From IMG/VR virus record IMGVR_UViG_3300019742_000001: a stretch of DNA of 64,000 nucleotides. One strand, given 5' to 3'. The number at the start of each line of letters is the position of its first letter. Position 1 is the stretch's first letter. The stretch is from a virus (taxonomy: Duplodnaviria > Caudoviricetes). Shown here piece after piece: positions 1 through 64,000 of this stretch. Under the pieces are notes generated by a model that did no database searches, was not told where the DNA came from, and saw only the letters and a list, made by a program, of their open reading frames with translations. Position numbers and translations under genes: made by a program.

Positions 1-120
1 AGTTACGTCTCCTGTAAGATTACCAGTTACGTCTCCTGTAAGATTACCAGTTACGTCTCCTGTAAGATTACCAGTTACGTCTCCTGTAAGATTACCAGTT
101 ACGTCTCCTGTAAGATTACC
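1..120. repeat. Five perfect tandem copies of a 24-bp unit encoding GNLTGDVT
   Basis: agttacgtctcctgtaagattacc x5, continuing past the window edge. Confidence 0.95.
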
Positions 121-924
121 AGTAACACCAACAAATTCAACACTGTCAGTTGTATTCAAAGTTTGGTCGAATATATTACCAACAACCGTTGTTGTAAATG
201 CCAAATTACTAGAACCGTCCCATCCAGTTGATATTCCCGTAACACCACCAATCAACTCTATAGTTCTTGGTGTTTCCCATGATGAAGCGGTATCAGCATT
301 ACCTGTTACGTCTCCTGTTACGTCTCCTGTAAGGTTGGTGTTAACTGATACGAATGTAGGTGAATCGGTTGTGGCAACACCTTGGTTCATACCACCAACA
401 TATGACCATTGATCGTTTGAGACAGTAACATCATCAATGTTATTCAATTGTAGAAGTTCTGCCGCAGTTAAACCACCGATCGTACCAGAAGTAGTTGAGA
501 TATTTCCAGTTGAAACTACACTACCAAATGTTACATTATCGGTTGTCATGATACTTTGGTCCATATCACCAACATATACCCACTGACCATTTGTGATAGT
601 AACATCATCAATGTTATTCAATTGTAGAAGTTCTGCCGCAGTTAAACCACCGATTGTACCAGAAGTTGTTGAAATGTTACCAGTTGAAACTACACCACCA
701 AATGTTACATTATCGGTTGTCATGATACTTTGGTCCATATCACCAACATATACCCACTGACCATTTGAGACAGTAACATCATCAATATTACTTATTTGTG
801 TTACCTCATTTGTTGATATACCAGAAATATCAACTCCACCAAAACTAACCTCATTTTCATTGGCAATAAACACACCACTACCAATATTAATACCTTTCTT
901 TATTTTAAAATCTTGTATTGCCAT
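1..924 (-). CDS. Tail-fibre/virion structural protein, 3' end outside the window (not in the supplied ORF track)
   Basis: My translation from ATG 924 (GGAGG SD): MAIQDFKIKKGINIGSGVF..., open to position 1. It has three 58-aa repeats, GNLTGDVT repeats, and a module shared with the 1866-aa fibre. Confidence 0.75.
   Translation of the reverse strand, partial: MAIQDFKIKKGINIGSGVFIANENEVSFGGVDISGISTNEVTQISNIDDVTVSNGQWVYVGDMDQSIMTTDNVTFGGVVSTGNISTTSGTIGGLTAAELLQLNNIDDVTITNGQWVYVGDMDQSIMTTDNVTFGSVVSTGNISTTSGTIGGLTAAELLQLNNIDDVTVSNDQWSYVGGMNQGVATTDSPTFVSVNTNLTGDVTGDVTGNADTASSWETPRTIELIGGVTGISTGWDGSSNLAFTTTVVGNIFDQTLNTTDSVEFVGVTGNLTGDVTGNLTGDVTGNLTGDVTGNLTGDVTGNLTGDVT
427..780. repeat. 174-bp (58-aa) internal repeat of the fibre gene
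   Basis: aacatcatcaat... recurs at 427, 601 and 775 (174-bp period). Confidence 0.9.
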
Positions 925-964
925 AGCTTCCAAACCTCCACTATTATTTTATTTTTACTTTACT

Positions 965-2494
965 TTATGTACTAAGTCCGAAAATGAATGCAATTCCAGT
1001 ATCCGGTGTTGTTTCTCCATCACCGTCATAATACGTAGTTGATGTGATACAATATGAATCTGACATCGAAACTATGGAACCAAACCCATCAGATGATGAT
1101 AACGGATCTTCAATAGTATCTAACAACTCCCCTGTAGTATTACTAAATATAAATGATCTATTCCATGAGTTAACATAAGAGAATGAGTCGTTTATATCAA
1201 CATAATATCCCATCCCATCCCATTCAAAAGGTGTTGGATTGGTTAATGTGTGTAACAAATCACCTGTTACAGTGTTAAAGATGTATGCTGCTCCAACATC
1301 ATCGGCGGTTGCACTATCTTCTCCACCAGCACCAACTATACAGTAACTATCTGTTATTGCAACTGAAACTCCAAATAAGTCAGCTCCAACCGTACCGTAC
1401 ACTGTTGGGTTTTCTAATGTATGTAATAGATCACCTGTTACGGTATTAAAGATATATGCTATACCCGAAGTAATACCTTCTAATCTTTCTGATTGGGCAC
1501 CGACCACACAATATGTATCTGTCAGATCAACAGAAATACCGAAAAGATCACCGCCAAAACCATCCAAGTTCGGATCATCCAATGTATGTAATAATGCACC
1601 TGTTACAGTATTATAAATATAGGCTTTACCCGAATTTGATCCACTATCATCATCTTCATTATGAGCACCAACTATACAGTAACTATCTGTTATTGCAACT
1701 GATTTACCAAAATTATCACCTGCCGATGTACCATATGCATTTGGATTATCTAATGTATGTAGTAATTCACCTGTTGCATTAGTGAAAATATACACTTTCC
1801 CTGAACTTAATCCACCAGCATCATCTTCTGTTGATGCACTAACAGCACAATATGTATCTGATATCGAAACAGCAGATCCAAATGTATCACTAGCTGATGT
1901 ATCATATGCATTTGGGTTATCAAGAGTCCATAACAACTCACCAGTAACAGTATTGTAAATATATGATTTACCTGAATCAAGTCCACCTGCATCATCTTCA
2001 TTCGGGGCACCAACTATTGAATATGTATCCGATATTGATACTGATCTACCAAATGAGTCATTGTCAGCAGTGTCATACGCATTTGGATTATCTAATGTAT
2101 GTAGTAAACCAATGTTAAGTGTCGGTGCAACATATACATAACTACTCTTTTTAATGAACAACTGTCTTTCAAATGAATATGATCCACTGAAACCAACTGG
2201 AAGTGTCATGTTCAAATTCATTGTTGATGGGAAATCCAAATAACCATCTGTATCAAAACTAACAACCAGATTACCCACATTATCAAACTCCGTTACAATA
2301 ATACCTGTTGAATCATCTACCATTGATAGGGATGTTGTATACATTTCCCCTGTGATATCATCTTCCACAACTATATTATAAACTGCCTTTCTATAAACAT
2401 CTGTCAATAGAGAGTCTAGGGTGGTTGTTCCCGCAACCACCCCACTCACCACAGATTTTGATACTCCTCTAAAATCACTCAAATATGTAGTCAT
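965..2494 (-). CDS. FG-GAP repeat beta-propeller protein, probably virion-associated adhesin
   Basis: About six ~57-aa repeats LLHTLDNP..FG.SV.I.D.Y..VGA..ED......G..YI.N..TG. Confidence 0.8.
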   Translation of the reverse strand: MTTYLSDFRGVSKSVVSGVVAGTTTLDSLLTDVYRKAVYNIVVEDDITGEMYTTSLSMVDDSTGIIVTEFDNVGNLVVSFDTDGYLDFPSTMNLNMTLPVGFSGSYSFERQLFIKKSSYVYVAPTLNIGLLHTLDNPNAYDTADNDSFGRSVSISDTYSIVGAPNEDDAGGLDSGKSYIYNTVTGELLWTLDNPNAYDTSASDTFGSAVSISDTYCAVSASTEDDAGGLSSGKVYIFTNATGELLHTLDNPNAYGTSAGDNFGKSVAITDSYCIVGAHNEDDDSGSNSGKAYIYNTVTGALLHTLDDPNLDGFGGDLFGISVDLTDTYCVVGAQSERLEGITSGIAYIFNTVTGDLLHTLENPTVYGTVGADLFGVSVAITDSYCIVGAGGEDSATADDVGAAYIFNTVTGDLLHTLTNPTPFEWDGMGYYVDINDSFSYVNSWNRSFIFSNTTGELLDTIEDPLSSSDGFGSIVSMSDSYCITSTTYYDGDGETTPDTGIAFIFGLST

Positions 2495-2504
2495 ACTAAT
2501 CTCC

Positions 2505-5500
2505 TTATACTATTTTCCATCCTTTGGATGTTGTAAATACTAATTCAACGGTTGCATTATCTGTATTAAGAACTAAATCATCGGCAACACCCATGATATT
2601 GTTACCATTTCTATCAATAAAAACGGGAGAGTTAAACCAATCACCCATTTCATCGTGAATAATAATAGTGTGTCCTTGAACTGGTGATATCGGTAATACC
2701 AAAGATGAAATACTTCCATCAGCCAAATACTTTCTACCACTTACCAAGGTTTGTGCGTCAGTTGCAGATTCCCAATTAATTGTGATAAACTTACTTGTTG
2801 TATCATCCCAAATAGCAGTTCCCAATGATTTTGGTGTGTCTTCTCTTGTTGCTACTGCTTGTAGAGAATCAACTTTACCAACTCTAAATAAGTCATCAGA
2901 CTCATCAAAGATGAACTGGAAGTTTGCTTCAGAACCTCTATCAACTTCGATGCCAGCGGTACCTATTGTAACACCAGCACCAATTTCACCAGCGTTTACT
3001 ACCATTATATTATCTTCAACACGTACTGTTGTTGAGTTTATAGTGGTTGTTGTTCCGTTAACGGTGAGATCACCACTAACTGTTACATTACCAATAAAAC
3101 CAGTATTACCACCTACATTTAGGTTTTCTTCGATACCAACTCCACCCTCAACCACTAATGCACCTGTGTCTTTATTTGTAGATGTTGTCGTGTCATTAAC
3201 TTTAACAGCATTAAATGTAACATTGTCAGTAGTTGTAACACTTTGGTTCATATCACCAACATATACCCACTGACCGTTTGTGATAGTAACAGAATCAATG
3301 TTATTCAATTGTGTGAGTTCTACCGCAGTTAAACCACCGATTGTACCAGAAGTTGTTGAAATGTTACCGACCACATTAACATAACCACCTACATTTACAT
3401 TTTCTTCTACACCAAGACCACCCTGTGTGATAACCACGGCACCAGTATCTTTGTCAGTAGAAGAAATGGAACCTTGTACTTCACCAAACTGGAATACGAA
3501 ATCGGGTGCTTCAAAAGTGGTACCGATTGTTACTGATCCACCAACGTGAAGGTTTTCTTCGATACCAACTCCACCATCAACCACCAATGCACCTGAGTCT
3601 TTACCAGTTGAACCAGTAGTATCAGTTATTGTAACAATTCCAGCAAGTTCGGATGTACTACCAACATAAAGTGAAATGTTGGATGTAATGACATCAGCTT
3701 CAACTGTCTCACCAACCAACGAACCTTGAACATCACCTTGAACATCACCAAGAACATTACCGGTGATATCACCAATGAATCCACTTAAAGCGTTAACCTG
3801 ACCACCGACAAACAATTCTCTTCCAATACCCATTCCACCAGCAGTAACAATTGACCCTGTAATAACATCAATTGATTGTGTGTCATTAGTAACAAGTAAT
3901 GTACCAGTTAATGTAGTATTTCCACCAACACCAAGATCATTTACGATTGTAGTATTTGATCCTACATAAAGATTTTCACCTACACCAATACCACCAGCAG
4001 TAACAATGTCACCAGTTGTTGTATTAGTTGTTGTGTTTCCACCCTCAGCAATGAATCTGTTGAAGTATGCTTCATTAAACATATCACCAGTTGATCCTAA
4101 TGATTGTGTGTTGTCAAATGAATATAATGTTGTTCCTATTTTTGAATTAATGTTCACCGTATCTGTGTTATCAGATCCAATATTCAGATCATCGTTTACA
4201 TTAAGTGTACCATTAATTGTGTTAGTGTCACTTGTTATAACAAATGATGTTGTGTCTACTACAAGATCAGTAGTATCAAGGTTTACAGTAGAAATACCAT
4301 GAATATCAACAACATCACCTTCTACCGTCAAGGTTTGGTTAGTTGTAATATCAACATTACCAGTTGTCACATCAACTGAGAAATTACCAGTTGTTATAAC
4401 GACATCAAAATCACCATCTGTCATATCGACATCAACAGCGTTATTAATATCAACAATACCGTTGATTTGTGTGTTATCATCAAGTGTTGTAAGACCAGAT
4501 ACATTTAAATCGGTTACAATACCAACTGAACCACCAACATTTATATCTTGTTCTACACCAATACCACCTTGTGTTATAACCAAAGCACCAGTATCTTTGT
4601 TGACCGATTGAACATTACCAGAAATCACACCATTCAAGAATATGAAGTTAGGAGCATCAAACACCGCACCAATTGTCATATTTCCAAGAGTATGAATATC
4701 ACCTTGAACGTTTAGGTTTCCAGCGATACCTTGACCACCATCAAGAATCAACGATCCAGTATCCCATGATGTTGAATCTGTTGTGGATGTTACGTGGGTT
4801 GTTACAGGAGATACAATGTTTCCTGTGAGATCACCCTGAATGTTTCCTGTTACATCACCAAGGAATGTAGCATCTGTACCGTCTGTTCCATTATCAAGAA
4901 CTGTTACCAGACCATCTTGAGACAATACATCACCAACCACATTACTTGTAACTACACTAAATGTGATCTGACCACCAGTAATTTCACCTGTTACATCCAA
5001 GTCACCAACAACATTAAAGTTATTTGATGAAGTTGTTGGTAAACCAAGATTACCCATAAACGATCCAGTGAAAGTTCCACCAACAAATGAACTACCAGTA
5101 ATGGTTGTTCCATAAATCTCATTCCATCTGTTAAGTTGGTTACCTAGTGTAAAACTACCAAGAGGAATCAAATTTGATTCTACAACATTAAGAACATTTA
5201 ATGAGTTGACAGTTGCTTCACCTGATGTGATGATATTACCACCACTTAATTCAGTGAACGATGACGAAGCTGATACAATGTTTCCGTTCAGGTTACCATC
5301 TAGTTGACCTGTGAATACTGCATCACTTCCGTCTGTTCCATTCTCAACGACTACCACAACACCATCTTGTGACTTAATGTTACCAGTAAGGTCTGTCATA
5401 ACACTAGGTAATGTCAAACTTGATGCTGATAATGAACCAGTTACATGTAAATCTTGTCCTATGTTTAAAGTTCTACCAACATTAAGGTTCTTATCAACAG

Positions 5501-8066
5501 TCATACCACCACGAATCTCTAAAGAATCATTTAGGTCACCATCTTCAAATTTATCCCATGCTGATGTTACTTGTGAAGTGTCACCAATCAAATTGCCATC
5601 AACGTTACCGTCAATATTTCCTGTGACATTTCCTACTACATTACCATCAAGGTCACCTGTAAAACTTCCTGTAAACTCAGAACCATTGATAGTTGTTACA
5701 TTAAGTGTTCCTATTGTTGCTATATCAGACTCAATGTTTGTCGAACCTAATATGTTATTTACGTATAATGAACCCCATTTACTACCAACACTACCAATAT
5801 TTCTGGTTGTATCGGGAATCAAATCAGATCCAACAGTAGTCAATACTAATGTGTTTACTGTAAGATTAACTATATCCGCTGTTTCAGAATCTACATTAAC
5901 AGAATATATGTTAGCCCATTGATTAGTTGTTGAACCAATGTCTCTTGTATTAGTAACGTCTGATATAACGTTTGATTGTACGTTTGTCCAAGGGACCGTT
6001 GCAATAAAACTACCTGTGATATCACCAGTAACATTCAAATCACCACCAATGAATACTTTCTCATCAACAGTTAAACTCTTACCAACATGAACACCACCAA
6101 CAACATCTAATGCATCAGCAGTTCCGACATCAGAAACTAGATCCCAACCAGAAGTTACCTGAGTTGTTGAACCAATCAATGATCCAGTAAGATCACCAAT
6201 CACATTCCCTGTCAAATCACCGTTGAAATCACCGACAAAAGAACTACTGTTAATTGTCGTTACATTAAGTGTTCCTATAGTTGCAACATCTGATTCTATA
6301 TTAGCAGCACCAAGTAACTGAACAGTGTATAAAGAAGACCATTTGTTTAACTCAGTTCCGATACCATACCCATCTTCTGGGATAAGACTAGAACCAACAG
6401 TACCAACAACTAACGAACCTATGTCACCGTTATCTGCAATCACATCAGTAACATTAACTTCGGAACCCACAACATCACCTGTAAGACCACCTGTCACATT
6501 ACCTGTAAGATCACCTGTTACATTACCAGTTACGTCACCAGTAAGATCACCAGTTACGTCACCAGTAAATACTGCGTCAGTACCATCAGATCCATTGTTT
6601 AATATTGTCACTAAACCATCTTGAGACAATACGGCACCTGTTACGTTTCCTGTGACATCACCATCAACACTACCGATAAGATCACCGGTTACAGTTCCGG
6701 TCATATCACCAGTAAGATCGCCAGTCACATTTCCTGTTACATCTCCTGTAACATTACCTGTAACATTACCTGTAACATTACCTGTAAGATCACCAGTTAC
6801 ATCACCAGTAAGACCACCTGTCACATTTCCTGTGACATTACCAGTAAGATCTCCAGTTACATTACCTGTTACGTCACCTGTTACGTCACCTGTAAGACCA
6901 CCTGTTACGTCACCAGTTACATTACCTGTAAGATCACCTGTTACATTACCTGTTACGTCACCAGTAAGACCACCTGTCACGTTTCCTGTCACGTTTCCTG
7001 TGACATCACCAGTAAGACCACCTGTCACATTTCCAGTAAGATCGCCAGTTACATTACCTGTTACGTCACCTGTGACATTACCTATAAGATCGCCAGTTAC
7101 ATCACCTGTGACATCACCTGTAAATACTGCATCACTTCCATCAGTACCGTTATCAAGAACTGTTACCAAACCATCTTGTGATAATACATCACCTGTTACA
7201 TTTCCTGTCACGTCACCAGTAAGACCACCTGTCACATTACCTGTAAGATCACCAGTTACATCACCAGTAAGACCACCTGTGACATTACCAGTTACATTAC
7301 CAGTTACATCACCAGTAAGACCACCTGTGACATTACCTGTAAGATCACCTGTTACATTACCAGTAAGACCACCTGTGACATTACCTGTAAGATCACCTGT
7401 TACATTTCCTGTCACGTCACCTGTAAGAGATCCTGTCACGTTACCAGTTACATTACCAGTAAGGTCACCAACAATAATGGATGCCATTACATTGGTTGCA
7501 TATAAATTAGCCCAACGACGAATCGCACCACCAAGATTATATGAATCATCTACATCTGGTGATAATGCCGAATTAACGGAAGTTGTAACTGTCAATGTAT
7601 CACCTGACATAGATCCAGTTAATGTAATATTAACAAAATCTGTAATATCACCCAAACCAGAACCAGTAATTGTAACAACACCTGATATGTCTTGGTCTAG
7701 TAGAAGATCTCCACCAGTAATGGTTGTATCATCACCAAGAATTGTTGTACCTGTAACGCCTAGTCCACCAGCATTAACATTTTTTGCAATCGACATACCA
7801 CCTCTTGTAGAAATGGATGCAATCTCATCTGTCGGACCTGTTGAGTCAACTAAATCAATTACGTGTAAAGGTTCTCCGAGATATCCCGGACCTCCACCAC
7901 CAACCTCAAGAATAGCTGTTCGTAGTTCGTATAAAACATCGTCTAATCTGTCACCTAGAAAAATATTACTAGGATCTACCATAACAATGTTGGTTTCGGT
8001 TAACACGTTTACCCAACCATCGTTAGTGGAATTTCTTAAATTTACCTTGTATTCGGTTTCAGCCAT
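2505..8066 (-). CDS. Giant tail-fibre/structural protein with G[DNG][VL]T tetrapeptide repeats
   Basis: Likely start MAETEY at 8066 (GGAG SD, TATAAATA upstream). Gly/Thr/Val/Asp-rich beta repeats, TGALV..GG.GI modules, and a C-terminal domain ending GWKIV typical of T4-like fibre proteins. Confidence 0.8.
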   Translation of the reverse strand: MAETEYKVNLRNSTNDGWVNVLTETNIVMVDPSNIFLGDRLDDVLYELRTAILEVGGGGPGYLGEPLHVIDLVDSTGPTDEIASISTRGGMSIAKNVNAGGLGVTGTTILGDDTTITGGDLLLDQDISGVVTITGSGLGDITDFVNITLTGSMSGDTLTVTTSVNSALSPDVDDSYNLGGAIRRWANLYATNVMASIIVGDLTGNVTGNVTGSLTGDVTGNVTGDLTGNVTGGLTGNVTGDLTGNVTGGLTGDVTGNVTGNVTGGLTGDVTGDLTGNVTGGLTGDVTGNVTGDVLSQDGLVTVLDNGTDGSDAVFTGDVTGDVTGDLIGNVTGDVTGNVTGDLTGNVTGGLTGDVTGNVTGNVTGGLTGDVTGNVTGDLTGNVTGDVTGGLTGDVTGDVTGNVTGDLTGNVTGNVTGGLTGDVTGDLTGNVTGNVTGNVTGDVTGNVTGDLTGDMTGTVTGDLIGSVDGDVTGNVTGAVLSQDGLVTILNNGSDGTDAVFTGDVTGDLTGDVTGNVTGDLTGNVTGGLTGDVVGSEVNVTDVIADNGDIGSLVVGTVGSSLIPEDGYGIGTELNKWSSLYTVQLLGAANIESDVATIGTLNVTTINSSSFVGDFNGDLTGNVIGDLTGSLIGSTTQVTSGWDLVSDVGTADALDVVGGVHVGKSLTVDEKVFIGGDLNVTGDITGSFIATVPWTNVQSNVISDVTNTRDIGSTTNQWANIYSVNVDSETADIVNLTVNTLVLTTVGSDLIPDTTRNIGSVGSKWGSLYVNNILGSTNIESDIATIGTLNVTTINGSEFTGSFTGDLDGNVVGNVTGNIDGNVDGNLIGDTSQVTSAWDKFEDGDLNDSLEIRGGMTVDKNLNVGRTLNIGQDLHVTGSLSASSLTLPSVMTDLTGNIKSQDGVVVVVENGTDGSDAVFTGQLDGNLNGNIVSASSSFTELSGGNIITSGEATVNSLNVLNVVESNLIPLGSFTLGNQLNRWNEIYGTTITGSSFVGGTFTGSFMGNLGLPTTSSNNFNVVGDLDVTGEITGGQITFSVVTSNVVGDVLSQDGLVTVLDNGTDGTDATFLGDVTGNIQGDLTGNIVSPVTTHVTSTTDSTSWDTGSLILDGGQGIAGNLNVQGDIHTLGNMTIGAVFDAPNFIFLNGVISGNVQSVNKDTGALVITQGGIGVEQDINVGGSVGIVTDLNVSGLTTLDDNTQINGIVDINNAVDVDMTDGDFDVVITTGNFSVDVTTGNVDITTNQTLTVEGDVVDIHGISTVNLDTTDLVVDTTSFVITSDTNTINGTLNVNDDLNIGSDNTDTVNINSKIGTTLYSFDNTQSLGSTGDMFNEAYFNRFIAEGGNTTTNTTTGDIVTAGGIGVGENLYVGSNTTIVNDLGVGGNTTLTGTLLVTNDTQSIDVITGSIVTAGGMGIGRELFVGGQVNALSGFIGDITGNVLGDVQGDVQGSLVGETVEADVITSNISLYVGSTSELAGIVTITDTTGSTGKDSGALVVDGGVGIEENLHVGGSVTIGTTFEAPDFVFQFGEVQGSISSTDKDTGAVVITQGGLGVEENVNVGGYVNVVGNISTTSGTIGGLTAVELTQLNNIDSVTITNGQWVYVGDMNQSVTTTDNVTFNAVKVNDTTTSTNKDTGALVVEGGVGIEENLNVGGNTGFIGNVTVSGDLTVNGTTTTINSTTVRVEDNIMVVNAGEIGAGVTIGTAGIEVDRGSEANFQFIFDESDDLFRVGKVDSLQAVATREDTPKSLGTAIWDDTTSKFITINWESATDAQTLVSGRKYLADGSISSLVLPISPVQGHTIIIHDEMGDWFNSPVFIDRNGNNIMGVADDLVLNTDNATVELVFTTSKGWKIV
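6470..7460. repeat. Degenerate 12-bp tandem repeat tract (GDVT/GNVT/GDLT/GGLT)
   Basis: Dozens of acc(t/a)gt(t/c/a)ac-type 12-mers in frame. Confidence 0.9.
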
Positions 8067-8104
8067 ATTAAATATCTCCAAAAATATGATTTTATATATA
8101 CTCA

Positions 8105-8112
8105 TATTTATA
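8105..8112 (-). promoter_or_regulatory. T4-type late promoter TATAAATA
   Basis: Exact match about 40 nt upstream of the fibre start. Other copies lie at 11405(-), 13318(-), 15677(+), 18574(+), 40725(-), 48201(-), 49611(+) and 56982(+). CATAAATA variants lie at 10158(-) and 13330(+). Confidence 0.8.
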
Positions 8113-8152
8113 TAATTTTTCTCATTGCCACCCTCTCATCCATAAAATACAC

Positions 8153-8187
8153 AAAAAAAGGGATACCCAAAAAATGAGTATCCCTTT
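8153..8187 (-). terminator. Rho-independent terminator
   Basis: Stem aaagggatac/gtatcccttt followed by a T-run on the minus strand. Confidence 0.75.
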
Positions 8188-8211
8188 ATACATCTAATTA
8201 TTTGTTAATTT

Positions 8212-8568
8212 CTATACAAATAAACGATCTAATGCCAACATATCCTTGGCACTAATTGTTGCGTCTTCACCCAACACCCCGATATCCATAGGATCAAATG
8301 AGATTTCAACCTCTTGTGATAAGAGTTCATTGAATTCTTCAACAAATGTCTCCATGTTATCGTCTTCGACTTTGATTGTTCCATCATCATCGACAGTACC
8401 AACACGTTTGATAAGACTGACCCGAAACTCTTCAATCTCGGCTAACTCCTTATCAAACCCAGACACCAATTTTTTTAGATTCCATGCCGCCTTAACGGGA
8501 ATAGGTTTTTCCAACAGACCAATCAATGGGTCTTTCATGTTACGGATCTCTCCGAGTGCAAATTTCAT
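8212..8568 (-). CDS. Conserved helical phage protein (DUF1617-like, often next to tail genes)
   Basis: Pattern P.KAAWNLKK....KELAEIEE.R..LIK..G...ELL.QEVEI recalled from phage tail-adjacent proteins. Confidence 0.45.
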   Translation of the reverse strand: MKFALGEIRNMKDPLIGLLEKPIPVKAAWNLKKLVSGFDKELAEIEEFRVSLIKRVGTVDDDGTIKVEDDNMETFVEEFNELLSQEVEISFDPMDIGVLGEDATISAKDMLALDRLFV

Positions 8569-8615
8569 TACAAATTACCTCCATACAGTTTTGTTTTTAT
8601 TTGTGTTACATCTTA

Positions 8616-9698
8616 CTATGTGTTATAATCTTTGTCAACTTCATCGTAATATTTTTTCCGATGATGTATCACACCACCGATAATATCTGCCGCTATTTTT
8701 AGTATAACTTCATCACGATCTTTAAATTTTTTGTGTCCATTGTAATAGTCAAAACCTATGAATCCCCACCACTTACTATCAGAGAATATCGGTACACCCA
8801 AAACTATTACGTCTTCTGAACAAATACAATGTTCTCTTTCAGGGCATATACCACAACGAGGTAGTGTTGTTTGCACTGATTCTCCTGTCATCATTGATTC
8901 TTTTAACTCAGGACATAAGTCATAATTAATACAATCATTTATATCACTGGCAACATCACAGATCCTTGACATTGGGTTTAACCAAACTGACACTATGTTG
9001 GAACATACCCTCTCTTTTTTTTCCTCATTTTCGAATATATATACTCTGTGTGCCCCTACAGCACCACCCAACTCAGAAAGTATTTCTTTTAACGCATCTC
9101 TCCAATCACTGTGGTTAGTTAGAATCTTACTCATATTTGATATCGCCGCAAACAAAGAAGTTCTTCTATTCAACACTTTCTTTTGAAATTCTACTTCGGT
9201 TACGTCTCTGGATACTCTCACACACCCCACAAAATCACCTGATTCATCAAAAATTGGGGTTGTTTGTACATCGTATGATCGGTTGTGGTGTTCTATCATG
9301 GATTTCTGTGGTTCGTGTGTATCTATACATTTAGTTACAATACACTTGTCATCAGGAAATCCCAAAACTTCCTTATAAAAATCCACCCAATTCATTTCTA
9401 TTAATTCTTCATATGATATACCTTCTGGTTCTACACATTTCATAAATGCATCGTTACACCTGTTGATATTATAATCAACGTCTACAATAACTATAGAATC
9501 ACTTATCGAATCAAATGTTCTATCCCATTCAACACTTTTACGAGTAATTTCAACGTTTTTTGTTTCGATCTCTTGTTTTAGTCGTTTTAATTCTGATATA
9601 TCTTTAGATATACCTTCAATCGGCTCATAATTACATATGTGCTTTGTTGGAACCAAGAAGTTTGTTAATGTATCAGACCATCTATCCACGAATTTCAT
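8616..9698 (-). CDS. PAS + GAF domain sensor protein without an output domain
   Basis: WDRTFDSISDSIVIVDVDYNINRCNDAF is a PAS start. LGGAVGAHRVYIFEN...GVPIFSDSKWWGFIGFD...ILKIAADIIG is a GAF domain. Confidence 0.8.
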   Translation of the reverse strand: MKFVDRWSDTLTNFLVPTKHICNYEPIEGISKDISELKRLKQEIETKNVEITRKSVEWDRTFDSISDSIVIVDVDYNINRCNDAFMKCVEPEGISYEELIEMNWVDFYKEVLGFPDDKCIVTKCIDTHEPQKSMIEHHNRSYDVQTTPIFDESGDFVGCVRVSRDVTEVEFQKKVLNRRTSLFAAISNMSKILTNHSDWRDALKEILSELGGAVGAHRVYIFENEEKKERVCSNIVSVWLNPMSRICDVASDINDCINYDLCPELKESMMTGESVQTTLPRCGICPEREHCICSEDVIVLGVPIFSDSKWWGFIGFDYYNGHKKFKDRDEVILKIAADIIGGVIHHRKKYYDEVDKDYNT

Positions 9699-10069
9699 GA
9701 AATGTTCTCCTCATCAAAATCAACCCCATACTTAAACCCCTTCAAATAATCGTTATTATCTCTTGGAAGGAGCATGTATATACCACTACTGTTATTTATA
9801 GGTAATTTATTATTTCTTGTCGATGATGATCCCATTGTTAATTGGTATACCAAAACCCCAACAAATATAGATACTACTGTTGATATCATAAACCCAGCAA
9901 CCAACCCCCATACAGCAGCTTTCGATTTTATGGAAACAATCTCAACTTGGGTTGTTAGGTTAGTATCGTTTATTCTCTGGTCAACTACATCAACCTTTTT
10001 TTCCAGCTTCTCTAGGGTCATCAGAACGTGATTTGACCACGATTCCCACCCTTGATTACTATCTCCCAT
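9695..10069 (-). CDS. Single-TM holin/XhlA-like membrane protein
   Basis: N-terminal coiled coil (GWESWSNHVLMTLEKLE...) then the TM segment AAVWGLVAGFMISTVVSIFVGVLVY. Confidence 0.45.
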   Translation of the reverse strand: MGDSNQGWESWSNHVLMTLEKLEKKVDVVDQRINDTNLTTQVEIVSIKSKAAVWGLVAGFMISTVVSIFVGVLVYQLTMGSSSTRNNKLPINNSSGIYMLLPRDNNDYLKGFKYGVDFDEENIS

Positions 10070-10167
10070 TGTATAATACCATCCTATGATTACCTGTTTA
10101 ATTCCAAATGGTTACATAGACATTTTTAGATTACTCACTTTTTCATTCGGATATATGTATTTATGTA

Positions 10168-10685
10168 TCATCTATTAAATATTCCTGTTTTGTTTCCTTT
10201 TTTAACATTTGACTTGGCTTTTCGGAACTTCTGTACCAAATTAGTTCTCAACTTCTTACTGAAGTCCTTTGACCATGTACTAACGACAACATCTTCTATG
10301 TCTTCCATCGGAACTTCCATAGGGTTTGATATATAATATGATGGGTTATAAAAGTATCTTCTTACAGCATTTTTAAGAAATGGGAACTCAGATAAAAGTC
10401 TTTCCCATGTCAACCTAAAGTTTCCGTTTGTGTGTTCCCATTCTCTCATCCAAGATTGAACAAAATGTCTACGGTGAGTTCTTGGGATATAAGTGAAATT
10501 AATTCCTTGGAAGAAATGCCATTCGTGTCCAGTGTTTGGATGTCTACCAGAATACGCATACATCAAAAGTATCGTAGGATTAGGATCATTATGCCACGCA
10601 ATCAAGTATAGCGGAATTTGTAAAAATGACCCGATTTCCAAAGAACATTCTGGAATCTCTTAGTATATTGTATCCTAAGTGCCAT
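10168..10685 (-). CDS. T4 gp2-like DNA end protector protein, apparently frameshifted near codon 27
   Basis: DP.PT.L...FQGINFTYIP..R...NAVRRY resembles the gp2 core and the gene sits near gp4. The natural N-terminus (ATG 10685, ...KSGHFYKFRYT*) is in a different frame from the body (10641..10168). Confidence 0.5.
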
Positions 10686-11388
10686 AACAAATATCCGCTA
10701 TATATACGTCCTCACTATTAAAGATTTTGTTCATTAATTGCTCCTTTGTAATATCACACCTATCTCGTTTTATTATATTTTGTTTCCTATCCAACATTCG
10801 TAGGTTATTTATGTTTGATATTATATACGGTGGTATGTTTTGTCTAAAACCTTCCTGTACTGAATATATATGATCTAAATTATACTTACTCCTTGGCAAA
10901 CCATCAGGGTTTATTTCACCAATGTGTTTTCTATACACTTTTTCTGTCATATTATATACTGTTCTTCTGTATATCTTCCATTCACCCCAAAGTTCTTCTT
11001 TAGTAAAACCTCTGATAGAATCCCAATATTTAACATGTTTTTTCCCATTCTCTTTTCTGGCATCTTTACATTTCTTTGAGTTTTTTATAGAAACACTCAT
11101 ATTACTTCTGTAATCATCTGTTGTTCTTATGTCACACAACCTATCATAATCTATTTTCCACCTACTTTTCTGTGAACACGAATTACAAATGTGATCAGGA
11201 AATTTGTTTATAAATTGATATGAATTACTGTCAAACACCTCACCACAATCAGGGCATATAATTTTAATTTTTAGTGTGGATTTTTTAGGGAAATGTTCAT
11301 CAAGTGATCTACCATCATACCTTTCGATAACACATAATTTCATTTCGTCAGTTAGTAACCTAATTCTCGACCCTATATTATAACTCAT
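10675..11388 (-). mobile_element. Free-standing HNH homing endonuclease with Zn ribbon
   Basis: CPDC/CNSC and YNLDHIYSV...NINNLRML..KQNIIK. It lies between gp4 and the gp2-like gene with its own TATAAATA at 11405. Confidence 0.75.
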
Positions 11389-11507
11389 AAATACCTCCTA
11401 TTGGTATTTATAAAAATTATGCCACGCCTGATACTTAAACTTGTAAAAGTGCCCTGATTTCCAGTGAACATTTTTAAATCTCTTGTTGTACTGTATTCTC
11501 AATGCCA

Positions 11508-11975
11508 TTATTTTTTCCCAAATAATTCTTTTTCTGTTATTATTTTAAATATCCAACCTTTTCTAAGACAATATGCCCTAGCTGATCTCCACTTAGCTTG
11601 ATTTGTTTTATATGCTCTGTCTTCGGTTAACATAGTTTTTCTGCTTTTGTTAGAAGATCTTGTTGGTGGTATTGTCTGTTTGTATGGTTTTACTTCAATA
11701 AGATATGTATCACCATTCTTTGTTTCTATAACAAAATCAGGGTAATATCGTCTAAACCTAGGCTTGTTATTTCTTATTGGTTCTAAAGGATCTTGGTATT
11801 TTATAACAATCTCCTCACTTGACCAACCAATGACACCGGAAGAGTAGTCTGCCCAACGACAGAATGCCTCTTCCCATGACGATCTACATATAATAGGAGG
11901 TCTTCCTTTATATTTCTCAGGATAAACTGGTACATACTTAGTATCACCCTTATTAATATGTGTTTTTATTGACAA
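11508..11975 (-). CDS. gp4: Head completion nuclease, T4 gp4-like (TnsA-N fold)
   Basis: YKG..PIICRSSWE..FC.W.D....WSSEEIVI.Y...RYYPDF...IEVKP.KQT.PP. Confidence 0.88.
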   Translation of the reverse strand: MSIKTHINKGDTKYVPVYPEKYKGRPPIICRSSWEEAFCRWADYSSGVIGWSSEEIVIKYQDPLEPIRNNKPRFRRYYPDFVIETKNGDTYLIEVKPYKQTIPPTRSSNKSRKTMLTEDRAYKTNQAKWRSARAYCLRKGWIFKIITEKELFGKK

Positions 11976-12281
11976 TTAAACTCCCTCTTCTTCCTCAACG
12001 ACCCCTAGAATATCATCTTCTCTCATCATCAAGTAGTCTTTGCCACCAACTTTGATATCATTTCCAGCATACTTACCGAACATAACAAAATCACCTACTT
12101 TAACATCAAGAGGTAAAACTTTCCCTTCTGGTGTTACCATTCCTTTTCCAGCAGCAATGACAATCCCTTGTTGGGGTTTCTCTTTGTTGCCAGTGTCAGG
12201 CATAATAATACCACCCGCTGTTACATTGTCTTCTACAATACACTGAATAATCAATCTGTCTTTCATTGGTCTGATATGCAT
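11976..12281 (-). CDS. groES: Co-chaperonin GroES
   Basis: IRPMKDRL...TAGGIIMPD..KEKPQQG.VIAAGKG...VKVGD.V.FGKYAG.DIK..G..YLMMREDDILG. Confidence 0.95.
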   Translation of the reverse strand: MHIRPMKDRLIIQCIVEDNVTAGGIIMPDTGNKEKPQQGIVIAAGKGMVTPEGKVLPLDVKVGDFVMFGKYAGNDIKVGGKDYLMMREDDILGVVEEEEGV

Positions 12282-12322
12282 AGTTCTCGTTCTCCTTTTT
12301 GTTCACAAATTAGTTTATCTTC

Positions 12323-12508
12323 TTACTCTTTTTCGCCTTTCCATTCTTTATCTACCATGTTAAAAAAATCTTTCTTCTCTTGGTCTGACATATCGGCAAC
12401 AGAATCAAATCCTGCCTTCTGTAATTTACCTTTGAAGAATTTCTGGTAACCAGACTCTTCATTGACCTCACCACCTACATAAATATCAATCTTTTCTAAT
12501 AAATCCAT
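12323..12508 (-). CDS. Small protein with an MDLLEKID-type leader
   Basis: SD present. The leader is shared with 14557, 15165 and 58690. Confidence 0.6.
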   Translation of the reverse strand: MDLLEKIDIYVGGEVNEESGYQKFFKGKLQKAGFDSVADMSDQEKKDFFNMVDKEWKGEKE

Positions 12509-12519
12509 TATATTATCTC

Positions 12520-12780
12520 CTATTTTTCTGAAATACCTCTACGGCCTAATTCTTGTTTAACAATTTTATTCTGAAGCATTTTTCTACCAGTACCAAAACC
12601 ACTTTCTTCACTCCAAGATTTCAAAACTTCATCACTTAGACCACGAATTTGATCTCTAATTTCAATAGGTGTTCTGCCGTCTGCATCCAAAAACCAATCA
12701 AACTTTTTAACTGCGGCGGCAATCTTTTTCATAGCACCTTCACTTACAAGATATTTTTCTACAATCATATCAATTTTCAT
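12520..12780 (-). CDS. Hypothetical protein, loose CTS-like leader (..KYLVSE)
   Basis: Coupled ORF in the late operon. Confidence 0.6.
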   Translation of the reverse strand: MKIDMIVEKYLVSEGAMKKIAAAVKKFDWFLDADGRTPIEIRDQIRGLSDEVLKSWSEESGFGTGRKMLQNKIVKQELGRRGISEK

Positions 12781-13289
12781 TATACTAATCCCCCTTTACC
12801 ATTTGATTTTTCCATGTTATACTCATCTGGATTTTGTTTCTTCCACATCATCCAACCTTTCACATACTTACCACTAACCAATAATACCCAAAACAATGAA
12901 TATACAATAGTCTTTTTCATATCCATATCTTGGTCCTTGAATAGTTTATCAATTTCTAACCAGACTGACAACGCAGGATAAAAAGCAAGTGTGGGAAATG
13001 CTTCTGATTTAACAACATCCCACCAATGACCAATATCCTCATTCAGAGATTCATCTGATTCTCTAATCTTTTGTTTCTGGATCTCTTTCATCGTTCTATA
13101 CTTTGTACCAAACCCTTTGTTGATCAGAGTAAGAACTTCATCTTCCAGACCAAGTGTAATAACTTGATCAACAAATCCACTAAATTCTTGTTGTAGATAT
13201 GATTTAGTTTTTCGTATATCCATTCTCTTTAAGAGTAACTTGGCACTGTCAACCATGTTCTCATTAAGAAGATAATTATCAAATTTCAT
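12780..13289 (-). CDS. CTS-leader protein (MKFDNYLLNE) with C-terminal hydrophobic helices
   Basis: ATG 13289 with AAGGAG SD and TATAAATA at 13318. Hydrophobic segments FPTLAFYPALSVWL and TIVYSLFWVLLVSG. Confidence 0.65.
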   Translation of the reverse strand: MKFDNYLLNENMVDSAKLLLKRMDIRKTKSYLQQEFSGFVDQVITLGLEDEVLTLINKGFGTKYRTMKEIQKQKIRESDESLNEDIGHWWDVVKSEAFPTLAFYPALSVWLEIDKLFKDQDMDMKKTIVYSLFWVLLVSGKYVKGWMMWKKQNPDEYNMEKSNGKGGLV

Positions 13290-13379
13290 TATATTCTCCT
13301 TTGTACCATTCAATTAGTATTTATAAAAACATAAATACATTATATACAGTAATACTAACAAAAGGAGAATTTTTATAAT

Positions 13380-13847
13380 ATGGCAACTTTAGAGAAAAAT
13401 GGATACTCATATACAGGTTACACAGAACCTTTCTTTACACCTGATACCATCACATCTGGTGATGTTTTGGCAAAGATAGGTGGTTATGATACTATGTCCA
13501 TCACTGGTGCAGTAGATATCAGTTTAACAGAGTTTAGAAATGCTGGTTTGTTCGTGAGATTTGATACATCATTAACAGGAACAACACATACATCTGGGGA
13601 TATCAACTTTGACACTAATAAAGGTGGTGACATCTGGGTTATTGAAGTTGACGGTACACAAGTAACTGTATCTGATGTTCAATATGATAATGTGAATGGT
13701 GTATACAATGTTGAATTGAGTGGATCGGTTACTGTTGTTGCAACCAAACCTTATATGGTTGTTGGTCGTGTAGTTGATGTTGGTGATATTACTGCATCAA
13801 GAGATTATGCTATCGGTGAAAAAGTGTTAGAACAATACCCAGCTTAA
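13380..13847 (+). CDS. Putative virion structural/decoration protein
   Basis: Beta-rich and acidic, with strong SD and CATAAATA upstream. Confidence 0.4.
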   Translation: MATLEKNGYSYTGYTEPFFTPDTITSGDVLAKIGGYDTMSITGAVDISLTEFRNAGLFVRFDTSLTGTTHTSGDINFDTNKGGDIWVIEVDGTQVTVSDVQYDNVNGVYNVELSGSVTVVATKPYMVVGRVVDVGDITASRDYAIGEKVLEQYPA

Positions 13848-13862
13848 CAAGGAATTAAACTT

Positions 13863-14546
13863 ATGAGATTTGAAAAATACATAACAGAAATGGCAGATAA
13901 ACAGTATGGTGCTGGTATAACTTTTATAGATATCGACGAAACCGTGTTTAGAACATTCGCCAAAATCTTAGTTGTAAAGAATGGTAAGACTGTTAGAGAA
14001 TTAGACAATCAAGAATTCAATTCTTATGTCCTTAAAGATGGGGAAGATTACAACTTTGATCAATTCAGAGATGCAGAACTGTTCAACAAATCATCTATAC
14101 CTATCCCTCAAACTGTGGGTAGGATTACTAAGATGTTGGCTCAAATAAAAGCCAATGAACGGAATAGTAAGATTGTGTTCCTTACAGCAAGAGGATCTTT
14201 TGATGACAAGAAAACCTTTCTATCTACTTTTGAAAAGTATGGTATACGAATGGATAGACCAGACGTATATGTTGAAAGAGTTGGTGATATAAAATTAGGG
14301 ACAGTAGACGCAAAAAAGAAAAAGGTTATGCTGGATTATATTTCAACTGGTAAATATCGTCGTGTTCGTTTGTTGGATGATCACCTACCAAATCTTAAAG
14401 CACTAAAAGATATTGAAAACAAACTACCAAAAAATATTGAAAAGAAGGTTGTTGATACATACGATTTAGATGGTGGTGGCAAACTTCCAGTTATAAGTTT
14501 CTATGCATTACATGTACAACCTGATGGTTCACTGAAAAGAGTATAA
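13863..14546 (+). CDS. HAD-superfamily phosphatase with CTS-like leader
   Basis: FIDIDET (motif I), FLTARG (II), K (III), LLDD (IV). It begins MRFEKYITE. Confidence 0.75.
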   Translation: MRFEKYITEMADKQYGAGITFIDIDETVFRTFAKILVVKNGKTVRELDNQEFNSYVLKDGEDYNFDQFRDAELFNKSSIPIPQTVGRITKMLAQIKANERNSKIVFLTARGSFDDKKTFLSTFEKYGIRMDRPDVYVERVGDIKLGTVDAKKKKVMLDYISTGKYRRVRLLDDHLPNLKALKDIENKLPKNIEKKVVDTYDLDGGGKLPVISFYALHVQPDGSLKRV

Positions 14547-14556
14547 GGAGAGATCA

Positions 14557-15165
14557 ATGGATATATTAGATAAAATTAATGGTAAATTATATAGTTATGA
14601 TGAACTCAGGGACATGGAAATAGTTCTTGAAATGTCAATGTTGATTCAAGAAGATGACCTTATGAATGAAGCGTTTGACTTGTCACTACTAAAAACTGGT
14701 GGTAAGGCATTAATGAAAGGATTAGGTCTACATGCAAGTAAATCGGGTGATGGTCTGATACAAATGGCTTTAAAGTCTGGTAAATTGATGGCAGAATTCG
14801 TATGGCATATACTAAAAGCTGCGGCTGGAAATAAAGATTCTAAAATCAGAGTAAAAGAAATTGCTAACACACAGATATCAAAAGAAGATTTTATGAACTT
14901 CTTATTGAAACTTGATATGGCTACTCTTCATATGGTTACAGGTCCGTTACATATGCTTGACGCTATCACTGGATGGCACATTGGTGTTCATATCAAATCA
15001 AAAGTTGGTGATATTATGATCAAGGCAAAAGAAGCCATCAATAACTTGGTTGATGCGGCAAAAGGAACTGATACTTCTATAAGAAAGAAATTGAAATCTC
15101 TGATGCATGGCATAGCTAGATTGTTTGGGTTAGATGACGAACAATCCACAATAAAGAGTCTATAA
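14557..15165 (+). CDS. Helical hypothetical protein, paralog of 18616..19176
   Basis: Shared GL...KS, KED...F....D...L..T..P.H.L..I.G..I pattern. Confidence 0.6.
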   Translation: MDILDKINGKLYSYDELRDMEIVLEMSMLIQEDDLMNEAFDLSLLKTGGKALMKGLGLHASKSGDGLIQMALKSGKLMAEFVWHILKAAAGNKDSKIRVKEIANTQISKEDFMNFLLKLDMATLHMVTGPLHMLDAITGWHIGVHIKSKVGDIMIKAKEAINNLVDAAKGTDTSIRKKLKSLMHGIARLFGLDDEQSTIKSL

Positions 15166-15317
15166 TGGAACTTATTGATATTATAGACCTTATGTTAAAT
15201 GAAGAGGGAGAAGGTGCCGTTGGAACCACCACTGGTGATGTCGCCCAAGTAGAAATCGGAACCAAATCTTCCTGTAAAAAGAAAAAACGCAAAAAACTCA
15301 AAGACATATTGAAATAG
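15165..15317 (+). CDS. 50-aa protein with a basic C-terminus (MELIDIIDLMLNEEG...KKKKRKKLKDILK)
   Basis: My translation. The ATG overlaps the upstream stop. Confidence 0.5.
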   Translation: MELIDIIDLMLNEEGEGAVGTTTGDVAQVEIGTKSSCKKKKRKKLKDILK

Positions 15318-15382
15318 TGTTTACATAATTAGAACATCTTGGTATAGTAGATATATTGTTATTTACTCAAACGAGGTGTTTT

Positions 15383-15652
15383 ATGTCGATGAAAAAATTA
15401 AAAAAAGTAATTAGAAAAGAATGGAACATCACCTACTATCAAATTGATAGGGATGTTCCATTAATTGCGCTTGCCGAGAAGATTGCATGTGACACAGAAA
15501 AATGTACTATTGAAGAAGCATATAATATGTACATAGACAATCCAAACCTTCATTTACCGGGATTAATATCTCTTTGTATAATTGACGGTCTTGGTATCGA
15601 CACCAATAAAGTCAATTGTAACATGACTTTACGTACGATTTTTGAACTATGA
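15383..15652 (+). CDS. Hypothetical protein
   Basis: GAGGTG SD before ATG 15383, and TTTACA-N17-TATAGT promoter at 15320-15348. Confidence 0.55.
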   Translation: MSMKKLKKVIRKEWNITYYQIDRDVPLIALAEKIACDTEKCTIEEAYNMYIDNPNLHLPGLISLCIIDGLGIDTNKVNCNMTLRTIFEL

Positions 15653-15734
15653 GAAAGAAAAAATTATTTCTTCTTGTATAAATAATAACAGAACCCATTT
15701 GGGTTAATTAAAAAAATAAGGAGAATTAAAAATT

Positions 15735-17081
15735 ATGGCTATTGATTATTTACAAGGTAGACCTGTAACGCCTGTTGCGTTTACAGTCACAACTCTAACA
15801 GGCATCGTTGATGCTGTTGAAACACTTGATATTGGAACCGCAGTTGGTTTGGTTGACGGTACTTATACTGGTGTTGCTACTGGTGGTGCGACCGCTGGTA
15901 ATGATGACCTTACCGTTTCGGTTGTTGTTTCTGGTACAGGAACAATTGTTACATTTGACACAGTTAGTATTGTTGACGGTGGTACTGGTTACGATGAGAC
16001 ACAAGATGCAGGAATTACTATTGACGCAACACTTCTTGGTGGGTCTGCTGGTAGTTTGACATTTGATGTAGCATCTACTGTTGGTGCTGTTGCAACAACA
16101 ACTGTTACAGATGGTGGAACAGGTTGGATTACTGGTGACGCTATTACTGCTGACGAAACAATTTCTGATGGTTCTGGTTCTGGTGTTAGTGTTACAGTAA
16201 CAGCCTCGGCTCTTGTTAATGACACACCTGAAACTGGTGGTGTTGTATCTGCACTAACAATCGTTGAAGGTGGTGAAGATTATGTTGGTGGTGATCTTGA
16301 AACAGTTACTTATAACGGTGATGGTGAAGTTGGTGTTCCATCCGAAGACTACGTTGATCATGATGAGTATGAACTTGGTGGTGTTGTTGTAGAATACGCA
16401 AAACCTTATAACGCAACTGCTCCACAGTCTGATTGGCAAGGTACTATGACAGGTGGTTATAATCCTGCTGACACACCTTCATTGGAACCTGATGATAACA
16501 ATCCAGAAATTGGAACAGTTCTTTTGGCTGATATGCCTCAATTGGCTGTTCAAAAGAAATACATTGATGATGGATCTGTTGTTGTTTATGCAGAACCTAC
16601 TATTGTAAACGGTTCAGGTGAAGTAGTTGGTAACACAGTTCGTGCCGAGGATATTGGTGATGAAGCTCGTTGTACAGCTCTTGGTTTTACTTGGACAACT
16701 GAATCAACAGGTGACGGAAACACTGGTTCTTATGGTTACTGTTACGAACCAGCATCTGCATTTGACTCAGGTCTTGTTGAAGAAGAATGTGTTCGTTCTG
16801 GTTTCTATTTTGACGCAGACCTTGATGTGTGTGTTGACACATCAACCCCAGCAAATATGACTACTTATGGTCAAGTTGCATGTAAGGAAGCTGGTTGGTT
16901 CTTTGATGGAACTGATTGTGTTGATTGGGATACTATTGACTTTGGTGTTGATTACACAACTCAACTTACTTGTGATGCCGCTGGCGGTGTTTGGATTGCT
17001 GGTACTTGTTTCTCACCAGAATCATTCGGTAACGGTCAATCTGGTAACTTCTCAGAAACAGTTGGTTCACATAACGACTAA
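15735..17081 (+). CDS. Acidic virion surface protein with GG.G[YW] repeats and Cys-rich C-terminal repeats
   Basis: Late promoter, strong SD, own terminator and biased codons. Repeats are VDGGTGY/TDGGTGW and C..xG..[WF]...C. Confidence 0.55.
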   Translation: MAIDYLQGRPVTPVAFTVTTLTGIVDAVETLDIGTAVGLVDGTYTGVATGGATAGNDDLTVSVVVSGTGTIVTFDTVSIVDGGTGYDETQDAGITIDATLLGGSAGSLTFDVASTVGAVATTTVTDGGTGWITGDAITADETISDGSGSGVSVTVTASALVNDTPETGGVVSALTIVEGGEDYVGGDLETVTYNGDGEVGVPSEDYVDHDEYELGGVVVEYAKPYNATAPQSDWQGTMTGGYNPADTPSLEPDDNNPEIGTVLLADMPQLAVQKKYIDDGSVVVYAEPTIVNGSGEVVGNTVRAEDIGDEARCTALGFTWTTESTGDGNTGSYGYCYEPASAFDSGLVEEECVRSGFYFDADLDVCVDTSTPANMTTYGQVACKEAGWFFDGTDCVDWDTIDFGVDYTTQLTCDAAGGVWIAGTCFSPESFGNGQSGNFSETVGSHND

Positions 17082-17106
17082 TCAGTTAATCTAATTAATT
17101 GAATTC

Positions 17107-17140
17107 AGGGTGATATCTTTCGGGGTATCACCCTTTTTTA
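17107..17140 (+). terminator. Rho-independent terminator with UUCG loop
   Basis: agggtgatatct-TTCG-gggtatcaccct followed by T-run. Confidence 0.9.
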
Positions 17141-17169
17141 TTGACTATTATTCAGGATAATAGTATTAT
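17141..17169 (+). promoter_or_regulatory. sigma70-type early promoter TTGACT-N17-TATTAT
   Basis: Immediately upstream of cca. Similar TTGAC[TA] promoters lie at 23407(+), 24665(+), 28997(+), 44573-44600(-), 47046-47074(-) and 47332-47360(-). Confidence 0.7.
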
Positions 17170-17195
17170 GTATATATCGGAAGGGAAGGGAAAAT

Positions 17196-18554
17196 ATGAC
17201 AGAATTTGAAGCTGGAAAAAAATTGATATTAACAATAGAACGTCTCGGATGTACGGCATATCTTGTAGGTGGTTGTGTTCGTGATATATTATTAGGTCTT
17301 GTTCCCCATGACATAGACTTAGTTACCAGTTGTTCTATGGATGAACTTGAAGAATACTTCACTTGTCACGACATAGGTCAATCAAAATCATTCGGTATAG
17401 TGTGTGTGGAGTTTGAAGGATTTACTTTTGAAGTCGCTCAAATGAGAGTTGATGGTGAGTCTTCTGATTCCCGACACCCTGATGAAGTTATGTTTACTGA
17501 TGATATAGAACTTGATCTATCACGACGAGACTTCACGATAAATGCAATGGCAATGGAGTTTGACGGAACCATAATAGATCCTTTTGGTGGTCAACAAGAC
17601 CTGTTAGACGGTGTTGTTCGTTGTGTCGGTGATCCTGTTGACCGTTTCCAAGAAGATACTCTTAGAATGATAAGGGCTGTTCGTTTCGCATCTCGTTTCA
17701 ACTTTATATTAGAACGTTCCACTTTTGCCGCCATACGTTCTCTCAGTAGAACAATAGACAAAGTTTCACCAGAACGTATAAAAGGTGAACTGTTTAAAAT
17801 GGCAAGTGGTTCTGGTAATCAATTTGCCGAGTCTATAAAACTTCTTGATCGGTGCAAACTTCTTGAGTTTATATTACCAGAAGTAAAGGCGTTACAAAAT
17901 GTTCAGGAAGAACCTCGTTTCCACCCCGAAGCATACATGTTTGGTGACGGAACACCTTTTGATCATACTATGGAAGCAATAAAGAGGAATGTTCATACAG
18001 ATCCAATGATAAACGTTGCTGTTCTGTTACACGATCTTGGTAAATCCGTTACACACGAACTTGATAAAGGTCGGTATGATGAGTATCGTCATCGGTTTCA
18101 CGGTCATGGTCACGCTGGAGTGAGGTTGGTTAACCAAGTCGCAGATCGTCTCAAATTCTCAAATGATGAACGAGACGCATTCGTATTTACTGCACAACAC
18201 CATATGGATCTGTTACACACAAGTAAAATGAGGAAATCAAAAGCATCTGTATTGGCAAACCACGAATTATTCCGACTACTTACAGAGGTTATGTACTGTG
18301 ATGATAGTTGTCGTGGTGACCTTTTTGATTCAAATGAATTCTTTTCTAAGATAGAAGAAATAGTAAAGGTTGGTCGTGACTACAATAAGGTCTGTAAAAA
18401 CAAACAACTCTTAGATGGTAAAGTTGTTATGGAACTAACAGGTCTTCCACAAGGTAAGGAACTTGGACAGTTAATGAAAGATGTTACTGAGAAATTCCTT
18501 GATGGTGATGACTTTGTATGTATAAAGAAACTCATATTAGATTCCGTTAAGTAG
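17196..18554 (+). CDS. cca: CCA-adding tRNA nucleotidyltransferase with HD domain
   Basis: YLVGGCVRD.LLG...DIDL, DLSRRDFTINAMA, RFQEDTLRMIRAVRFASR, LLHDLGK. Confidence 0.92.
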   Translation: MTEFEAGKKLILTIERLGCTAYLVGGCVRDILLGLVPHDIDLVTSCSMDELEEYFTCHDIGQSKSFGIVCVEFEGFTFEVAQMRVDGESSDSRHPDEVMFTDDIELDLSRRDFTINAMAMEFDGTIIDPFGGQQDLLDGVVRCVGDPVDRFQEDTLRMIRAVRFASRFNFILERSTFAAIRSLSRTIDKVSPERIKGELFKMASGSGNQFAESIKLLDRCKLLEFILPEVKALQNVQEEPRFHPEAYMFGDGTPFDHTMEAIKRNVHTDPMINVAVLLHDLGKSVTHELDKGRYDEYRHRFHGHGHAGVRLVNQVADRLKFSNDERDAFVFTAQHHMDLLHTSKMRKSKASVLANHELFRLLTEVMYCDDSCRGDLFDSNEFFSKIEEIVKVGRDYNKVCKNKQLLDGKVVMELTGLPQGKELGQLMKDVTEKFLDGDDFVCIKKLILDSVK

Positions 18555-18598
18555 TAATAACCCTTCTGTTTTTTATAAATAAGACAGAAGGGTTATTA
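18555..18598. terminator. 15-bp perfect inverted repeat whose loop holds a TATAAATA late promoter
   Basis: taataacccttctgt (18555-18569) / acagaagggttatta (18584-18598). Confidence 0.7.
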
Positions 18599-18615
18599 TT
18601 TAGGGGGAGTGTTTA

Positions 18616-19176
18616 ATGAGATTCGAACAATACTTAAATGAGGAATCAACCAATGTTCTTGGTTATGTTTTTCTTTCAAATGAATTAAATGAAGTGGTGA
18701 GTGATAGTTTTTTATTTAAATTACAAGCTCTTGGTCAAAAGATGGGTTTGAAAGTGAGAAAGTCACGAACATTTCAACAACAACTATCTAATGCTGGTAG
18801 TGGTGTACTTGACCTTATGAAAATCGTATTTGAATATTCTGTTCACGCAGATATATTTGATACTTCTGCTCGTAAAAAATTAGAACAAGAAATAAAAGAT
18901 AAGTATTCAAAGGTCAGAAAGGAAGATGTAATTTCCTTCATCGTTAATATAGACAAAACCTTTCTCGGTATCACATCAATACCAAGACATATTCTACAGA
19001 ATATCCTCGGTATCACAATTACATCATATGACAATTGGCAAACAAACAATGATTATGTATCTCTAAATATGGAGAAAATAATAATGGTACTGGATGACAT
19101 GAAAGACGAAGAAAATGCGATATTGGCAAGAAAAATTTACACTAATGTTACTGGTAAAACATATAAGAGGTCATAA
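18616..19176 (+). CDS. CTS-leader helical protein (MRFEQYLNE), paralog of 14557
   Basis: Leader plus shared motifs. Confidence 0.65.
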   Translation: MRFEQYLNEESTNVLGYVFLSNELNEVVSDSFLFKLQALGQKMGLKVRKSRTFQQQLSNAGSGVLDLMKIVFEYSVHADIFDTSARKKLEQEIKDKYSKVRKEDVISFIVNIDKTFLGITSIPRHILQNILGITITSYDNWQTNNDYVSLNMEKIIMVLDDMKDEENAILARKIYTNVTGKTYKRS

Positions 19177-20096
19177 TGAAATTACAACAATACTTAACAG
19201 AAAAACAAATAATTGTAGGAAAGGGTCAGAAATACGGACAGATTGTATTTCTAGCTGGTGGTGCCGCATCTGGTAAAGGATTCGCATCAACAAATTTTAT
19301 GGAAACCGACAAATTCAAAATTCGTGACGTTGACGAAATGAAAAAAGCCATGATTAAATTACAGAAAGTTAAGGGAGATAATCCAGAAATCGCCAATGCT
19401 GATATGGGGAAACCAGAAGATGTTCGTATGGTACACGAATTCTGTAAAAAACATAAAATCAAAGACAAAACACTTGATCTAGTATTAAATGGTGCGATAA
19501 AAGGAACTTTACCAAACATATTATTTGATGTTACTCTTAAAGATATTGGTGATATAAATGAAGTAGTACCTAAATTATTTGAAGCTGGTTACAAACCTAT
19601 TGATATTCATTTGGTTTGGATATTAACTGACTATACCATTGCAATAAAACAAAACACTGAACGTGAACGTGTAGTACCACCTGATATTATGTTAGCAACT
19701 CATACTGGTGCAGCTCTCACTGTCACTGATATCCTAAGACACAAAACAGGAAGTATTGGTACGACTATCGACGGATCTATCAATATTATCCTGAATAACA
19801 AAGAAAATACTGTGTATCTTACGGCTAATGACACCAAAGAAACTATGACAGGTAAAAATAAATTAATACAACAACCCGGAAAACCACTCCAAAGTGTCAG
19901 TAAATATGGTGGTAATAAATCATTAATAATTAAAAGTTTCAAATATATTAATGTAAAGGAAGAAGGTAAACCTATGAAACGAAGTGTGGATTTTGAGAAA
20001 GAATTGAATTCATGGGATGACCTAAGAAAATGGGTTAAATCTAATATACCAAAAACCAAGAAAACTGAAAATATAAGAAGAAGAAAACGGATATAA
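19176..20096 (+). CDS. P-loop NTPase/kinase (zeta-toxin/AAA_33-like) with CTS leader
   Basis: IVFLAGGAASGKG Walker A, ILFDVT, N.ER.R. It begins MKLQQYLTE. Confidence 0.65.
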   Translation: MKLQQYLTEKQIIVGKGQKYGQIVFLAGGAASGKGFASTNFMETDKFKIRDVDEMKKAMIKLQKVKGDNPEIANADMGKPEDVRMVHEFCKKHKIKDKTLDLVLNGAIKGTLPNILFDVTLKDIGDINEVVPKLFEAGYKPIDIHLVWILTDYTIAIKQNTERERVVPPDIMLATHTGAALTVTDILRHKTGSIGTTIDGSINIILNNKENTVYLTANDTKETMTGKNKLIQQPGKPLQSVSKYGGNKSLIIKSFKYINVKEEGKPMKRSVDFEKELNSWDDLRKWVKSNIPKTKKTENIRRRKRI

Positions 20097-20097
20097 T

Positions 20098-21108
20098 ATG
20101 AGCAAATTATCTAAATTCGTCAGTGAACGTGTTCAAATTGGTGATACATCATATAAAGAAAAACACGTCGATGATTTATTGTCTGTTTGGCCTGATGTAG
20201 AAAGACAATGCAAACAGTTCATTAAGGAATTGAGGAAAGGTAAATACACAAATCTATTATATCGTGGATCAAATCGTTCTACTCATATAGGAACTAAAAG
20301 TGTCAGACAAGATAGAGTGCCAAAAGATATGCCAGAAGACTCACATGAAGCATTTGATGAGGCATTTGATGAGGTGTATGGATGGAAAGCTAGATCTACT
20401 GGATTGTTCTGTACAGGAAATAGTAATAATGCTGGTTCATATGGAACTGTTCAAATTATTTTCCCTATCGGTAAATATGAATACTTATGGTCATCCAATA
20501 TAACGGATTTATATTCTGATTCTGGTGATGGAAAAGATATATCAGAAACGGAACCTGATAGTTCTTTGTTACGGGAATGGGAAATAGAATGGGATGACCA
20601 GTATGGTGAAGGTCAAGATGGTGAATACCTATACCAAGTAAGTTCTGGTTACTATGGTAGAGAAGAAGAAGATGCAGTGGATAAAATACAAAACGATGAA
20701 ATAAGTAATATTGAATATGAAATTGGATATGAGGAACGCAAAGAGGAACCTGACCAAGATGAAATTGATGATTTGAATGTCAAACTTAATTATGCAAACA
20801 GTGATTCTTTCAGAAATGATGTTCGTGATGATCTTGAATGGTCACCATCAATGGATTTGAGTGATTATATTGAATCTCAAAAGGAATATTGGGAAGGTGA
20901 ACCTGATGTGGATGCCGCAATGAATTTTATTAGAGGTGAATACTCAAACAGAGATCTTGACAAAGCTCTGAATTCTGGTGCTGAGATTATGTTTAAGTGT
21001 AAGAAGTATTATTTCTTTAATGGTGTGTATATTGATCTGATTAAAAAGTTATTACAGGATGATTCTTACGATCCTAACCAAATGGATTTTGATTTCGGTA
21101 AAAAATAA
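20098..21108 (+). CDS. ADP-ribosyltransferase-like protein (subfamily 1) with acidic insertion
   Basis: LLYRG ... GLFCTG...A.SYG...IFP ... AEIMFKC. Confidence 0.5.
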   Translation: MSKLSKFVSERVQIGDTSYKEKHVDDLLSVWPDVERQCKQFIKELRKGKYTNLLYRGSNRSTHIGTKSVRQDRVPKDMPEDSHEAFDEAFDEVYGWKARSTGLFCTGNSNNAGSYGTVQIIFPIGKYEYLWSSNITDLYSDSGDGKDISETEPDSSLLREWEIEWDDQYGEGQDGEYLYQVSSGYYGREEEDAVDKIQNDEISNIEYEIGYEERKEEPDQDEIDDLNVKLNYANSDSFRNDVRDDLEWSPSMDLSDYIESQKEYWEGEPDVDAAMNFIRGEYSNRDLDKALNSGAEIMFKCKKYYFFNGVYIDLIKKLLQDDSYDPNQMDFDFGKK

Positions 21109-21110
21109 AG

Positions 21111-21145
21111 AAAAGGGGAATGACTAATAATCATTCCCCTTTTTT
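21111..21145. terminator. Bidirectional terminator
   Basis: aaaaggggaatga-ctaataa-tcattcccctttt between convergent genes. Confidence 0.85.
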
Positions 21146-21146
21146 A

Positions 21147-21326
21147 TTAAAGTGTAATCAATGCTACAAGTAAACAAAGAACCATCGAAACAAACAAAGA
21201 TGATTTACGTACAGGAACTAATTGTTCATCAAGGTACGTCATCGTCTTCTCATATACATCCTTTGTATTTTTCCATAACATTTCCATACTCTGTTTTAAT
21301 TTAACCCATTTCGTTTCTTCCATCAT
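21147..21326 (-). CDS. 59-aa protein with a C-terminal TM helix
   Basis: My translation MMEETKWVKLKQ...SSLFVSMVLCLLVALITL, GGAG SD. Confidence 0.45.
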   Translation of the reverse strand: MMEETKWVKLKQSMEMLWKNTKDVYEKTMTYLDEQLVPVRKSSLFVSMVLCLLVALITL

Positions 21327-21435
21327 TACACTCCTTTTGTCTCTTTTTTTTAAATCATTTGTTTAAGTTCTTTCATGTCCAATAATAATTGAAGTTCTTC
21401 TATACACTTATCTACATCTTCATTTGATCTTGTCA

Positions 21436-21723
21436 CTACATCCTCTCATTACACACAATTCTATTTGTATATTGGATGCCATCACGATATACAGTTTCTA
21501 ACTCTTCCACCAAATCTTGTAAATTTTCATCAAGAGAAAAGGTAACATCTATTTCAATATAACCAGATTCAAGGAAACCAACATTACAGTATCCACCAAA
21601 TACAATACGATCTTCTGTTTGATATAATTCAAAAGTGTGATATTCACTATCATCACTTTGAAACTCAATTGTACCAATGTATTCTGAATCTTCATCTATC
21701 TTTGATGGTGTCCATACATCCAT
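21436..21723 (-). CDS. Hypothetical protein
   Basis: GGAGA SD and TTGACA promoter near 21848. Confidence 0.6.
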   Translation of the reverse strand: MDVWTPSKIDEDSEYIGTIEFQSDDSEYHTFELYQTEDRIVFGGYCNVGFLESGYIEIDVTFSLDENLQDLVEELETVYRDGIQYTNRIVCNERM

Positions 21724-21871
21724 AATAATCTCTCCTATGAAATAAAAGTTTAATAGAAAGTTAAAGTTGGTACACTATATGATATATAATACATATCACC
21801 CTCGGCGTTTAATAACCTTAGTCTACAGGAAACTTAAAGGTATGTCAACCAAGATTGAAAATATTTATAAA

Positions 21872-22429
21872 TTAATATTCATCCTCATCAGTAGGTCGTT
21901 CAATGATACCCATACGAAACAATTCATTATCGTCAGTATCCCATACACCATCTGGATCACGATCAAAGTCATCACTGTGATTAAAGAATGATTCAACACG
22001 ATCACTACTACCATTCATTACAGATTCAATCTTTTCTACTGACTTCTTTGCATAACTCCAACAAACAAAGACACTACAAATATTGAACGCCACCATGAAA
22101 GCAAATCCAATCCAACCAAAATAAATCAATGATCCCATAACCACACAATCTATTACCAATGATGTATATCGTCGGGTCATTGAAATCGATTGAATGTTTT
22201 CAGCATACTCACCCATTTTTTCTACAAAAGTATCGTCTTTGTAAATAATTACATAGATACATATGGTGACCATCAGACTGAGGATGGCAACACCAAAATT
22301 AAATACCAAAATTAATACCAATAAATTTGATACCCACTCAACACCCAAGTACAAACCACCGTAAACGGATAAACCAAGGATAATATTACTCACAATAAAA
22401 TAAATCCAACTCTTTGTCTTTGTAGTCAT
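21872..22429 (-). CDS. Multi-TM membrane protein with acidic tail
   Basis: Four hydrophobic segments, likely start MTTKTK. Confidence 0.6.
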   Translation of the reverse strand: MTTKTKSWIYFIVSNIILGLSVYGGLYLGVEWVSNLLVLILVFNFGVAILSLMVTICIYVIIYKDDTFVEKMGEYAENIQSISMTRRYTSLVIDCVVMGSLIYFGWIGFAFMVAFNICSVFVCWSYAKKSVEKIESVMNGSSDRVESFFNHSDDFDRDPDGVWDTDDNELFRMGIIERPTDEDEY

Positions 22430-22449
22430 TTTTTTCTCCATTAATAAAA

Positions 22450-22821
22450 TTAGTTTGTTACGCCCAAACGTGAAAGCCATTCACCGTGTTCATCATCATC
22501 ACCATCAAAGGTATCAAACTCATCAAACACAGTGTGAATATGCGCTGTGTTTGATTCAACCTCTGTATATGTTGTGTTTGATGGATCAGTAACAGGGGTA
22601 GAAGGGTCGATAGGTGTCGAAGTCAAGTACATGTCTCTCGGCATCAACATAAGACGTTCTAACCGTTTACGACAGTGTAGACACATTCTAAACCAAGGTT
22701 GAATATTTCCATCATGTAAATCACTAACGTTATATATTACTGATTTTTCTGTTATTAATCTTTTGCAGTAAGTAAGACCAGAGTCATCCAGTGATCTTAC
22801 ATGATAAATTCGTTGTCTCAT
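22450..22821 (-). CDS. Hypothetical protein (CxxC) ending in acidic-LSRLGV
   Basis: Start MRQRIY, tail DGDDDEHGEWLSRLGVTN. Confidence 0.55.
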   Translation of the reverse strand: MRQRIYHVRSLDDSGLTYCKRLITEKSVIYNVSDLHDGNIQPWFRMCLHCRKRLERLMLMPRDMYLTSTPIDPSTPVTDPSNTTYTEVESNTAHIHTVFDEFDTFDGDDDEHGEWLSRLGVTN

Positions 22822-23061
22822 TTGTATTCCTTTCAAGTAGTGTTGTTTGACTCAGGGATAATAACATTATGGTAATTATTGTCAATCATTTTTATTTTGA
22901 TTTATTTTTAAAAATGTCTTTACTTGGTATGGATATTGTATGTATAGTAGGTAACAGACAAAAACAAACCTATTTAAAGGGTTTGGGGACAAAATAGTAT
23001 AGACGAAACGTACGAAAGAACAAAGTAAATATACAATAACCCAAACCGAAGGAGAAATATC

Positions 23062-23190
23062 ATGGGATTTTTAGAGTTCGCATTCATAGGATTCGTAATA
23101 GTAGTAGCAACTTCACAACTCATTCCTGCTGCAATGGTGTATACAGGAATGGTGAAAGCATTATTCACTCAAAAAGGAGAAACAAAATGA
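23062..23190 (+). CDS. 42-aa membrane peptide, paralog of the next gene's C-terminal half
   Basis: My translation MGFLEFAFIGFVIVVATSQLIPAAMVYTGMVKALFTQKGETK, AAGGAG SD. Confidence 0.6.
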   Translation: MGFLEFAFIGFVIVVATSQLIPAAMVYTGMVKALFTQKGETK

Positions 23191-23402
23191 AAAACATTCT
23201 ATTCACAATCATCACGTTCTTGTTAATGACAGTTCCCGCTTGGGCATCAACAGCAAGAGTAGACAACTCAGGTTTCCTCGTATGGTCATTTCTTGGATTC
23301 TGTGCTATGATCATCGTAGCCCAAGTAATACCAGCAGTAATGGTAACACTAGGTATCGTTAAAGCGGTTAAAAGTGAACCTGATACAGTAACATCCAAAT
23401 AA
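23187..23402 (+). CDS. Small signal-peptide/TM protein of a family I recall from Geobacter-type genomes
   Basis: PAWA signal, then DNSGFLVWSFLGFCAMIIVAQVIPA...GIVKAV. Confidence 0.6.
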   Translation: MKNILFTIITFLLMTVPAWASTARVDNSGFLVWSFLGFCAMIIVAQVIPAVMVTLGIVKAVKSEPDTVTSK

Positions 23403-23470
23403 CATCTTGACTCAAAGTGAGATAGGTATATAATGTACCTATCTCACGAACCCTTTCAGAAAGTCTCACA

Positions 23471-23740
23471 ATGACAACCTTACAACAAATAAGAAACCTA
23501 TCTCTTGAAGAAGCAAAAGAATTAATGTGGGGTACATATGGTATCGATGGCAATGATCCTTTAAAATTCGTTACATTAAACGAATGTGAAACTTCACACC
23601 TACACAACATCCACAAAAACATTCTATGTCGTGATACATTAACACCACAAAATATGAAATATATTAATGCTGTTGAATTGATCATAGATTCCAGACAACC
23701 AAAAGTATTATTGGATGAAGACCTATTTGTTGTCGATTAG
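23471..23740 (+). CDS. Conserved phage protein with DxLF tail
   Basis: WGTYGIDG..PL..V.L.E.ET.HL.NI, ends LLDEDLFVVD. Confidence 0.6.
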   Translation: MTTLQQIRNLSLEEAKELMWGTYGIDGNDPLKFVTLNECETSHLHNIHKNILCRDTLTPQNMKYINAVELIIDSRQPKVLLDEDLFVVD

Positions 23741-23814
23741 TCTTGATCATTCCGAAATATGATGTTACTATGTATTTGTGATTGACACTAACCCCTCTTT
23801 TCAGGAGACACAAA

Positions 23815-24240
23815 ATGAAAATTCAAAATATCGATAAGGCAACCGCAGTTATGTTAGGAGAAGAACTTTTCCAAGCGGCTCAATTGATTGCTCAAAAATA
23901 TGGGGTTGCTGTTACACGTGGGTCAGGGAAATACAGTGACCTTGAGTATAAAGTAAACAGTGTCACTTTCAGTGTCACCGACGAAAACTCTGACTCCAAT
24001 GATAGTTTCAGTGTGGCTCAGATTCAAAAGATGAAAGACGATTTCACTTTCAAAAAAAGTCTGGTTGCATTAGATGGGATCGAAGTTGGGGATATCTACT
24101 ATGATTCCAAACAAGATTCTGACATGAAAGTTCTTGGGTGGGATCGTAAGAAACGTAAGTATCCTATCTTGGTTGAATGTGTTAACACAAAAACCATCTA
24201 CAAAATGACTCCTGAATCTCTAAAAATTAAGTTCCTATAG
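23815..24240 (+). CDS. Hypothetical protein
   Basis: AGGAG SD, open frame. Confidence 0.6.
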   Translation: MKIQNIDKATAVMLGEELFQAAQLIAQKYGVAVTRGSGKYSDLEYKVNSVTFSVTDENSDSNDSFSVAQIQKMKDDFTFKKSLVALDGIEVGDIYYDSKQDSDMKVLGWDRKKRKYPILVECVNTKTIYKMTPESLKIKFL

Positions 24241-24255
24241 AAAGGGATTGACACT

Positions 24256-25913
24256 ATGACCGAATTATTACAGTTATTTCAAGTGTTTGAACCATACAGT
24301 GTTGTGTTCCTTTCTTATGTGATCATTTATGGAGGTGTTTTTGGTGTCCGAAACACCTATTTGAGAATCGTGTCTATTCTAAAACAACGTAAATTAAAAC
24401 AATCTGATTTCGGTAAACTGCTTGACGGTATCTGGTATTTCTGTTTCCTCGTTCTATATGTGATTGGGTGAATATTATGAAACAAAATTCAATGAGAGAA
24501 TTGTATTGGGTGGAAACTAGTCTGGCATTATCACTTAACATTCCAATCTTAGAAAGTGGTAAGGTTGGAACGGTTGCCGTTAATTACTCACGGATTGACC
24601 CCAAATACCGAGAACTGGTTGAACAAAAGGTTTATAGTGGTACACGAAGATCAGCACAAATGCGTTGACTCCTGATTTCTGATGTGAGATAATGTTTCTG
24701 TGGTTAGGGAGAAACAAACAACTCTTGAAAGGATATGATATGACCGACAAATTACAAGACGCTTTAAACGGATTTTTGTTAGCCGCTCAAGATGTCTATA
24801 ATGATTACATCAAAGTGAACGGTTTCACTATGACAGATAAATTATCTTATACTGTTGGTCGTAAATACATCAAAGTAATCCAAGGTAGTTCTGTTCATAC
24901 CTTCATCAATATGGAGAATGGTGATATCCTCAAACCTGCTAGTTTCAAGTCTCCAGCAAAACACGCGAGAGGTAATGTATACACTAAAGACTTTGGTAAA
25001 TCTTGTCTAACACCTCACGGTCCAAAATACCTATAAGGAGTTTTAAATGAGTAGTAACAGTAGTAACAGTAGTGGTCCATTAATTGCTGTATTGTTCACA
25101 ATGTTTCTTGGGTTTTTGAAGTTATGTGGTGTCAATATCCCTTGGATGTGGGTATTTTTCCCGATCTGGTTCCCTACAGCAGTTGTATGTTGTTTGGTGT
25201 GTTGTCTGTTTATTCTGGTAGTTTTCTCTTTAATTTTCACTGCATTTTCATATCTGATTAGTGGGTATAAGGATTAGTAATGTTAAAAACAATATGGTAT
25301 AATATGTTTTGTTATGGTAAATTCTGGAAAGGAACTCACGATTGGGTTGTATCAGAAAAAAGCCCGTATGGTGAATTTATGAATGAGTATCGATGTAAAA
25401 AATGTAAACGAAAAAGGTTGTGGTAATGAAAGATTTATTCGTATCTTATGCATTATCATTTAAAAATAAACATCCTGATATGGGTAATATCATAATCAGG
25501 ACTGAATTGGATTCTGTTGAAGAGATCCGATCAACAGAAATGTATATTCAAAAAGAACTATATAAACTTGATCCTTATATGTACCCAGAAGATACAGAAG
25601 TTATAATCATTAATTGGAAGGTGTTATGAAAAGACAACAACAGACTACAAGAAAACTGACACTGACTACGATGAAAAAAGAATGTCCTGAATGTTACAGT
25701 GTTCAATTCTGTTTCTTTGGTGATCAAAAATCATTTAATGAATGGACATGTCCAGTGTGTAATGGGAGAATTGACGCAGATGAAGATTTTATTTCCGATG
25801 AAAGAAAAAGTGAAATTAGGAACAGAAAGGACAGTGACGAAGTTCCTTTGGTTACCGAAGACAGCGTATCTGAGCAAGACGAACCACCAACTACAGATGA
25901 GAGTTCTCTGTAA
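24256..25913 (+). other. Run of short early ORFs (24256-24471, 24468-24668, 24740-25036, 25047-25277, 25420-25629, 25626-25913)
   Basis: Coupled ORFs with SDs. 24740 has the GRKYIK...HTFI..G.ILKPAS.K.PAKHARGN phage family motif, 25047 is a TM peptide, and 25626 has a Zn ribbon. Confidence 0.6.
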
Positions 25914-26045
25914 ATCAACGTGGGTTGAACGATATGACTCTTGGTTGTCTATGCCTCCTGACGGACCATATACTTGTGGGTATTCACCAAGTCAACTGAA
26001 ACATGATACTTGTGGTTGGCGTATCAAATATTGGAAGGATTAGAA

Positions 26046-26348
26046 ATGAAAAATCTTGTATTGTTAGTTGTTGTATTGGTGATGTTAACTGGTTGTTCTG
26101 AGAGTGTTGTAGTTTACCCACAAGATAATGAATTTGCTGTTAACATATGTTCGGTTAATGGTGGAGTAAACAATTTTGAAGTTGTTGTTAACTCAGGTAT
26201 GTATAACGATATGATTATTACCTGTAATGATGGTGCTGTGTATCACGCGGATATCGTCAGAATTATGACCAAACAACACAACCAGAATGGTAATATAAGT
26301 GAGGTTTGGAGGGGATACGAAGATCACACTTGGAAGGTTAAGAAATGA
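26046..26348 (+). CDS. Putative lipoprotein
   Basis: MKNLVLLVVVLVMLTG|C lipobox. Confidence 0.65.
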   Translation: MKNLVLLVVVLVMLTGCSESVVVYPQDNEFAVNICSVNGGVNNFEVVVNSGMYNDMIITCNDGAVYHADIVRIMTKQHNQNGNISEVWRGYEDHTWKVKK

Positions 26349-26704
26349 AAAATCTTGTATTAAGAAAACCAAAAACTACAATTCTTATTATGATTTTTGG
26401 TCTGTTGGGTATTGGATCTGTTGGTGCTTTAATTGCCTTGATTGGATCAGGTTTAACAATAACAATGATACCTTTTTTGGGGTTTTTAACTATCGTATCA
26501 ATGTTTTGTATTTTTGTTCCTGTGGTACATCTCAGAGAATCAATGGATAACCACGAACGTAATAGTGAATATTACAGATCGATGGTTGGTGTTATTGACA
26601 GTAATCAATCCAGTCATTGGAATAAAGAGTTAGATATATCGGATGATCTTGATGAAGATGGTAATGGGAATGATTCTCTGAGACGATTGGGGTTATTCAT
26701 ATGA
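26345..26704 (+). CDS. Two-TM membrane protein with acidic-SLRRLGL tail
   Basis: Hydrophobic N-half, tail DDLDEDGNGNDSLRRLGLFI. Confidence 0.6.
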   Translation: MKNLVLRKPKTTILIMIFGLLGIGSVGALIALIGSGLTITMIPFLGFLTIVSMFCIFVPVVHLRESMDNHERNSEYYRSMVGVIDSNQSSHWNKELDISDDLDEDGNGNDSLRRLGLFI

Positions 26705-27015
26705 TGATTATATTATGTATACTATTATATTTTCTTGTTGGTCTGTTTATATCAATACAATATATGAAATATGAAACGAATGAATCCGTAGAGGAATTTG
26801 ATCATGATTATTGGGTGGCTACATTTTTGTTAAGTTCTGCATGGTTTATTCCGTTATTTTTATTGTTTCTTTGTTTTATTAAAAAAATATTTAAACAACC
26901 ATCAATCCATTATATGTTGACAAGAAAACGAACACTGAAAAGATCAAGTAATGACGATGACCCAACTGATGAAGATGTAGATAATTCTTTGTCACGATTA
27001 GGTATTGACCAATAA
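26701..27015 (+). CDS. Two-TM membrane protein with acidic-SLSRLGI tail
   Basis: Tail DDDPTDEDVDNSLSRLGIDQ. Confidence 0.6.
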   Translation: MMIILCILLYFLVGLFISIQYMKYETNESVEEFDHDYWVATFLLSSAWFIPLFLLFLCFIKKIFKQPSIHYMLTRKRTLKRSSNDDDPTDEDVDNSLSRLGIDQ

Positions 27016-27070
27016 CCAATTAACTGATAGACTGTTTCTATCTTATAACACAAACCGAAAGGAACAAAAA

Positions 27071-27787
27071 ATGCAACTTGATATGAAATTCAATCTGATG
27101 AAACAACAAAAGACACTTTGTCCTAAATGTGGGTTTGCTCCTACATTCCAGAAACAGTGGTCAATGGATTATGTAGAAGAATGTTCACCTGACTCAGACT
27201 GTGTATGGGAAGATGAAGATGTGAAAGAACATATGCATATGAATTGCCCTGATTGTGGATTTGAATTGGTGGTTCCTTGTCTGGATTATGATGATAAAAT
27301 CGTAGAACAATTCAATAACTCTGTGGTTCAAACTCCAATTATTACACCAAAGACGTTTAATCCACCAGCACGACCATTGAGTACACCAGTGTCTTTGAGT
27401 AACCCTACCAATCACACACCACCTGTATACAAAGCACCTGTTGATCCGTGGTCAGTTGAGTGTACTGGATGCCCTTGTTCAACAGAAAAGAAAGAAGTGT
27501 CACAATAAGAGGATATTATGATAACCAAAGACAAAATAAATAATCTAACACAAATTACAAACCGTATTATTGGGAATTCTGATGACGAGAAGGTGCGTAA
27601 GTGTGGAGAAATATTCAATATATTGATAACGAATATTGATTGTTTGTTGGATGAAGTCGAATGGTTGAAAGAGGAAAACGAGTCTCTGCGTTTTGAGGTT
27701 TCCGATAAGAAATTTGAAGAATCCCCTCAACGCAGAACTCGTAATACTCGTAATCAAACTCTTGATTTTGGTGGTCACCCGTTTTAA
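27071..27787 (+). other. Two ORFs: Zn-ribbon protein (27071-27508) and coiled-coil protein (27518-27787)
   Basis: CPKC/CPDC pairs, GAGG SD. Confidence 0.55.
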
Positions 27788-27797
27788 AGGTGTTTGT

Positions 27798-28157
27798 ATG
27801 AAACAATATAAAAGAGATAGACAACTGTTATCAGAAAAGTTTTCTCGTATACCAAAACCGATTAAAAATCAAATGTGGTTACGGGCTACAAGAAGAGTTG
27901 CACTGGATGTCTACAATTATCATAAAAGAATTGATGACTTCTATTTGTCATGGGATTTCTTCCTTCGAAATATAACAAACGAACTTGGTGGGGATGAATA
28001 TAAGGTATACGATACAGTAAAATGTGATGCCTTGGAACTCACTCCATATTATGATATCTACTTGAAATGTATGTCGAAGTTAAAAATTCTTAAAGAAAAA
28101 TCTGAGTATCTGAATAAGAATTATATTCCATTAGAAGACGATTTATTTGAGGTGTGA
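27798..28157 (+). CDS. Hypothetical protein with DxLF tail
   Basis: Start MKQYKR, ends IPLEDDLFEV. Confidence 0.6.
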   Translation: MKQYKRDRQLLSEKFSRIPKPIKNQMWLRATRRVALDVYNYHKRIDDFYLSWDFFLRNITNELGGDEYKVYDTVKCDALELTPYYDIYLKCMSKLKILKEKSEYLNKNYIPLEDDLFEV

Positions 28158-28411
28158 TTGTGAAATTTAAAGTTGGTGAAAAAGTTGGTTTCTCTGAAAA
28201 CTGTATTACCTGTGTATCAAATGGGGAATGGTCGAATGAACCATCAAGATTAGTAAATAGAGGATGGGCTATTGTCGTGAGCGGTAAAATGTCAAATTCT
28301 AATGAATATTTTGTATATAAATTAGAAGGAGCCCCTCATGGTTGGGCTGAATACGAACTTGAGAAATTAAAACCGAAATACAAATTACCTTCTGATTTAT
28401 TTGAAATTTAA
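28154..28411 (+). CDS. KOW/SH3-like small protein with DxLF tail
   Basis: KFKVGEKV..., ends LPSDLFEI. Confidence 0.6.
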   Translation: MIVKFKVGEKVGFSENCITCVSNGEWSNEPSRLVNRGWAIVVSGKMSNSNEYFVYKLEGAPHGWAEYELEKLKPKYKLPSDLFEI

Positions 28412-28421
28412 TGGAGTATAA

Positions 28422-30120
28422 ATGAGTACTAAAATATATAACGCATATAAAGTAGAATCTTGTTATTGTATTGACGATGTTATAAAGTCACTGATTAAAA
28501 CAAGGGAATTATACCATAAACATATAGTTGATTATTTGGCTGGCGACTATGATAATATCAAGAACCGTAATGGGATAACCAATGTATACGGTCTATCTCA
28601 AATACTTAAAGACGATATTGTTGATCAAGGTATTTTTGATTATACCGCTTCAGTTGTGTTGTATGTAAACAAAGGGTGTGTCTATATACAATTCTTTGGT
28701 TTTGATAACAAAACATTTGATGAGGTCGTAAAACCTGTCTTTGGTAGAATGATGGTTGATTATCATTACCAGAACCAATCAGATCCTTGGTATGAATATG
28801 AAGAAAATTTAACACCAGATAAAAGACTGTTGTATGATAAAGAATATGAAGAACGCAGGATAGTTTGGGAAGAAATTTTTGGTGATGATTATGTTCCATC
28901 GTCTCGCGGTCTGTCATATGACTTCTATACCAAAAGTGATGTGATCCATATTGTTTATGACGTTAAAGATGAATTGGATAGTGGTGAGTAATTTCCTTGA
29001 CTCTGAGTAGGGACAGGTCTATACTGTTCTTACCTCAGACGAAAGGAATTAAAGATGACCGTTTCTTATACCGATATCTACAATAAAATCAACCTTTCAA
29101 ATAACGGCAAGATGATGTTGAAGAATTTCACCAAAGAGGAAAAACTTGTTATTGGTGAAATGAAGACTAAAAATCTTGTTGCTCCAGCACAATTCATGAC
29201 TCTTGCTGACTCTGTTAAAATCCACCCTATGAACACGGAGGTTTAAGATGTCAGAAATTCAACGGTCTTACACAATTATAGCAGAAGACGATACACTGAA
29301 AAATTTGATCAGTGACTATCTGGAATATTCTCATTATGATAAACCTATAAAAAAACTATTTGAATCCAGTTCTGACTATGATAATCGGGTAGATGAATTT
29401 AAAAAATCAGATGGTGTATTGGGTCGATATCATAAAATGAAAGAACAGATTAAATTACTTTATCCTGAATTCCGAACAGACCATCATTGGATAGGGGCTA
29501 TTAATATTAAGAATGGTCTAAAAATGTTTGAAATCAAAACTGTTATTAATGTTCAACCAGCAAAAGTGATTGAGGAGGAAGTTGTATGTTAAGTAAATTT
29601 AAAAAATGGTTCTTACGGTCTTTTATCGGTGCCGTTCTCTTTAACAAAAATATCACCAGAGGTCAAATATACATATTAAGGGGTGGAAGTAACAAAGGTA
29701 ATCCATTCAGTGATGATAAGAACCATACTGTTGAGATCATTGATGTCAAAGATGGGTTTGTGAACTATAAGTTTGTGGGTTCTACTATTTTCATTAACGA
29801 GTCTATGAAGACAAGTGTATTCAATGGTGTATATCGGTTAACTGATGATTAAAGTCGGTGATAGAATCAGAATCAAACCATATGATGAGGTCAAGGAATA
29901 TATTATAGAAGATGATTGTGGTGGTATGCATATGACATATGACTTATATGAGGATCTTCGGCATATGATAGAATACTGTGATCAAATTCTAACTGTATCA
30001 GAAATAAAACTTCACCCATTTGTAGATCTTAATGTATATACTACAATTATAGATAGTAAACGGTTATCATGGTTACCTATGTGGTTTAATCTATACAATG
30101 GAGATAGTGATGAAAATTAG
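28422..30120 (+). other. Run of hypothetical ORFs (28422-28991, 29055-29246, 29248-29592, 29586-29852, 29845-30120)
   Basis: Coupled ORFs with SDs and a sigma70 promoter at 28997. Confidence 0.55.
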
Positions 30121-30349
30121 ACAAAATAAATTCAATAAAGGTGATAGAGTCGTATGTGTTGAAGATTACCTCCCATACAGTGGATGTTTTCTTGAAGAAG
30201 GATCAGTGTATGTAGTTGATATCGTTGATGAATTTGGTTTTGTTGGATTAAAAGGTGTAGATGAAGAAGGTGTTACTTGTTGGTCAGATAGTAGATTTGA
30301 CTTATATTTACCGCCAAATAATTTTAATGAGGATTTATTTATTATATGA
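30110..30349 (+). CDS. KOW/SH3-like small protein with DxLF tail
   Basis: KFNKGDRVVC...WSDSRFDLY, ends NFNEDLFII. Confidence 0.6.
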   Translation: MKIRQNKFNKGDRVVCVEDYLPYSGCFLEEGSVYVVDIVDEFGFVGLKGVDEEGVTCWSDSRFDLYLPPNNFNEDLFII

Positions 30350-31149
30350 ATCAAAAAACTTTAAATAGACGGTGTTGGCGACAAGGGATTGGTCTTCATT
30401 CAGGAAGAGAAGTCTCTGTTGAATTAATCCCTCGTCGAATTAATGAAGGAATTAACTTTTTGGTTAATGGTGAAATTATACCCTTTAATGCTGACAATAT
30501 AACAAACACAGAATTATCTACTACAGTTGGTGGTCAAGTGTCAACCGTAGAACATTTAATGTCCGCTCTTTATATATGTGGTGTCACTAATCTTATTATC
30601 AAGGTTGATGGTGATGAAATTCCTGTGCTTGATGGTAGTGCAATTGAATGGGCGAATCTCATTCGTTCTGTTGGAGTGGTTAGTCAGAATGATGTGGTGG
30701 ACCAAATCCGTGTAGCAAGAACTCTTGAGGTTACTGATGGTGACTCTTATATAAGAATCGTTCCTAATAACAAATTAGTGATTAACTTTTCTGTTGATTT
30801 CAAACAACCTATCGGTATCCAACAACACACTCTTTTAAATGAAGAAGATTTCTTTACTGATATTGCCCCCGCCAGAACATTCGGTTTCCTTGAAGATTTC
30901 TCATACCTAAAAGAAAGAGGTTTGGGTTTGGGTGTGTCGTTAAACAATGTTGTTGGATTCACCAAATATCAAGTGATGAATAAAGAAGGTCTTAGATTTG
31001 ACAATGAACCTGTTCGACACAAGATCTTGGACCTCATTGGGGATTTCAGTGCATTAGGTCGTCCGTTGATAGGATATGTTGAGGCTTATAAATCTGGTCA
31101 CAAATTAAACCATTTGATGGTGAAAGAGATATTAGACAATGAAATTTAA
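30346..31149 (+). CDS. lpxC: UDP-3-O-acyl-GlcNAc deacetylase LpxC
   Basis: GIGLHSG, VSTVEHLMSAL, EIPVLDGSA, APARTFGF, LRF.NEPVRHKILDLIGD, KSGHKLN. Confidence 0.95.
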   Translation: MNQKTLNRRCWRQGIGLHSGREVSVELIPRRINEGINFLVNGEIIPFNADNITNTELSTTVGGQVSTVEHLMSALYICGVTNLIIKVDGDEIPVLDGSAIEWANLIRSVGVVSQNDVVDQIRVARTLEVTDGDSYIRIVPNNKLVINFSVDFKQPIGIQQHTLLNEEDFFTDIAPARTFGFLEDFSYLKERGLGLGVSLNNVVGFTKYQVMNKEGLRFDNEPVRHKILDLIGDFSALGRPLIGYVEAYKSGHKLNHLMVKEILDNEI

Positions 31150-31360
31150 AAAAGGTGATATCATTGTATGTATCGACAGTGGAAAATTCTCTGATCGGAT
31201 CACCAACAACAAAGAATATGTTGTATCAAAGTATATGGAACGTATGGATCTTGTTATCGTTGAAATGGATGATATTGGTAATAAAGAAGTAGGTTGGTTT
31301 GATAAAAGGTTTCGACACAAACTACCACAAATACTTGATGAGAGTTTGTTTACATTATGA
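31139..31360 (+). CDS. MKFKKGD-family small protein with DxLF tail
   Basis: Ends ILDESLFTL. Confidence 0.65.
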   Translation: MKFKKGDIIVCIDSGKFSDRITNNKEYVVSKYMERMDLVIVEMDDIGNKEVGWFDKRFRHKLPQILDESLFTL

Positions 31361-31596
31361 AATTTAAAAAAGGTGATATCATTATATGTACAGAACCACA
31401 CAGTAACTTTTTGACAGTCGGTGACCTGTATACAATAATTAGGGTGGAAATAACTGATTATTGGGGTGATGGTGACGATGTTGAAAGACATGTCATAGTG
31501 TTAGACGATAATGGAAATGAATCTGGTTGGTATTTTGATCGATTTGAACTCTATGTCAAACCATATAATTTAGATGAGGATTTATTTGTGATATGA
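31357..31596 (+). CDS. MKFKKGD-family paralog with DxLF tail
   Basis: DDNGNESGWYFDRFELYVKP, ends LDEDLFVI. Confidence 0.65.
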   Translation: MKFKKGDIIICTEPHSNFLTVGDLYTIIRVEITDYWGDGDDVERHVIVLDDNGNESGWYFDRFELYVKPYNLDEDLFVI

Positions 31597-31841
31597 AATT
31601 TAAAGAGGGTGATATTGTTATCTGTCTCAATGAATTCAGTATCAATGGAATCAGTAACATTGTGACAAAAGGAAACTTGTATACAGTACTTCGGGTTGAA
31701 TTGACCGTATATCAAAACGGTGTTAATGAATACTCTATTTTTGTGATAGATGATCGTGGTAATGAAACTGGTTGGATGTTTGATCGATTTGAACTCTATG
31801 TAAAACCAAACAACTTTGACGATGATTTGTTTGTATTATGA
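31593..31841 (+). CDS. MKFKEGD-family paralog with DxLF tail
   Basis: DDRGNETGWMFDRFELYVKP, ends FDDDLFVL. Confidence 0.65.
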   Translation: MKFKEGDIVICLNEFSINGISNIVTKGNLYTVLRVELTVYQNGVNEYSIFVIDDRGNETGWMFDRFELYVKPNNFDDDLFVL

Positions 31842-31898
31842 CCAGTATACGAATCATTGTCACCCTTTATCCACAGAATGACCAGTATACGAATCATT
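31838..31898. repeat. 21-bp direct repeat atgaccagtatacgaatcatt x2
   Basis: Copies at 31838-31858 and 31878-31898. Confidence 0.9.
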
Positions 31899-31951
31899 AT
31901 TGACCGTCTCGTTGAGCGTTAGACCATCTAACGACCATTATATTGCATATT

Positions 31952-31992
31952 AAAACCCCCATACAATAATTAAATTGTATGGGGGTTTTTTG
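31952..31992. terminator. Bidirectional terminator
   Basis: aaaacccccatacaat / attgtatgggggtttt between convergent genes. Confidence 0.85.
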
Positions 31993-33054
31993 TTACATGT
32001 TATTTAATTGTTCTTTGAACCAAATAACTGATACTCGGCTCACTAGAGGAAAGATCTGTTTGGGAACTAACCCTTGATTTCTCATTTCATCTGATTCTTC
32101 TTTGATGATATCACTGTTAACTTTCTTTAAGAACTTCCCTACATCTTCAATGTCTAATAGTTCTTGGTTCTTTTCTTCCTGAACTTCTTTATACATCTGT
32201 TCTAGTCGCCACGCTCTGCAGCAATACTCTGTCACAAAATCCTGTTTCTTCTGTTCTAATACATCATCAACAGGTTTTAGTGTTTTGACCTTACTTGAAC
32301 TATGTTTTCCCCCTTTCACTTTAAACTTGTATACTTCACCATTAAATTCAAATGTGTATACATATCCTTCTAATGTATTATTCTCCACACCAAATGTATT
32401 ACCAACAGGTGAATCGGATTCATTTTTTTCTAAGTTATTCAACATCTTATTGATACTTCTTTTTGGTTCATTAAAGTTAATCAATGTACTGACACTTGGA
32501 AAATTGGTGATGTTCCACATCTGATTTTCTTGACTGTCAATCCATGTACTGTTGTACTTTGTTTCTACCCATGTATTCACACTGTCTTCGGTGGGTTCAA
32601 TGTCATAAATCTTACAGTGACGGAAAATCATTAACTTTTTTCCTAATCCACTTACCGCAGATTTCTTTTGGATACTACCACCACACCACTCACCATAGAT
32701 AATGATACCTTTGGACTCTAAATCTACACTGTACTGGACACTAAGTGATTTAATCATATCAATCATCACTTCTTGAATTCCTTCACAGTAGAACGCAAAT
32801 CCATAGTGATCTTCTTCAACAGATAAAATACGTTTTTTACTCTGACACCAAAACCCATCCTTTTCATTAAAACTAAATCCTACATTAGTGCCGTGGATCT
32901 TCTCTGTTCCGATGCAACTGATAATAGGTAATGGGTCGGTTGAGTATTTGACTTTCCCTTTCTCATCAAGACCTGTGTATCTTGCCTTATGAGTTACATC
33001 TTTTACAATTTGTTGGAAACTTTTAATACTTCCATAATTGATTAATCGTTTCAT
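31993..33054 (-). CDS. RNA ligase, Rnl2-family
   Basis: TEKIHGTN (motif I), QSKKR, IYGEWCGGSIQK, EGYV, KFKVKG. Confidence 0.82.
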   Translation of the reverse strand: MKRLINYGSIKSFQQIVKDVTHKARYTGLDEKGKVKYSTDPLPIISCIGTEKIHGTNVGFSFNEKDGFWCQSKKRILSVEEDHYGFAFYCEGIQEVMIDMIKSLSVQYSVDLESKGIIIYGEWCGGSIQKKSAVSGLGKKLMIFRHCKIYDIEPTEDSVNTWVETKYNSTWIDSQENQMWNITNFPSVSTLINFNEPKRSINKMLNNLEKNESDSPVGNTFGVENNTLEGYVYTFEFNGEVYKFKVKGGKHSSSKVKTLKPVDDVLEQKKQDFVTEYCCRAWRLEQMYKEVQEEKNQELLDIEDVGKFLKKVNSDIIKEESDEMRNQGLVPKQIFPLVSRVSVIWFKEQLNNM

Positions 33055-33243
33055 TTATATCTCCTTATTAAAGTGTGTCACCAATCCGAGTTTTCTTGAT
33101 TTTACCACAAATTTCACACTTCTGAACAAAAATTATTGATTCTGGTGTATTCTTGTATTCACTTACAACCTTAATTCTTTCGATGATTTCATATTTACAC
33201 AAATGAGTGTCACCAAATATTAACCATTTAAGTAATCTTATCA

Positions 33244-33624
33244 TTAGTACCTCTTATTCCACATTTTAGTTGTATATTCTTTTGCACGTTCCACGAATTC
33301 CTCACCGTAACGATAATCAATAAAATCATCCGATATTCGTTCTTCAATAGTCATAATATCACTGATTTGAACACATGACTGTGCCATTCCACACTGTTCA
33401 CACACAATTTCATACTGTGTGCCGTCACCAGATGGGTATTCTGGAACGGTATTACAAAATGGACATCCCAATAACCCTGTTTTGTCTTCATTCTCGTACC
33501 CATGAGAATGTTTCATTGATAAATCGTAGATTGTTCTGATATTAATGAAATGGTCACCTTCATCCATCATTAATAACCGACAAGTATTCTTAATCATTGA
33601 CATATCTTTTCTGATTTCAGACAT
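33244..33624 (-). CDS. Zn-finger protein resembling the Lar restriction-alleviation family
   Basis: LLGCPFC....YEIVCEQCG. Confidence 0.4.
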   Translation of the reverse strand: MSEIRKDMSMIKNTCRLLMMDEGDHFINIRTIYDLSMKHSHGYENEDKTGLLGCPFCNTVPEYPSGDGTQYEIVCEQCGMAQSCVQISDIMTIEERISDDFIDYRYGEEFVERAKEYTTKMWNKRY

Positions 33625-36600
33625 TATAATGCCACCTCTTTCTTTAATACTTCGGTTTCTACCAATTTATATGTCTTCTCATACATAACACAGGTAGTAC
33701 CATCATTTGAATACAATTTCATTGACTCAAAGTAATCTTCAACCTCATTTTTATCTGGTGATTTGATAAAATTTGTATACAAACCATCACTTTTCAAAAC
33801 ACCAGCCTCATATATTACAATTGTTTCCATTATTTCCCCTTTAATTTGAATGTAACATAACCCAAATTGTGATTGAAATATTTAATCACATCAGGGTGTA
33901 ATGTTGCCGCAATACAACTACCAGCAACCCGACATCTATACTGTTTTCGTGGATCTTTGATAGATAAATTAAAAAAATCACATTGACGACACTCTTCTTT
34001 TACTTTTAACGACAATATGACTTCTTTGAACCTACCATTCTCAAATCTACATAATGTTTCTTTTAATGTTTCCGTCACCATATACAAACCAAACGAATTG
34101 TTACATAAATAACCGCACAGATGCCTACAATGATGGCTACTTCTTTCCTTGCATCATCAAGACCACGATAATATGACTCTCTCACTTCTTTCTCTTGAGG
34201 TGTTTTACATGTATGAATATCCAAATCTCTTAATATTCTCTCAAAACTAGGCATTTTATTCCTTTCGTTGTTTATTTTTCCAATATCAAGAGTATATTCC
34301 TTTTTCTTGTGTGTTGTCAACAAAAAGACCCCCAAACATACCTCATTTGGGGGTTAAAAACCGATTCACTACTATTTTTGTTTATTTGGATTCTAATTCT
34401 TTTACTTTTCGTAGATTTGACAACACAGACTTGTATACTGCCGCATGTGCAAGTGTCCATTCAAACATTTCATCCTCATCGTCACCACTTAATTGAAGAT
34501 TTGCCTGCATTTTGGAGTATTCTCGACACTTAGACTCCAACCATGACTCAAAGCTATCCCTATCAACAACTTCTGCCTGTAACATAAATGGATTTTTGGT
34601 AAGACCATCCATCATTTGATCAACAGACATCATCCCAGCATCTTTCATTTGTTCATCAATTGATTTCTTAGGGATTTGACAAGATTTACGAAGAACTTCC
34701 CACTCTTCTCTTGTAATACTGGAACGAGATACATCAATTGTGTTTCCAGAGGTGAACTTTAGTTCCATACTCTCTATAACATCATTTATTTCCATTAGTT
34801 TTTGCCTTCTCTAATATAGATTTGACGATTAACATACATTTCTCACAAGTAACAGTGTCAGTTGTAGTTTCAATGTACAATAATTGGGTTTGTTCAGTGT
34901 AAAACTCTACACCACACAAACAATGAGACAATCTGTTCAATGGATGTTCATAATGTACCACATTTTCGTGGGTTTTACTGTGCAATTTGACTTTTCTCAT
35001 CAACAATTACCCCCAAATTTAACATTAACTGTTTTTACTTTCTTAAATCCATTCTTTTTCAGTTCTTTGATGTATTTCTCAACATCTTCTGTTTTATTGG
35101 TGTTTTCACATCTATCAAATGGAGGAATCGGACCTTCTCCACACCAAATAGAGTCAGTTTGTTGTATATCAAAGTCACCATACACCATAATCTCTACAAA
35201 TACCATTATATAAGTTCCTTAATTACTATTCGCAAGACCTTTTTAAGATCTCTTAGTGTATCAACATCATCCAAATATGCCAATAAATCCTCTTTTGCGA
35301 TTTGTCGTTGAGCATCTTTTAATGAACAGTGGTGTTTTTGTATGTATACCATTATCCGTTCTTGTTTTGATGGTAGTTTTGATTCAATTTTTGACATTAA
35401 ACAGCCTCAAATTTCGTCTCAAACTCGGACATCTCTAGGATACCAAAAACAATATCTTCATCTTGACCAGCATCAACAAGACATGCCTCTTCGATTGTTG
35501 TACATCCCTCATAATGATCCAAATCTACATCATATTCAACTGTAATTGTCAATCTAATTCTTCCGTCTGCCATTTTATTTCTCCTATTCAATACCCATTA
35601 TTTTAAGTTGTTCTTCAACATAAGATTCCAACATTTTCAGGTTATCTTTGCCTGTTACTTCATCATTAACATCTAATTTACCAAGAACGATTAAGATACC
35701 GTGAATAACCAATTCAGATCGTAACAGAACATCCAATTTATCATACTCTGAACTTTCTGTGTATCCACCACTCATCTTAGTTATGATTTGACTTATAATT
35801 TCTTTTGTGTTTTCTGACATATTATCCTCTCAATTCATTTACTAATTTTTCCAACCAATTGACATAAGTCTCACCATCAACACGATTTTTAAGATACTCA
35901 TCTGATAATGAATTACTCTCGACAAGTTCTAATCCAATATCGATATCATCGTGATCTAAATACAAAGATGAAATCTCTTCTGTCTCTGTATAAACCTCAA
36001 AATATTTTAATGTAGGGTTATGGTCTGAATCATACCAGTTCGGTAATGCAGTAGAATGGTTATGATCAATATATTTTGTACCATCTAATACAACCTCATA
36101 ACACTCACCATCATCACGGGCAAATGATACCTCAACGATCATACCTTTGTCACCAAAAATACCATCCTCATAGATACCTTTTTTCGTTTTACATAATATC
36201 TTGTTACCACCTTCTAATAAACTATGTAATTCATTTCCTGTCATTTGATTTCCTTTTCTTGTAGATAGTCAAAAACCACTTTTGCAAATCGTTCTGGATC
36301 TATAAGTTCTGAATTTAAAAAACTGTTAATAATCTTTCCTGTGTATGCCTCTCGGTAATGATACCCATATTGTGATAAAAAATCTTGTTTGTATTTACTG
36401 GCAAATAATCGTTCCTTGAGTTTACCAAATCCTTTCCATGTATAAAAATCGTTGTGGAACATAAAGTTCACTACATCCTCAGATGTTTCAAGCTCTAATT
36501 CTTCACCACAATCTTTACATTTCCACAGACTAACCTTTCTAGCCTTAAACTCACACCATGTTTCACTGCCTTTAATTGGTTCAAATGTATGCCAACACTC

Positions 36601-36642
36601 ACCAAGAACCTTTGTTAATCCTTTATTGATTACTTCTTGCAT
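33624..36642 (-). other. Run of about 11 short hypothetical ORFs on the minus strand
   Basis: Abutting or overlapping ORFs (33624, 33830, 34075, 34382, 34782, 35000, 35206, 35397, 35584, 35822, 36241) with SDs and a hairpin at 34322-34360. Confidence 0.55.
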
Positions 36643-36777
36643 ATCATTCTCTCCCTTGTTTTAAATGTAATTAAACAATACACCAATTATACCTCACTGT
36701 CACTAAAAAACGATCCACTTTCTTATTGACTATCTATCCATAATATCGTATCCTCTCCTTACATTACTATAACTCTA

Positions 36778-36996
36778 TTGAAAGGATTACCATATATGTT
36801 ATCAAATGAAACTGTTCGTGCTCTTGCTACTGCTCTCCGTTACTATGTACTATATGAAAGATCTAATCCAGAAGTCGGTATGGGTCCATCATTACCATGT
36901 CAAACCTCTGATATTCTTATTACTTCACAAATTGATGACACTAACGAAAATCGAACTCAAGTCATGACGGCTTATAATGAAAGATGGTCACGATGA
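36778..36996 (+). CDS. Hypothetical protein
   Basis: First ORF after the divergent promoter region. Confidence 0.4.
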   Translation: MKGLPYMLSNETVRALATALRYYVLYERSNPEVGMGPSLPCQTSDILITSQIDDTNENRTQVMTAYNERWSR

Positions 36997-37250
36997 ACAA
37001 ATTTAAAGTAGGGGATATCGTAAAAGTTAAACAGAATCTTACTGAGGTTGAGGGCAAATTTGGTGTCATTGACCGTATGAGAGAAATGTCTGGAAATACA
37101 TTTACTATATCTGAAGTGGTTGAACATTTTAACCCTCCAAGTAAATGCTCATATTCTTTAGATGGAGTGTCAAATCTTGGTTGGTACGATGAGTGGTTAG
37201 AACTATATGTTGAACCTGTCAAACTACCAGAGGATCTTTTTATATTATGA
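36993..37250 (+). CDS. KOW/SH3-like small protein with DxLF tail
   Basis: MNKFKVGDIVKVK, ends EPVKLPEDLFIL. Confidence 0.65.
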   Translation: MNKFKVGDIVKVKQNLTEVEGKFGVIDRMREMSGNTFTISEVVEHFNPPSKCSYSLDGVSNLGWYDEWLELYVEPVKLPEDLFIL

Positions 37251-37501
37251 ACAACTTTAAAGTAGGGGATAAAGTTTGTGTCAAGACAGATTATACAAAT
37301 GAATATATGAATCCTAATAGTAGCCAATATAATAAAGAAAATAGTTTTCTGACTCATCACGGTCAACACCCATTCTATACCATATCTAGTATATCTGATT
37401 GTGGTAATTTTATTAGATTCAATGACTATGATAATGGATGGTCTAAAATCGTTTTTGAGTTATATAAAGAAACTTTTGATGAGGAGCTTTTTCATGTATA
37501 A
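37247..37501 (+). CDS. KOW/SH3-like small protein with DxLF tail
   Basis: MNNFKVGDKV, ends TFDEELFHV. Confidence 0.65.
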   Translation: MNNFKVGDKVCVKTDYTNEYMNPNSSQYNKENSFLTHHGQHPFYTISSISDCGNFIRFNDYDNGWSKIVFELYKETFDEELFHV

Positions 37502-37787
37502 AGTCGGTGATAAAATTAAAATTAAATCTTATAAAGAAATACATTCTCTATTGGAATTCGATAGTGACGGTGACGGTTTTACTAATACCATTCATTTTAA
37601 TGAAGAAAGAATGAAGAATGCCTGTGGTAAGACATTAACAATCATTAAAATAAGACCTTCTCCTGATGACCCTAATATTATATTATATGTTGCTCCAGTA
37701 AATGGTGATGAGTGGTGTTGGATTAAAGAATGGATCGAACCTTTTATCGAACCTGTTAAACTACCAGAGGATTTATTCATATTATGA
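37494..37787 (+). CDS. KOW/SH3-like small protein with DxLF tail
   Basis: MYKVGDKIKIK, ends EPVKLPEDLFIL (same tail as 36993). Confidence 0.65.
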   Translation: MYKVGDKIKIKSYKEIHSLLEFDSDGDGFTNTIHFNEERMKNACGKTLTIIKIRPSPDDPNIILYVAPVNGDEWCWIKEWIEPFIEPVKLPEDLFIL

Positions 37788-38008
37788 TATTCAAAAAAGG
37801 GGATGTAGTTGTGATTGACGAAAATACCAAATATGGTTTTTATAAAATGAAACTTAATCATCTTGTGGGTAAACCTCCGTATACCATATACAGTATATCA
37901 GAGAATGACCGTATCAAATTCTCTAAATTCGGTGACTCTTATCCTAATGACATGTTTGTATCATGCACTCAACCGATTCAACTTGATGATGACCTTTTTC
38001 AAATTTGA
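37784..38008 (+). CDS. KOW/SH3-like small protein with DxLF tail
   Basis: MIFKKGDVV, ends QLDDDLFQI. Confidence 0.65.
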   Translation: MIFKKGDVVVIDENTKYGFYKMKLNHLVGKPPYTIYSISENDRIKFSKFGDSYPNDMFVSCTQPIQLDDDLFQI

Positions 38009-38599
38009 CCATTAATACCTCTAAGGTTTCAACGTTTCCGGATACATATAAAAATACCCCTATAACTCATTCTATAGGGGTATCTCTCTCTATCTTTCTA
38101 ATATCATCTGTTTCTCTACTTCCGATTCTCGTTCATAATACTTTATCATATATGTTAATTCGGCATCTGTCTTTGAATAATCCCCTTCATCCAAATCCTT
38201 CTCTTTCTTTCTCAATATACTTATCTCTGAATCCAGTATAATGTCTCCTGCGCCCAGTTCTCTCAATCTATCAATCCGTTTCTTACGATTCTCTATATTT
38301 TCTTCACACTCTTGTTTTGTCGGTTTAGGAACTTCTGTAAATTCCTCTCCCATTAATTCTTTCCGACGTAACATTGCCTTCTCTCCTTGTTCTCTATACT
38401 CTTCCATATAGGCTTTCTCATCTTCATTAAACCGTTCAATGTCTTCTTGTAAATCTCGTGATGTAAATAACATTTCTTCTCTCCTTTAGGGTTATATTCA
38501 ATATCACTATCATACCACATATACCTCTAAGATTCCAACGTTTCCGGATATTCTCTCGTTTGACCATTTATACCCTAAAGGTTTCAACGTTTCCGGATA
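38004..38599. repeat. Three copies of a ~30-40 bp repeat (…ctaaggtttcaacgtttccggata)
   Basis: 38004-38044, 38521-38550, 38559-38599. Confidence 0.9.
38090..38473 (-). CDS. Highly charged coiled-coil protein
   Basis: E/K/R-rich, GGAGAG SD. Confidence 0.6.
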   Translation of the reverse strand: MLFTSRDLQEDIERFNEDEKAYMEEYREQGEKAMLRRKELMGEEFTEVPKPTKQECEENIENRKKRIDRLRELGAGDIILDSEISILRKKEKDLDEGDYSKTDAELTYMIKYYERESEVEKQMILER

Positions 38600-41500
38600 T
38601 ACCACATATGGTCTTTACGTCCCCGGATTATTAACATATTTCTATTTTTTTCTTCTTTCCTGTGTGTCGGTAAGATAACATACCTTTCTACCCTCCGTTA
38701 CCCTTTATCTCCCTTTTCAACCCCCCATACCCTCTCTATTCCTCTATAACTCCTATTCCTCTATAAATCCTATACTCTTTTACCCTCTATTCCCCCTATA
38801 TATCCTATACCTTATGTGGTATTCAAGGGATTTTGACCTTCATATCAATATACCTTCCGTTACTCAGTGTATAAGTTACTCAATTAGTTATATTTCACTC
38901 TTTTTACATCAATTCTGACAGGTTTTGTTCAAAAAAATTCTGTACACTAAAAATTCAGTCGGGTCTTTTTTTATCCCAAAAAGTTTTTCAAGTCAACTTT
39001 GTCAGGTTTGATTCTTAAAAATTACATAAGCAATGCACTATAGTTAAGGTATCCATTTAATTAAAAACTTTTTACACGGTTGACTTTTCACCTCACAGAA
39101 TCCTAATGTATATACTCTAATGAACACACACTAACTAATCTTCTCTCTCTAATCTTCTAATGTTTCTTTATTAATGCAATTATAATACTAATAGGCCATA
39201 ATAACATATTACTAATGAATACAATACTAATCATTAGAATTCCACAATTATTCGGGTAAACTCTGGTCTGCATAACTGAACAAAATATTCCCCATAATAT
39301 ACCAATAATAATATATACTACCATATCTGTTAATCTCCTTTTATATTTTCTAATTATATTTATCTTGTAGTGAATATGACTATATGGTATAATGGACTTG
39401 ACGACACAAAACTATATTCTAATGATAATATTTTTAATTATTAATTCTAATCTTAGTGTACAAATGACTCTCTACCATATGTGATGTCAAGTAAAAACTT
39501 ATCAACATATATGAAATGAGATATGTCTATAGTTAATTACCACATAAGGGGTGATGTAAGTATCTGTATTGATTAGGCATTATAATGAGTTAATGTAGTC
39601 AAAGTTTACATAATATACATTATACGACTTAAAATTTTCTAATTGTGGATAAGTTTTTGCTTGACATTTGGAATAATACACATATGGTATAACAGTTTTA
39701 TGTCGTCAATTCCATTATACCATATGACCCCATTATACACAAGATATAATTTAATACCATATGTGGTTACTGTAATAACGGTTACCCACGAACACATTCA
39801 GTCATCCATTCCTTTATATAATCTTCATCTGTTTTGTAATCTGACACATCAAGGAATATTGGATAACAATCACTTGGTGCATTATCATTTATACTATCTA
39901 ATACTACCATATCAAGTATATTTCCTCTACACTCTAATGTGAATTGCCTACCGTCTATTGATTTCTTTACTTTCATTACTTTATCCTTATGATACCCTAC
40001 AAACATTCTTACATATTTCTTATATAACTCATTATCATATAAGGTAGTCATATTAGATGTTTCCTGATCTACAACACTTATTACACTATTTTCATTAATT
40101 GGGGTAGTCACATTAGATGTTCCTTGATCTACAACACTTATTACACCATTTCTTAGTTTTTCACGATAACATACACCACATCTTGATCCTTTTCTCCAAT
40201 TATTATACAAAGTTTCAAAGATATGACCATTTGGACATCTCAACTTTAACTTCGTTCGTGCATTCCTATACCCTTCTATCAGTTCATACCCTTCCACTCT
40301 TATTATGTCTGATATTTCTCTTGACTTCTCTTCATTAATAGGTTTAGTGGTGGGTTCTTTTCTCACATATGGTATTGAGTCTGATTGTTGTTTCACTACC
40401 ACATAACCGCTCTTCCCACCTGTAGTCATATTATATCCATTGGGGTAGAGTGTACCTTTTAGTTCAATATAATATGATTCTAATACTTCCGCTTCTTCCT
40501 CTGTTATACCACTGACTAATATTTTCCATTCAAAATCATCCCAATTTTCACTTAGTGCTTGGGATATGGGTGTGGTAGTAGAGTTAATACTACTCCTATG
40601 GGAATTTTTTCTCTGTTCAAAGTTATTACACATTCCCACATAACCCTTACCATTAATGGTATTTGTTGCCTTGTATACTTGATATTTCATATTTATCCTC
40701 CTGTAATAAAGTGTTATACATTAGTATTTATACATTTATTACATTTATTACATTTATTACACCTGATTATTATACTATATGTGATATGGTGTTGTAAATC
40801 AGTATTTATGTGATATGACTACCCTACCATATGTGATATACCCTTGTCAATCATTAGAATTGTCTATATTAGTGACATTTTCCTTGATTTTAGGTGTAAC
40901 TTGTGAGTTGGGTACTACATTCATCACATTTGTCATCGTAAATTAGAAGTTTTTTATTAATTAACCCTCTTTTTTCTCCTCAATTTTCATTTGTCAACTT
41001 TATCCGGAATTTTTCATTAAAAGGGTGCAAGTTGTCTAAGGTCATTATGCACATTAAGAAGATAGACACAAAAACCTATTGGTATCAAAGGGATTACAAA
41101 TTTATCATTAAAATATCAATAAAAAAGGTATTGGTATCAAAGGAATAAAAGGTATCAGCAAAAATTTTCAAAAGGGTTAAAATAGAGAAATGAAGTGAAT
41201 CCAATGAGTTATGTGGTATTACTACCTATGTAAAAGGTGTATATTTGTGTCAATTATTCCCTAAAATATCAATGATAAAAAGATCAATCATATCAATCAG
41301 TTAGAAGGGATCAAATAGTATAGGAGAAGTGAGAGGAATAGGAGATGAATAGGGTAATGATACTAAGTAGTTATAGAGGTATACTCTTTTTGTGTGTTCT
41401 ACCCCTATGATATCCACCTTACCTGTGTATAATCTAGTGTAATATGTGTGTTCCTACCCTATAATATATGTAAACTAATTAAATAACGTGTGATAATGAT

Positions 41501-41610
41501 GATTTATTAATGAGAAATATGTTAGAGGTTGATATAGATTAAATGAAGAGAAAAGTTGTTTTATGTTAATTTTTGAGAACAGTTGATATGTATGTTGTTA
41601 TATTGTTTAA
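38480..41610. other. Large AT-rich, mostly non-coding region and candidate replication origin
   Basis: No credible ORF except the GIY-YIG. Repeated ACCATATGTG, pyrimidine-rich left and purine-rich right flanks, and an IHF-like site at 41291-41303. Confidence 0.45.
39782..40690 (-). mobile_element. GIY-YIG (Seg-like) homing endonuclease with Zn-ribbon DNA-binding module
   Basis: YQVYKATNTINGKGYVG...R...H...LESYYI...PNGYNMTTGG and CPNGH...RCGVC, with TATAAATA at 40725. Confidence 0.85.
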
Positions 41611-41617
41611 TCATTGT

Positions 41618-41920
41618 TTATACCTCAAAGAGATCATTGGGTAGATTGTTAATAGAAGGATCAATGAGAATGGTAGCATATTCATCGTAGTTGAGTGAGT
41701 GTTGTTGATGATCTTTGAAACGATTGTGATCAATGGATGTATGTTCAGTAGGATGTACAACTTTCATATTAATTAAGTCATATTCATATTTAGCGTTAGA
41801 TAATTGAATGATAGCATTGAAAGGGATTCTGTTGTTATCTTCGGAGTTATGAATAGTGACGAGAGTTCCAATAGGGAGATATTGTAATAGTTTTTTATTA
41901 TATTGTTGTTTCATGGTCAT
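41618..41920 (-). CDS. Array family A protein (LPIGT.VTIHNS), DxLF tail
   Basis: Ends INNLPNDLFEV. Confidence 0.7.
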   Translation of the reverse strand: MTMKQQYNKKLLQYLPIGTLVTIHNSEDNNRIPFNAIIQLSNAKYEYDLINMKVVHPTEHTSIDHNRFKDHQQHSLNYDEYATILIDPSINNLPNDLFEV

Positions 41921-41922
41921 GT

Positions 41923-42201
41923 TTATACCTCAAAGAGATCATTGGGTAGAGAAGAGTTAATGGTAGCATATTCGTTCTCATTAAGAGAGTGTTGGTTATG
42001 TTTTTTAAAACGACTGTGATTGATAGTTGTGGGTTCAGTAGGATGTACAACTTTCATATTAGAGTGGTCGTAACTGAATTCAATGATAGCTAATTGAATG
42101 ATAGCTTGGAATGGTTGATCATTGTTATCTTCGGAGTTATGAATAGTGACGTGTGTGCCAATAGGTAGATCTTGTAATTGTTGTTTATTATATCGTTTCA
42201 T
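41923..42201 (-). CDS. Array family A protein
   Basis: Ends SSLPNDLFEV. Confidence 0.7.
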   Translation of the reverse strand: MKRYNKQQLQDLPIGTHVTIHNSEDNNDQPFQAIIQLAIIEFSYDHSNMKVVHPTEPTTINHSRFKKHNQHSLNENEYATINSSLPNDLFEV

Positions 42202-42203
42202 GA

Positions 42204-42488
42204 TTATACCTCAAAGAGATCATTGGGTAGATTGTTAATAGAAGGATCAATGAGAATAGTAGCGTATTCATTGGGTTCTAATAAGTGTTGATTATATTGA
42301 GTAAAGGTATGATGAGAAAGCATGATACCGACATCAGGGTTAATAGCCCGAGAATTGTTACCGTATACCAAAGAGTCTTGAGATATTTGAATGGTTCCAT
42401 TGAAAGGAGTAGGGTAAAAGTCAGAGTTATGAACAGTGACGTGAGTTCCAATAGGGAGATCATCAAGGTTATGGTATCGTTTATTCAT
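42204..42488 (-). CDS. Array family A protein
   Basis: C-terminal 21 aa identical to 41618. Confidence 0.7.
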   Translation of the reverse strand: MNKRYHNLDDLPIGTHVTVHNSDFYPTPFNGTIQISQDSLVYGNNSRAINPDVGIMLSHHTFTQYNQHLLEPNEYATILIDPSINNLPNDLFEV

Positions 42489-42490
42489 AG

Positions 42491-42757
42491 TTATACCTCA
42501 AAGAGATTGTCATCAAATAGGTTCGTCATTTTTGTTATGCCAGTTTTTGTTATGCCAGTAATTCTACATTCAGGTGTCCAATGAGTTCCATAGAATGTGA
42601 ATCTGCTGTGTCTTAGGTTATGGTTATTGTCAATAGGTTTAGTGCAATACCCAATAGCAGTGCTAGAGTTTTCAAATCCAACAATTCTTACATTGAATGA
42701 ATGATTGTCATGTTGTATTGTAACTAAATCGTTCACCTTATATTTGTGGTTATTCAT
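42491..42757 (-). CDS. Array family B protein
   Basis: N-terminal ~48 aa almost identical to 43024, ends LFDDNLFEV. Confidence 0.7.
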   Translation of the reverse strand: MNNHKYKVNDLVTIQHDNHSFNVRIVGFENSSTAIGYCTKPIDNNHNLRHSRFTFYGTHWTPECRITGITKTGITKMTNLFDDNLFEV

Positions 42758-42759
42758 AG

Positions 42760-43020
42760 TTATACCTCAAATAGATCATCATCAAATAGTGAGTCATCTA
42801 ATATAGAGAAGGTTTCTTTGTTAACGACATAGTGTTGTTTATTTTTTTTGTACATTGAGTGGTCCAAAAAGATATCAGGGTTAATAACTTTAATATTAGA
42901 GTTAGGAACAAATTGGACCGAACCATTGAAAGGTTTATAATCGTTATACTCAGAGTTATGAATAGTAACTCTAGTACCAATATGGATATTTTGTAGATGA
43001 TTAGGTTGATGTTTAATCAT
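42760..43020 (-). CDS. Array family A protein
   Basis: Ends LFDDDLFEV. Confidence 0.7.
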   Translation of the reverse strand: MIKHQPNHLQNIHIGTRVTIHNSEYNDYKPFNGSVQFVPNSNIKVINPDIFLDHSMYKKNKQHYVVNKETFSILDDSLFDDDLFEV

Positions 43021-43023
43021 TGG

Positions 43024-43290
43024 TTATACCTCAAATAGATCATTAGGTAAAAGGTTTTTAGGTAAAAGGTTTTTAGGTTTAACTAATGAGATAACACATT
43101 TTTCCGTAATCCAATGAGTTCCATTTAATTTATATCTGGGATGGTCAAGTTTATGGTTATCATCAATAGGTTTAGTGCAATACCCAATAGCAGTGCTAGA
43201 GTTTTCAAATCCAACAATTCTTACATTGAATGAATGATTGTCATGTTGTATTGTAACAATATCATTCACCTTATATTTGTGAGTATTCAT
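43024..43290 (-). CDS. Array family B protein
   Basis: Ends LLPNDLFEV. Confidence 0.7.
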   Translation of the reverse strand: MNTHKYKVNDIVTIQHDNHSFNVRIVGFENSSTAIGYCTKPIDDNHKLDHPRYKLNGTHWITEKCVISLVKPKNLLPKNLLPNDLFEV

Positions 43291-43292
43291 AG

Positions 43293-43559
43293 TTATACCT
43301 CAAAGAGATCATTAGGTAAAGGGTTAATGATCGTAAAAGATTCATTATCACTAAGGAAATGTTGTTTATTATTTTGGTAACGAGGATGATCTAATTGTAC
43401 ATCAGGTCTAACCAAGTTAATCTTATGTAGAGGATCTTTAGATAATTCAACAGTTCCAGAGAAAGGAATGCCATCATTATATTCAGTATTGGAAATATTG
43501 ATACGAGTACCAATAGGAAGATTTTGAATTAGATCATTAGGTTTATGTTTATCAGACAT
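43293..43559 (-). CDS. Array family A protein
   Basis: Ends PLPNDLFEV. Confidence 0.7.
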   Translation of the reverse strand: MSDKHKPNDLIQNLPIGTRINISNTEYNDGIPFSGTVELSKDPLHKINLVRPDVQLDHPRYQNNKQHFLSDNESFTIINPLPNDLFEV

Positions 43560-43562
43560 TGA

Positions 43563-43835
43563 TTATACCTCAAAGAGATCATTAGGTAAATGGTTAATGA
43601 TCGTAGCATATTCATCTTCACATATTTGGTGTTGTTTGTTTGATCTGTATCTGCCGTGGTCAATGAATACATCAGGGTTAATGACTTTGGTTTTCGATTC
43701 AGATATTTTTGTAGAGAATTGAACAGTGCCCGTGAAGGGTTGATTGTTATTATATGTAGTGTCATGGATAGTAACACGTGTACCAATAGGAAGATTTTCA
43801 ATAGATTGTTGATTATAATGTTTATTCATGTTCAT
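43563..43835 (-). CDS. Array family A protein
   Basis: Ends HLPNDLFEV. Confidence 0.7.
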   Translation of the reverse strand: MNMNKHYNQQSIENLPIGTRVTIHDTTYNNNQPFTGTVQFSTKISESKTKVINPDVFIDHGRYRSNKQHQICEDEYATIINHLPNDLFEV

Positions 43836-43837
43836 AG

Positions 43838-44116
43838 TTATACCTCAAAGAGATCATCAGGTAAGTTGTTACATTCGTAATTGATTATAGAGAAATATTC
43901 ACCATGGCACATAAAGTGTTGTTCGTGTATTCTATAGCGATCGTGTGATATTATAACGTGTTCATCAGGTTTAATAACTTTTTGGTTACGTTCATTACGG
44001 TCTAAGGATAGTTCTACCGTGGCATTAAAAGGTTTTCTATTATTGTATACCGAGTTATGAATAGTAACACGAGTACCAACATTTATAGATTGTAATTCTT
44101 CAGGGAGAAGTTTCAT
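43838..44116 (-). CDS. Array family A protein
   Basis: Ends NLPDDLFEV. Confidence 0.7.
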   Translation of the reverse strand: MKLLPEELQSINVGTRVTIHNSVYNNRKPFNATVELSLDRNERNQKVIKPDEHVIISHDRYRIHEQHFMCHGEYFSIINYECNNLPDDLFEV

Positions 44117-44529
44117 TATTTAACCAAACGGTAAGGTTTATTCCAAGTACCGATATTAATATCAATGTATCGTGAACGGTGGAAGTAGTCAGTCATAGAG
44201 TCATCGTTATTGAAGTAACCTTCCCCCTTCATAGCTTCGTGAAGTTCGTTAAGAACTTTGGCAAATTTGGGAGAGAAAGTGGAGTCAATATGATAGACAT
44301 TAACATTGATATTGTCAGTAGTAGTGTAAGGAGTTTCCCCGCGACGAACAGCGTTATAAGCCGATACTTCATTATAGTCAGTGAGGAAGTCCATGTAACC
44401 AGCGGCAATTTTGAGAACAAGAGTAGATCCGTTATGAACAGAGAGAGTACCCTTTAGTCCATTTTTGGAAAGAATGGCTTTGACTATAGGAGCGACAGCT
44501 TTTTTATCATCTTGAGATACATAAGCCAT
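44116..44529 (-). CDS. Conserved T4-like phage protein (no DxLF tail)
   Basis: MAYVSQDDKK..AP.VKAIL.K.GLKGTLSV...DDSMTDYFH...YIDINIG.W.KPY, own promoter at 44573-44600. Confidence 0.7.
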   Translation of the reverse strand: MAYVSQDDKKAVAPIVKAILSKNGLKGTLSVHNGSTLVLKIAAGYMDFLTDYNEVSAYNAVRRGETPYTTTDNINVNVYHIDSTFSPKFAKVLNELHEAMKGEGYFNNDDSMTDYFHRSRYIDINIGTWNKPYRLVK

Positions 44530-44603
44530 AATTGTGATCCTTTCAAAAAGAGTTAGTCTTGGTTACAGATCTATAGTAACACACTGGCATAATGAGTCAA
44601 GAG

Positions 44604-44855
44604 TTAAATAGTGAATAAGTCATTGTCAAGAATATGTATAGGTTTAGTGATATTGTCTAATGCAAGGTGATCTTCACAGTAAGAGTTGGATGATCCGGTA
44701 TCCCATTGTACCTTATAATTAAGTCTACCAGAATTATCGTCTTCAATAATAGTGCCAACAACCTTACCATATTTACCTCCATACTGAGGGTTGTTGATGT
44801 GGTCAGAATACTCATCTGTAATCAGTCTTACTCTATCATATATTTTAAATTTCAT
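44604..44855 (-). CDS. Array family C protein, paralog of 45861
   Basis: NNP.YGGK.G.VVG.I, ends ILDNDLFTI. Confidence 0.7.
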   Translation of the reverse strand: MKFKIYDRVRLITDEYSDHINNPQYGGKYGKVVGTIIEDDNSGRLNYKVQWDTGSSNSYCEDHLALDNITKPIHILDNDLFTI

Positions 44856-44858
44856 AAG

Positions 44859-45251
44859 TTATACCTCAAAGAGATTATCGTCAAAGGATGATTTCAAGTA
44901 AGTATCAACTTTATTACATACATCAACAGGAGCGTTACGTCGAGTATTGGTTATGTAATCAATGAAGTCATATTTATTTTCGGATGAATTTAAGTTTCTA
45001 ACGAATACCCCTCTCATGATATAGGCAACAGGTTTGATAAATTCCATTTCAAAGTGATGGAATGGGTCACCAAATTCATAAATATCGTATCCATGACCAA
45101 AACTATCATGTCCAAGTCGAATGAATCTGTTATCAGGTGACAGAGAAGTGATCATATAAGGAGGTTCACCATATCGGTCAAGGTGTTCTTTGGCATTTTG
45201 TGTTCTACCTGTCAATACTTGAACATAGTCACCTACTTTAAATGGATTCAT
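44859..45251 (-). CDS. KOW-like protein with DxLF tail
   Basis: MNPFKVGDYV, ends SFDDNLFEV. Confidence 0.65.
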   Translation of the reverse strand: MNPFKVGDYVQVLTGRTQNAKEHLDRYGEPPYMITSLSPDNRFIRLGHDSFGHGYDIYEFGDPFHHFEMEFIKPVAYIMRGVFVRNLNSSENKYDFIDYITNTRRNAPVDVCNKVDTYLKSSFDDNLFEV

Positions 45252-45253
45252 AG

Positions 45254-45580
45254 TTATACCTCAAACAGATCATTGTCAAGAAATTGTGGTTTAGTGATTA
45301 CAATGAAGCCATAGTCAACTTTCTGTTTATATTTCTGACAGTACATCATTAGTATTTCCATATCATTATCTAGTTTAATGGCGTATACAGTATCACGACT
45401 GAATTCATGTTGACTACTGTTAATAATAACACCAGTTAGTCCAACCAAATTTTCAGAGTCACTATACCCACTAACATAGTTTTTCAATTGAAGTTTGTTA
45501 GCCATGTCTTGGTATGTTGAGTAGCATTTACCAGTATCAACAATTTCAACATGGTCACCAATTTGTGGATCTTTATTCAT
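45254..45580 (-). CDS. Array family D protein
   Basis: PQIGD.V.I...G..Y.TY..MA.KL.L, ends FLDNDLFEV. Confidence 0.7.
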   Translation of the reverse strand: MNKDPQIGDHVEIVDTGKCYSTYQDMANKLQLKNYVSGYSDSENLVGLTGVIINSSQHEFSRDTVYAIKLDNDMEILMMYCQKYKQKVDYGFIVITKPQFLDNDLFEV

Positions 45581-45582
45581 AG

Positions 45583-45858
45583 TTACACCTCAAATAATTT
45601 ATCATCGGTGAAGTCATTGATATTATATCGTTGACCTTTCCAAGTGTTATAGTTTTCGTTACGGCATTCAATAGGTACGTAATTTTCGATATACTGAATA
45701 TGGTCATTCCAAAATGGTTTGATCATAGGATGTGCGTGTAACAGTGCTTCATCATATCGACCACGTAATAATAATTCAGTACAAGAACCAGCAGGGATAC
45801 CGTGTTCTATCCACATATCAATAGCACTAACAATATTATCATCAACACATAGATTCAT
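45583..45858 (-). CDS. Helical phage protein with DxLF-like tail
   Basis: EHGIPAGS..., ends FTDDKLFEV. Confidence 0.65.
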   Translation of the reverse strand: MNLCVDDNIVSAIDMWIEHGIPAGSCTELLLRGRYDEALLHAHPMIKPFWNDHIQYIENYVPIECRNENYNTWKGQRYNINDFTDDKLFEV

Positions 45859-45860
45859 AG

Positions 45861-46112
45861 TTATACCTCAAATAAGTCATCATCAAAAAGAGGAGGTTGG
45901 ATATCCAATACCAGATCTTTATCACAATAATTGTTGTACCTGTCATCCGTCCACTTAACATTATATACGAATTGGCTATCTCCATCATTAATTGACGTAA
46001 TCTCACCAACAACATTTCCGTGTTTGCCGCCATATAATGGATTATTTGAAAGGTCACCATACTTACCACTAACATATCTTACTTTGTCACCTAATTTAAA
46101 CATAATTATCAT
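45861..46112 (-). CDS. Array family C protein
   Basis: Ends LFDDDLFEV. Confidence 0.7.
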   Translation of the reverse strand: MIIMFKLGDKVRYVSGKYGDLSNNPLYGGKHGNVVGEITSINDGDSQFVYNVKWTDDRYNNYCDKDLVLDIQPPLFDDDLFEV

Positions 46113-46456
46113 ACCTCAAAGAGATTATCATCAAAAAGATTGGGAGTTGAAGTGACAATGAAACCACGATTTTGTTCCCCATAAGTATACTCGTATCCGA
46201 TAATAATATCAATAGGATTATTATCATCAAGTATGAGTCTGACACCATATACCATTCTATTTTCTTCTTGTAGGTGTTTGCCTTTTGCGACGATCACTCC
46301 TACCATACCTTCTTTGATTATATCACTACCAACAACTTTCATAAAATTAAAATATTCCAATTTAAGATTGATAGCCATTTCAAAGTAGCTGGGATATATC
46401 TCACCAGAATTGGTAATTTTTACATTATCGCCAATTTGTGGTTCTCTGTCAGTCAT
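46109..46456 (-). CDS. Array family D protein
   Basis: RGFIVTSTPNLFDDNLFEV. Confidence 0.7.
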   Translation of the reverse strand: MTDREPQIGDNVKITNSGEIYPSYFEMAINLKLEYFNFMKVVGSDIIKEGMVGVIVAKGKHLQEENRMVYGVRLILDDNNPIDIIIGYEYTYGEQNRGFIVTSTPNLFDDNLFEV

Positions 46457-46458
46457 AA

Positions 46459-46758
46459 TTATACCTCAAATAGTGAGTCATCTAATATATTGGGAGTTGA
46501 AGTGACAATGAAACCACGATCTGATTCATCTGCACTGTAACCCATTAAAATATCAGTACCATTTTGTAATCGTATACCGTAAATTAACTTTCCTGTATCA
46601 GATCCAGAAATAACACCAATTTCTCCGTTCTTGGTGGTTAAATTAGATATGTAATTGGTAAGATTCAGTTTATCAGCCATTAATTGGTAAGTGGTATATT
46701 GTCTGCCATTGTTGGTGATTTTGACACTATCACCAATTTGTGGGAAATTTGTATTCAT
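46459..46758 (-). CDS. Array family D protein
   Basis: RGFIVTSTPNILDDSLFEV. Confidence 0.7.
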   Translation of the reverse strand: MNTNFPQIGDSVKITNNGRQYTTYQLMADKLNLTNYISNLTTKNGEIGVISGSDTGKLIYGIRLQNGTDILMGYSADESDRGFIVTSTPNILDDSLFEV

Positions 46759-46760
46759 AA

Positions 46761-47015
46761 TTATACCTTACCCTTTGCCATAGATTTGAAACCTTCACTA
46801 ATTAATTTCATCCGTGATGGTGTGTAATTACTGCAACCGAAGTCGTGATTAATACTTGATGGGTGTGTTTCAACTCTATCCATCAATGTAATTTTTTCAC
46901 CTTCTACTGGGCAATGAGTGATTTTGGTTTGTTGGTGATTACATTTAACAAGTTTACTGTCAAACATATTCCGACTTAACCATTTACAATCTTTACAAAA
47001 TATTTTTGGTTCCAT
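46761..47015 (-). CDS. Cys-containing small protein, first gene of the array operon
   Basis: CKDCKW...C...N....C. It ends KGKV but keeps the AGGTATAA junction. Confidence 0.65.
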   Translation of the reverse strand: MEPKIFCKDCKWLSRNMFDSKLVKCNHQQTKITHCPVEGEKITLMDRVETHPSSINHDFGCSNYTPSRMKLISEGFKSMAKGKV

Positions 47016-47070
47016 AGATGTGCCTTTCTATTTGGTTATGGATAGATATTACAGTAGGTGGTATGATGAG

Positions 47071-47325
47071 TCAAGAGTTAAATGTATATGTATCAGGTAG
47101 TTGATCAGTGATGGGTTGGTCATCTTTGTAATGCCATAGTAATTGGAATCCTTCTGAGGTTAGAAAAATCCCCTCCAAGACGATAATACCAGCATGTGTT
47201 AATTTATGGCAATTTGGACATAGGAGGCAGATATTCGATTTAGAATTATCGCCCCCTTTTGACCTACTCTGTATGTGGTGTTTGTCCAATAGTGCTGGAG
47301 TGTTGCATATTTGACAAGGTTTCAT
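47071..47325 (-). CDS. Small HNH endonuclease
   Basis: CQIC...KHHIQSRSKGG.N..SNICLLCPNCHKLTH. Confidence 0.88.
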   Translation of the reverse strand: MKPCQICNTPALLDKHHIQSRSKGGDNSKSNICLLCPNCHKLTHAGIIVLEGIFLTSEGFQLLWHYKDDQPITDQLPDTYTFNS

Positions 47326-47360
47326 TAAGATATTATAGTATGTGTGTCACTTAATGTCAA

Positions 47361-48170
47361 TTACTCGTTAATCATTTCGTCTAATAGTTTTGTTTTAACC
47401 ACACTGGTATAGATATCATATCCAACAAGTATAGAGTTACCATCTGTCCAACATTCTCTATCATCATTCTTTGGTAATGCACCACCAGCAACGATTAGCT
47501 TGAATTTATAAGGTTTGAGTATTTCGTTCAACATTTCGGAACATGATTTATCGTGATCAACCATATATGTCAACAATTGATTTGATGTTTTATTAAAGAA
47601 TTCTATTCTGGCATCACTATTCATATTTGCCCACATTTCATCGATACGCATAACAGAATCTCTAAGAGTATTCCAATCTTTGGCAATGTATTTCTTTTCA
47701 CCTATGAGTCTATTATATAGTTCAGACAGTTCATAGTTAACATCAGCAATAGTGGTATAATATCCTTTGAAACTATCCCAGAAATCACTAGCAGGGCATA
47801 ATCCAATAGAAGAATTATCATAAGGTAGTACAAGGTATCGTTCATCCATAGTGCCATATGCCCCATCAAGACTACTTGAGCATATAAGTGATTGACTTCT
47901 TTTAGGAAATTTAGACCATTGTTTTGAGTTATCTATCCATAGAGTATAATGATTATCAGTATTTGCTGATTTTCTATTGAATTTGGATGGTTCAACATAA
48001 CCGAAGTCACTACGAATAGACACATGACCTCTAAATAGACCTTGTTTATCTTCTGTGAATCGTCTCCATGCTTTACGACAGTTTTTCTTGATGATTTGTG
48101 CTGCTTCATCCATGTTAACGACTTTGGTTCTACCTTCTTTTGATTCTGATATAAACGATTGTAATCTCAT
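47361..48170 (-). CDS. ADP-ribosyltransferase-like protein (subfamily 2) with CTS leader
   Basis: MRLQSFISE; LFRG, RKSANTDNHYTL, SLICSS, RECW; TATAAATA at 48201. Confidence 0.55.
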   Translation of the reverse strand: MRLQSFISESKEGRTKVVNMDEAAQIIKKNCRKAWRRFTEDKQGLFRGHVSIRSDFGYVEPSKFNRKSANTDNHYTLWIDNSKQWSKFPKRSQSLICSSSLDGAYGTMDERYLVLPYDNSSIGLCPASDFWDSFKGYYTTIADVNYELSELYNRLIGEKKYIAKDWNTLRDSVMRIDEMWANMNSDARIEFFNKTSNQLLTYMVDHDKSCSEMLNEILKPYKFKLIVAGGALPKNDDRECWTDGNSILVGYDIYTSVVKTKLLDEMINE

Positions 48171-48256
48171 TGAATAATATTCTCCTGTGTGGTATACTAT
48201 TATTTATATTTACAGTGATAATTTATGGTGTTATATTATAGGAAAAGGGGGTATAT

Positions 48257-48535
48257 ATGTCGTTCAAAGAGGGTGATAGTGTTAGGTTACTTCTGTGTAA
48301 AGATATGAATGTATCTTTACGTACTGAGTGGGCTGAGTGGTGGAAGAAAAACAAAAATACAGTATTCACTTTATCGGAATATCGGACAAATGGTAATTGG
48401 TTTATGAAATATCCTAATGGTGATACTGTGTATAATCTACGTGGTGGTGGTGATGACCCAATAACATTTAATCATACAGAGATATATGTATGTAATCCAC
48501 CTATTAAATGGGAAGAGGATTTATTTGAGATATGA
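48257..48535 (+). CDS. KOW-like protein with DxLF tail
   Basis: MSFKEGDSVRL, ends WEEDLFEI. Confidence 0.65.
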   Translation: MSFKEGDSVRLLLCKDMNVSLRTEWAEWWKKNKNTVFTLSEYRTNGNWFMKYPNGDTVYNLRGGGDDPITFNHTEIYVCNPPIKWEEDLFEI

Positions 48536-48888
48536 TTAAATATTATGCACTAAATGATGATAATATAGCAGTTGAGTGTAATATGGAGTATGCACTACTT
48601 TGTGGTACAGAGGATCTTGTTAGTAATATCATTCAACAAACAGATGTTAGTGATGGTTTGATGGTATCAACAATATTCTTGGGAATGGATCATTGTTTTG
48701 GTGGTAGTGAATCAACACCTTTGTTGTTTGAGACAATGTTGATGGGTAACACAGAAGAGGAAGAAGTATGTGTTAGATATGAAACATATGTTCAAGCAGT
48801 GGAAGGTCATTGGAATATGGTCAAAAGATATGGTGGTTCAAAACCAGTGTCGTTACCATTGTTAGATGATAATCTGTTTATCTTATAG
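48532..48888 (+). CDS. Conserved phage protein with DxLF tail
   Basis: VSTIFLGMDH..LLFETM..RYETY..A.EGH, ends LLDDNLFIL. Confidence 0.65.
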   Translation: MIKYYALNDDNIAVECNMEYALLCGTEDLVSNIIQQTDVSDGLMVSTIFLGMDHCFGGSESTPLLFETMLMGNTEEEEVCVRYETYVQAVEGHWNMVKRYGGSKPVSLPLLDDNLFIL

Positions 48889-49143
48889 GGTGAACAGATC
48901 ATCTTTGAAATGATTTGGTTGGTATTCACATAGATCAGTACAGTCATCTTTATCTAAGAATTGGTTTACCACATCCCATGTCATTTTATGTGTAATATTA
49001 TCATCTAATGAGACAAACTCAATATGTTGTCGTATACAATCATTCATTACGCACACCCATATAATGGGATCGTTAACTTCTGCCGAGTCAATCTCAATAT
49101 ATTGTTGTCCTCTAATAAAGTCTTTTGCCTTAGTCATTTTCAT
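48883..49143 (-). CDS. Hypothetical protein with DxLF tail
   Basis: Ends HFKDDLFTL, tail-to-tail with 48532. Confidence 0.6.
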   Translation of the reverse strand: MKMTKAKDFIRGQQYIEIDSAEVNDPIIWVCVMNDCIRQHIEFVSLDDNITHKMTWDVVNQFLDKDDCTDLCEYQPNHFKDDLFTL

Positions 49144-49544
49144 GATGGATTCGTAATCATTGAATATAGAGTTAGTTTCTTGGTTAGTTTTATTCCCATC
49201 TTATTAAGAAGAATAGACCATATAATAGAAGAAATTGAAATTACATTACTTGACCATACATATACAACAGGAAGACCAATGCCATAAATTGATACTGACA
49301 AAATGAGTAATATGATTAATATAGCAACAACCATAACATTGAGATACCAAGTAGCAGAGAAGTTCAATACTTTCACTAAGTCACGATGAACAGTAAGTTC
49401 TTGTTCTCGTTCATATATCAGTTGTCTAGGCACATCTTGTCTTATCTTTGACAACACTCGTGCGGCATCAGTATAATCATTATCCATACCATGTAGAAAT
49501 ATTTTTTCACATTCTTTCATCATTTTTCTTTCGGATCTTGTCAT
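49140..49544 (-). CDS. Membrane protein
   Basis: Two C-terminal TM segments, TTGACA promoter near 49605. Confidence 0.6.
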   Translation of the reverse strand: MTRSERKMMKECEKIFLHGMDNDYTDAARVLSKIRQDVPRQLIYEREQELTVHRDLVKVLNFSATWYLNVMVVAILIILLILSVSIYGIGLPVVYVWSSNVISISSIIWSILLNKMGIKLTKKLTLYSMITNPS

Positions 49545-49647
49545 TCGTATATCCCTTTCCAGATTTTAGTTAAGATGATAGTATCATAGGTGTAAGTGAG
49601 TGTCAAATATTATAAATATAACTGAAACCAAAATATATGGAGAATAT

Positions 49648-50631
49648 ATGAGATTTGAAGATTTACTATTGAATGAGAAGGCAATGACACCGAAACAGGC
49701 TATCAAGTTTGCTACTGATACTGATTATAATAATATATCAAGTGCGTCAGAGAAAGAGTTCATTGAGACATGGAAAATGATAACCAAGGAGTGTAAAGGT
49801 TTCATTCGTGAATTGAGGAAAGGTGATCAATTATTGTTTAGAGGTATGAAAAACATAGACAATATGGGTAGCAGAGTACCGAGGAAGAATCGTAGACCTT
49901 TGGATACACCAACCGCAGTAAGTGACAAAGCCGATGAAATAATATTAGAGTTATTTGGATGGAAACCGAGACAAGAGGGTTTATTCACAACAGGAAATAC
50001 ATTGTTTGCTGGTGGGTATGGTGATATTTGCATGGTCTTTCCGGTAGACAAGTATGATATACTATGGAGTTCAAAGACAACTGATGCATATTCCAAATTA
50101 AGAGATAGGTCAATTGGTGATTACATTAGGAAGAACTACACAAAAGAATTGAAGACAATGTATGATAAAAAATTTGCTGAGGGACATGAGGGTGTGTATC
50201 GGATAAGAGATAAAGGATATAATGTACCACTCCAAAAGAAATATAGGATTAAAAAAGCTGCAATCAAGTATTATGTTGATTATATTAAACAAAGTAACTT
50301 GATTCAAGGGGATGTAGAAGAGTTCGTAAAAGATAATATATATTGGGACCCAGAGAGGTCATTTGATGGTTTCCTTAATTGGGTAAGACATGGGTATTTT
50401 CTTGATGAAGGTAGGAAGTCGTGGCCAGAAGGATTTGATAAATTATTCAGTGATGCTGTTGAGAAGATGGTAATTGATGAACTTGATTATAATGATAAAG
50501 ATTTAAGAAAGGCGATACAATCAGGTAATGAGATTCAAGTAAAGTGTGACAAATACTATTACATTGGACTGGAATGTATGCCATTAGTTGAATTATGTTT
50601 ATGGGGTAAGACGATAAGGAGTGAAATTTAA
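49648..50631 (+). CDS. ADP-ribosyltransferase-like protein (subfamily 1) with CTS leader
   Basis: Start MRFEDLLLNE (GGAG SD, TATAAATA 49611); LLFRG, GLFTTG...GYG, NEIQVKC. Confidence 0.55.
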   Translation: MRFEDLLLNEKAMTPKQAIKFATDTDYNNISSASEKEFIETWKMITKECKGFIRELRKGDQLLFRGMKNIDNMGSRVPRKNRRPLDTPTAVSDKADEIILELFGWKPRQEGLFTTGNTLFAGGYGDICMVFPVDKYDILWSSKTTDAYSKLRDRSIGDYIRKNYTKELKTMYDKKFAEGHEGVYRIRDKGYNVPLQKKYRIKKAAIKYYVDYIKQSNLIQGDVEEFVKDNIYWDPERSFDGFLNWVRHGYFLDEGRKSWPEGFDKLFSDAVEKMVIDELDYNDKDLRKAIQSGNEIQVKCDKYYYIGLECMPLVELCLWGKTIRSEI

Positions 50632-51281
50632 TGAGATTACAACAATACATAACAGAAGGTGTTAGTGTAAAATATGATGACATATATGATATAATACCAC
50701 TAATAAAACGTGATTGTAAGAAGTGGATTAATGAAAGTAACGGACAGTTTGCGTTTAGAGGTATGAAAAACAAACCATTATTTATTAAACATGACGTAAG
50801 GAAAAACAGAAAACCAAAAGATACATCAAAGTCCCAACATGAATTGATGGATAACGTGATGAATGACAAATTTGGATGGCATCCTCGTTCTGAGGGTTTG
50901 TTTTGTTCGGGTGATATGATGTCAACAACTGATTATGGTGTTCCATACATGATATTTCCTATAGGTGATTATAGATATGTATGGAACCCAAAAGTTAAAG
51001 ATAGTTTTCTTGATACTTCTAACTTTTCATCATGGTGGGTCCAATTACTGAGTATTGCTATCGAAGATAAATTCTTAAATAAATTTATTATGGAAAAATC
51101 AACTAAAAAAATGTTGAAGGGGTACATTGATACTGGATTAAGTAACGCATTAAGACGAGATAATGAGGTAATGGTCGAATGTAAAGAGTATTATGCTATA
51201 CGAGCAGAATCCATACATAGTGTATATAATGATGACGCTCCATATGCATCATTCACAGACTTTTTGGTGGATATATCATGA
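50631..51281 (+). CDS. ADP-ribosyltransferase-like protein (subfamily 1) with CTS leader
   Basis: MRLQQYITE; AFRG, GLFCSG...YG, NEVMVEC. Confidence 0.55.
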   Translation: MRLQQYITEGVSVKYDDIYDIIPLIKRDCKKWINESNGQFAFRGMKNKPLFIKHDVRKNRKPKDTSKSQHELMDNVMNDKFGWHPRSEGLFCSGDMMSTTDYGVPYMIFPIGDYRYVWNPKVKDSFLDTSNFSSWWVQLLSIAIEDKFLNKFIMEKSTKKMLKGYIDTGLSNALRRDNEVMVECKEYYAIRAESIHSVYNDDAPYASFTDFLVDIS

Positions 51282-51874
51282 GATTACAACAATACATAAC
51301 AGAGAAGGCATCAAAGAACACCATTGTATGTGATGTTCAACCAATGTATGAACAATATCAGTCATTTGAGACATATGAGTTCACTGAATTCCTTAATACT
51401 CAAACTAAACAAGTTATGTATTATTTCAATGGACCTGATACTGTTGGTACTGATACAGAGAGTGATATCAAATACTGGTTGATTGAGAATGGATTGAATG
51501 AGGAAAAACTCAATGATATCACATTCTTTGATAAGGGGTATGCATATTTCCGATCATTTATGGATGAAGGTATATCCGAACATACAATAATCAAGATGAT
51601 TAGATATATGTTCAAGACAAGACAATGGGATTCACGTGATATAGAAAATGAAGAGTGGGAGAAGGCATTGGGTAGTGACTATGATAGTGATGTTGAACAT
51701 ATGTTAGACAGTGGTGATATGATTTATCCACCTGATATTGATATTCGTCAACTAAGGCAACACGGTGGAGGGTATATCGTAGGTGGTGGTAAGAGAGAAT
51801 GTTTGGCAGAACTTCAATTATTGATGTCTGCGTTTAATATAAAAGCAAGAGAAATTAAAAGATATGTATATTAG
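51278..51874 (+). CDS. CTS-leader protein, possible isochorismatase/cysteine-hydrolase fold
   Basis: MRLQQYITE; TIVCDVQP, DKGY, YIVGGGKRECL. Confidence 0.4.
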   Translation: MRLQQYITEKASKNTIVCDVQPMYEQYQSFETYEFTEFLNTQTKQVMYYFNGPDTVGTDTESDIKYWLIENGLNEEKLNDITFFDKGYAYFRSFMDEGISEHTIIKMIRYMFKTRQWDSRDIENEEWEKALGSDYDSDVEHMLDSGDMIYPPDIDIRQLRQHGGGYIVGGGKRECLAELQLLMSAFNIKAREIKRYVY

Positions 51875-51883
51875 GAGATTATA

Positions 51884-52600
51884 ATGGTAAATTTAAAAGG
51901 TGCTTATGTTACAAAAGATGTGAAATTGGATAGATTACCCGATTTCGATGAAAGAAGTAAAAACTTTCCTATCAGAGAGTTGTCTGGTTCAAAGAAACAA
52001 CGGTCATACACTTGGCGTTGTAATGAACAATTAGATCAAGGACCAGATGGTGCATGTGTTGGGTTTGGTGTTGCACATGAGTTAATCGCAAGACCAGCAG
52101 AAGTTAAAGGTATCACTGACACTTATGCAAAACAGAATATCTATTGGGAAGCACAGAAGATTGATCCTTGGGATGGTGGTAGTTATCCCGGTGCATCACC
52201 ATTTTATGAAGGAACAAGTGTTCTTGCTGGTGTTAAAGTAGTTCATAAAATGGGTTGGATTGATTCATATCGTTGGGCATTTGGATTGGAAGACTTGATT
52301 CTTGGTGTTGGTCATAATGGTCCAGCCGTTATTGGTGTTGGATGGCACGGCAACATGTTTCAACCTGATTCAGATGGTTACATTCACGCATCAGGTGGTA
52401 TCTATGGTGGTCACTGTGTATTAGTAAATGCAGTTAATGTTAAGAAACAACGATTTACTATTCATAACTCATGGGGTAAATCATGGGGTATGAATGGTGA
52501 GTGTTATATTTCATTTGAAGATATGGGTAAACTATTGGCAGATCGGGGAGAAGCAGTATTCTTCTTAAAACGTCATAACAAAAAACAACCACAAATATAA
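51884..52600 (+). CDS. Papain-like (C1) cysteine peptidase
   Basis: LDQG..GACVGF (Q/C), GGHCVL (H), HNSWG.SWGMNG (N). Confidence 0.88.
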   Translation: MVNLKGAYVTKDVKLDRLPDFDERSKNFPIRELSGSKKQRSYTWRCNEQLDQGPDGACVGFGVAHELIARPAEVKGITDTYAKQNIYWEAQKIDPWDGGSYPGASPFYEGTSVLAGVKVVHKMGWIDSYRWAFGLEDLILGVGHNGPAVIGVGWHGNMFQPDSDGYIHASGGIYGGHCVLVNAVNVKKQRFTIHNSWGKSWGMNGECYISFEDMGKLLADRGEAVFFLKRHNKKQPQI

Positions 52601-52623
52601 TTAAAGTATGGAGGAATAATAGT

Positions 52624-53520
52624 ATGAGATTGGATCATTTTTTGGTGGAAGGTAGATCAAAATCACTAAAATTACAACAATTCAGAGATGAACTTGGTAG
52701 TGGGAAATATTCCGATGTATTAAAGTATTATAAAAGTTTGGATGATCCCACATCAGGGTTTATATACAGAGGTAATCGGTCATCCGATACATTGGCTGTT
52801 GTAGACCCTAAGACATCAACTAGGACTAGTCAAAACACAGATAATTATTACACTCTTTTTATTGATAATGATCCATCGTGGTCTAAATTCCCTAAAAGGA
52901 GTAAGTCACTAATCTGTACAACTGATTACTCAAAATCAATATTATATGGTAATGGTTATGTAATGTTCCCTGTTAACGGATCGGATATAGGAATTTGTCC
53001 AAAGGGAGATATATGGGGTAGTTTTAAGGGGTTAGAGTCTAGTGGGGGTAATGATGGGTTTTTGGCATTACTTTTTGAGTCATTTAACGATATGTTTACT
53101 GTTATTAACAAAAGCGGGGAGATAAAAGAATGTTTTAATGAAGATTTTTCTATAGAGTCTCTTGTGAATAGTATGCTTAGCAGATCTAAGCCAACTAAAC
53201 ATAAAACTTATGATGATGACATTGGAACATTTAAGAAACAACTGAAATATCTCGACCAACACATCAAAAAGAACGGACCAGATATATATTTGGGGTATCT
53301 ACCTCTGATTGATAAGTTGTTTAATACATTTTACAAAGGTGATATGTATAAGTGTATATCTGATATACTTGATCCCAAAAGAAGTGGGTTTAAGTTACAA
53401 AAGGTTGGCAAAAAACTACCAACCAATGGACATGAAGTATGGACTGATGGTAAATGTTTAATGATGGATGTTCATCTTTTTGGTCAATTACATGATTCAG
53501 GTGAATTGTATGATTTGTAA
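52624..53520 (+). CDS. ADP-ribosyltransferase-like protein (subfamily 2) with CTS leader
   Basis: MRLDHFLVE; IYRG, RTSQNTDNYYTL, SLICTT...YG, HEVW. Confidence 0.55.
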   Translation: MRLDHFLVEGRSKSLKLQQFRDELGSGKYSDVLKYYKSLDDPTSGFIYRGNRSSDTLAVVDPKTSTRTSQNTDNYYTLFIDNDPSWSKFPKRSKSLICTTDYSKSILYGNGYVMFPVNGSDIGICPKGDIWGSFKGLESSGGNDGFLALLFESFNDMFTVINKSGEIKECFNEDFSIESLVNSMLSRSKPTKHKTYDDDIGTFKKQLKYLDQHIKKNGPDIYLGYLPLIDKLFNTFYKGDMYKCISDILDPKRSGFKLQKVGKKLPTNGHEVWTDGKCLMMDVHLFGQLHDSGELYDL

Positions 53521-53547
53521 AGAAATCACTAAAGAGGGTGGAAGTAT

Positions 53548-54387
53548 ATGAAATTACAGAGATATTTAATAGAAGGTCGTACCCAGAGTCTACCAAAAGA
53601 TGAATTCGAAAAACTGTTGAGAACTGACTATAGAGATTCTGTTATGTCAGTAATCAATGGAAAAGGGATGTTGTTTCGTGGTAACAAAGATACTCCACAA
53701 TATGGATATGTTGATACTTCAAAGGGGAAACTTAGACGATCTGCAAATACAAGTAATGAATATACACTGTGTATTGATAATTCGTCAAGGTGGAAGAATT
53801 ACCCTCGACGTGGTAGATCATTAATATGTTCCACCAGTTTATTATATGCTATTAATTATGGTCATCTTAATATTGTATTACCTATCAATGGATCATCTAT
53901 AGGTATATGTTCTGATGACGATTTTTGGTATAGTTTCCCATATATAGAGAAAGTGTTGCATATTAGAGATATGGATTCATTCAATAGTGAATTCAGGGAT
54001 CTATTACGTTGGGGTACAGGTAATAGAACCAATGATAAAAATTGGGCACAACTTAGATCGGCAATGAAAGAATTTGATAAGAAATTTGAGAATTATAATT
54101 ATGACTGGGACAATGTGTTTTCTGAAATATATTCGGGGATTAATTATACAAAATCTGCTTCTGCATGGGATGACGCATGGAAGGGTAGTTTACAAAAAAC
54201 TATCAATGATATAATAGATCCTGTAAATAATGAATTCAAGTTAGTCAATATTGGTGACCAGTTTGATGATGATTGTGAAGCATGGTTTAGTGGTAAATCA
54301 CTTGTTATCAATACTAACTATTTTGGTGACAAAGGTGAATATGAAAAAACATTGAATTATTTGATGTCAGTTATGGAGGGACATTAG
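53548..54387 (+). CDS. ADP-ribosyltransferase-like protein (subfamily 2) with CTS leader
   Basis: MKLQRYLIE; LFRG, RRSANTSNEYTL, SLICSTS..A.NYG, CEAW. Confidence 0.55.
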   Translation: MKLQRYLIEGRTQSLPKDEFEKLLRTDYRDSVMSVINGKGMLFRGNKDTPQYGYVDTSKGKLRRSANTSNEYTLCIDNSSRWKNYPRRGRSLICSTSLLYAINYGHLNIVLPINGSSIGICSDDDFWYSFPYIEKVLHIRDMDSFNSEFRDLLRWGTGNRTNDKNWAQLRSAMKEFDKKFENYNYDWDNVFSEIYSGINYTKSASAWDDAWKGSLQKTINDIIDPVNNEFKLVNIGDQFDDDCEAWFSGKSLVINTNYFGDKGEYEKTLNYLMSVMEGH

Positions 54388-54391
54388 GTTT

Positions 54392-54973
54392 ATGAAATTA
54401 CAGAGATATATAAATGAAATGGGGTTTGATGAGGAACAGGATTTATGGCAAAAAGAGATCTTGCCCAAACTTGAAAAGGATTGTAAACCATTCCTCAAAG
54501 AAAAGACATTACTTTATAGAGGTTTTGGTAGAAGATTTGATTTCGAATTTATCATACCTCGTAAGGATAGAAGACCATTGGATAGCCCACAGTGGTTCCA
54601 TGATGGTTTCGATAATGCATCTAAAAAAGTGTTTGGTTGGAAGTCGAGATCAGAGGGAGTCTTTGCATCATCTACATATTCAACAGCTAGTGCTTATGCT
54701 GGTAGTGGTACAGTGGCAATGGTATTCCCTAAAGGTAAATTCAAGTATATCTGGTCATCAAAGATCAATGATTTATTTGATGAACTCAATGATGAAGATT
54801 TCTCAATATTTGATGATGAAACTGCGTGGGTTCAATTCGTAAAACAGAACTACCAAGATAATAATTTAAGATCGGTTCGCAACGAAAACACAGAGATTAT
54901 GTTGTATTGTCCTAATGGATATTACGCGGTGGATGTGGCGTTTGATGAGGCTGTAAAAAAGGTGTTATTATGA
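54392..54973 (+). CDS. ADP-ribosyltransferase-like protein (subfamily 1) with CTS leader
   Basis: MKLQRYINE; LLYRG, GVFASS...ASAYA, TEIMLYC. Confidence 0.55.
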   Translation: MKLQRYINEMGFDEEQDLWQKEILPKLEKDCKPFLKEKTLLYRGFGRRFDFEFIIPRKDRRPLDSPQWFHDGFDNASKKVFGWKSRSEGVFASSTYSTASAYAGSGTVAMVFPKGKFKYIWSSKINDLFDELNDEDFSIFDDETAWVQFVKQNYQDNNLRSVRNENTEIMLYCPNGYYAVDVAFDEAVKKVLL

Positions 54974-55710
54974 GATTAGAATCGTATATAGATAGTAGTG
55001 ATATAACATATGAACAGTATGTATCAGGTATTGACTCATATTTCTCAGTGGATGAGGGTTTCAAAGAGGTCAAGGATAAGTCGGTTGCATTTGTTAAGAG
55101 ACAATTGAAGATGGCATCAGATGAATTTGATAAGATATCACATGAACTAGGGTTGTCATTGATTCAGATATCACATGCATTAACGGAAAAGAATGTGTTC
55201 AAGTTACTGAAATCAATAGGGTTTTCTTTCGTGAAACTTTTATCATCATTAAATGGATTATCAGGTATAGTTCGTCAAGGTCTGTTTGATGCATTTGAAG
55301 AATTATCCAAAACACAACTATGGATGAAGTTCAAGTCTGGTGTTGCTGCATGGGATGATATACTTGACCGATATCCAGTGATGAAAAAAGTAACTGGTGT
55401 GTTAGTCGCAGGTCTTTTGTTTTTCATGTGGACACAAATGACATTCATTGGAAATCTTGACTATGATTTTGATTTCACCTCAATTGCGTTGGCATTGAAA
55501 GGGAAATACTCACTGGAACAAATATTTGGTGGTCCTGAAGGTGCAATGTTATTGACACTGTTCGCTAGTGGATCATTAATTAGTGTTGCTTGGTTGGGTG
55601 AAACTGTATACAACCTGATCTTGGCATTGGTTTACACAGGTTCCAAGAAATTGTCAACTGTTGACCATAAGGTGGTTAACATAATCAAATCAAAAATGGT
55701 ATTCGAATGA
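54970..55710 (+). CDS. CTS-like-leader protein with hydrophobic helical C-terminal half
   Basis: MRLESYIDS; TM-like VTGVLVAGLLFFMW, AMLLTLFASGSLISVAW, VYNLILALVY. Confidence 0.6.
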   Translation: MRLESYIDSSDITYEQYVSGIDSYFSVDEGFKEVKDKSVAFVKRQLKMASDEFDKISHELGLSLIQISHALTEKNVFKLLKSIGFSFVKLLSSLNGLSGIVRQGLFDAFEELSKTQLWMKFKSGVAAWDDILDRYPVMKKVTGVLVAGLLFFMWTQMTFIGNLDYDFDFTSIALALKGKYSLEQIFGGPEGAMLLTLFASGSLISVAWLGETVYNLILALVYTGSKKLSTVDHKVVNIIKSKMVFE

Positions 55711-56543
55711 GATTAGAACAGTATATTATCAACGAGAGTTCAAGATCAAAACCTTTGGACAAAGAAACGTTCGAAGAATTGTTGAGAACTGATTATAGTG
55801 ATGCTGCTAAGGCATTAGTCAAAAATGCCAGTAGTAGATTGTATCGTGGTAACTATGATCTTGCAAGATATGCCTTAACCGACCCTACCAAGGGAAGGTT
55901 ACGGAGATCATCTAACACATCAAATGAGTATACTCTGTTTATGGATAACAACAAGATATGGAATGAGTATCCTAATCGTGGTCGTTCCATTATATGTTCA
56001 ACCGATATGTTATCATCAGAACAGTATGGTGATAATGGGTTGGTTATCCCAATGAATGGCACACTACTTGGTCAATGTAATGAGTTTGATTTGTGGTCAT
56101 CATTCAAAGTATTGGAGAAATCACTTGATGTCGAGGATATGGATGATTTTAATCACACGTTACGTTTTCTAATTGGTGTAGGAAATGATACTAATTGGCG
56201 TACGTTACGTAAATCATTTACAACATTTGACAAGAAGCTAAAAGAGGGTGGTTGGGAATCGATATACAATGATATCATTACCAAGACTAAATATCAAAAG
56301 GAATATGCTCGTGAACTGGTTAGTAGGTGGGAGAAAATATGGAAGGGTTCTATGATGAAGACAATGGAATATCTATTAGATCCAAAGACTAACAAGTTTA
56401 AATTAAAGAAATCAGGTGACAAATTTGAACCAAATCGTGAGGTATGGGTTGGCGGTAAGGCGTTATATGTATCACTTGATTATCTTGACGCTACATCGGG
56501 TGATAAACACACAATCGATTATATAAAGAGGGTTATATCATGA
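55707..56543 (+). CDS. ADP-ribosyltransferase-like protein (subfamily 2) with CTS leader
   Basis: MRLEQYIINE; LYRG, RRSSNTSNEYTL, SIICST...YG, REVW. Confidence 0.55.
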   Translation: MRLEQYIINESSRSKPLDKETFEELLRTDYSDAAKALVKNASSRLYRGNYDLARYALTDPTKGRLRRSSNTSNEYTLFMDNNKIWNEYPNRGRSIICSTDMLSSEQYGDNGLVIPMNGTLLGQCNEFDLWSSFKVLEKSLDVEDMDDFNHTLRFLIGVGNDTNWRTLRKSFTTFDKKLKEGGWESIYNDIITKTKYQKEYARELVSRWEKIWKGSMMKTMEYLLDPKTNKFKLKKSGDKFEPNREVWVGGKALYVSLDYLDATSGDKHTIDYIKRVIS

Positions 56544-56986
56544 AATTATGTCAATACTTAATAGAATCCAATAGATTGAAGGTATACTTCGCACATCCAC
56601 GGGCAACGTATGGTAAACCAGAGGAAACAAAATGTATTAAAATGATAACTGACAAATTCCCTGAACATATCATTGTCACACCTAATAACAGTAATATCAT
56701 AGATCGTGCCAATAAGATGGGGTTTGATATATTCTTTGGGATTATTAATACAACACAGATAATGTGTGTTATGCCATTCAAAGATGGGATCATAGGTAAT
56801 GGCGCGTATCGTGAGTGTGAACATGCTAGTAAGAAGGGGATACCGATATTTGTTGTAAATCCTTGGAATAATACTATTACTGTAACACCATTTCATAAGT
56901 TGAAGGGTATCAGTCCAGAAGAAACGTTTGGTCGTATTGACAAAAAAGATCAACATAAATGGAAGGTACATGAGACAAGTGTATAA
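56540..56986 (+). CDS. Nucleoside 2-deoxyribosyltransferase/TIR-like Rossmann protein with CTS leader
   Basis: MKLCQYLIE; KVYFAHP...IG.GAY.E.E.A.KKGIPIF. Confidence 0.55.
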   Translation: MKLCQYLIESNRLKVYFAHPRATYGKPEETKCIKMITDKFPEHIIVTPNNSNIIDRANKMGFDIFFGIINTTQIMCVMPFKDGIIGNGAYRECEHASKKGIPIFVVNPWNNTITVTPFHKLKGISPEETFGRIDKKDQHKWKVHETSV

Positions 56987-57029
56987 ATAGTTAAAGATCA
57001 AATAAAATTTAATTTATGTGGAGAAATAT

Positions 57030-58466
57030 ATGAAGAACATGTTTGAACAAATTGAAAGGGCACAATCAGCAGTAGATCGTGTTGATGAAAGTGGTATTAA
57101 GAATATTAGAATGTGGGCAAAAAAGTATAAAGAAGCCGAAGGTTATTATCATATGGATACAGATGGTGTTACATCAGCTATCGCAATGAAAGCCTATCTT
57201 GAGGCGTATGGTATTAAAACAGTGGCAGTTCATAAGATTAACTATGGTTCCAATGAGTTCTCGGCAGTTAAGGCAAAGAAAGGTCGTTTGGTGTGGATGG
57301 TTGACTTTGCACACGGTAAACCTTTCCTTCATATTCATACTGATCATCATGACGCACAAACAGGTGATGCAGAAACTACTTCAACCGCATTTGAGAAAGC
57401 TCCTTCTAACGTACAAGCAATCAGTCAGAAGATTAGTCCAAGAGATTTATTCTCTGCGGAAGACATCAAGGTTATTTCGATGGTTGATACTGCCGACTTC
57501 GCTAAGAATGATATCACACCTGATCAAGTAATGAACGCAGCATTCGGATATGACAAAACATTGAATGTTGACCGTAATCACACTATGATGGGATTGGTTG
57601 TTAACAAACTCTTATTGGCATACAAGAATAAGAAAGGTTTCCTTGATAAATTGGTGTTACAAGCAAAACCTTCATTAATCAGCCTGTATACTGTTATCAA
57701 GAAAGTGGCAAAAGAAGAAAATTATAAGACACCAGCAGAAGTTGGTAGTGGTGTTGAAAACTACGTATCAGCACAGAAAGGTAAGATCATTGAACCAGAT
57801 ATTGATCCTAGTAAACTTAAAGGTGGACAGTCTACAATGTGGGGTTCAACTATCGTACAATACGGTGGTGGTGGTATGTTCAATGGTTATGACCGTTATA
57901 CACCATTCAAGAATAATCCAACAGCAGACTATTTGATCATTGCATGGCCTATGGGATTGGTTCAAGCATCAAAGAATCCATTCAAAGGTGGTAGTAATCC
58001 TCATCCATTAGGTGATTTGGCTATCAAGAAATTGTTAGGTAACAGTAAATGGAAGTCACGTCTAAGTAAAGTGAATGTATCGTTAGCTGAGATCAAGAGA
58101 ATCTTTGAAATGGATATCAAACCAGCAGATCGTGATGCTATGGGATTCAATTTTGAAGACTTTGCTTCGTTGGTTACCAAAGATCAAGTTAAAGGTATGG
58201 ATATAGAGGGTAATAGTGGTTACACTGGATTCATTAAATCACTGGCTAACGTAAAATTCAGTCAGTTGTCATACAAACAGAAACAAAACTTAGAGAAAGT
58301 CACTGTATCTGTATATGACATCATGGTTGCACAGTCTGGTGGTCATAGAGATATCACAAATGTTCAAGGTTTTAATTTTTTGGGTAAAGGATATGTTGAT
58401 ATAATGAAGGAGTTTATGAAAGATCTTGCTCTTGAGTTGAAAGACAAACGATTGGAGAAAAAATAA
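57030..58466 (+). CDS. DHH-family phosphoesterase
   Basis: HMDTDG, VDFAH, TDHHD, VDTADF, SGGH; TATAAATA at 56982. Confidence 0.75.
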   Translation: MKNMFEQIERAQSAVDRVDESGIKNIRMWAKKYKEAEGYYHMDTDGVTSAIAMKAYLEAYGIKTVAVHKINYGSNEFSAVKAKKGRLVWMVDFAHGKPFLHIHTDHHDAQTGDAETTSTAFEKAPSNVQAISQKISPRDLFSAEDIKVISMVDTADFAKNDITPDQVMNAAFGYDKTLNVDRNHTMMGLVVNKLLLAYKNKKGFLDKLVLQAKPSLISLYTVIKKVAKEENYKTPAEVGSGVENYVSAQKGKIIEPDIDPSKLKGGQSTMWGSTIVQYGGGGMFNGYDRYTPFKNNPTADYLIIAWPMGLVQASKNPFKGGSNPHPLGDLAIKKLLGNSKWKSRLSKVNVSLAEIKRIFEMDIKPADRDAMGFNFEDFASLVTKDQVKGMDIEGNSGYTGFIKSLANVKFSQLSYKQKQNLEKVTVSVYDIMVAQSGGHRDITNVQGFNFLGKGYVDIMKEFMKDLALELKDKRLEKK

Positions 58467-58977
58467 TGAGTAGATTAAGTGATTTATTAGAGTCTAACAA
58501 CAATCGTGGTAATGACAGACTTGATCCAGATGAATTAGCTGATCAAATAGGTGGATATTTTGAAGATGTTATGTTCAATCTTGAATCTATTAGTGAGTTG
58601 CCTGTTGTACCACCTAAATTGAAGACTCGTTTACGTAAAATATACAAAGATGTCTTGAACATCAAAGGTGATTTAGACAAGGAGTTATAATGGATTTACT
58701 ACAGAAGATTGACATATATATCAACGAAATGATTGAAGTTGAAGTGAATGGGTTAAGAAATGGTAAGAATATACTATTCACAGTAGGTAGACATAATCTT
58801 AGGGTATTTGTTGATAAGGTACAATTCAGTATTGCAACAAAATCTGTCACTAAAGAGAAATTCCTTTCGTCAAGTGATGGTAGGGCTGTCCATAGGGCAT
58901 ACATTAAGAACAAACAAGAGAACAGTGATTACTTTAATAATAAGAATCTTAATATACAAAAAATTATAAGGGCTTAA
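58466..58977 (+). other. Two small late ORFs (58466-58690 MSRLSDLLES; 58690-58977 MDLLQKIDIYINE)
   Basis: Coupled ORFs with leader motifs. Confidence 0.6.
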
Positions 58978-58979
58978 TT

Positions 58980-60494
58980 ATGACACTAAAAGATGAATAC
59001 GAAAAACTAAAATTAAACCCTGTTCTGACTGAGGTAGAAGGTATTGACTCTGATCCAGAAGGGGAAGAGACACCAGAGGTTGAATTAGTTGAAGGATTTA
59101 ACGTACTTATACTGACATCATCAACTGACTCAAAGAATAACAGAATGTCTAAGAAAAATCCAACTGTTGTTAAAATGGAGAATTGGTGTAAATCAAACGA
59201 TGTTCCTTATTACACGGCATTTGCTGACACAGCAATTTTAAGTGTGAACGATGGTGAGATCCGTATTCATAATATTAACGACACCGATGGATGTGTCATT
59301 GATCGTGATAAGACATTTGTTATCGCTCGTCGTGGTGTTATGTTCCATAGATATTCACTTAACCTAATGTCTCGTTTGGAGAGATATCGTTTCTGTTTCC
59401 TTAATGAACGTGTCGCTCTTGAGACATGTGAAGACAAATACTTAACAAACCTTAACCTTATTGAATCTAAGGTACCTATCCCTGATTCACATTTGGTGCC
59501 AACTGAGGAAATGATTACACTTGCTCACGAAAAAGTTGGTGGTAAATTCCCTATCGTGGTCAAGACATTGAATGGTACTCAAGGTAAAGGAGTGTTCATT
59601 GTCAACAATTACAAGGCATTGAAGTCAACACTACAGGCTATTTGGTCTGTTGGTGGTGATGTGGAAATGATGTTCCAACAATATATCAAGTCAGAATATG
59701 ATGTTAGAATACACGTACTTGGTGATGAAGTAATTGGTGCAATGAAAAGAACAGTAGTTGATAATGACTTCCGTTCTAATGTTCATTTAGGTGGTAAGAC
59801 CAGTAAATACAAACCATCCAAAGAAATTAAAGAGTTGGCTGTTAAAGCCGCTCAGGCTGTTAAATGTAAATGGGCTGGTGTTGATATTATGTTTGATTCT
59901 AAAGATAATCCATATGTATTGGAAGTTAATGCTTCAGCAGGTACAGATGGTATTGAAGATCTAACTGGTATTGATATTGTTGGTAATGTGATGGAGTTTT
60001 GCAAAAATGGTATCAATTGGAATAGACCACCTCAACAGGTAGGTGTGGTTGAAACTATGGAAATTGATGGTATTGGTGAATTAATAGCTCGGTTTGATAC
60101 TGGTAATGACGCTAATAGCTCCTCACTTGACGCACAAGACATTAAAATCAATGGAACCAAGGTTACGTGGAAGACTAACGGTAAAACTCTCACAGGGTCA
60201 ATCATTGGTAACGTACGTATGAAGAATAATCACGATCCAGATGAAAAACTTGATGCAAAACGTCCTATCGTATTATTGGATGTTACGTTCCAAGGTGTTA
60301 CTTATAAAGATGTTCCGTTTAATCTTAATAATAGAAGCAATAAAAAAACACCTATTTTGATCAATAAGAACTTTATGATCCAATCTGGTTCTGTTGTTAA
60401 TCCATCTAAAATTTATAGTGTAACATCAAAACCTGACTATTTAAAAAAGAAAAGAAAGAAAATAGTAAAAAAAGAAGAAAGAGACGAAAATTAA
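58980..60494 (+). CDS. rimK: RimK-like ATP-grasp ligase fused to a retropepsin-like (RimK-associated) protease
   Basis: FPIVVKTLNGTQGKGV, QQYI...YDVRIHV, FRSNVHLGG, GVDI, VLEVN; ARFDTGN and PILI.KNFM. Confidence 0.85.
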   Translation: MTLKDEYEKLKLNPVLTEVEGIDSDPEGEETPEVELVEGFNVLILTSSTDSKNNRMSKKNPTVVKMENWCKSNDVPYYTAFADTAILSVNDGEIRIHNINDTDGCVIDRDKTFVIARRGVMFHRYSLNLMSRLERYRFCFLNERVALETCEDKYLTNLNLIESKVPIPDSHLVPTEEMITLAHEKVGGKFPIVVKTLNGTQGKGVFIVNNYKALKSTLQAIWSVGGDVEMMFQQYIKSEYDVRIHVLGDEVIGAMKRTVVDNDFRSNVHLGGKTSKYKPSKEIKELAVKAAQAVKCKWAGVDIMFDSKDNPYVLEVNASAGTDGIEDLTGIDIVGNVMEFCKNGINWNRPPQQVGVVETMEIDGIGELIARFDTGNDANSSSLDAQDIKINGTKVTWKTNGKTLTGSIIGNVRMKNNHDPDEKLDAKRPIVLLDVTFQGVTYKDVPFNLNNRSNKKTPILINKNFMIQSGSVVNPSKIYSVTSKPDYLKKKRKKIVKKEERDEN

Positions 60495-60505
60495 AGGAGG
60501 TTATT

Positions 60506-60772
60506 ATGGAAATTGTATTTGGTTTGATTGGTGCATTTGCTTTGTTTCTCTTAGGTGCGTTATGTCTTCCATTACTGTTGTTCTTGAGGGCAAGACGTGA
60601 TGGTGATTGGGATGATTCTAATATAACAAATATGTATCGTGTTGTGGCACATTTAGGTGCCCACCCAAGTGATTTCGGTAAAATGATGTATTCGGATGGA
60701 AAGAAACCATTTTGGTATATCAACAAGGATGAACTTAGTGATGTGGTTGATTCAAGACCTAGTGATGATTAA
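60506..60772 (+). CDS. Small membrane-anchored protein
   Basis: N-terminal TM, AGGAGG SD. Confidence 0.6.
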   Translation: MEIVFGLIGAFALFLLGALCLPLLLFLRARRDGDWDDSNITNMYRVVAHLGAHPSDFGKMMYSDGKKPFWYINKDELSDVVDSRPSDD

Positions 60773-60774
60773 AT

Positions 60775-60808
60775 AAAAAGGGGGATGACTAATAATCATC
60801 CCCTTTTT
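60775..60808. terminator. Bidirectional terminator, near-copy of the one at 21111
   Basis: ggggatga-ctaataa-tcatcccc with A/T runs. Confidence 0.85.
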
Positions 60809-61090
60809 CTATTCACCGTGATATTGCCATAACACTGCATTACAACGACTATGAACAGATCCTATTGTCATACCTGTGTCGTGACAATGATGTAAATGTA
60901 CAGGCCACCTAAAGAACCCTTGTGGAAATAGTTTTTTGTTCACATGCTTCTTCATAACTTCATTCGTTGGGTTACCATTCAAAGGGTTTTTACAATACCA
61001 ACATAAACCATTCTGTCGTTTTGTGTATTCTTCCCTTACCAATTTCCTTATAGTATAGTGTGTATCATTGTAGTTTACAGGTAATTCCAT
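60809..61090 (-). CDS. Endonuclease VII-like His-Me finger protein
   Basis: CWYC...VHLHHCHDTG...G.VHSRCN. Confidence 0.6.
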   Translation of the reverse strand: MELPVNYNDTHYTIRKLVREEYTKRQNGLCWYCKNPLNGNPTNEVMKKHVNKKLFPQGFFRWPVHLHHCHDTGMTIGSVHSRCNAVLWQYHGE

Positions 61091-61093
61091 AGT

Positions 61094-61951
61094 CTAACCT
61101 TTCCGTTTCCATTCTAATTCAAATGGTAGTTCTAAGCATTGAAATCCCGATGCATTTTTATGTCCACCACCACCAAGTGATTTTGCAATTGATCCTACAT
61201 CAACACCATTCTTGGTAGAATACATTGACACTGAATAATTCTTATTTGTGTAACCAAAACATAACATTGCATCGTGTTTGGATGGATCAAATTTAGAATC
61301 AAATATCTTTGAGTTACTACCAAGTGCATTGATAGCCAGAAAACGATATCCTTTCCAATCCAATTCAAATGAATGTGATTTGCAGTTGTTGTAGTTAATA
61401 TTGTCGTGGTAATTACAACATAGTTGACCCTCTTTAATGAGTTCATCCAAATGATCGTCACTTGTTAAATGAGTTTTCCAGAATGTGTCACTGTTAGAAT
61501 CAACACCATACAATGTTAATGCGGATTGTAATGGAAACAATTTATCACTGTATTTGATATCCCATACATCATAACGACCAATTAATCGTACAATCTCTGG
61601 CATCTTCTCATCACTGAAATATTCCCATGTTAACTCACACCCAGCATCACCAATTCGTTGAGTTCCATTGATCTTTTGACCTGATTTCTTGAGGTCATCA
61701 ATAGCAGTTTTGTGGTGATCAATCCAGATGAAATTATCACCCTTCATTTTCTTGATCTTTAACATTTCTTTGAATGGTTGTAATCCAAAGTCTGTCATAT
61801 ACACTTTTCGTGCCTGTTTGATCTTGTTCCACGGTATATCATAACCGTAGTTCATGTGGTGAATAGTAACATTCTCCTCAAAGTGTTTTACAATTGCACC
61901 TGAACACCATCCGTCACTATCCGTGTGCGTGATACATAGTACATCAATCAT
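61094..61951 (-). CDS. DHH/DHHA1 phosphoesterase (NrnA-like)
   Basis: HTDSDG, MTDFG, WIDHHKTA, GGGGHKNASGF. Confidence 0.88.
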   Translation of the reverse strand: MIDVLCITHTDSDGWCSGAIVKHFEENVTIHHMNYGYDIPWNKIKQARKVYMTDFGLQPFKEMLKIKKMKGDNFIWIDHHKTAIDDLKKSGQKINGTQRIGDAGCELTWEYFSDEKMPEIVRLIGRYDVWDIKYSDKLFPLQSALTLYGVDSNSDTFWKTHLTSDDHLDELIKEGQLCCNYHDNINYNNCKSHSFELDWKGYRFLAINALGSNSKIFDSKFDPSKHDAMLCFGYTNKNYSVSMYSTKNGVDVGSIAKSLGGGGHKNASGFQCLELPFELEWKRKG

Positions 61952-62489
61952 ATTGTCTAATCTTCCCTTCTTCGTATTTTAGGTTGACAACCTTATGTAA
62001 TAACACAAGATCCATACCTTTCTTTAATCCAAATCGTCTTGCCAACTTTAAATCTGATTTGTCGTAGTATATATCTACTTTGCCGACCCATCTATCATCC
62101 ATCAGGTCATTAACTAAGAACACACCTAACCCATATATGTATATCCTATGACCTAACATGTATCGTAAGTCATGTGATACGGCAACAGTATATCCCGGAA
62201 CTACTCTGTTCATAATTGCTGTTATATTTGGTGTACTATCACATTCAACAACTCTATTGGTGTATGCTGATACATCAACTGTAATCATACGTTCTTGTTG
62301 ATATACAATGATCTCTTTTTTATATGATTTACTTAGGGATATATAGAAATCACTTACTTCTTGTTGGTGTAATAAGTCTGACTGTAGACCATCTATTGCT
62401 TGATACTGAACACCTGTCACAAACAAAGATACTAATAACATAATTACCACAAATATTTGACACTTCTTGTAATCGTTTAGATTTATCAT
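61944..62489 (-). CDS. Membrane-anchored 3D-domain (MltA-like) cell-wall protein
   Basis: N-terminal TM; VSAYT...CD.TP.ITA...VAVS..., NDLM....VDIY. Confidence 0.75.
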   Translation of the reverse strand: MINLNDYKKCQIFVVIMLLVSLFVTGVQYQAIDGLQSDLLHQQEVSDFYISLSKSYKKEIIVYQQERMITVDVSAYTNRVVECDSTPNITAIMNRVVPGYTVAVSHDLRYMLGHRIYIYGLGVFLVNDLMDDRWVGKVDIYYDKSDLKLARRFGLKKGMDLVLLHKVVNLKYEEGKIRQYD

Positions 62490-62500
62490 AGTATCTCCTA

Positions 62501-63055
62501 TTAAGGTGGATGTTCTTCTATATACTTTTCTAATATAGATATTCTGTGTTCTAACACATCGATTCGGTGTTGTTGGTTTGTTGATGTTGTTGCAACATCA
62601 ACTTGTGATGCCATCATATCACATCTAATCGTGTTCAGGGTATCGGATAATTGTGTTCCATCATGATATATCTGTGTTGATTGTATATCATAAAGATCGG
62701 CTACTATCTCATCTAAGACAACATCTAATGAGGTGTCTCTAAATCTGATCTGATCTGCTTGAAGGTTACTTATCACACTACCATCAATCACAGTAGTAGT
62801 AGTAGTATTATTAATAAAACCTGTATTAAGATTTGTGATATCAACACCCACACCACCCGTATTGAGACTGTCTATTGATGGGATAGGTTCTGGTATGACA
62901 GGAGTATTTGGTGTTATATCCAACCCAAGTCTTCGCAATGAGTCATCAAATGATTCTTCGTCATCAAATGATTCTTCGTCATCAAATGATTCTTCGTCAT
63001 TAGTAGTCATCGGTGCTCCATCTATCAGTATTATATGTTCTCCATTCTGGTTCAA
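62501..63055 (-). CDS. Acidic protein with DDEESF x3 repeat and SLRRLGL motif
   Basis: 18-bp unit x3 at 62943-62996, coiled-coil end. Confidence 0.55.
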   Translation of the reverse strand: MNQNGEHIILIDGAPMTTNDEESFDDEESFDDEESFDDSLRRLGLDITPNTPVIPEPIPSIDSLNTGGVGVDITNLNTGFINNTTTTTVIDGSVISNLQADQIRFRDTSLDVVLDEIVADLYDIQSTQIYHDGTQLSDTLNTIRCDMMASQVDVATTSTNQQHRIDVLEHRISILEKYIEEHPP

Positions 63056-63539
63056 CCCAATCAGAATAACTTACTGTTCGTTCTCGTTCTCGTTCTCTTT
63101 CTATGCTCAGTTCTTGTGCATATCTGATTAATCGTGATGTCGTATCGTCTGAACCATCTTCTAATTCATCGTCTGATCTCCATGATTGTACTGGAACACC
63201 ATCAGGAATATCATCTTCTTCAATAGGTTCATCATTCCATTCGGTAGGTTCACCAGAAACACCTAACCGATTAATTCTGGTATCATCATCAATATCAGAT
63301 TCTAAATCAAATGGGTCAATATCTACAATAGACGGTTCTACTGTTTGTGACACTGTTTGTGACACTTCTTCCACTAAATGCCGACCAAATTCTTTGTCCA
63401 ATAGATCAAAAACATTTGATCCATCACCACCATCAGAAAGAATGAACTTTCTCCATTCGTCTAACATTTGATGGTAGAATTCGCCCATATGTTGAATTTC
63501 AAAATCATCATAATCATAATCATAATATTCCATAATCAT
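63000..63539 (-). CDS. Very acidic hypothetical protein
   Basis: D/E-rich, contains DDDTRINRLGV. Confidence 0.55.
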   Translation of the reverse strand: MIMEYYDYDYDDFEIQHMGEFYHQMLDEWRKFILSDGGDGSNVFDLLDKEFGRHLVEEVSQTVSQTVEPSIVDIDPFDLESDIDDDTRINRLGVSGEPTEWNDEPIEEDDIPDGVPVQSWRSDDELEDGSDDTTSRLIRYAQELSIERERERERTVSYSDWVEPEWRTYNTDRWSTDDY

Positions 63540-64000
63540 TCTTCTTTCGAGTATAAATTTAGAATTATTTCGTTTGACTTACCACGATCATAATAACTGG
63601 TGATTTTATCACCGTCAAGCAGTGATTTAACCACATCTTCAATCTCACTGTATATAATTTTAAACTCTTCAATTGTTAAATAACCCAACTTAACAGTCTT
63701 TAATAATATGGCAGATGATAATGGGTAGATTACTTTACCTGTTGTTAATAACTCATGTGCTTCATATAATGCCCTCAAAGAATGAGATAATGATTTCCAA
63801 TCATTACAACCCATTTGTGCCGCAGTGTGTGATCGTTTACCGTATTTCTCATATTCATTTGTGATTCGTTCCTTAAAGGTGTCCAATAAAATTGTAGATT
63901 GATGTTCTTTCTTTGCTACTGTCAGAAAAAGATCACCATTTGATCTCGCATTTAGTGATATATAATCGTCACCCTTTGAATCTTGACTCTGACACTCTTC
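63536..64000 (-). CDS. C-terminal part of a phage nucleotidyltransferase-like protein (5' end outside the window)
   Basis: Frame is open to 64000; YG.R...A...DWKSLSHSLR...EAHELLTTG..YPL...L..K.G. Confidence 0.55.
   Translation of the reverse strand, partial: EECQSQDSKGDDYISLNARSNGDLFLTVAKKEHQSTILLDTFKERITNEYEKYGKRSHTAAQMGCNDWKSLSHSLRALYEAHELLTTGKVIYPLSSAILLKTVKLGYLTIEEFKIIYSEIEDVVKSLLDGDKITSYYDRGKSNEIILNLYSKEE

Follow-up and report, generated by a model that had tools for sequence, protein, structure and literature searches.

The window analysed here, a 64,000-nt stretch of a metagenomic jumbo phage, carries 8 diverged paralogous genes, each coinciding with an open reading frame (ORF) and named below by its lower coordinate. 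As proposed in a sequence-only reading of this DNA, the paralogs fall into 2 subfamilies, a division borne out by the ORF coordinates, mutual alignment, PHROG matches and a family HMM. Subfamily 1, which matches phrog_11975/15932, comprises 4 plus-strand genes: 20098–21108 (336 aa, with a long acidic insert and a pI of 4.4), 49648–50631 (327 aa), 50631–51281 (216 aa) and the minimal form, 54392–54973 (193 aa). Subfamily 2, matching phrog_12810, consists of 47361–48170 (269 aa) on the minus strand and 52624–53520 (298 aa), 53548–54387 (279 aa) and 55707–56543 (278 aa) on the plus strand. These PHROGs are annotated as function unknown, and cross-matches between them, including a weak phrog_12810 match of the 50631 protein, indicate that the 2 subfamilies are related. 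The columns RG, R, D, R, YG, P and W are invariant across the 8 proteins (193 to 336 aa; pI 4.4 to 8.8), and the motifs put forward for subfamily 1, [LF][YF]RG...R.P.D...GW..R..G[LV]F.[TS][GS]...Y[GA]...FP...W...E[IV][MQ]..C, and subfamily 2, [YF]RG...R.S.NT.N.YTL..DN...W...P.R..S[LI]IC[ST][ST]...YG...P...G.C...D.W.SF...E[VCA]W, were verified residue by residue. None of the 8 proteins matched a Pfam or NCBIfam model. The family HMM, run against all stop-to-stop frames of the window, recovered the 8 paralogs and no others; because the paralogs had been included in the HMM seed, the informative part of this result is the absence of further copies. The phage derives from a microbial-mat metagenome.

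Family profiles matched 13 proteins of Agrobacterium phage Atu_ph07, 10 of SCTP-2 and 18 of the uncultured phage LR756508, and found no member in phage T4. The earlier suggestion that no characterised phage has 8 such paralogs therefore does not hold; 8 copies per genome are unexceptional for this family. For Bacillus phage G, at least 10 ADP-ribosyltransferases (ARTs) have been reported, which belong to other families (PMC9503650).

The paralogs are distributed over 3 transcription units, each preceded by the late-promoter-like motif TATAAATA; 8 of 12 such motifs precede an ORF start by 16–50 nt (binomial P ~1e-8). The motif at 18574–18581 (plus strand) lies 34 nt upstream of the 18616–21108 unit, in which a leader-tagged ORF is followed by a leader-tagged Zeta-toxin-like P-loop kinase (19176–20096, plus strand) and, directly downstream, by paralog 20098. 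Paralog 47361–48170 forms its own minus-strand unit, with the motif 30 nt upstream (48201–48208, minus strand). The third motif (49611–49618, plus strand) heads a tightly packed gene string, 49648–56986, and is located 29 nt upstream of the ATG at 49648, where the first gene of the string begins. Although this ORF was listed from a GTG at 49600, the position of the motif and the leader beginning at 49648 make the ATG most likely the true start. The same unit encodes 3 plus-strand proteins unrelated to the family, with the leaders MRLQQYITE (51278–51874), MRLESYIDS, a looser form (54970–55710), and MKLCQYLIE (56540–56986; 148 aa, the last gene of the unit).

To characterise the fold, one member per subfamily was modelled with AlphaFold, namely the 53548 protein of subfamily 2 (pLDDT 94, pTM 0.90) and the 54392 protein of subfamily 1 (pLDDT 92, pTM 0.85). 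In an exhaustive VIA search of both models over 48,161 PDB representatives, the top match was BC2332 (PDB 2AUA; Z 5.7 over 124 aligned residues for the 53548 model and Z 6.6 over 130 for the 54392 model), a member of the ADP-ribosylation superfamily in SCOP (PMC3000352), and the second was Arr (Z 5.4 and 5.2), followed by diphtheria toxin, exotoxin A, cholix, AvrPphF ORF2, DarT, PARPs, Tpt1, CteC and Scabin. ART-superfamily entries accounted for ~28 of the best 50 rows with the 53548 model and ~38 with the 54392 model, although the individual Z-scores are modest (5.2–6.6 for the top matches, all below 8), in a range where, by VIA's own warning, a match can mean merely a common arrangement. Shape searches of the ESM Atlas, an independent engine and library, returned DUF2441 (TM 0.53/0.60 over 139 residues), a family of the Pfam ART clan (PMC7955679), together with ART-PolyVal, PTS_2-RNA, Arr-ms and DRAT; Foldseek against the PDB, by contrast, gave no match with E < 0.07. 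Both the order of the strands and the placement of the conserved residues agree with the published description of the ART fold (PMC7955679). At the sequence level, no known ART was linked to the family by Pfam (141 family members), by HMM searches against PDB sequences or by NCBIfam, and hhalign against T4 ModA and ModB was insignificant (probability ≤3%). The low Z-scores, the Foldseek result and the missing profile-level similarity would all fit a misleading resemblance, with the family unrelated to ARTs, the R...S/T...E order coincidental and the function a different one. We regard this as highly unlikely, given that both subfamilies, modelled independently, retrieve mostly ART-superfamily entries, that a second search engine and library likewise yield ART families, and that strand order and residue positions fit the published fold. 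The ART interpretation is partly supported by the models, in that the nearest solved folds suggest a split-sheet ART core in one representative of each subfamily, whereas the more specific cholera-toxin-like assignment fared less well, as described below.

Conservation was counted in a 141-sequence family alignment (15–45% identity) in the numbering of the 53548 protein, in which the conserved residues are R44, G45, R63, D77, R88, C94, S95, G105, P112, D125 and E244. The Arg of [YF]RG (R44) is kept in 132 of the 141 sequences, Ser/Thr at position 95 in 128 and the late Glu (E244) in all 141; in the models these residues fall on predicted strands 1, 2 and 5, which bears out the conserved Arg, Ser/Thr-bearing strand and late Glu noted previously. 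R63, R88 and D125 are each present in 141/141 sequences, and all 6 residues are retained in 8/8 window copies. R63, R88 and D125 are invariant yet lie outside the classical ART triad. The variable inserts that had been described correspond to the region between strands 4 and 5, which differs among the paralogs. Placement among cholera-toxin-like (R-S-E) ARTs found no support: the first E/Q of the ExE/QxE motif is not conserved in the 141 sequences, the closest structural neighbours come from BC2332/DUF2441, Arr and the diphtheria-toxin group instead of the R-S-E toxins, and the hhalign comparisons with T4 ModA and ModB were insignificant.

The missing Arg-specific ExE signature, the 3 strongly conserved arginines (R44, R63 and R88) and the presence of Tpt1 and DarT among the structural neighbours are compatible with nucleic-acid-modifying enzymes of the DarT/Tpt1/pierisin type, rather than protein-modifying ones of the Alt type. 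Their targets would be host DNA or RNA, or the DNA of the phage itself, which would be protected from restriction by modification inside the head or during entry. However, DarT and Tpt1 reach Z-scores of merely 2.7–3.8, below those of Arr, BC2332 and the toxins, and the wide pI range shows that the paralogs are not uniformly basic, which together make this possibility distinctly unlikely. Packaged ART-fold enzymes could also perform other chemistry without ADP-ribosylating macromolecules, for instance as NAD+ glycohydrolases, as enzymes that degrade or modify immune signals derived from NAD, or as partners of the Zeta-toxin-like kinase, with NAD or a nucleotide sugar as the substrate. A Zeta-toxin kinase, adjacent to a paralog in the window, is fused to the family domain in Atu_ph07 gp53, and NAD or UDP-GlcNAc is phosphorylated by some kinases of the Zeta family. 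The absent ExE motif and the additional invariant R63, R88 and D125 point in the same direction, and ART-fold NADases exist (PMC9503650). Yet the kinase linkage concerns just one or two copies per genome, and 8–18 diverged paralogs with variable inserts are hard to explain by a single small-molecule reaction, so that we consider such chemistry improbable.

All 8 paralogs had been credited with virion-targeting-like leaders, and they start with a short sequence of the approximate form M-[KR]-L-Q-x-Y-[IL]-x-E; a strict pattern, M-[KR]-[LF]-x-x-[YFL]-[ILV]-x(1-2)-E, is present in 7 of them and a looser one, MSKLSKFVSE, in paralog 20098. The nine-residue leader of paralog 53548, MKLQRYLIE (53548–53574, plus strand), is disordered in the model, and the leader region has low pLDDT in both models. 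Its terminal Glu (E9) is kept in 138 of the 141 family members. The leader is portable, as 7 of the 15 leader-tagged ORFs in the window are unrelated to the family, and it is similar to the N-terminus of T4 IPII/IPIII, MKTYQEFIAE, which likewise ends in [LI]-x-E. In Atu_ph07, the paralogs have a leader specific to that phage, M[RK]W-x-Q-L-[TN]-E. The internal proteins of T4 have been described as diverse defence proteins with the capsid-targeting sequence as their sole shared feature (PMC3012670), and ARTs have been proposed to be commonly packaged in the virions of myoviruses (PMC9503650). Together with the late-promoter motifs ahead of all 3 units, the leader makes packaging of the 8 paralogs into the capsid plausible. 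The virion location is supported for homologous proteins: Atu_ph07 gp53–gp63 are 11 family members, and all 11 were detected in purified virions by mass spectrometry with 3–31 unique peptides (Table S5, PMC6102473), although this preparation was PEG-purified, so that some of the detected proteins may be contaminants. The same observation, along with the substantial internal protein cargo suggested by the 15 leader-tagged ORFs and the lack of a sequence link to active ARTs, would suit packaged non-catalytic pseudoenzymes descended from an ART fold, with roles inside the head, in ejection or in DNA organisation, whose many copies fill or structure a large capsid. Jumbo phages commonly have families of paralogous head proteins. 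Against this reading, which we deem unlikely, 6 positions with charged or polar residues persist in 128–141 of the 141 sequences despite the low overall identity, and on exactly those strands that bear ART catalytic residues, a pattern typical of an active site and unlike that of a filler protein.

We give about an even chance to the explanation that the 8 genes belong to a phage protein family that is very large, lacks annotation and has an ART-fold core, and that they encode late-made, capsid-packaged and ejected enzymes that act on the host via NAD+. The predicted fold combined with the T4-like capsid tag suggests that the paralogs are probably enzymes injected with the DNA. Their genes would be transcribed late from the T4-type TATAAATA promoters, and the leader of about nine residues, ending in [LI]-x-E, would take the proteins into the assembling prohead, where a T4 gp21-type prohead protease would cut it off after its Glu. 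The mature proteins would be kept in the head and ejected with the DNA, as are T4 Alt and the T4 internal proteins. The strand-1 Arg, strand-2 Ser/Thr and strand-5 Glu, aided by R63, R88 and D125, would then bind NAD+ and move ADP-ribose onto host molecules ahead of any phage gene expression. Counting against such chemistry, several families with an ART fold are not transferases. The variable helical region that separates strands 4 and 5 occupies the place of the target-recognition loop in known ARTs, and this region may set a separate substrate for each paralog; the earlier proposal of a distinct host target for each insert is speculation.

Among known systems, the best structural matches, BC2332 and DUF2441, are likewise compact ART cores, of uncharacterised function. 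The DUF2441 HMM matched no family member, and no DUF2441 was found in Atu_ph07; the atlas cluster that yielded the best structural match is largely bacterial (93%). Another DUF2441 atlas cluster is mostly viral. The diphtheria-toxin group, Arr and PARP (H-Y-E clade) share the split-sheet core (Z 4.5–5.4) without sequence similarity to the window family, which has Arg instead of His on strand 1 and Ser/Thr instead of Tyr on strand 2. Residues 35–184 of the 54392 model align with 13–166 of the diphtheria toxin chain, and by approximate mapping R43 and E168 would correspond to about toxin residues 21 and 148, which we take to be the catalytic His and Glu. The ART-PolyVal domains of phage polyvalent proteins have an ART fold, and the prediction for them is that they sit within the virion and are injected early (PMC9503650). 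They are among the ESM-Atlas neighbours of the window family, but with a TM of only 0.25–0.49 and no HMM match, and they are domains of giant multidomain proteins, whereas the window proteins bear a leader, occur in arrays and for the most part stand alone. T4 Alt is an ART-fold protein of a myovirus head delivered with the DNA (PMC9503650), as we propose for the window paralogs, and LYRG of T4 ModB parallels the aromatic-Arg-Gly on strand 1. Unlike Alt, ModA and ModB, to which it has no detectable sequence relationship (hhalign ≤3%), the window family lacks the ExE motif, carries a leader of the IPII/IPIII type and occurs in 8–18 copies per genome, compared with 3 ARTs in T4. Like T4 with its IPI, IPII and IPIII, the window phage has a short leader that ends in [LI]-x-E at the N-terminus of otherwise unrelated proteins, and in the scheme proposed above targeting and cleavage would be similar as well. 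The T4 internal proteins, however, are small, whereas those of the window combine an enzyme-like predicted fold with an invariant putative active site.

All eight ORFs claimed in the sequence-only reading are present in the window as described and can be aligned with one another, and a search of the 64-kb frames with the family HMM recovered these eight paralogs (named here by their start coordinates) and no other frame. In the alignment of the eight, the RG, R, D, R, YG, P, and W columns do not vary, and adding further sequences brings the late Glu together in one column. The proposed division into 2 subfamilies likewise held: subfamily 1 (20098, 49648, 50631, and 54392) matches phrog_11975/15932 and subfamily 2 (47361, 52624, 53548, and 55707) matches phrog_12810, with cross-hits joining the 2 groups. 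Neither Pfam nor NCBIfam matched any of the eight proteins, and the PHROG scan yielded no function, each of phrog_11975, phrog_15932, and phrog_12810 being annotated as 'unknown function'. For paralog 49648, a GTG start at 49600 was considered and rejected, the ATG at 49648 being the most likely start. The window is part of a metagenomic contig of approximately 239 kb with a G+C content of approximately 34%, and its sequence recurs in several microbial-mat metagenomes; no close DNA relative was found, either by megablast of the locus against deposited phage genomes or by a scan of IMG/VR. A FastTree phylogeny with branch lengths of 1 to 3 substitutions per site, read by nearest neighbours, suggests that the closest kin of most of the paralogs are found in other phages and not within the window, as would result from old duplications, although we make no strong claim from this reading.

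The paralogs belong to a very large, unnamed, and mostly viral family, as indicated by the counts of profile matches and by the taxa of relatives. Word-indexed searches returned approximately 10 relatives per query, and an exhaustive profile search among 1.84 billion cluster representatives returned 9,965 at E ≤ 0.001 and 2,057 at E ≤ 1e-30, most of the matches being 240 to 300 aa long. Using tblastn, multi-copy homologs were found in Agrobacterium phage Atu_ph07, Ralstonia phage RsoM2USA, Salicola phage SCTP-2, and 2 uncultured huge phages, and profile matches in the whole phage records gave copy numbers of 13 for Atu_ph07, 4 for RsoM2USA, 10 for SCTP-2, 18 for LR756508, and 2 for LR756502. 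Phages RaK2, 121Q, XacN1, and T4 had no family matches at profile sensitivity. Eight copies are thus ordinary for the family, given the numbers in Atu_ph07, SCTP-2, and LR756508, and the earlier suggestion that the number of paralogs is unprecedented finds no support. In addition, Iyer et al. (PMC9503650) report that Bacillus phage G encodes at least 10 ADP-ribosyltransferases (ARTs), which belong to other families. In some relatives, the family domain appears, judging by sequence matches, to occur as tandem fused copies. Atu_ph07 gp54 contains 2 copies of the domain, the predicted metagenomic protein P0022 (2,645 aa) contains 7 stretches matching the family profile, and several proteins of 490 to 1,086 aa contain 2 or 3 matched stretches, at least 2 of these proteins representing a single domain copy split by an insert. 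Pfam searches with 10 longer or multi-copy members from the exhaustive search revealed no informative fused domain.

To characterize the fold, one member of each subfamily was modelled, the input alignments comprising 141 and 146 sequences. The models of 53548 (pLDDT 94, pTM 0.90) and 54392 (pLDDT 92, pTM 0.85) both contain 6 core strands and 1 extra hairpin strand, which in 53548 correspond to residues 43-46, 91-95, 106-112, 117-120, 244-248, and 250-255, and to residues 52-56, respectively. VIA, run exhaustively over 48,161 representative PDB chains with every Z-score below 8, a range where a match can reflect common arrangement alone, placed BC2332 (Z 5.7), Arr (5.4), and diphtheria toxin (4.6) among the matches of 53548, followed further down by exotoxin A, AvrPphF ORF2, tankyrase, PARP16, cholix, DarT, CteC, Tpt1, and others. 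For 54392, BC2332 again scored best (Z 6.6 over 130 residues), with Arr and a PE-like toxin (5.2 each) and diphtheria toxin and cholix (4.8 each) also among the matches. Among the best 50 rows, approximately 28 for 53548 and, judged from titles, approximately 38 for 54392 (including 14 of its top 16) were ART-superfamily entries. BC2332 itself is placed by SCOP within the ADP-ribosylation superfamily (PMC3000352) and has been tied to the diphtheria-toxin active site through template matching (PMC3024214). ART families were also returned by a different engine and library, which backs up the VIA lists: ESM-Atlas shape searches retrieved DUF2441 (TM 0.53/0.60), which Pfam assigns to its ART clan (PMC7955679), then ART-PolyVal, RNA 2'-phosphotransferase, and Arr-ms for 54392, and DRAT, ART-PolyVal, ART/ADPrib_exo_Tox, and Scabin-like proteins for 53548. 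Foldseek yielded nothing significant against PDB or AFDB Swiss-Prot, and the scores are modest when taken singly. Nevertheless, both predicted models display the split beta-sheet core of the ART superfamily, and chance is hard to invoke when 2 separately modelled subfamilies retrieve almost only ART-superfamily chains. We thus consider it highly probable, from these models, that the family adopts an ART fold. Searching the AlphaFold DB with Foldseek brought up uncharacterised UniProt entries that are confident structural relatives (E down to 1e-12, TM up to 0.78). As this library consists of cellular proteins, the family may not be strictly confined to viruses.

The published description of ARTs is of a split-sheet core in which the catalytic residues lie on strands 1, 2, and 5 (PMC7955679). 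The Arg, Ser/Thr, and late Glu singled out in the sequence-only reading are retained at exactly these strands in the 141-sequence alignment, numbered on the 53548 protein. Strand 1 carries [YF]43 (128/141), R44 (132/141), and G45 (136/141); C94 (123/141) lies on strand 2 and [ST]95 (128/141) at its end, ahead of helix 98-102; and E244, present in all 141 sequences, opens strand 5. The conserved residues of the 54392 model have a matching placement on the 3 strands. The consensus at the end of strand 2 is C94-[ST]95-[TGSN]96; a literal S-T-S, which marks this place, ahead of a helix, in the cholera-toxin-like R-S-E clade, is found only in 53548 among the paralogs, and 47361 has S-S-S. Further invariant or nearly invariant residues include R63, R88, and D125 (each 141/141), D77 (132/141), Y104/G105, and P112, all of which are kept in the eight window copies. 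The position two before E244 is unconserved (D31, N27, G26, K14, R12, and E11 at position 242 among the 141 sequences), so that the family is devoid of an ExE/QxE motif and keeps only the second Glu. In the VIA alignment of residues 35-184 of the 54392 model with residues 13-166 of the diphtheria toxin chain, R43 and E168 of the former would correspond roughly to residues 21 and 148 of the toxin, its catalytic His and Glu, an approximate mapping read from the aligned ranges. We infer that the conserved residues would form a single NAD pocket. The helical region between strands 4 and 5, the site of the target-recognition loop in known ARTs, ranges among the paralogs from approximately 45 to 190 residues.

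The claim that all eight paralogs start with a leader was borne out, with the strict form of this N-terminal tag of approximately 9 residues (MKLQRYLIE in 53548) in 7 of them and a looser form in 20098. The strict pattern occurs in 13 window ORFs, the remaining 6 being unrelated to the family (12780, 13863, 18616, 19176, 51278, and 56540); with ORF 54970, which carries the looser form, 7 leader-bearing proteins of the window are unrelated to the family. Residues 1-10 have a pLDDT near 52 in both models, and M1 (129/141) and E9 (138/141) are conserved across the family. A capsid-targeting sequence is the sole feature shared by the T4 internal proteins (PMC3012670), of which IPII and IPIII begin with MKTYQEFIAE; similarly, the window phage has a leader of approximately 10 residues ending in [LI]-x-E on mutually unrelated proteins. 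The Atu_ph07 paralogs have a leader variant of their own, M[RK]W-x-Q-L-[TN]-E, and such phage specificity is expected of a targeting and cleavage signal. Atu_ph07 also encodes a prohead protease homologous to T4 gp21 (Table S3, PMC6102473), and its contiguous family genes, AUZ94865-AUZ94875, correspond to gp53-gp63, given that gp1 is AUZ94813 and that the molecular weights agree. All 11 of these products are among the virion proteins of Atu_ph07, with 3 to 31 unique peptides each (Attai et al. 2018, Table S5, PMC6102473), which is good, if not perfect, evidence, the phage preparation having been PEG-purified. The virion proteins identified for RsoM2USA are those of the 10 most abundant bands only and are uninformative on the family. 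Iyer et al. (PMC9503650) argue that ARTs are often packaged in the virions of myoviruses. Collectively, we find it likely that the paralogs are packaged in the phage head.

The placement of TATAAATA, the T4 late-promoter box, points at the sequence level to late expression of the units containing the paralogs. The motif occurs 12 times in the window, and for 8 of the 12 copies an ORF begins 16-50 nt downstream in the same orientation (background 4.8%, P about 1e-8). Those at 18574, 48201, and 49611 precede by 29-34 nt each of the 3 transcription units that hold paralogs (18616-21108 on the plus strand, 47361-48170 on the minus strand, and 49648-56986 on the plus strand, respectively). One of the leader-tagged proteins unrelated to the family is a Zeta-toxin-like P-loop kinase (19176-20096, plus strand; Pfam Zeta_toxin E 5e-5; phrog_5268), which abuts paralog 20098 and has a further match, to the kinase portion of phrog_12810. 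In Atu_ph07 gp53, the family domain is fused to a Zeta-toxin kinase, the only informative fusion found. This fusion, together with the adjacency in the window, hints that at least one lineage of the family works with a P-loop kinase.

Several other genes of the window deserve mention. A 238-aa protein (51884-52600, plus strand; phrog_16701 'peptidase', E 3.5e-56) lies within a string of leader-tagged genes and is itself devoid of the leader. Many ORFs of approximately 80-135 aa, encoded on both strands of 44859-49143 and apparently belonging to different families, have one common C-terminal tail, D-[DN]-[LK]-L-F-E-[VI] or L-F-[TI]-L, right before the stop codon. A full-length homolog of LpxC (UDP-3-O-acyl-GlcNAc deacetylase; 30346-31149, plus strand; Pfam E 1e-88), carried on a phage contig, indicates that the host is Gram-negative and that lipid A synthesis may be manipulated. 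The protein encoded at 58980-60494 (plus strand) is a RimK-like ATP-grasp fused to a borderline Zn_protease region (24.2 bits versus a cut-off of 27 bits); its PHROG match is 'ribosomal protein S6 glutaminyl transferase', and it is flanked on both sides by DHH-family proteins (57018-58466 and 61094-61951). An RNA ligase-family protein (31993-33054, minus strand; Pfam E 1.9e-11) and a PAS-GAF sensor-like protein (8616-9698, minus strand) represent unusual phage cargo. A 1,866-aa protein (2505-8105, minus strand) has weak matches to PHROGs of the baseplate hub/tail lysozyme and tail fibre, and one copy of TATAAATA (8105-8112) lies at its start.

Of the explanations at hand, 'injected ART-like enzymes' accounts best for the paralogs, and the chances that members of the family carry out NAD-dependent transfer seem to us about even; that each paralog has a target of its own is doubtful. 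What is new here is a very large, sequence-orphan family with a predicted ART fold that would be dedicated to leader-mediated capsid delivery. Phage proteins entering with the DNA act ahead of phage gene expression, at the stage where host defences threaten the genome most. If active, the family could supply new NAD-dependent modifiers of distinct specificity, as well as possible new counter-defence mechanisms, and a set of virion proteins now listed as 'hypothetical' in Atu_ph07-like jumbo phages would gain a definite role; the cultured phages Atu_ph07, RsoM2USA, and SCTP-2 all carry the family and are open to direct test.

The sequence-only reading had assigned the paralogs to the cholera-toxin-like R-S-E clade, which includes T4 Alt, ModA, and ModB, but this membership is not supported, as no sequence search tied the family to a known ART. 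Among the 141 members, Pfam matches with E-values as high as 1 included neither an ART family nor any recurrent family, NCBIfam gave no match to the family, and HMM searches of PDB sequences with full-length and core-only profiles returned only spurious coiled-coil or weak matches and no ART. Comparisons with T4 ModA and ModB using hhalign were insignificant (probability ≤3%), although one run, at a probability of 3%, paired both YRG motifs. The aromatic-Arg of strand 1 resembles that of the R-S-E clade, whereas the [QE]-x-E motif of that clade is absent from strand 5, and the R-S-E toxins Scabin, CteC, PltA, CARDS, and TccC3 score only Z 2.4-3.0 against the models, below BC2332, Arr, and the diphtheria-toxin group (Z 4.5-6.6). 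Thus, strand 1 is R-S-E-like, yet the nearest folds to the predicted structures are those of BC2332/DUF2441, Arr, and the diphtheria-toxin group. The likeness to DUF2441 is purely structural, its HMM (PF10386) having no match in the 141 members, the Atu_ph07 genome, or the control genomes.

We tentatively propose, while giving it somewhat less than even weight, that the family is an unrecognised and very large clade of the ART superfamily, lacking a Pfam model and destined for capsid delivery, in which 4 to 18 leader-tagged paralogs per jumbo phage would constitute an injected arsenal. The R-[ST]-E plus R63/R88/D125 site, devoid of ExE, could then imply chemistry or acceptors unlike the Alt-type ADP-ribosylation of arginine, such as nucleic acids or signals derived from NAD, and in part joint action with a Zeta-type kinase. 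T4 Alt is the classic injected ART; the present family, now wholly unannotated, would, if active, represent a set of injected enzymes of far greater size and diversity, comprising thousands of sequence clusters and up to 18 copies per genome.
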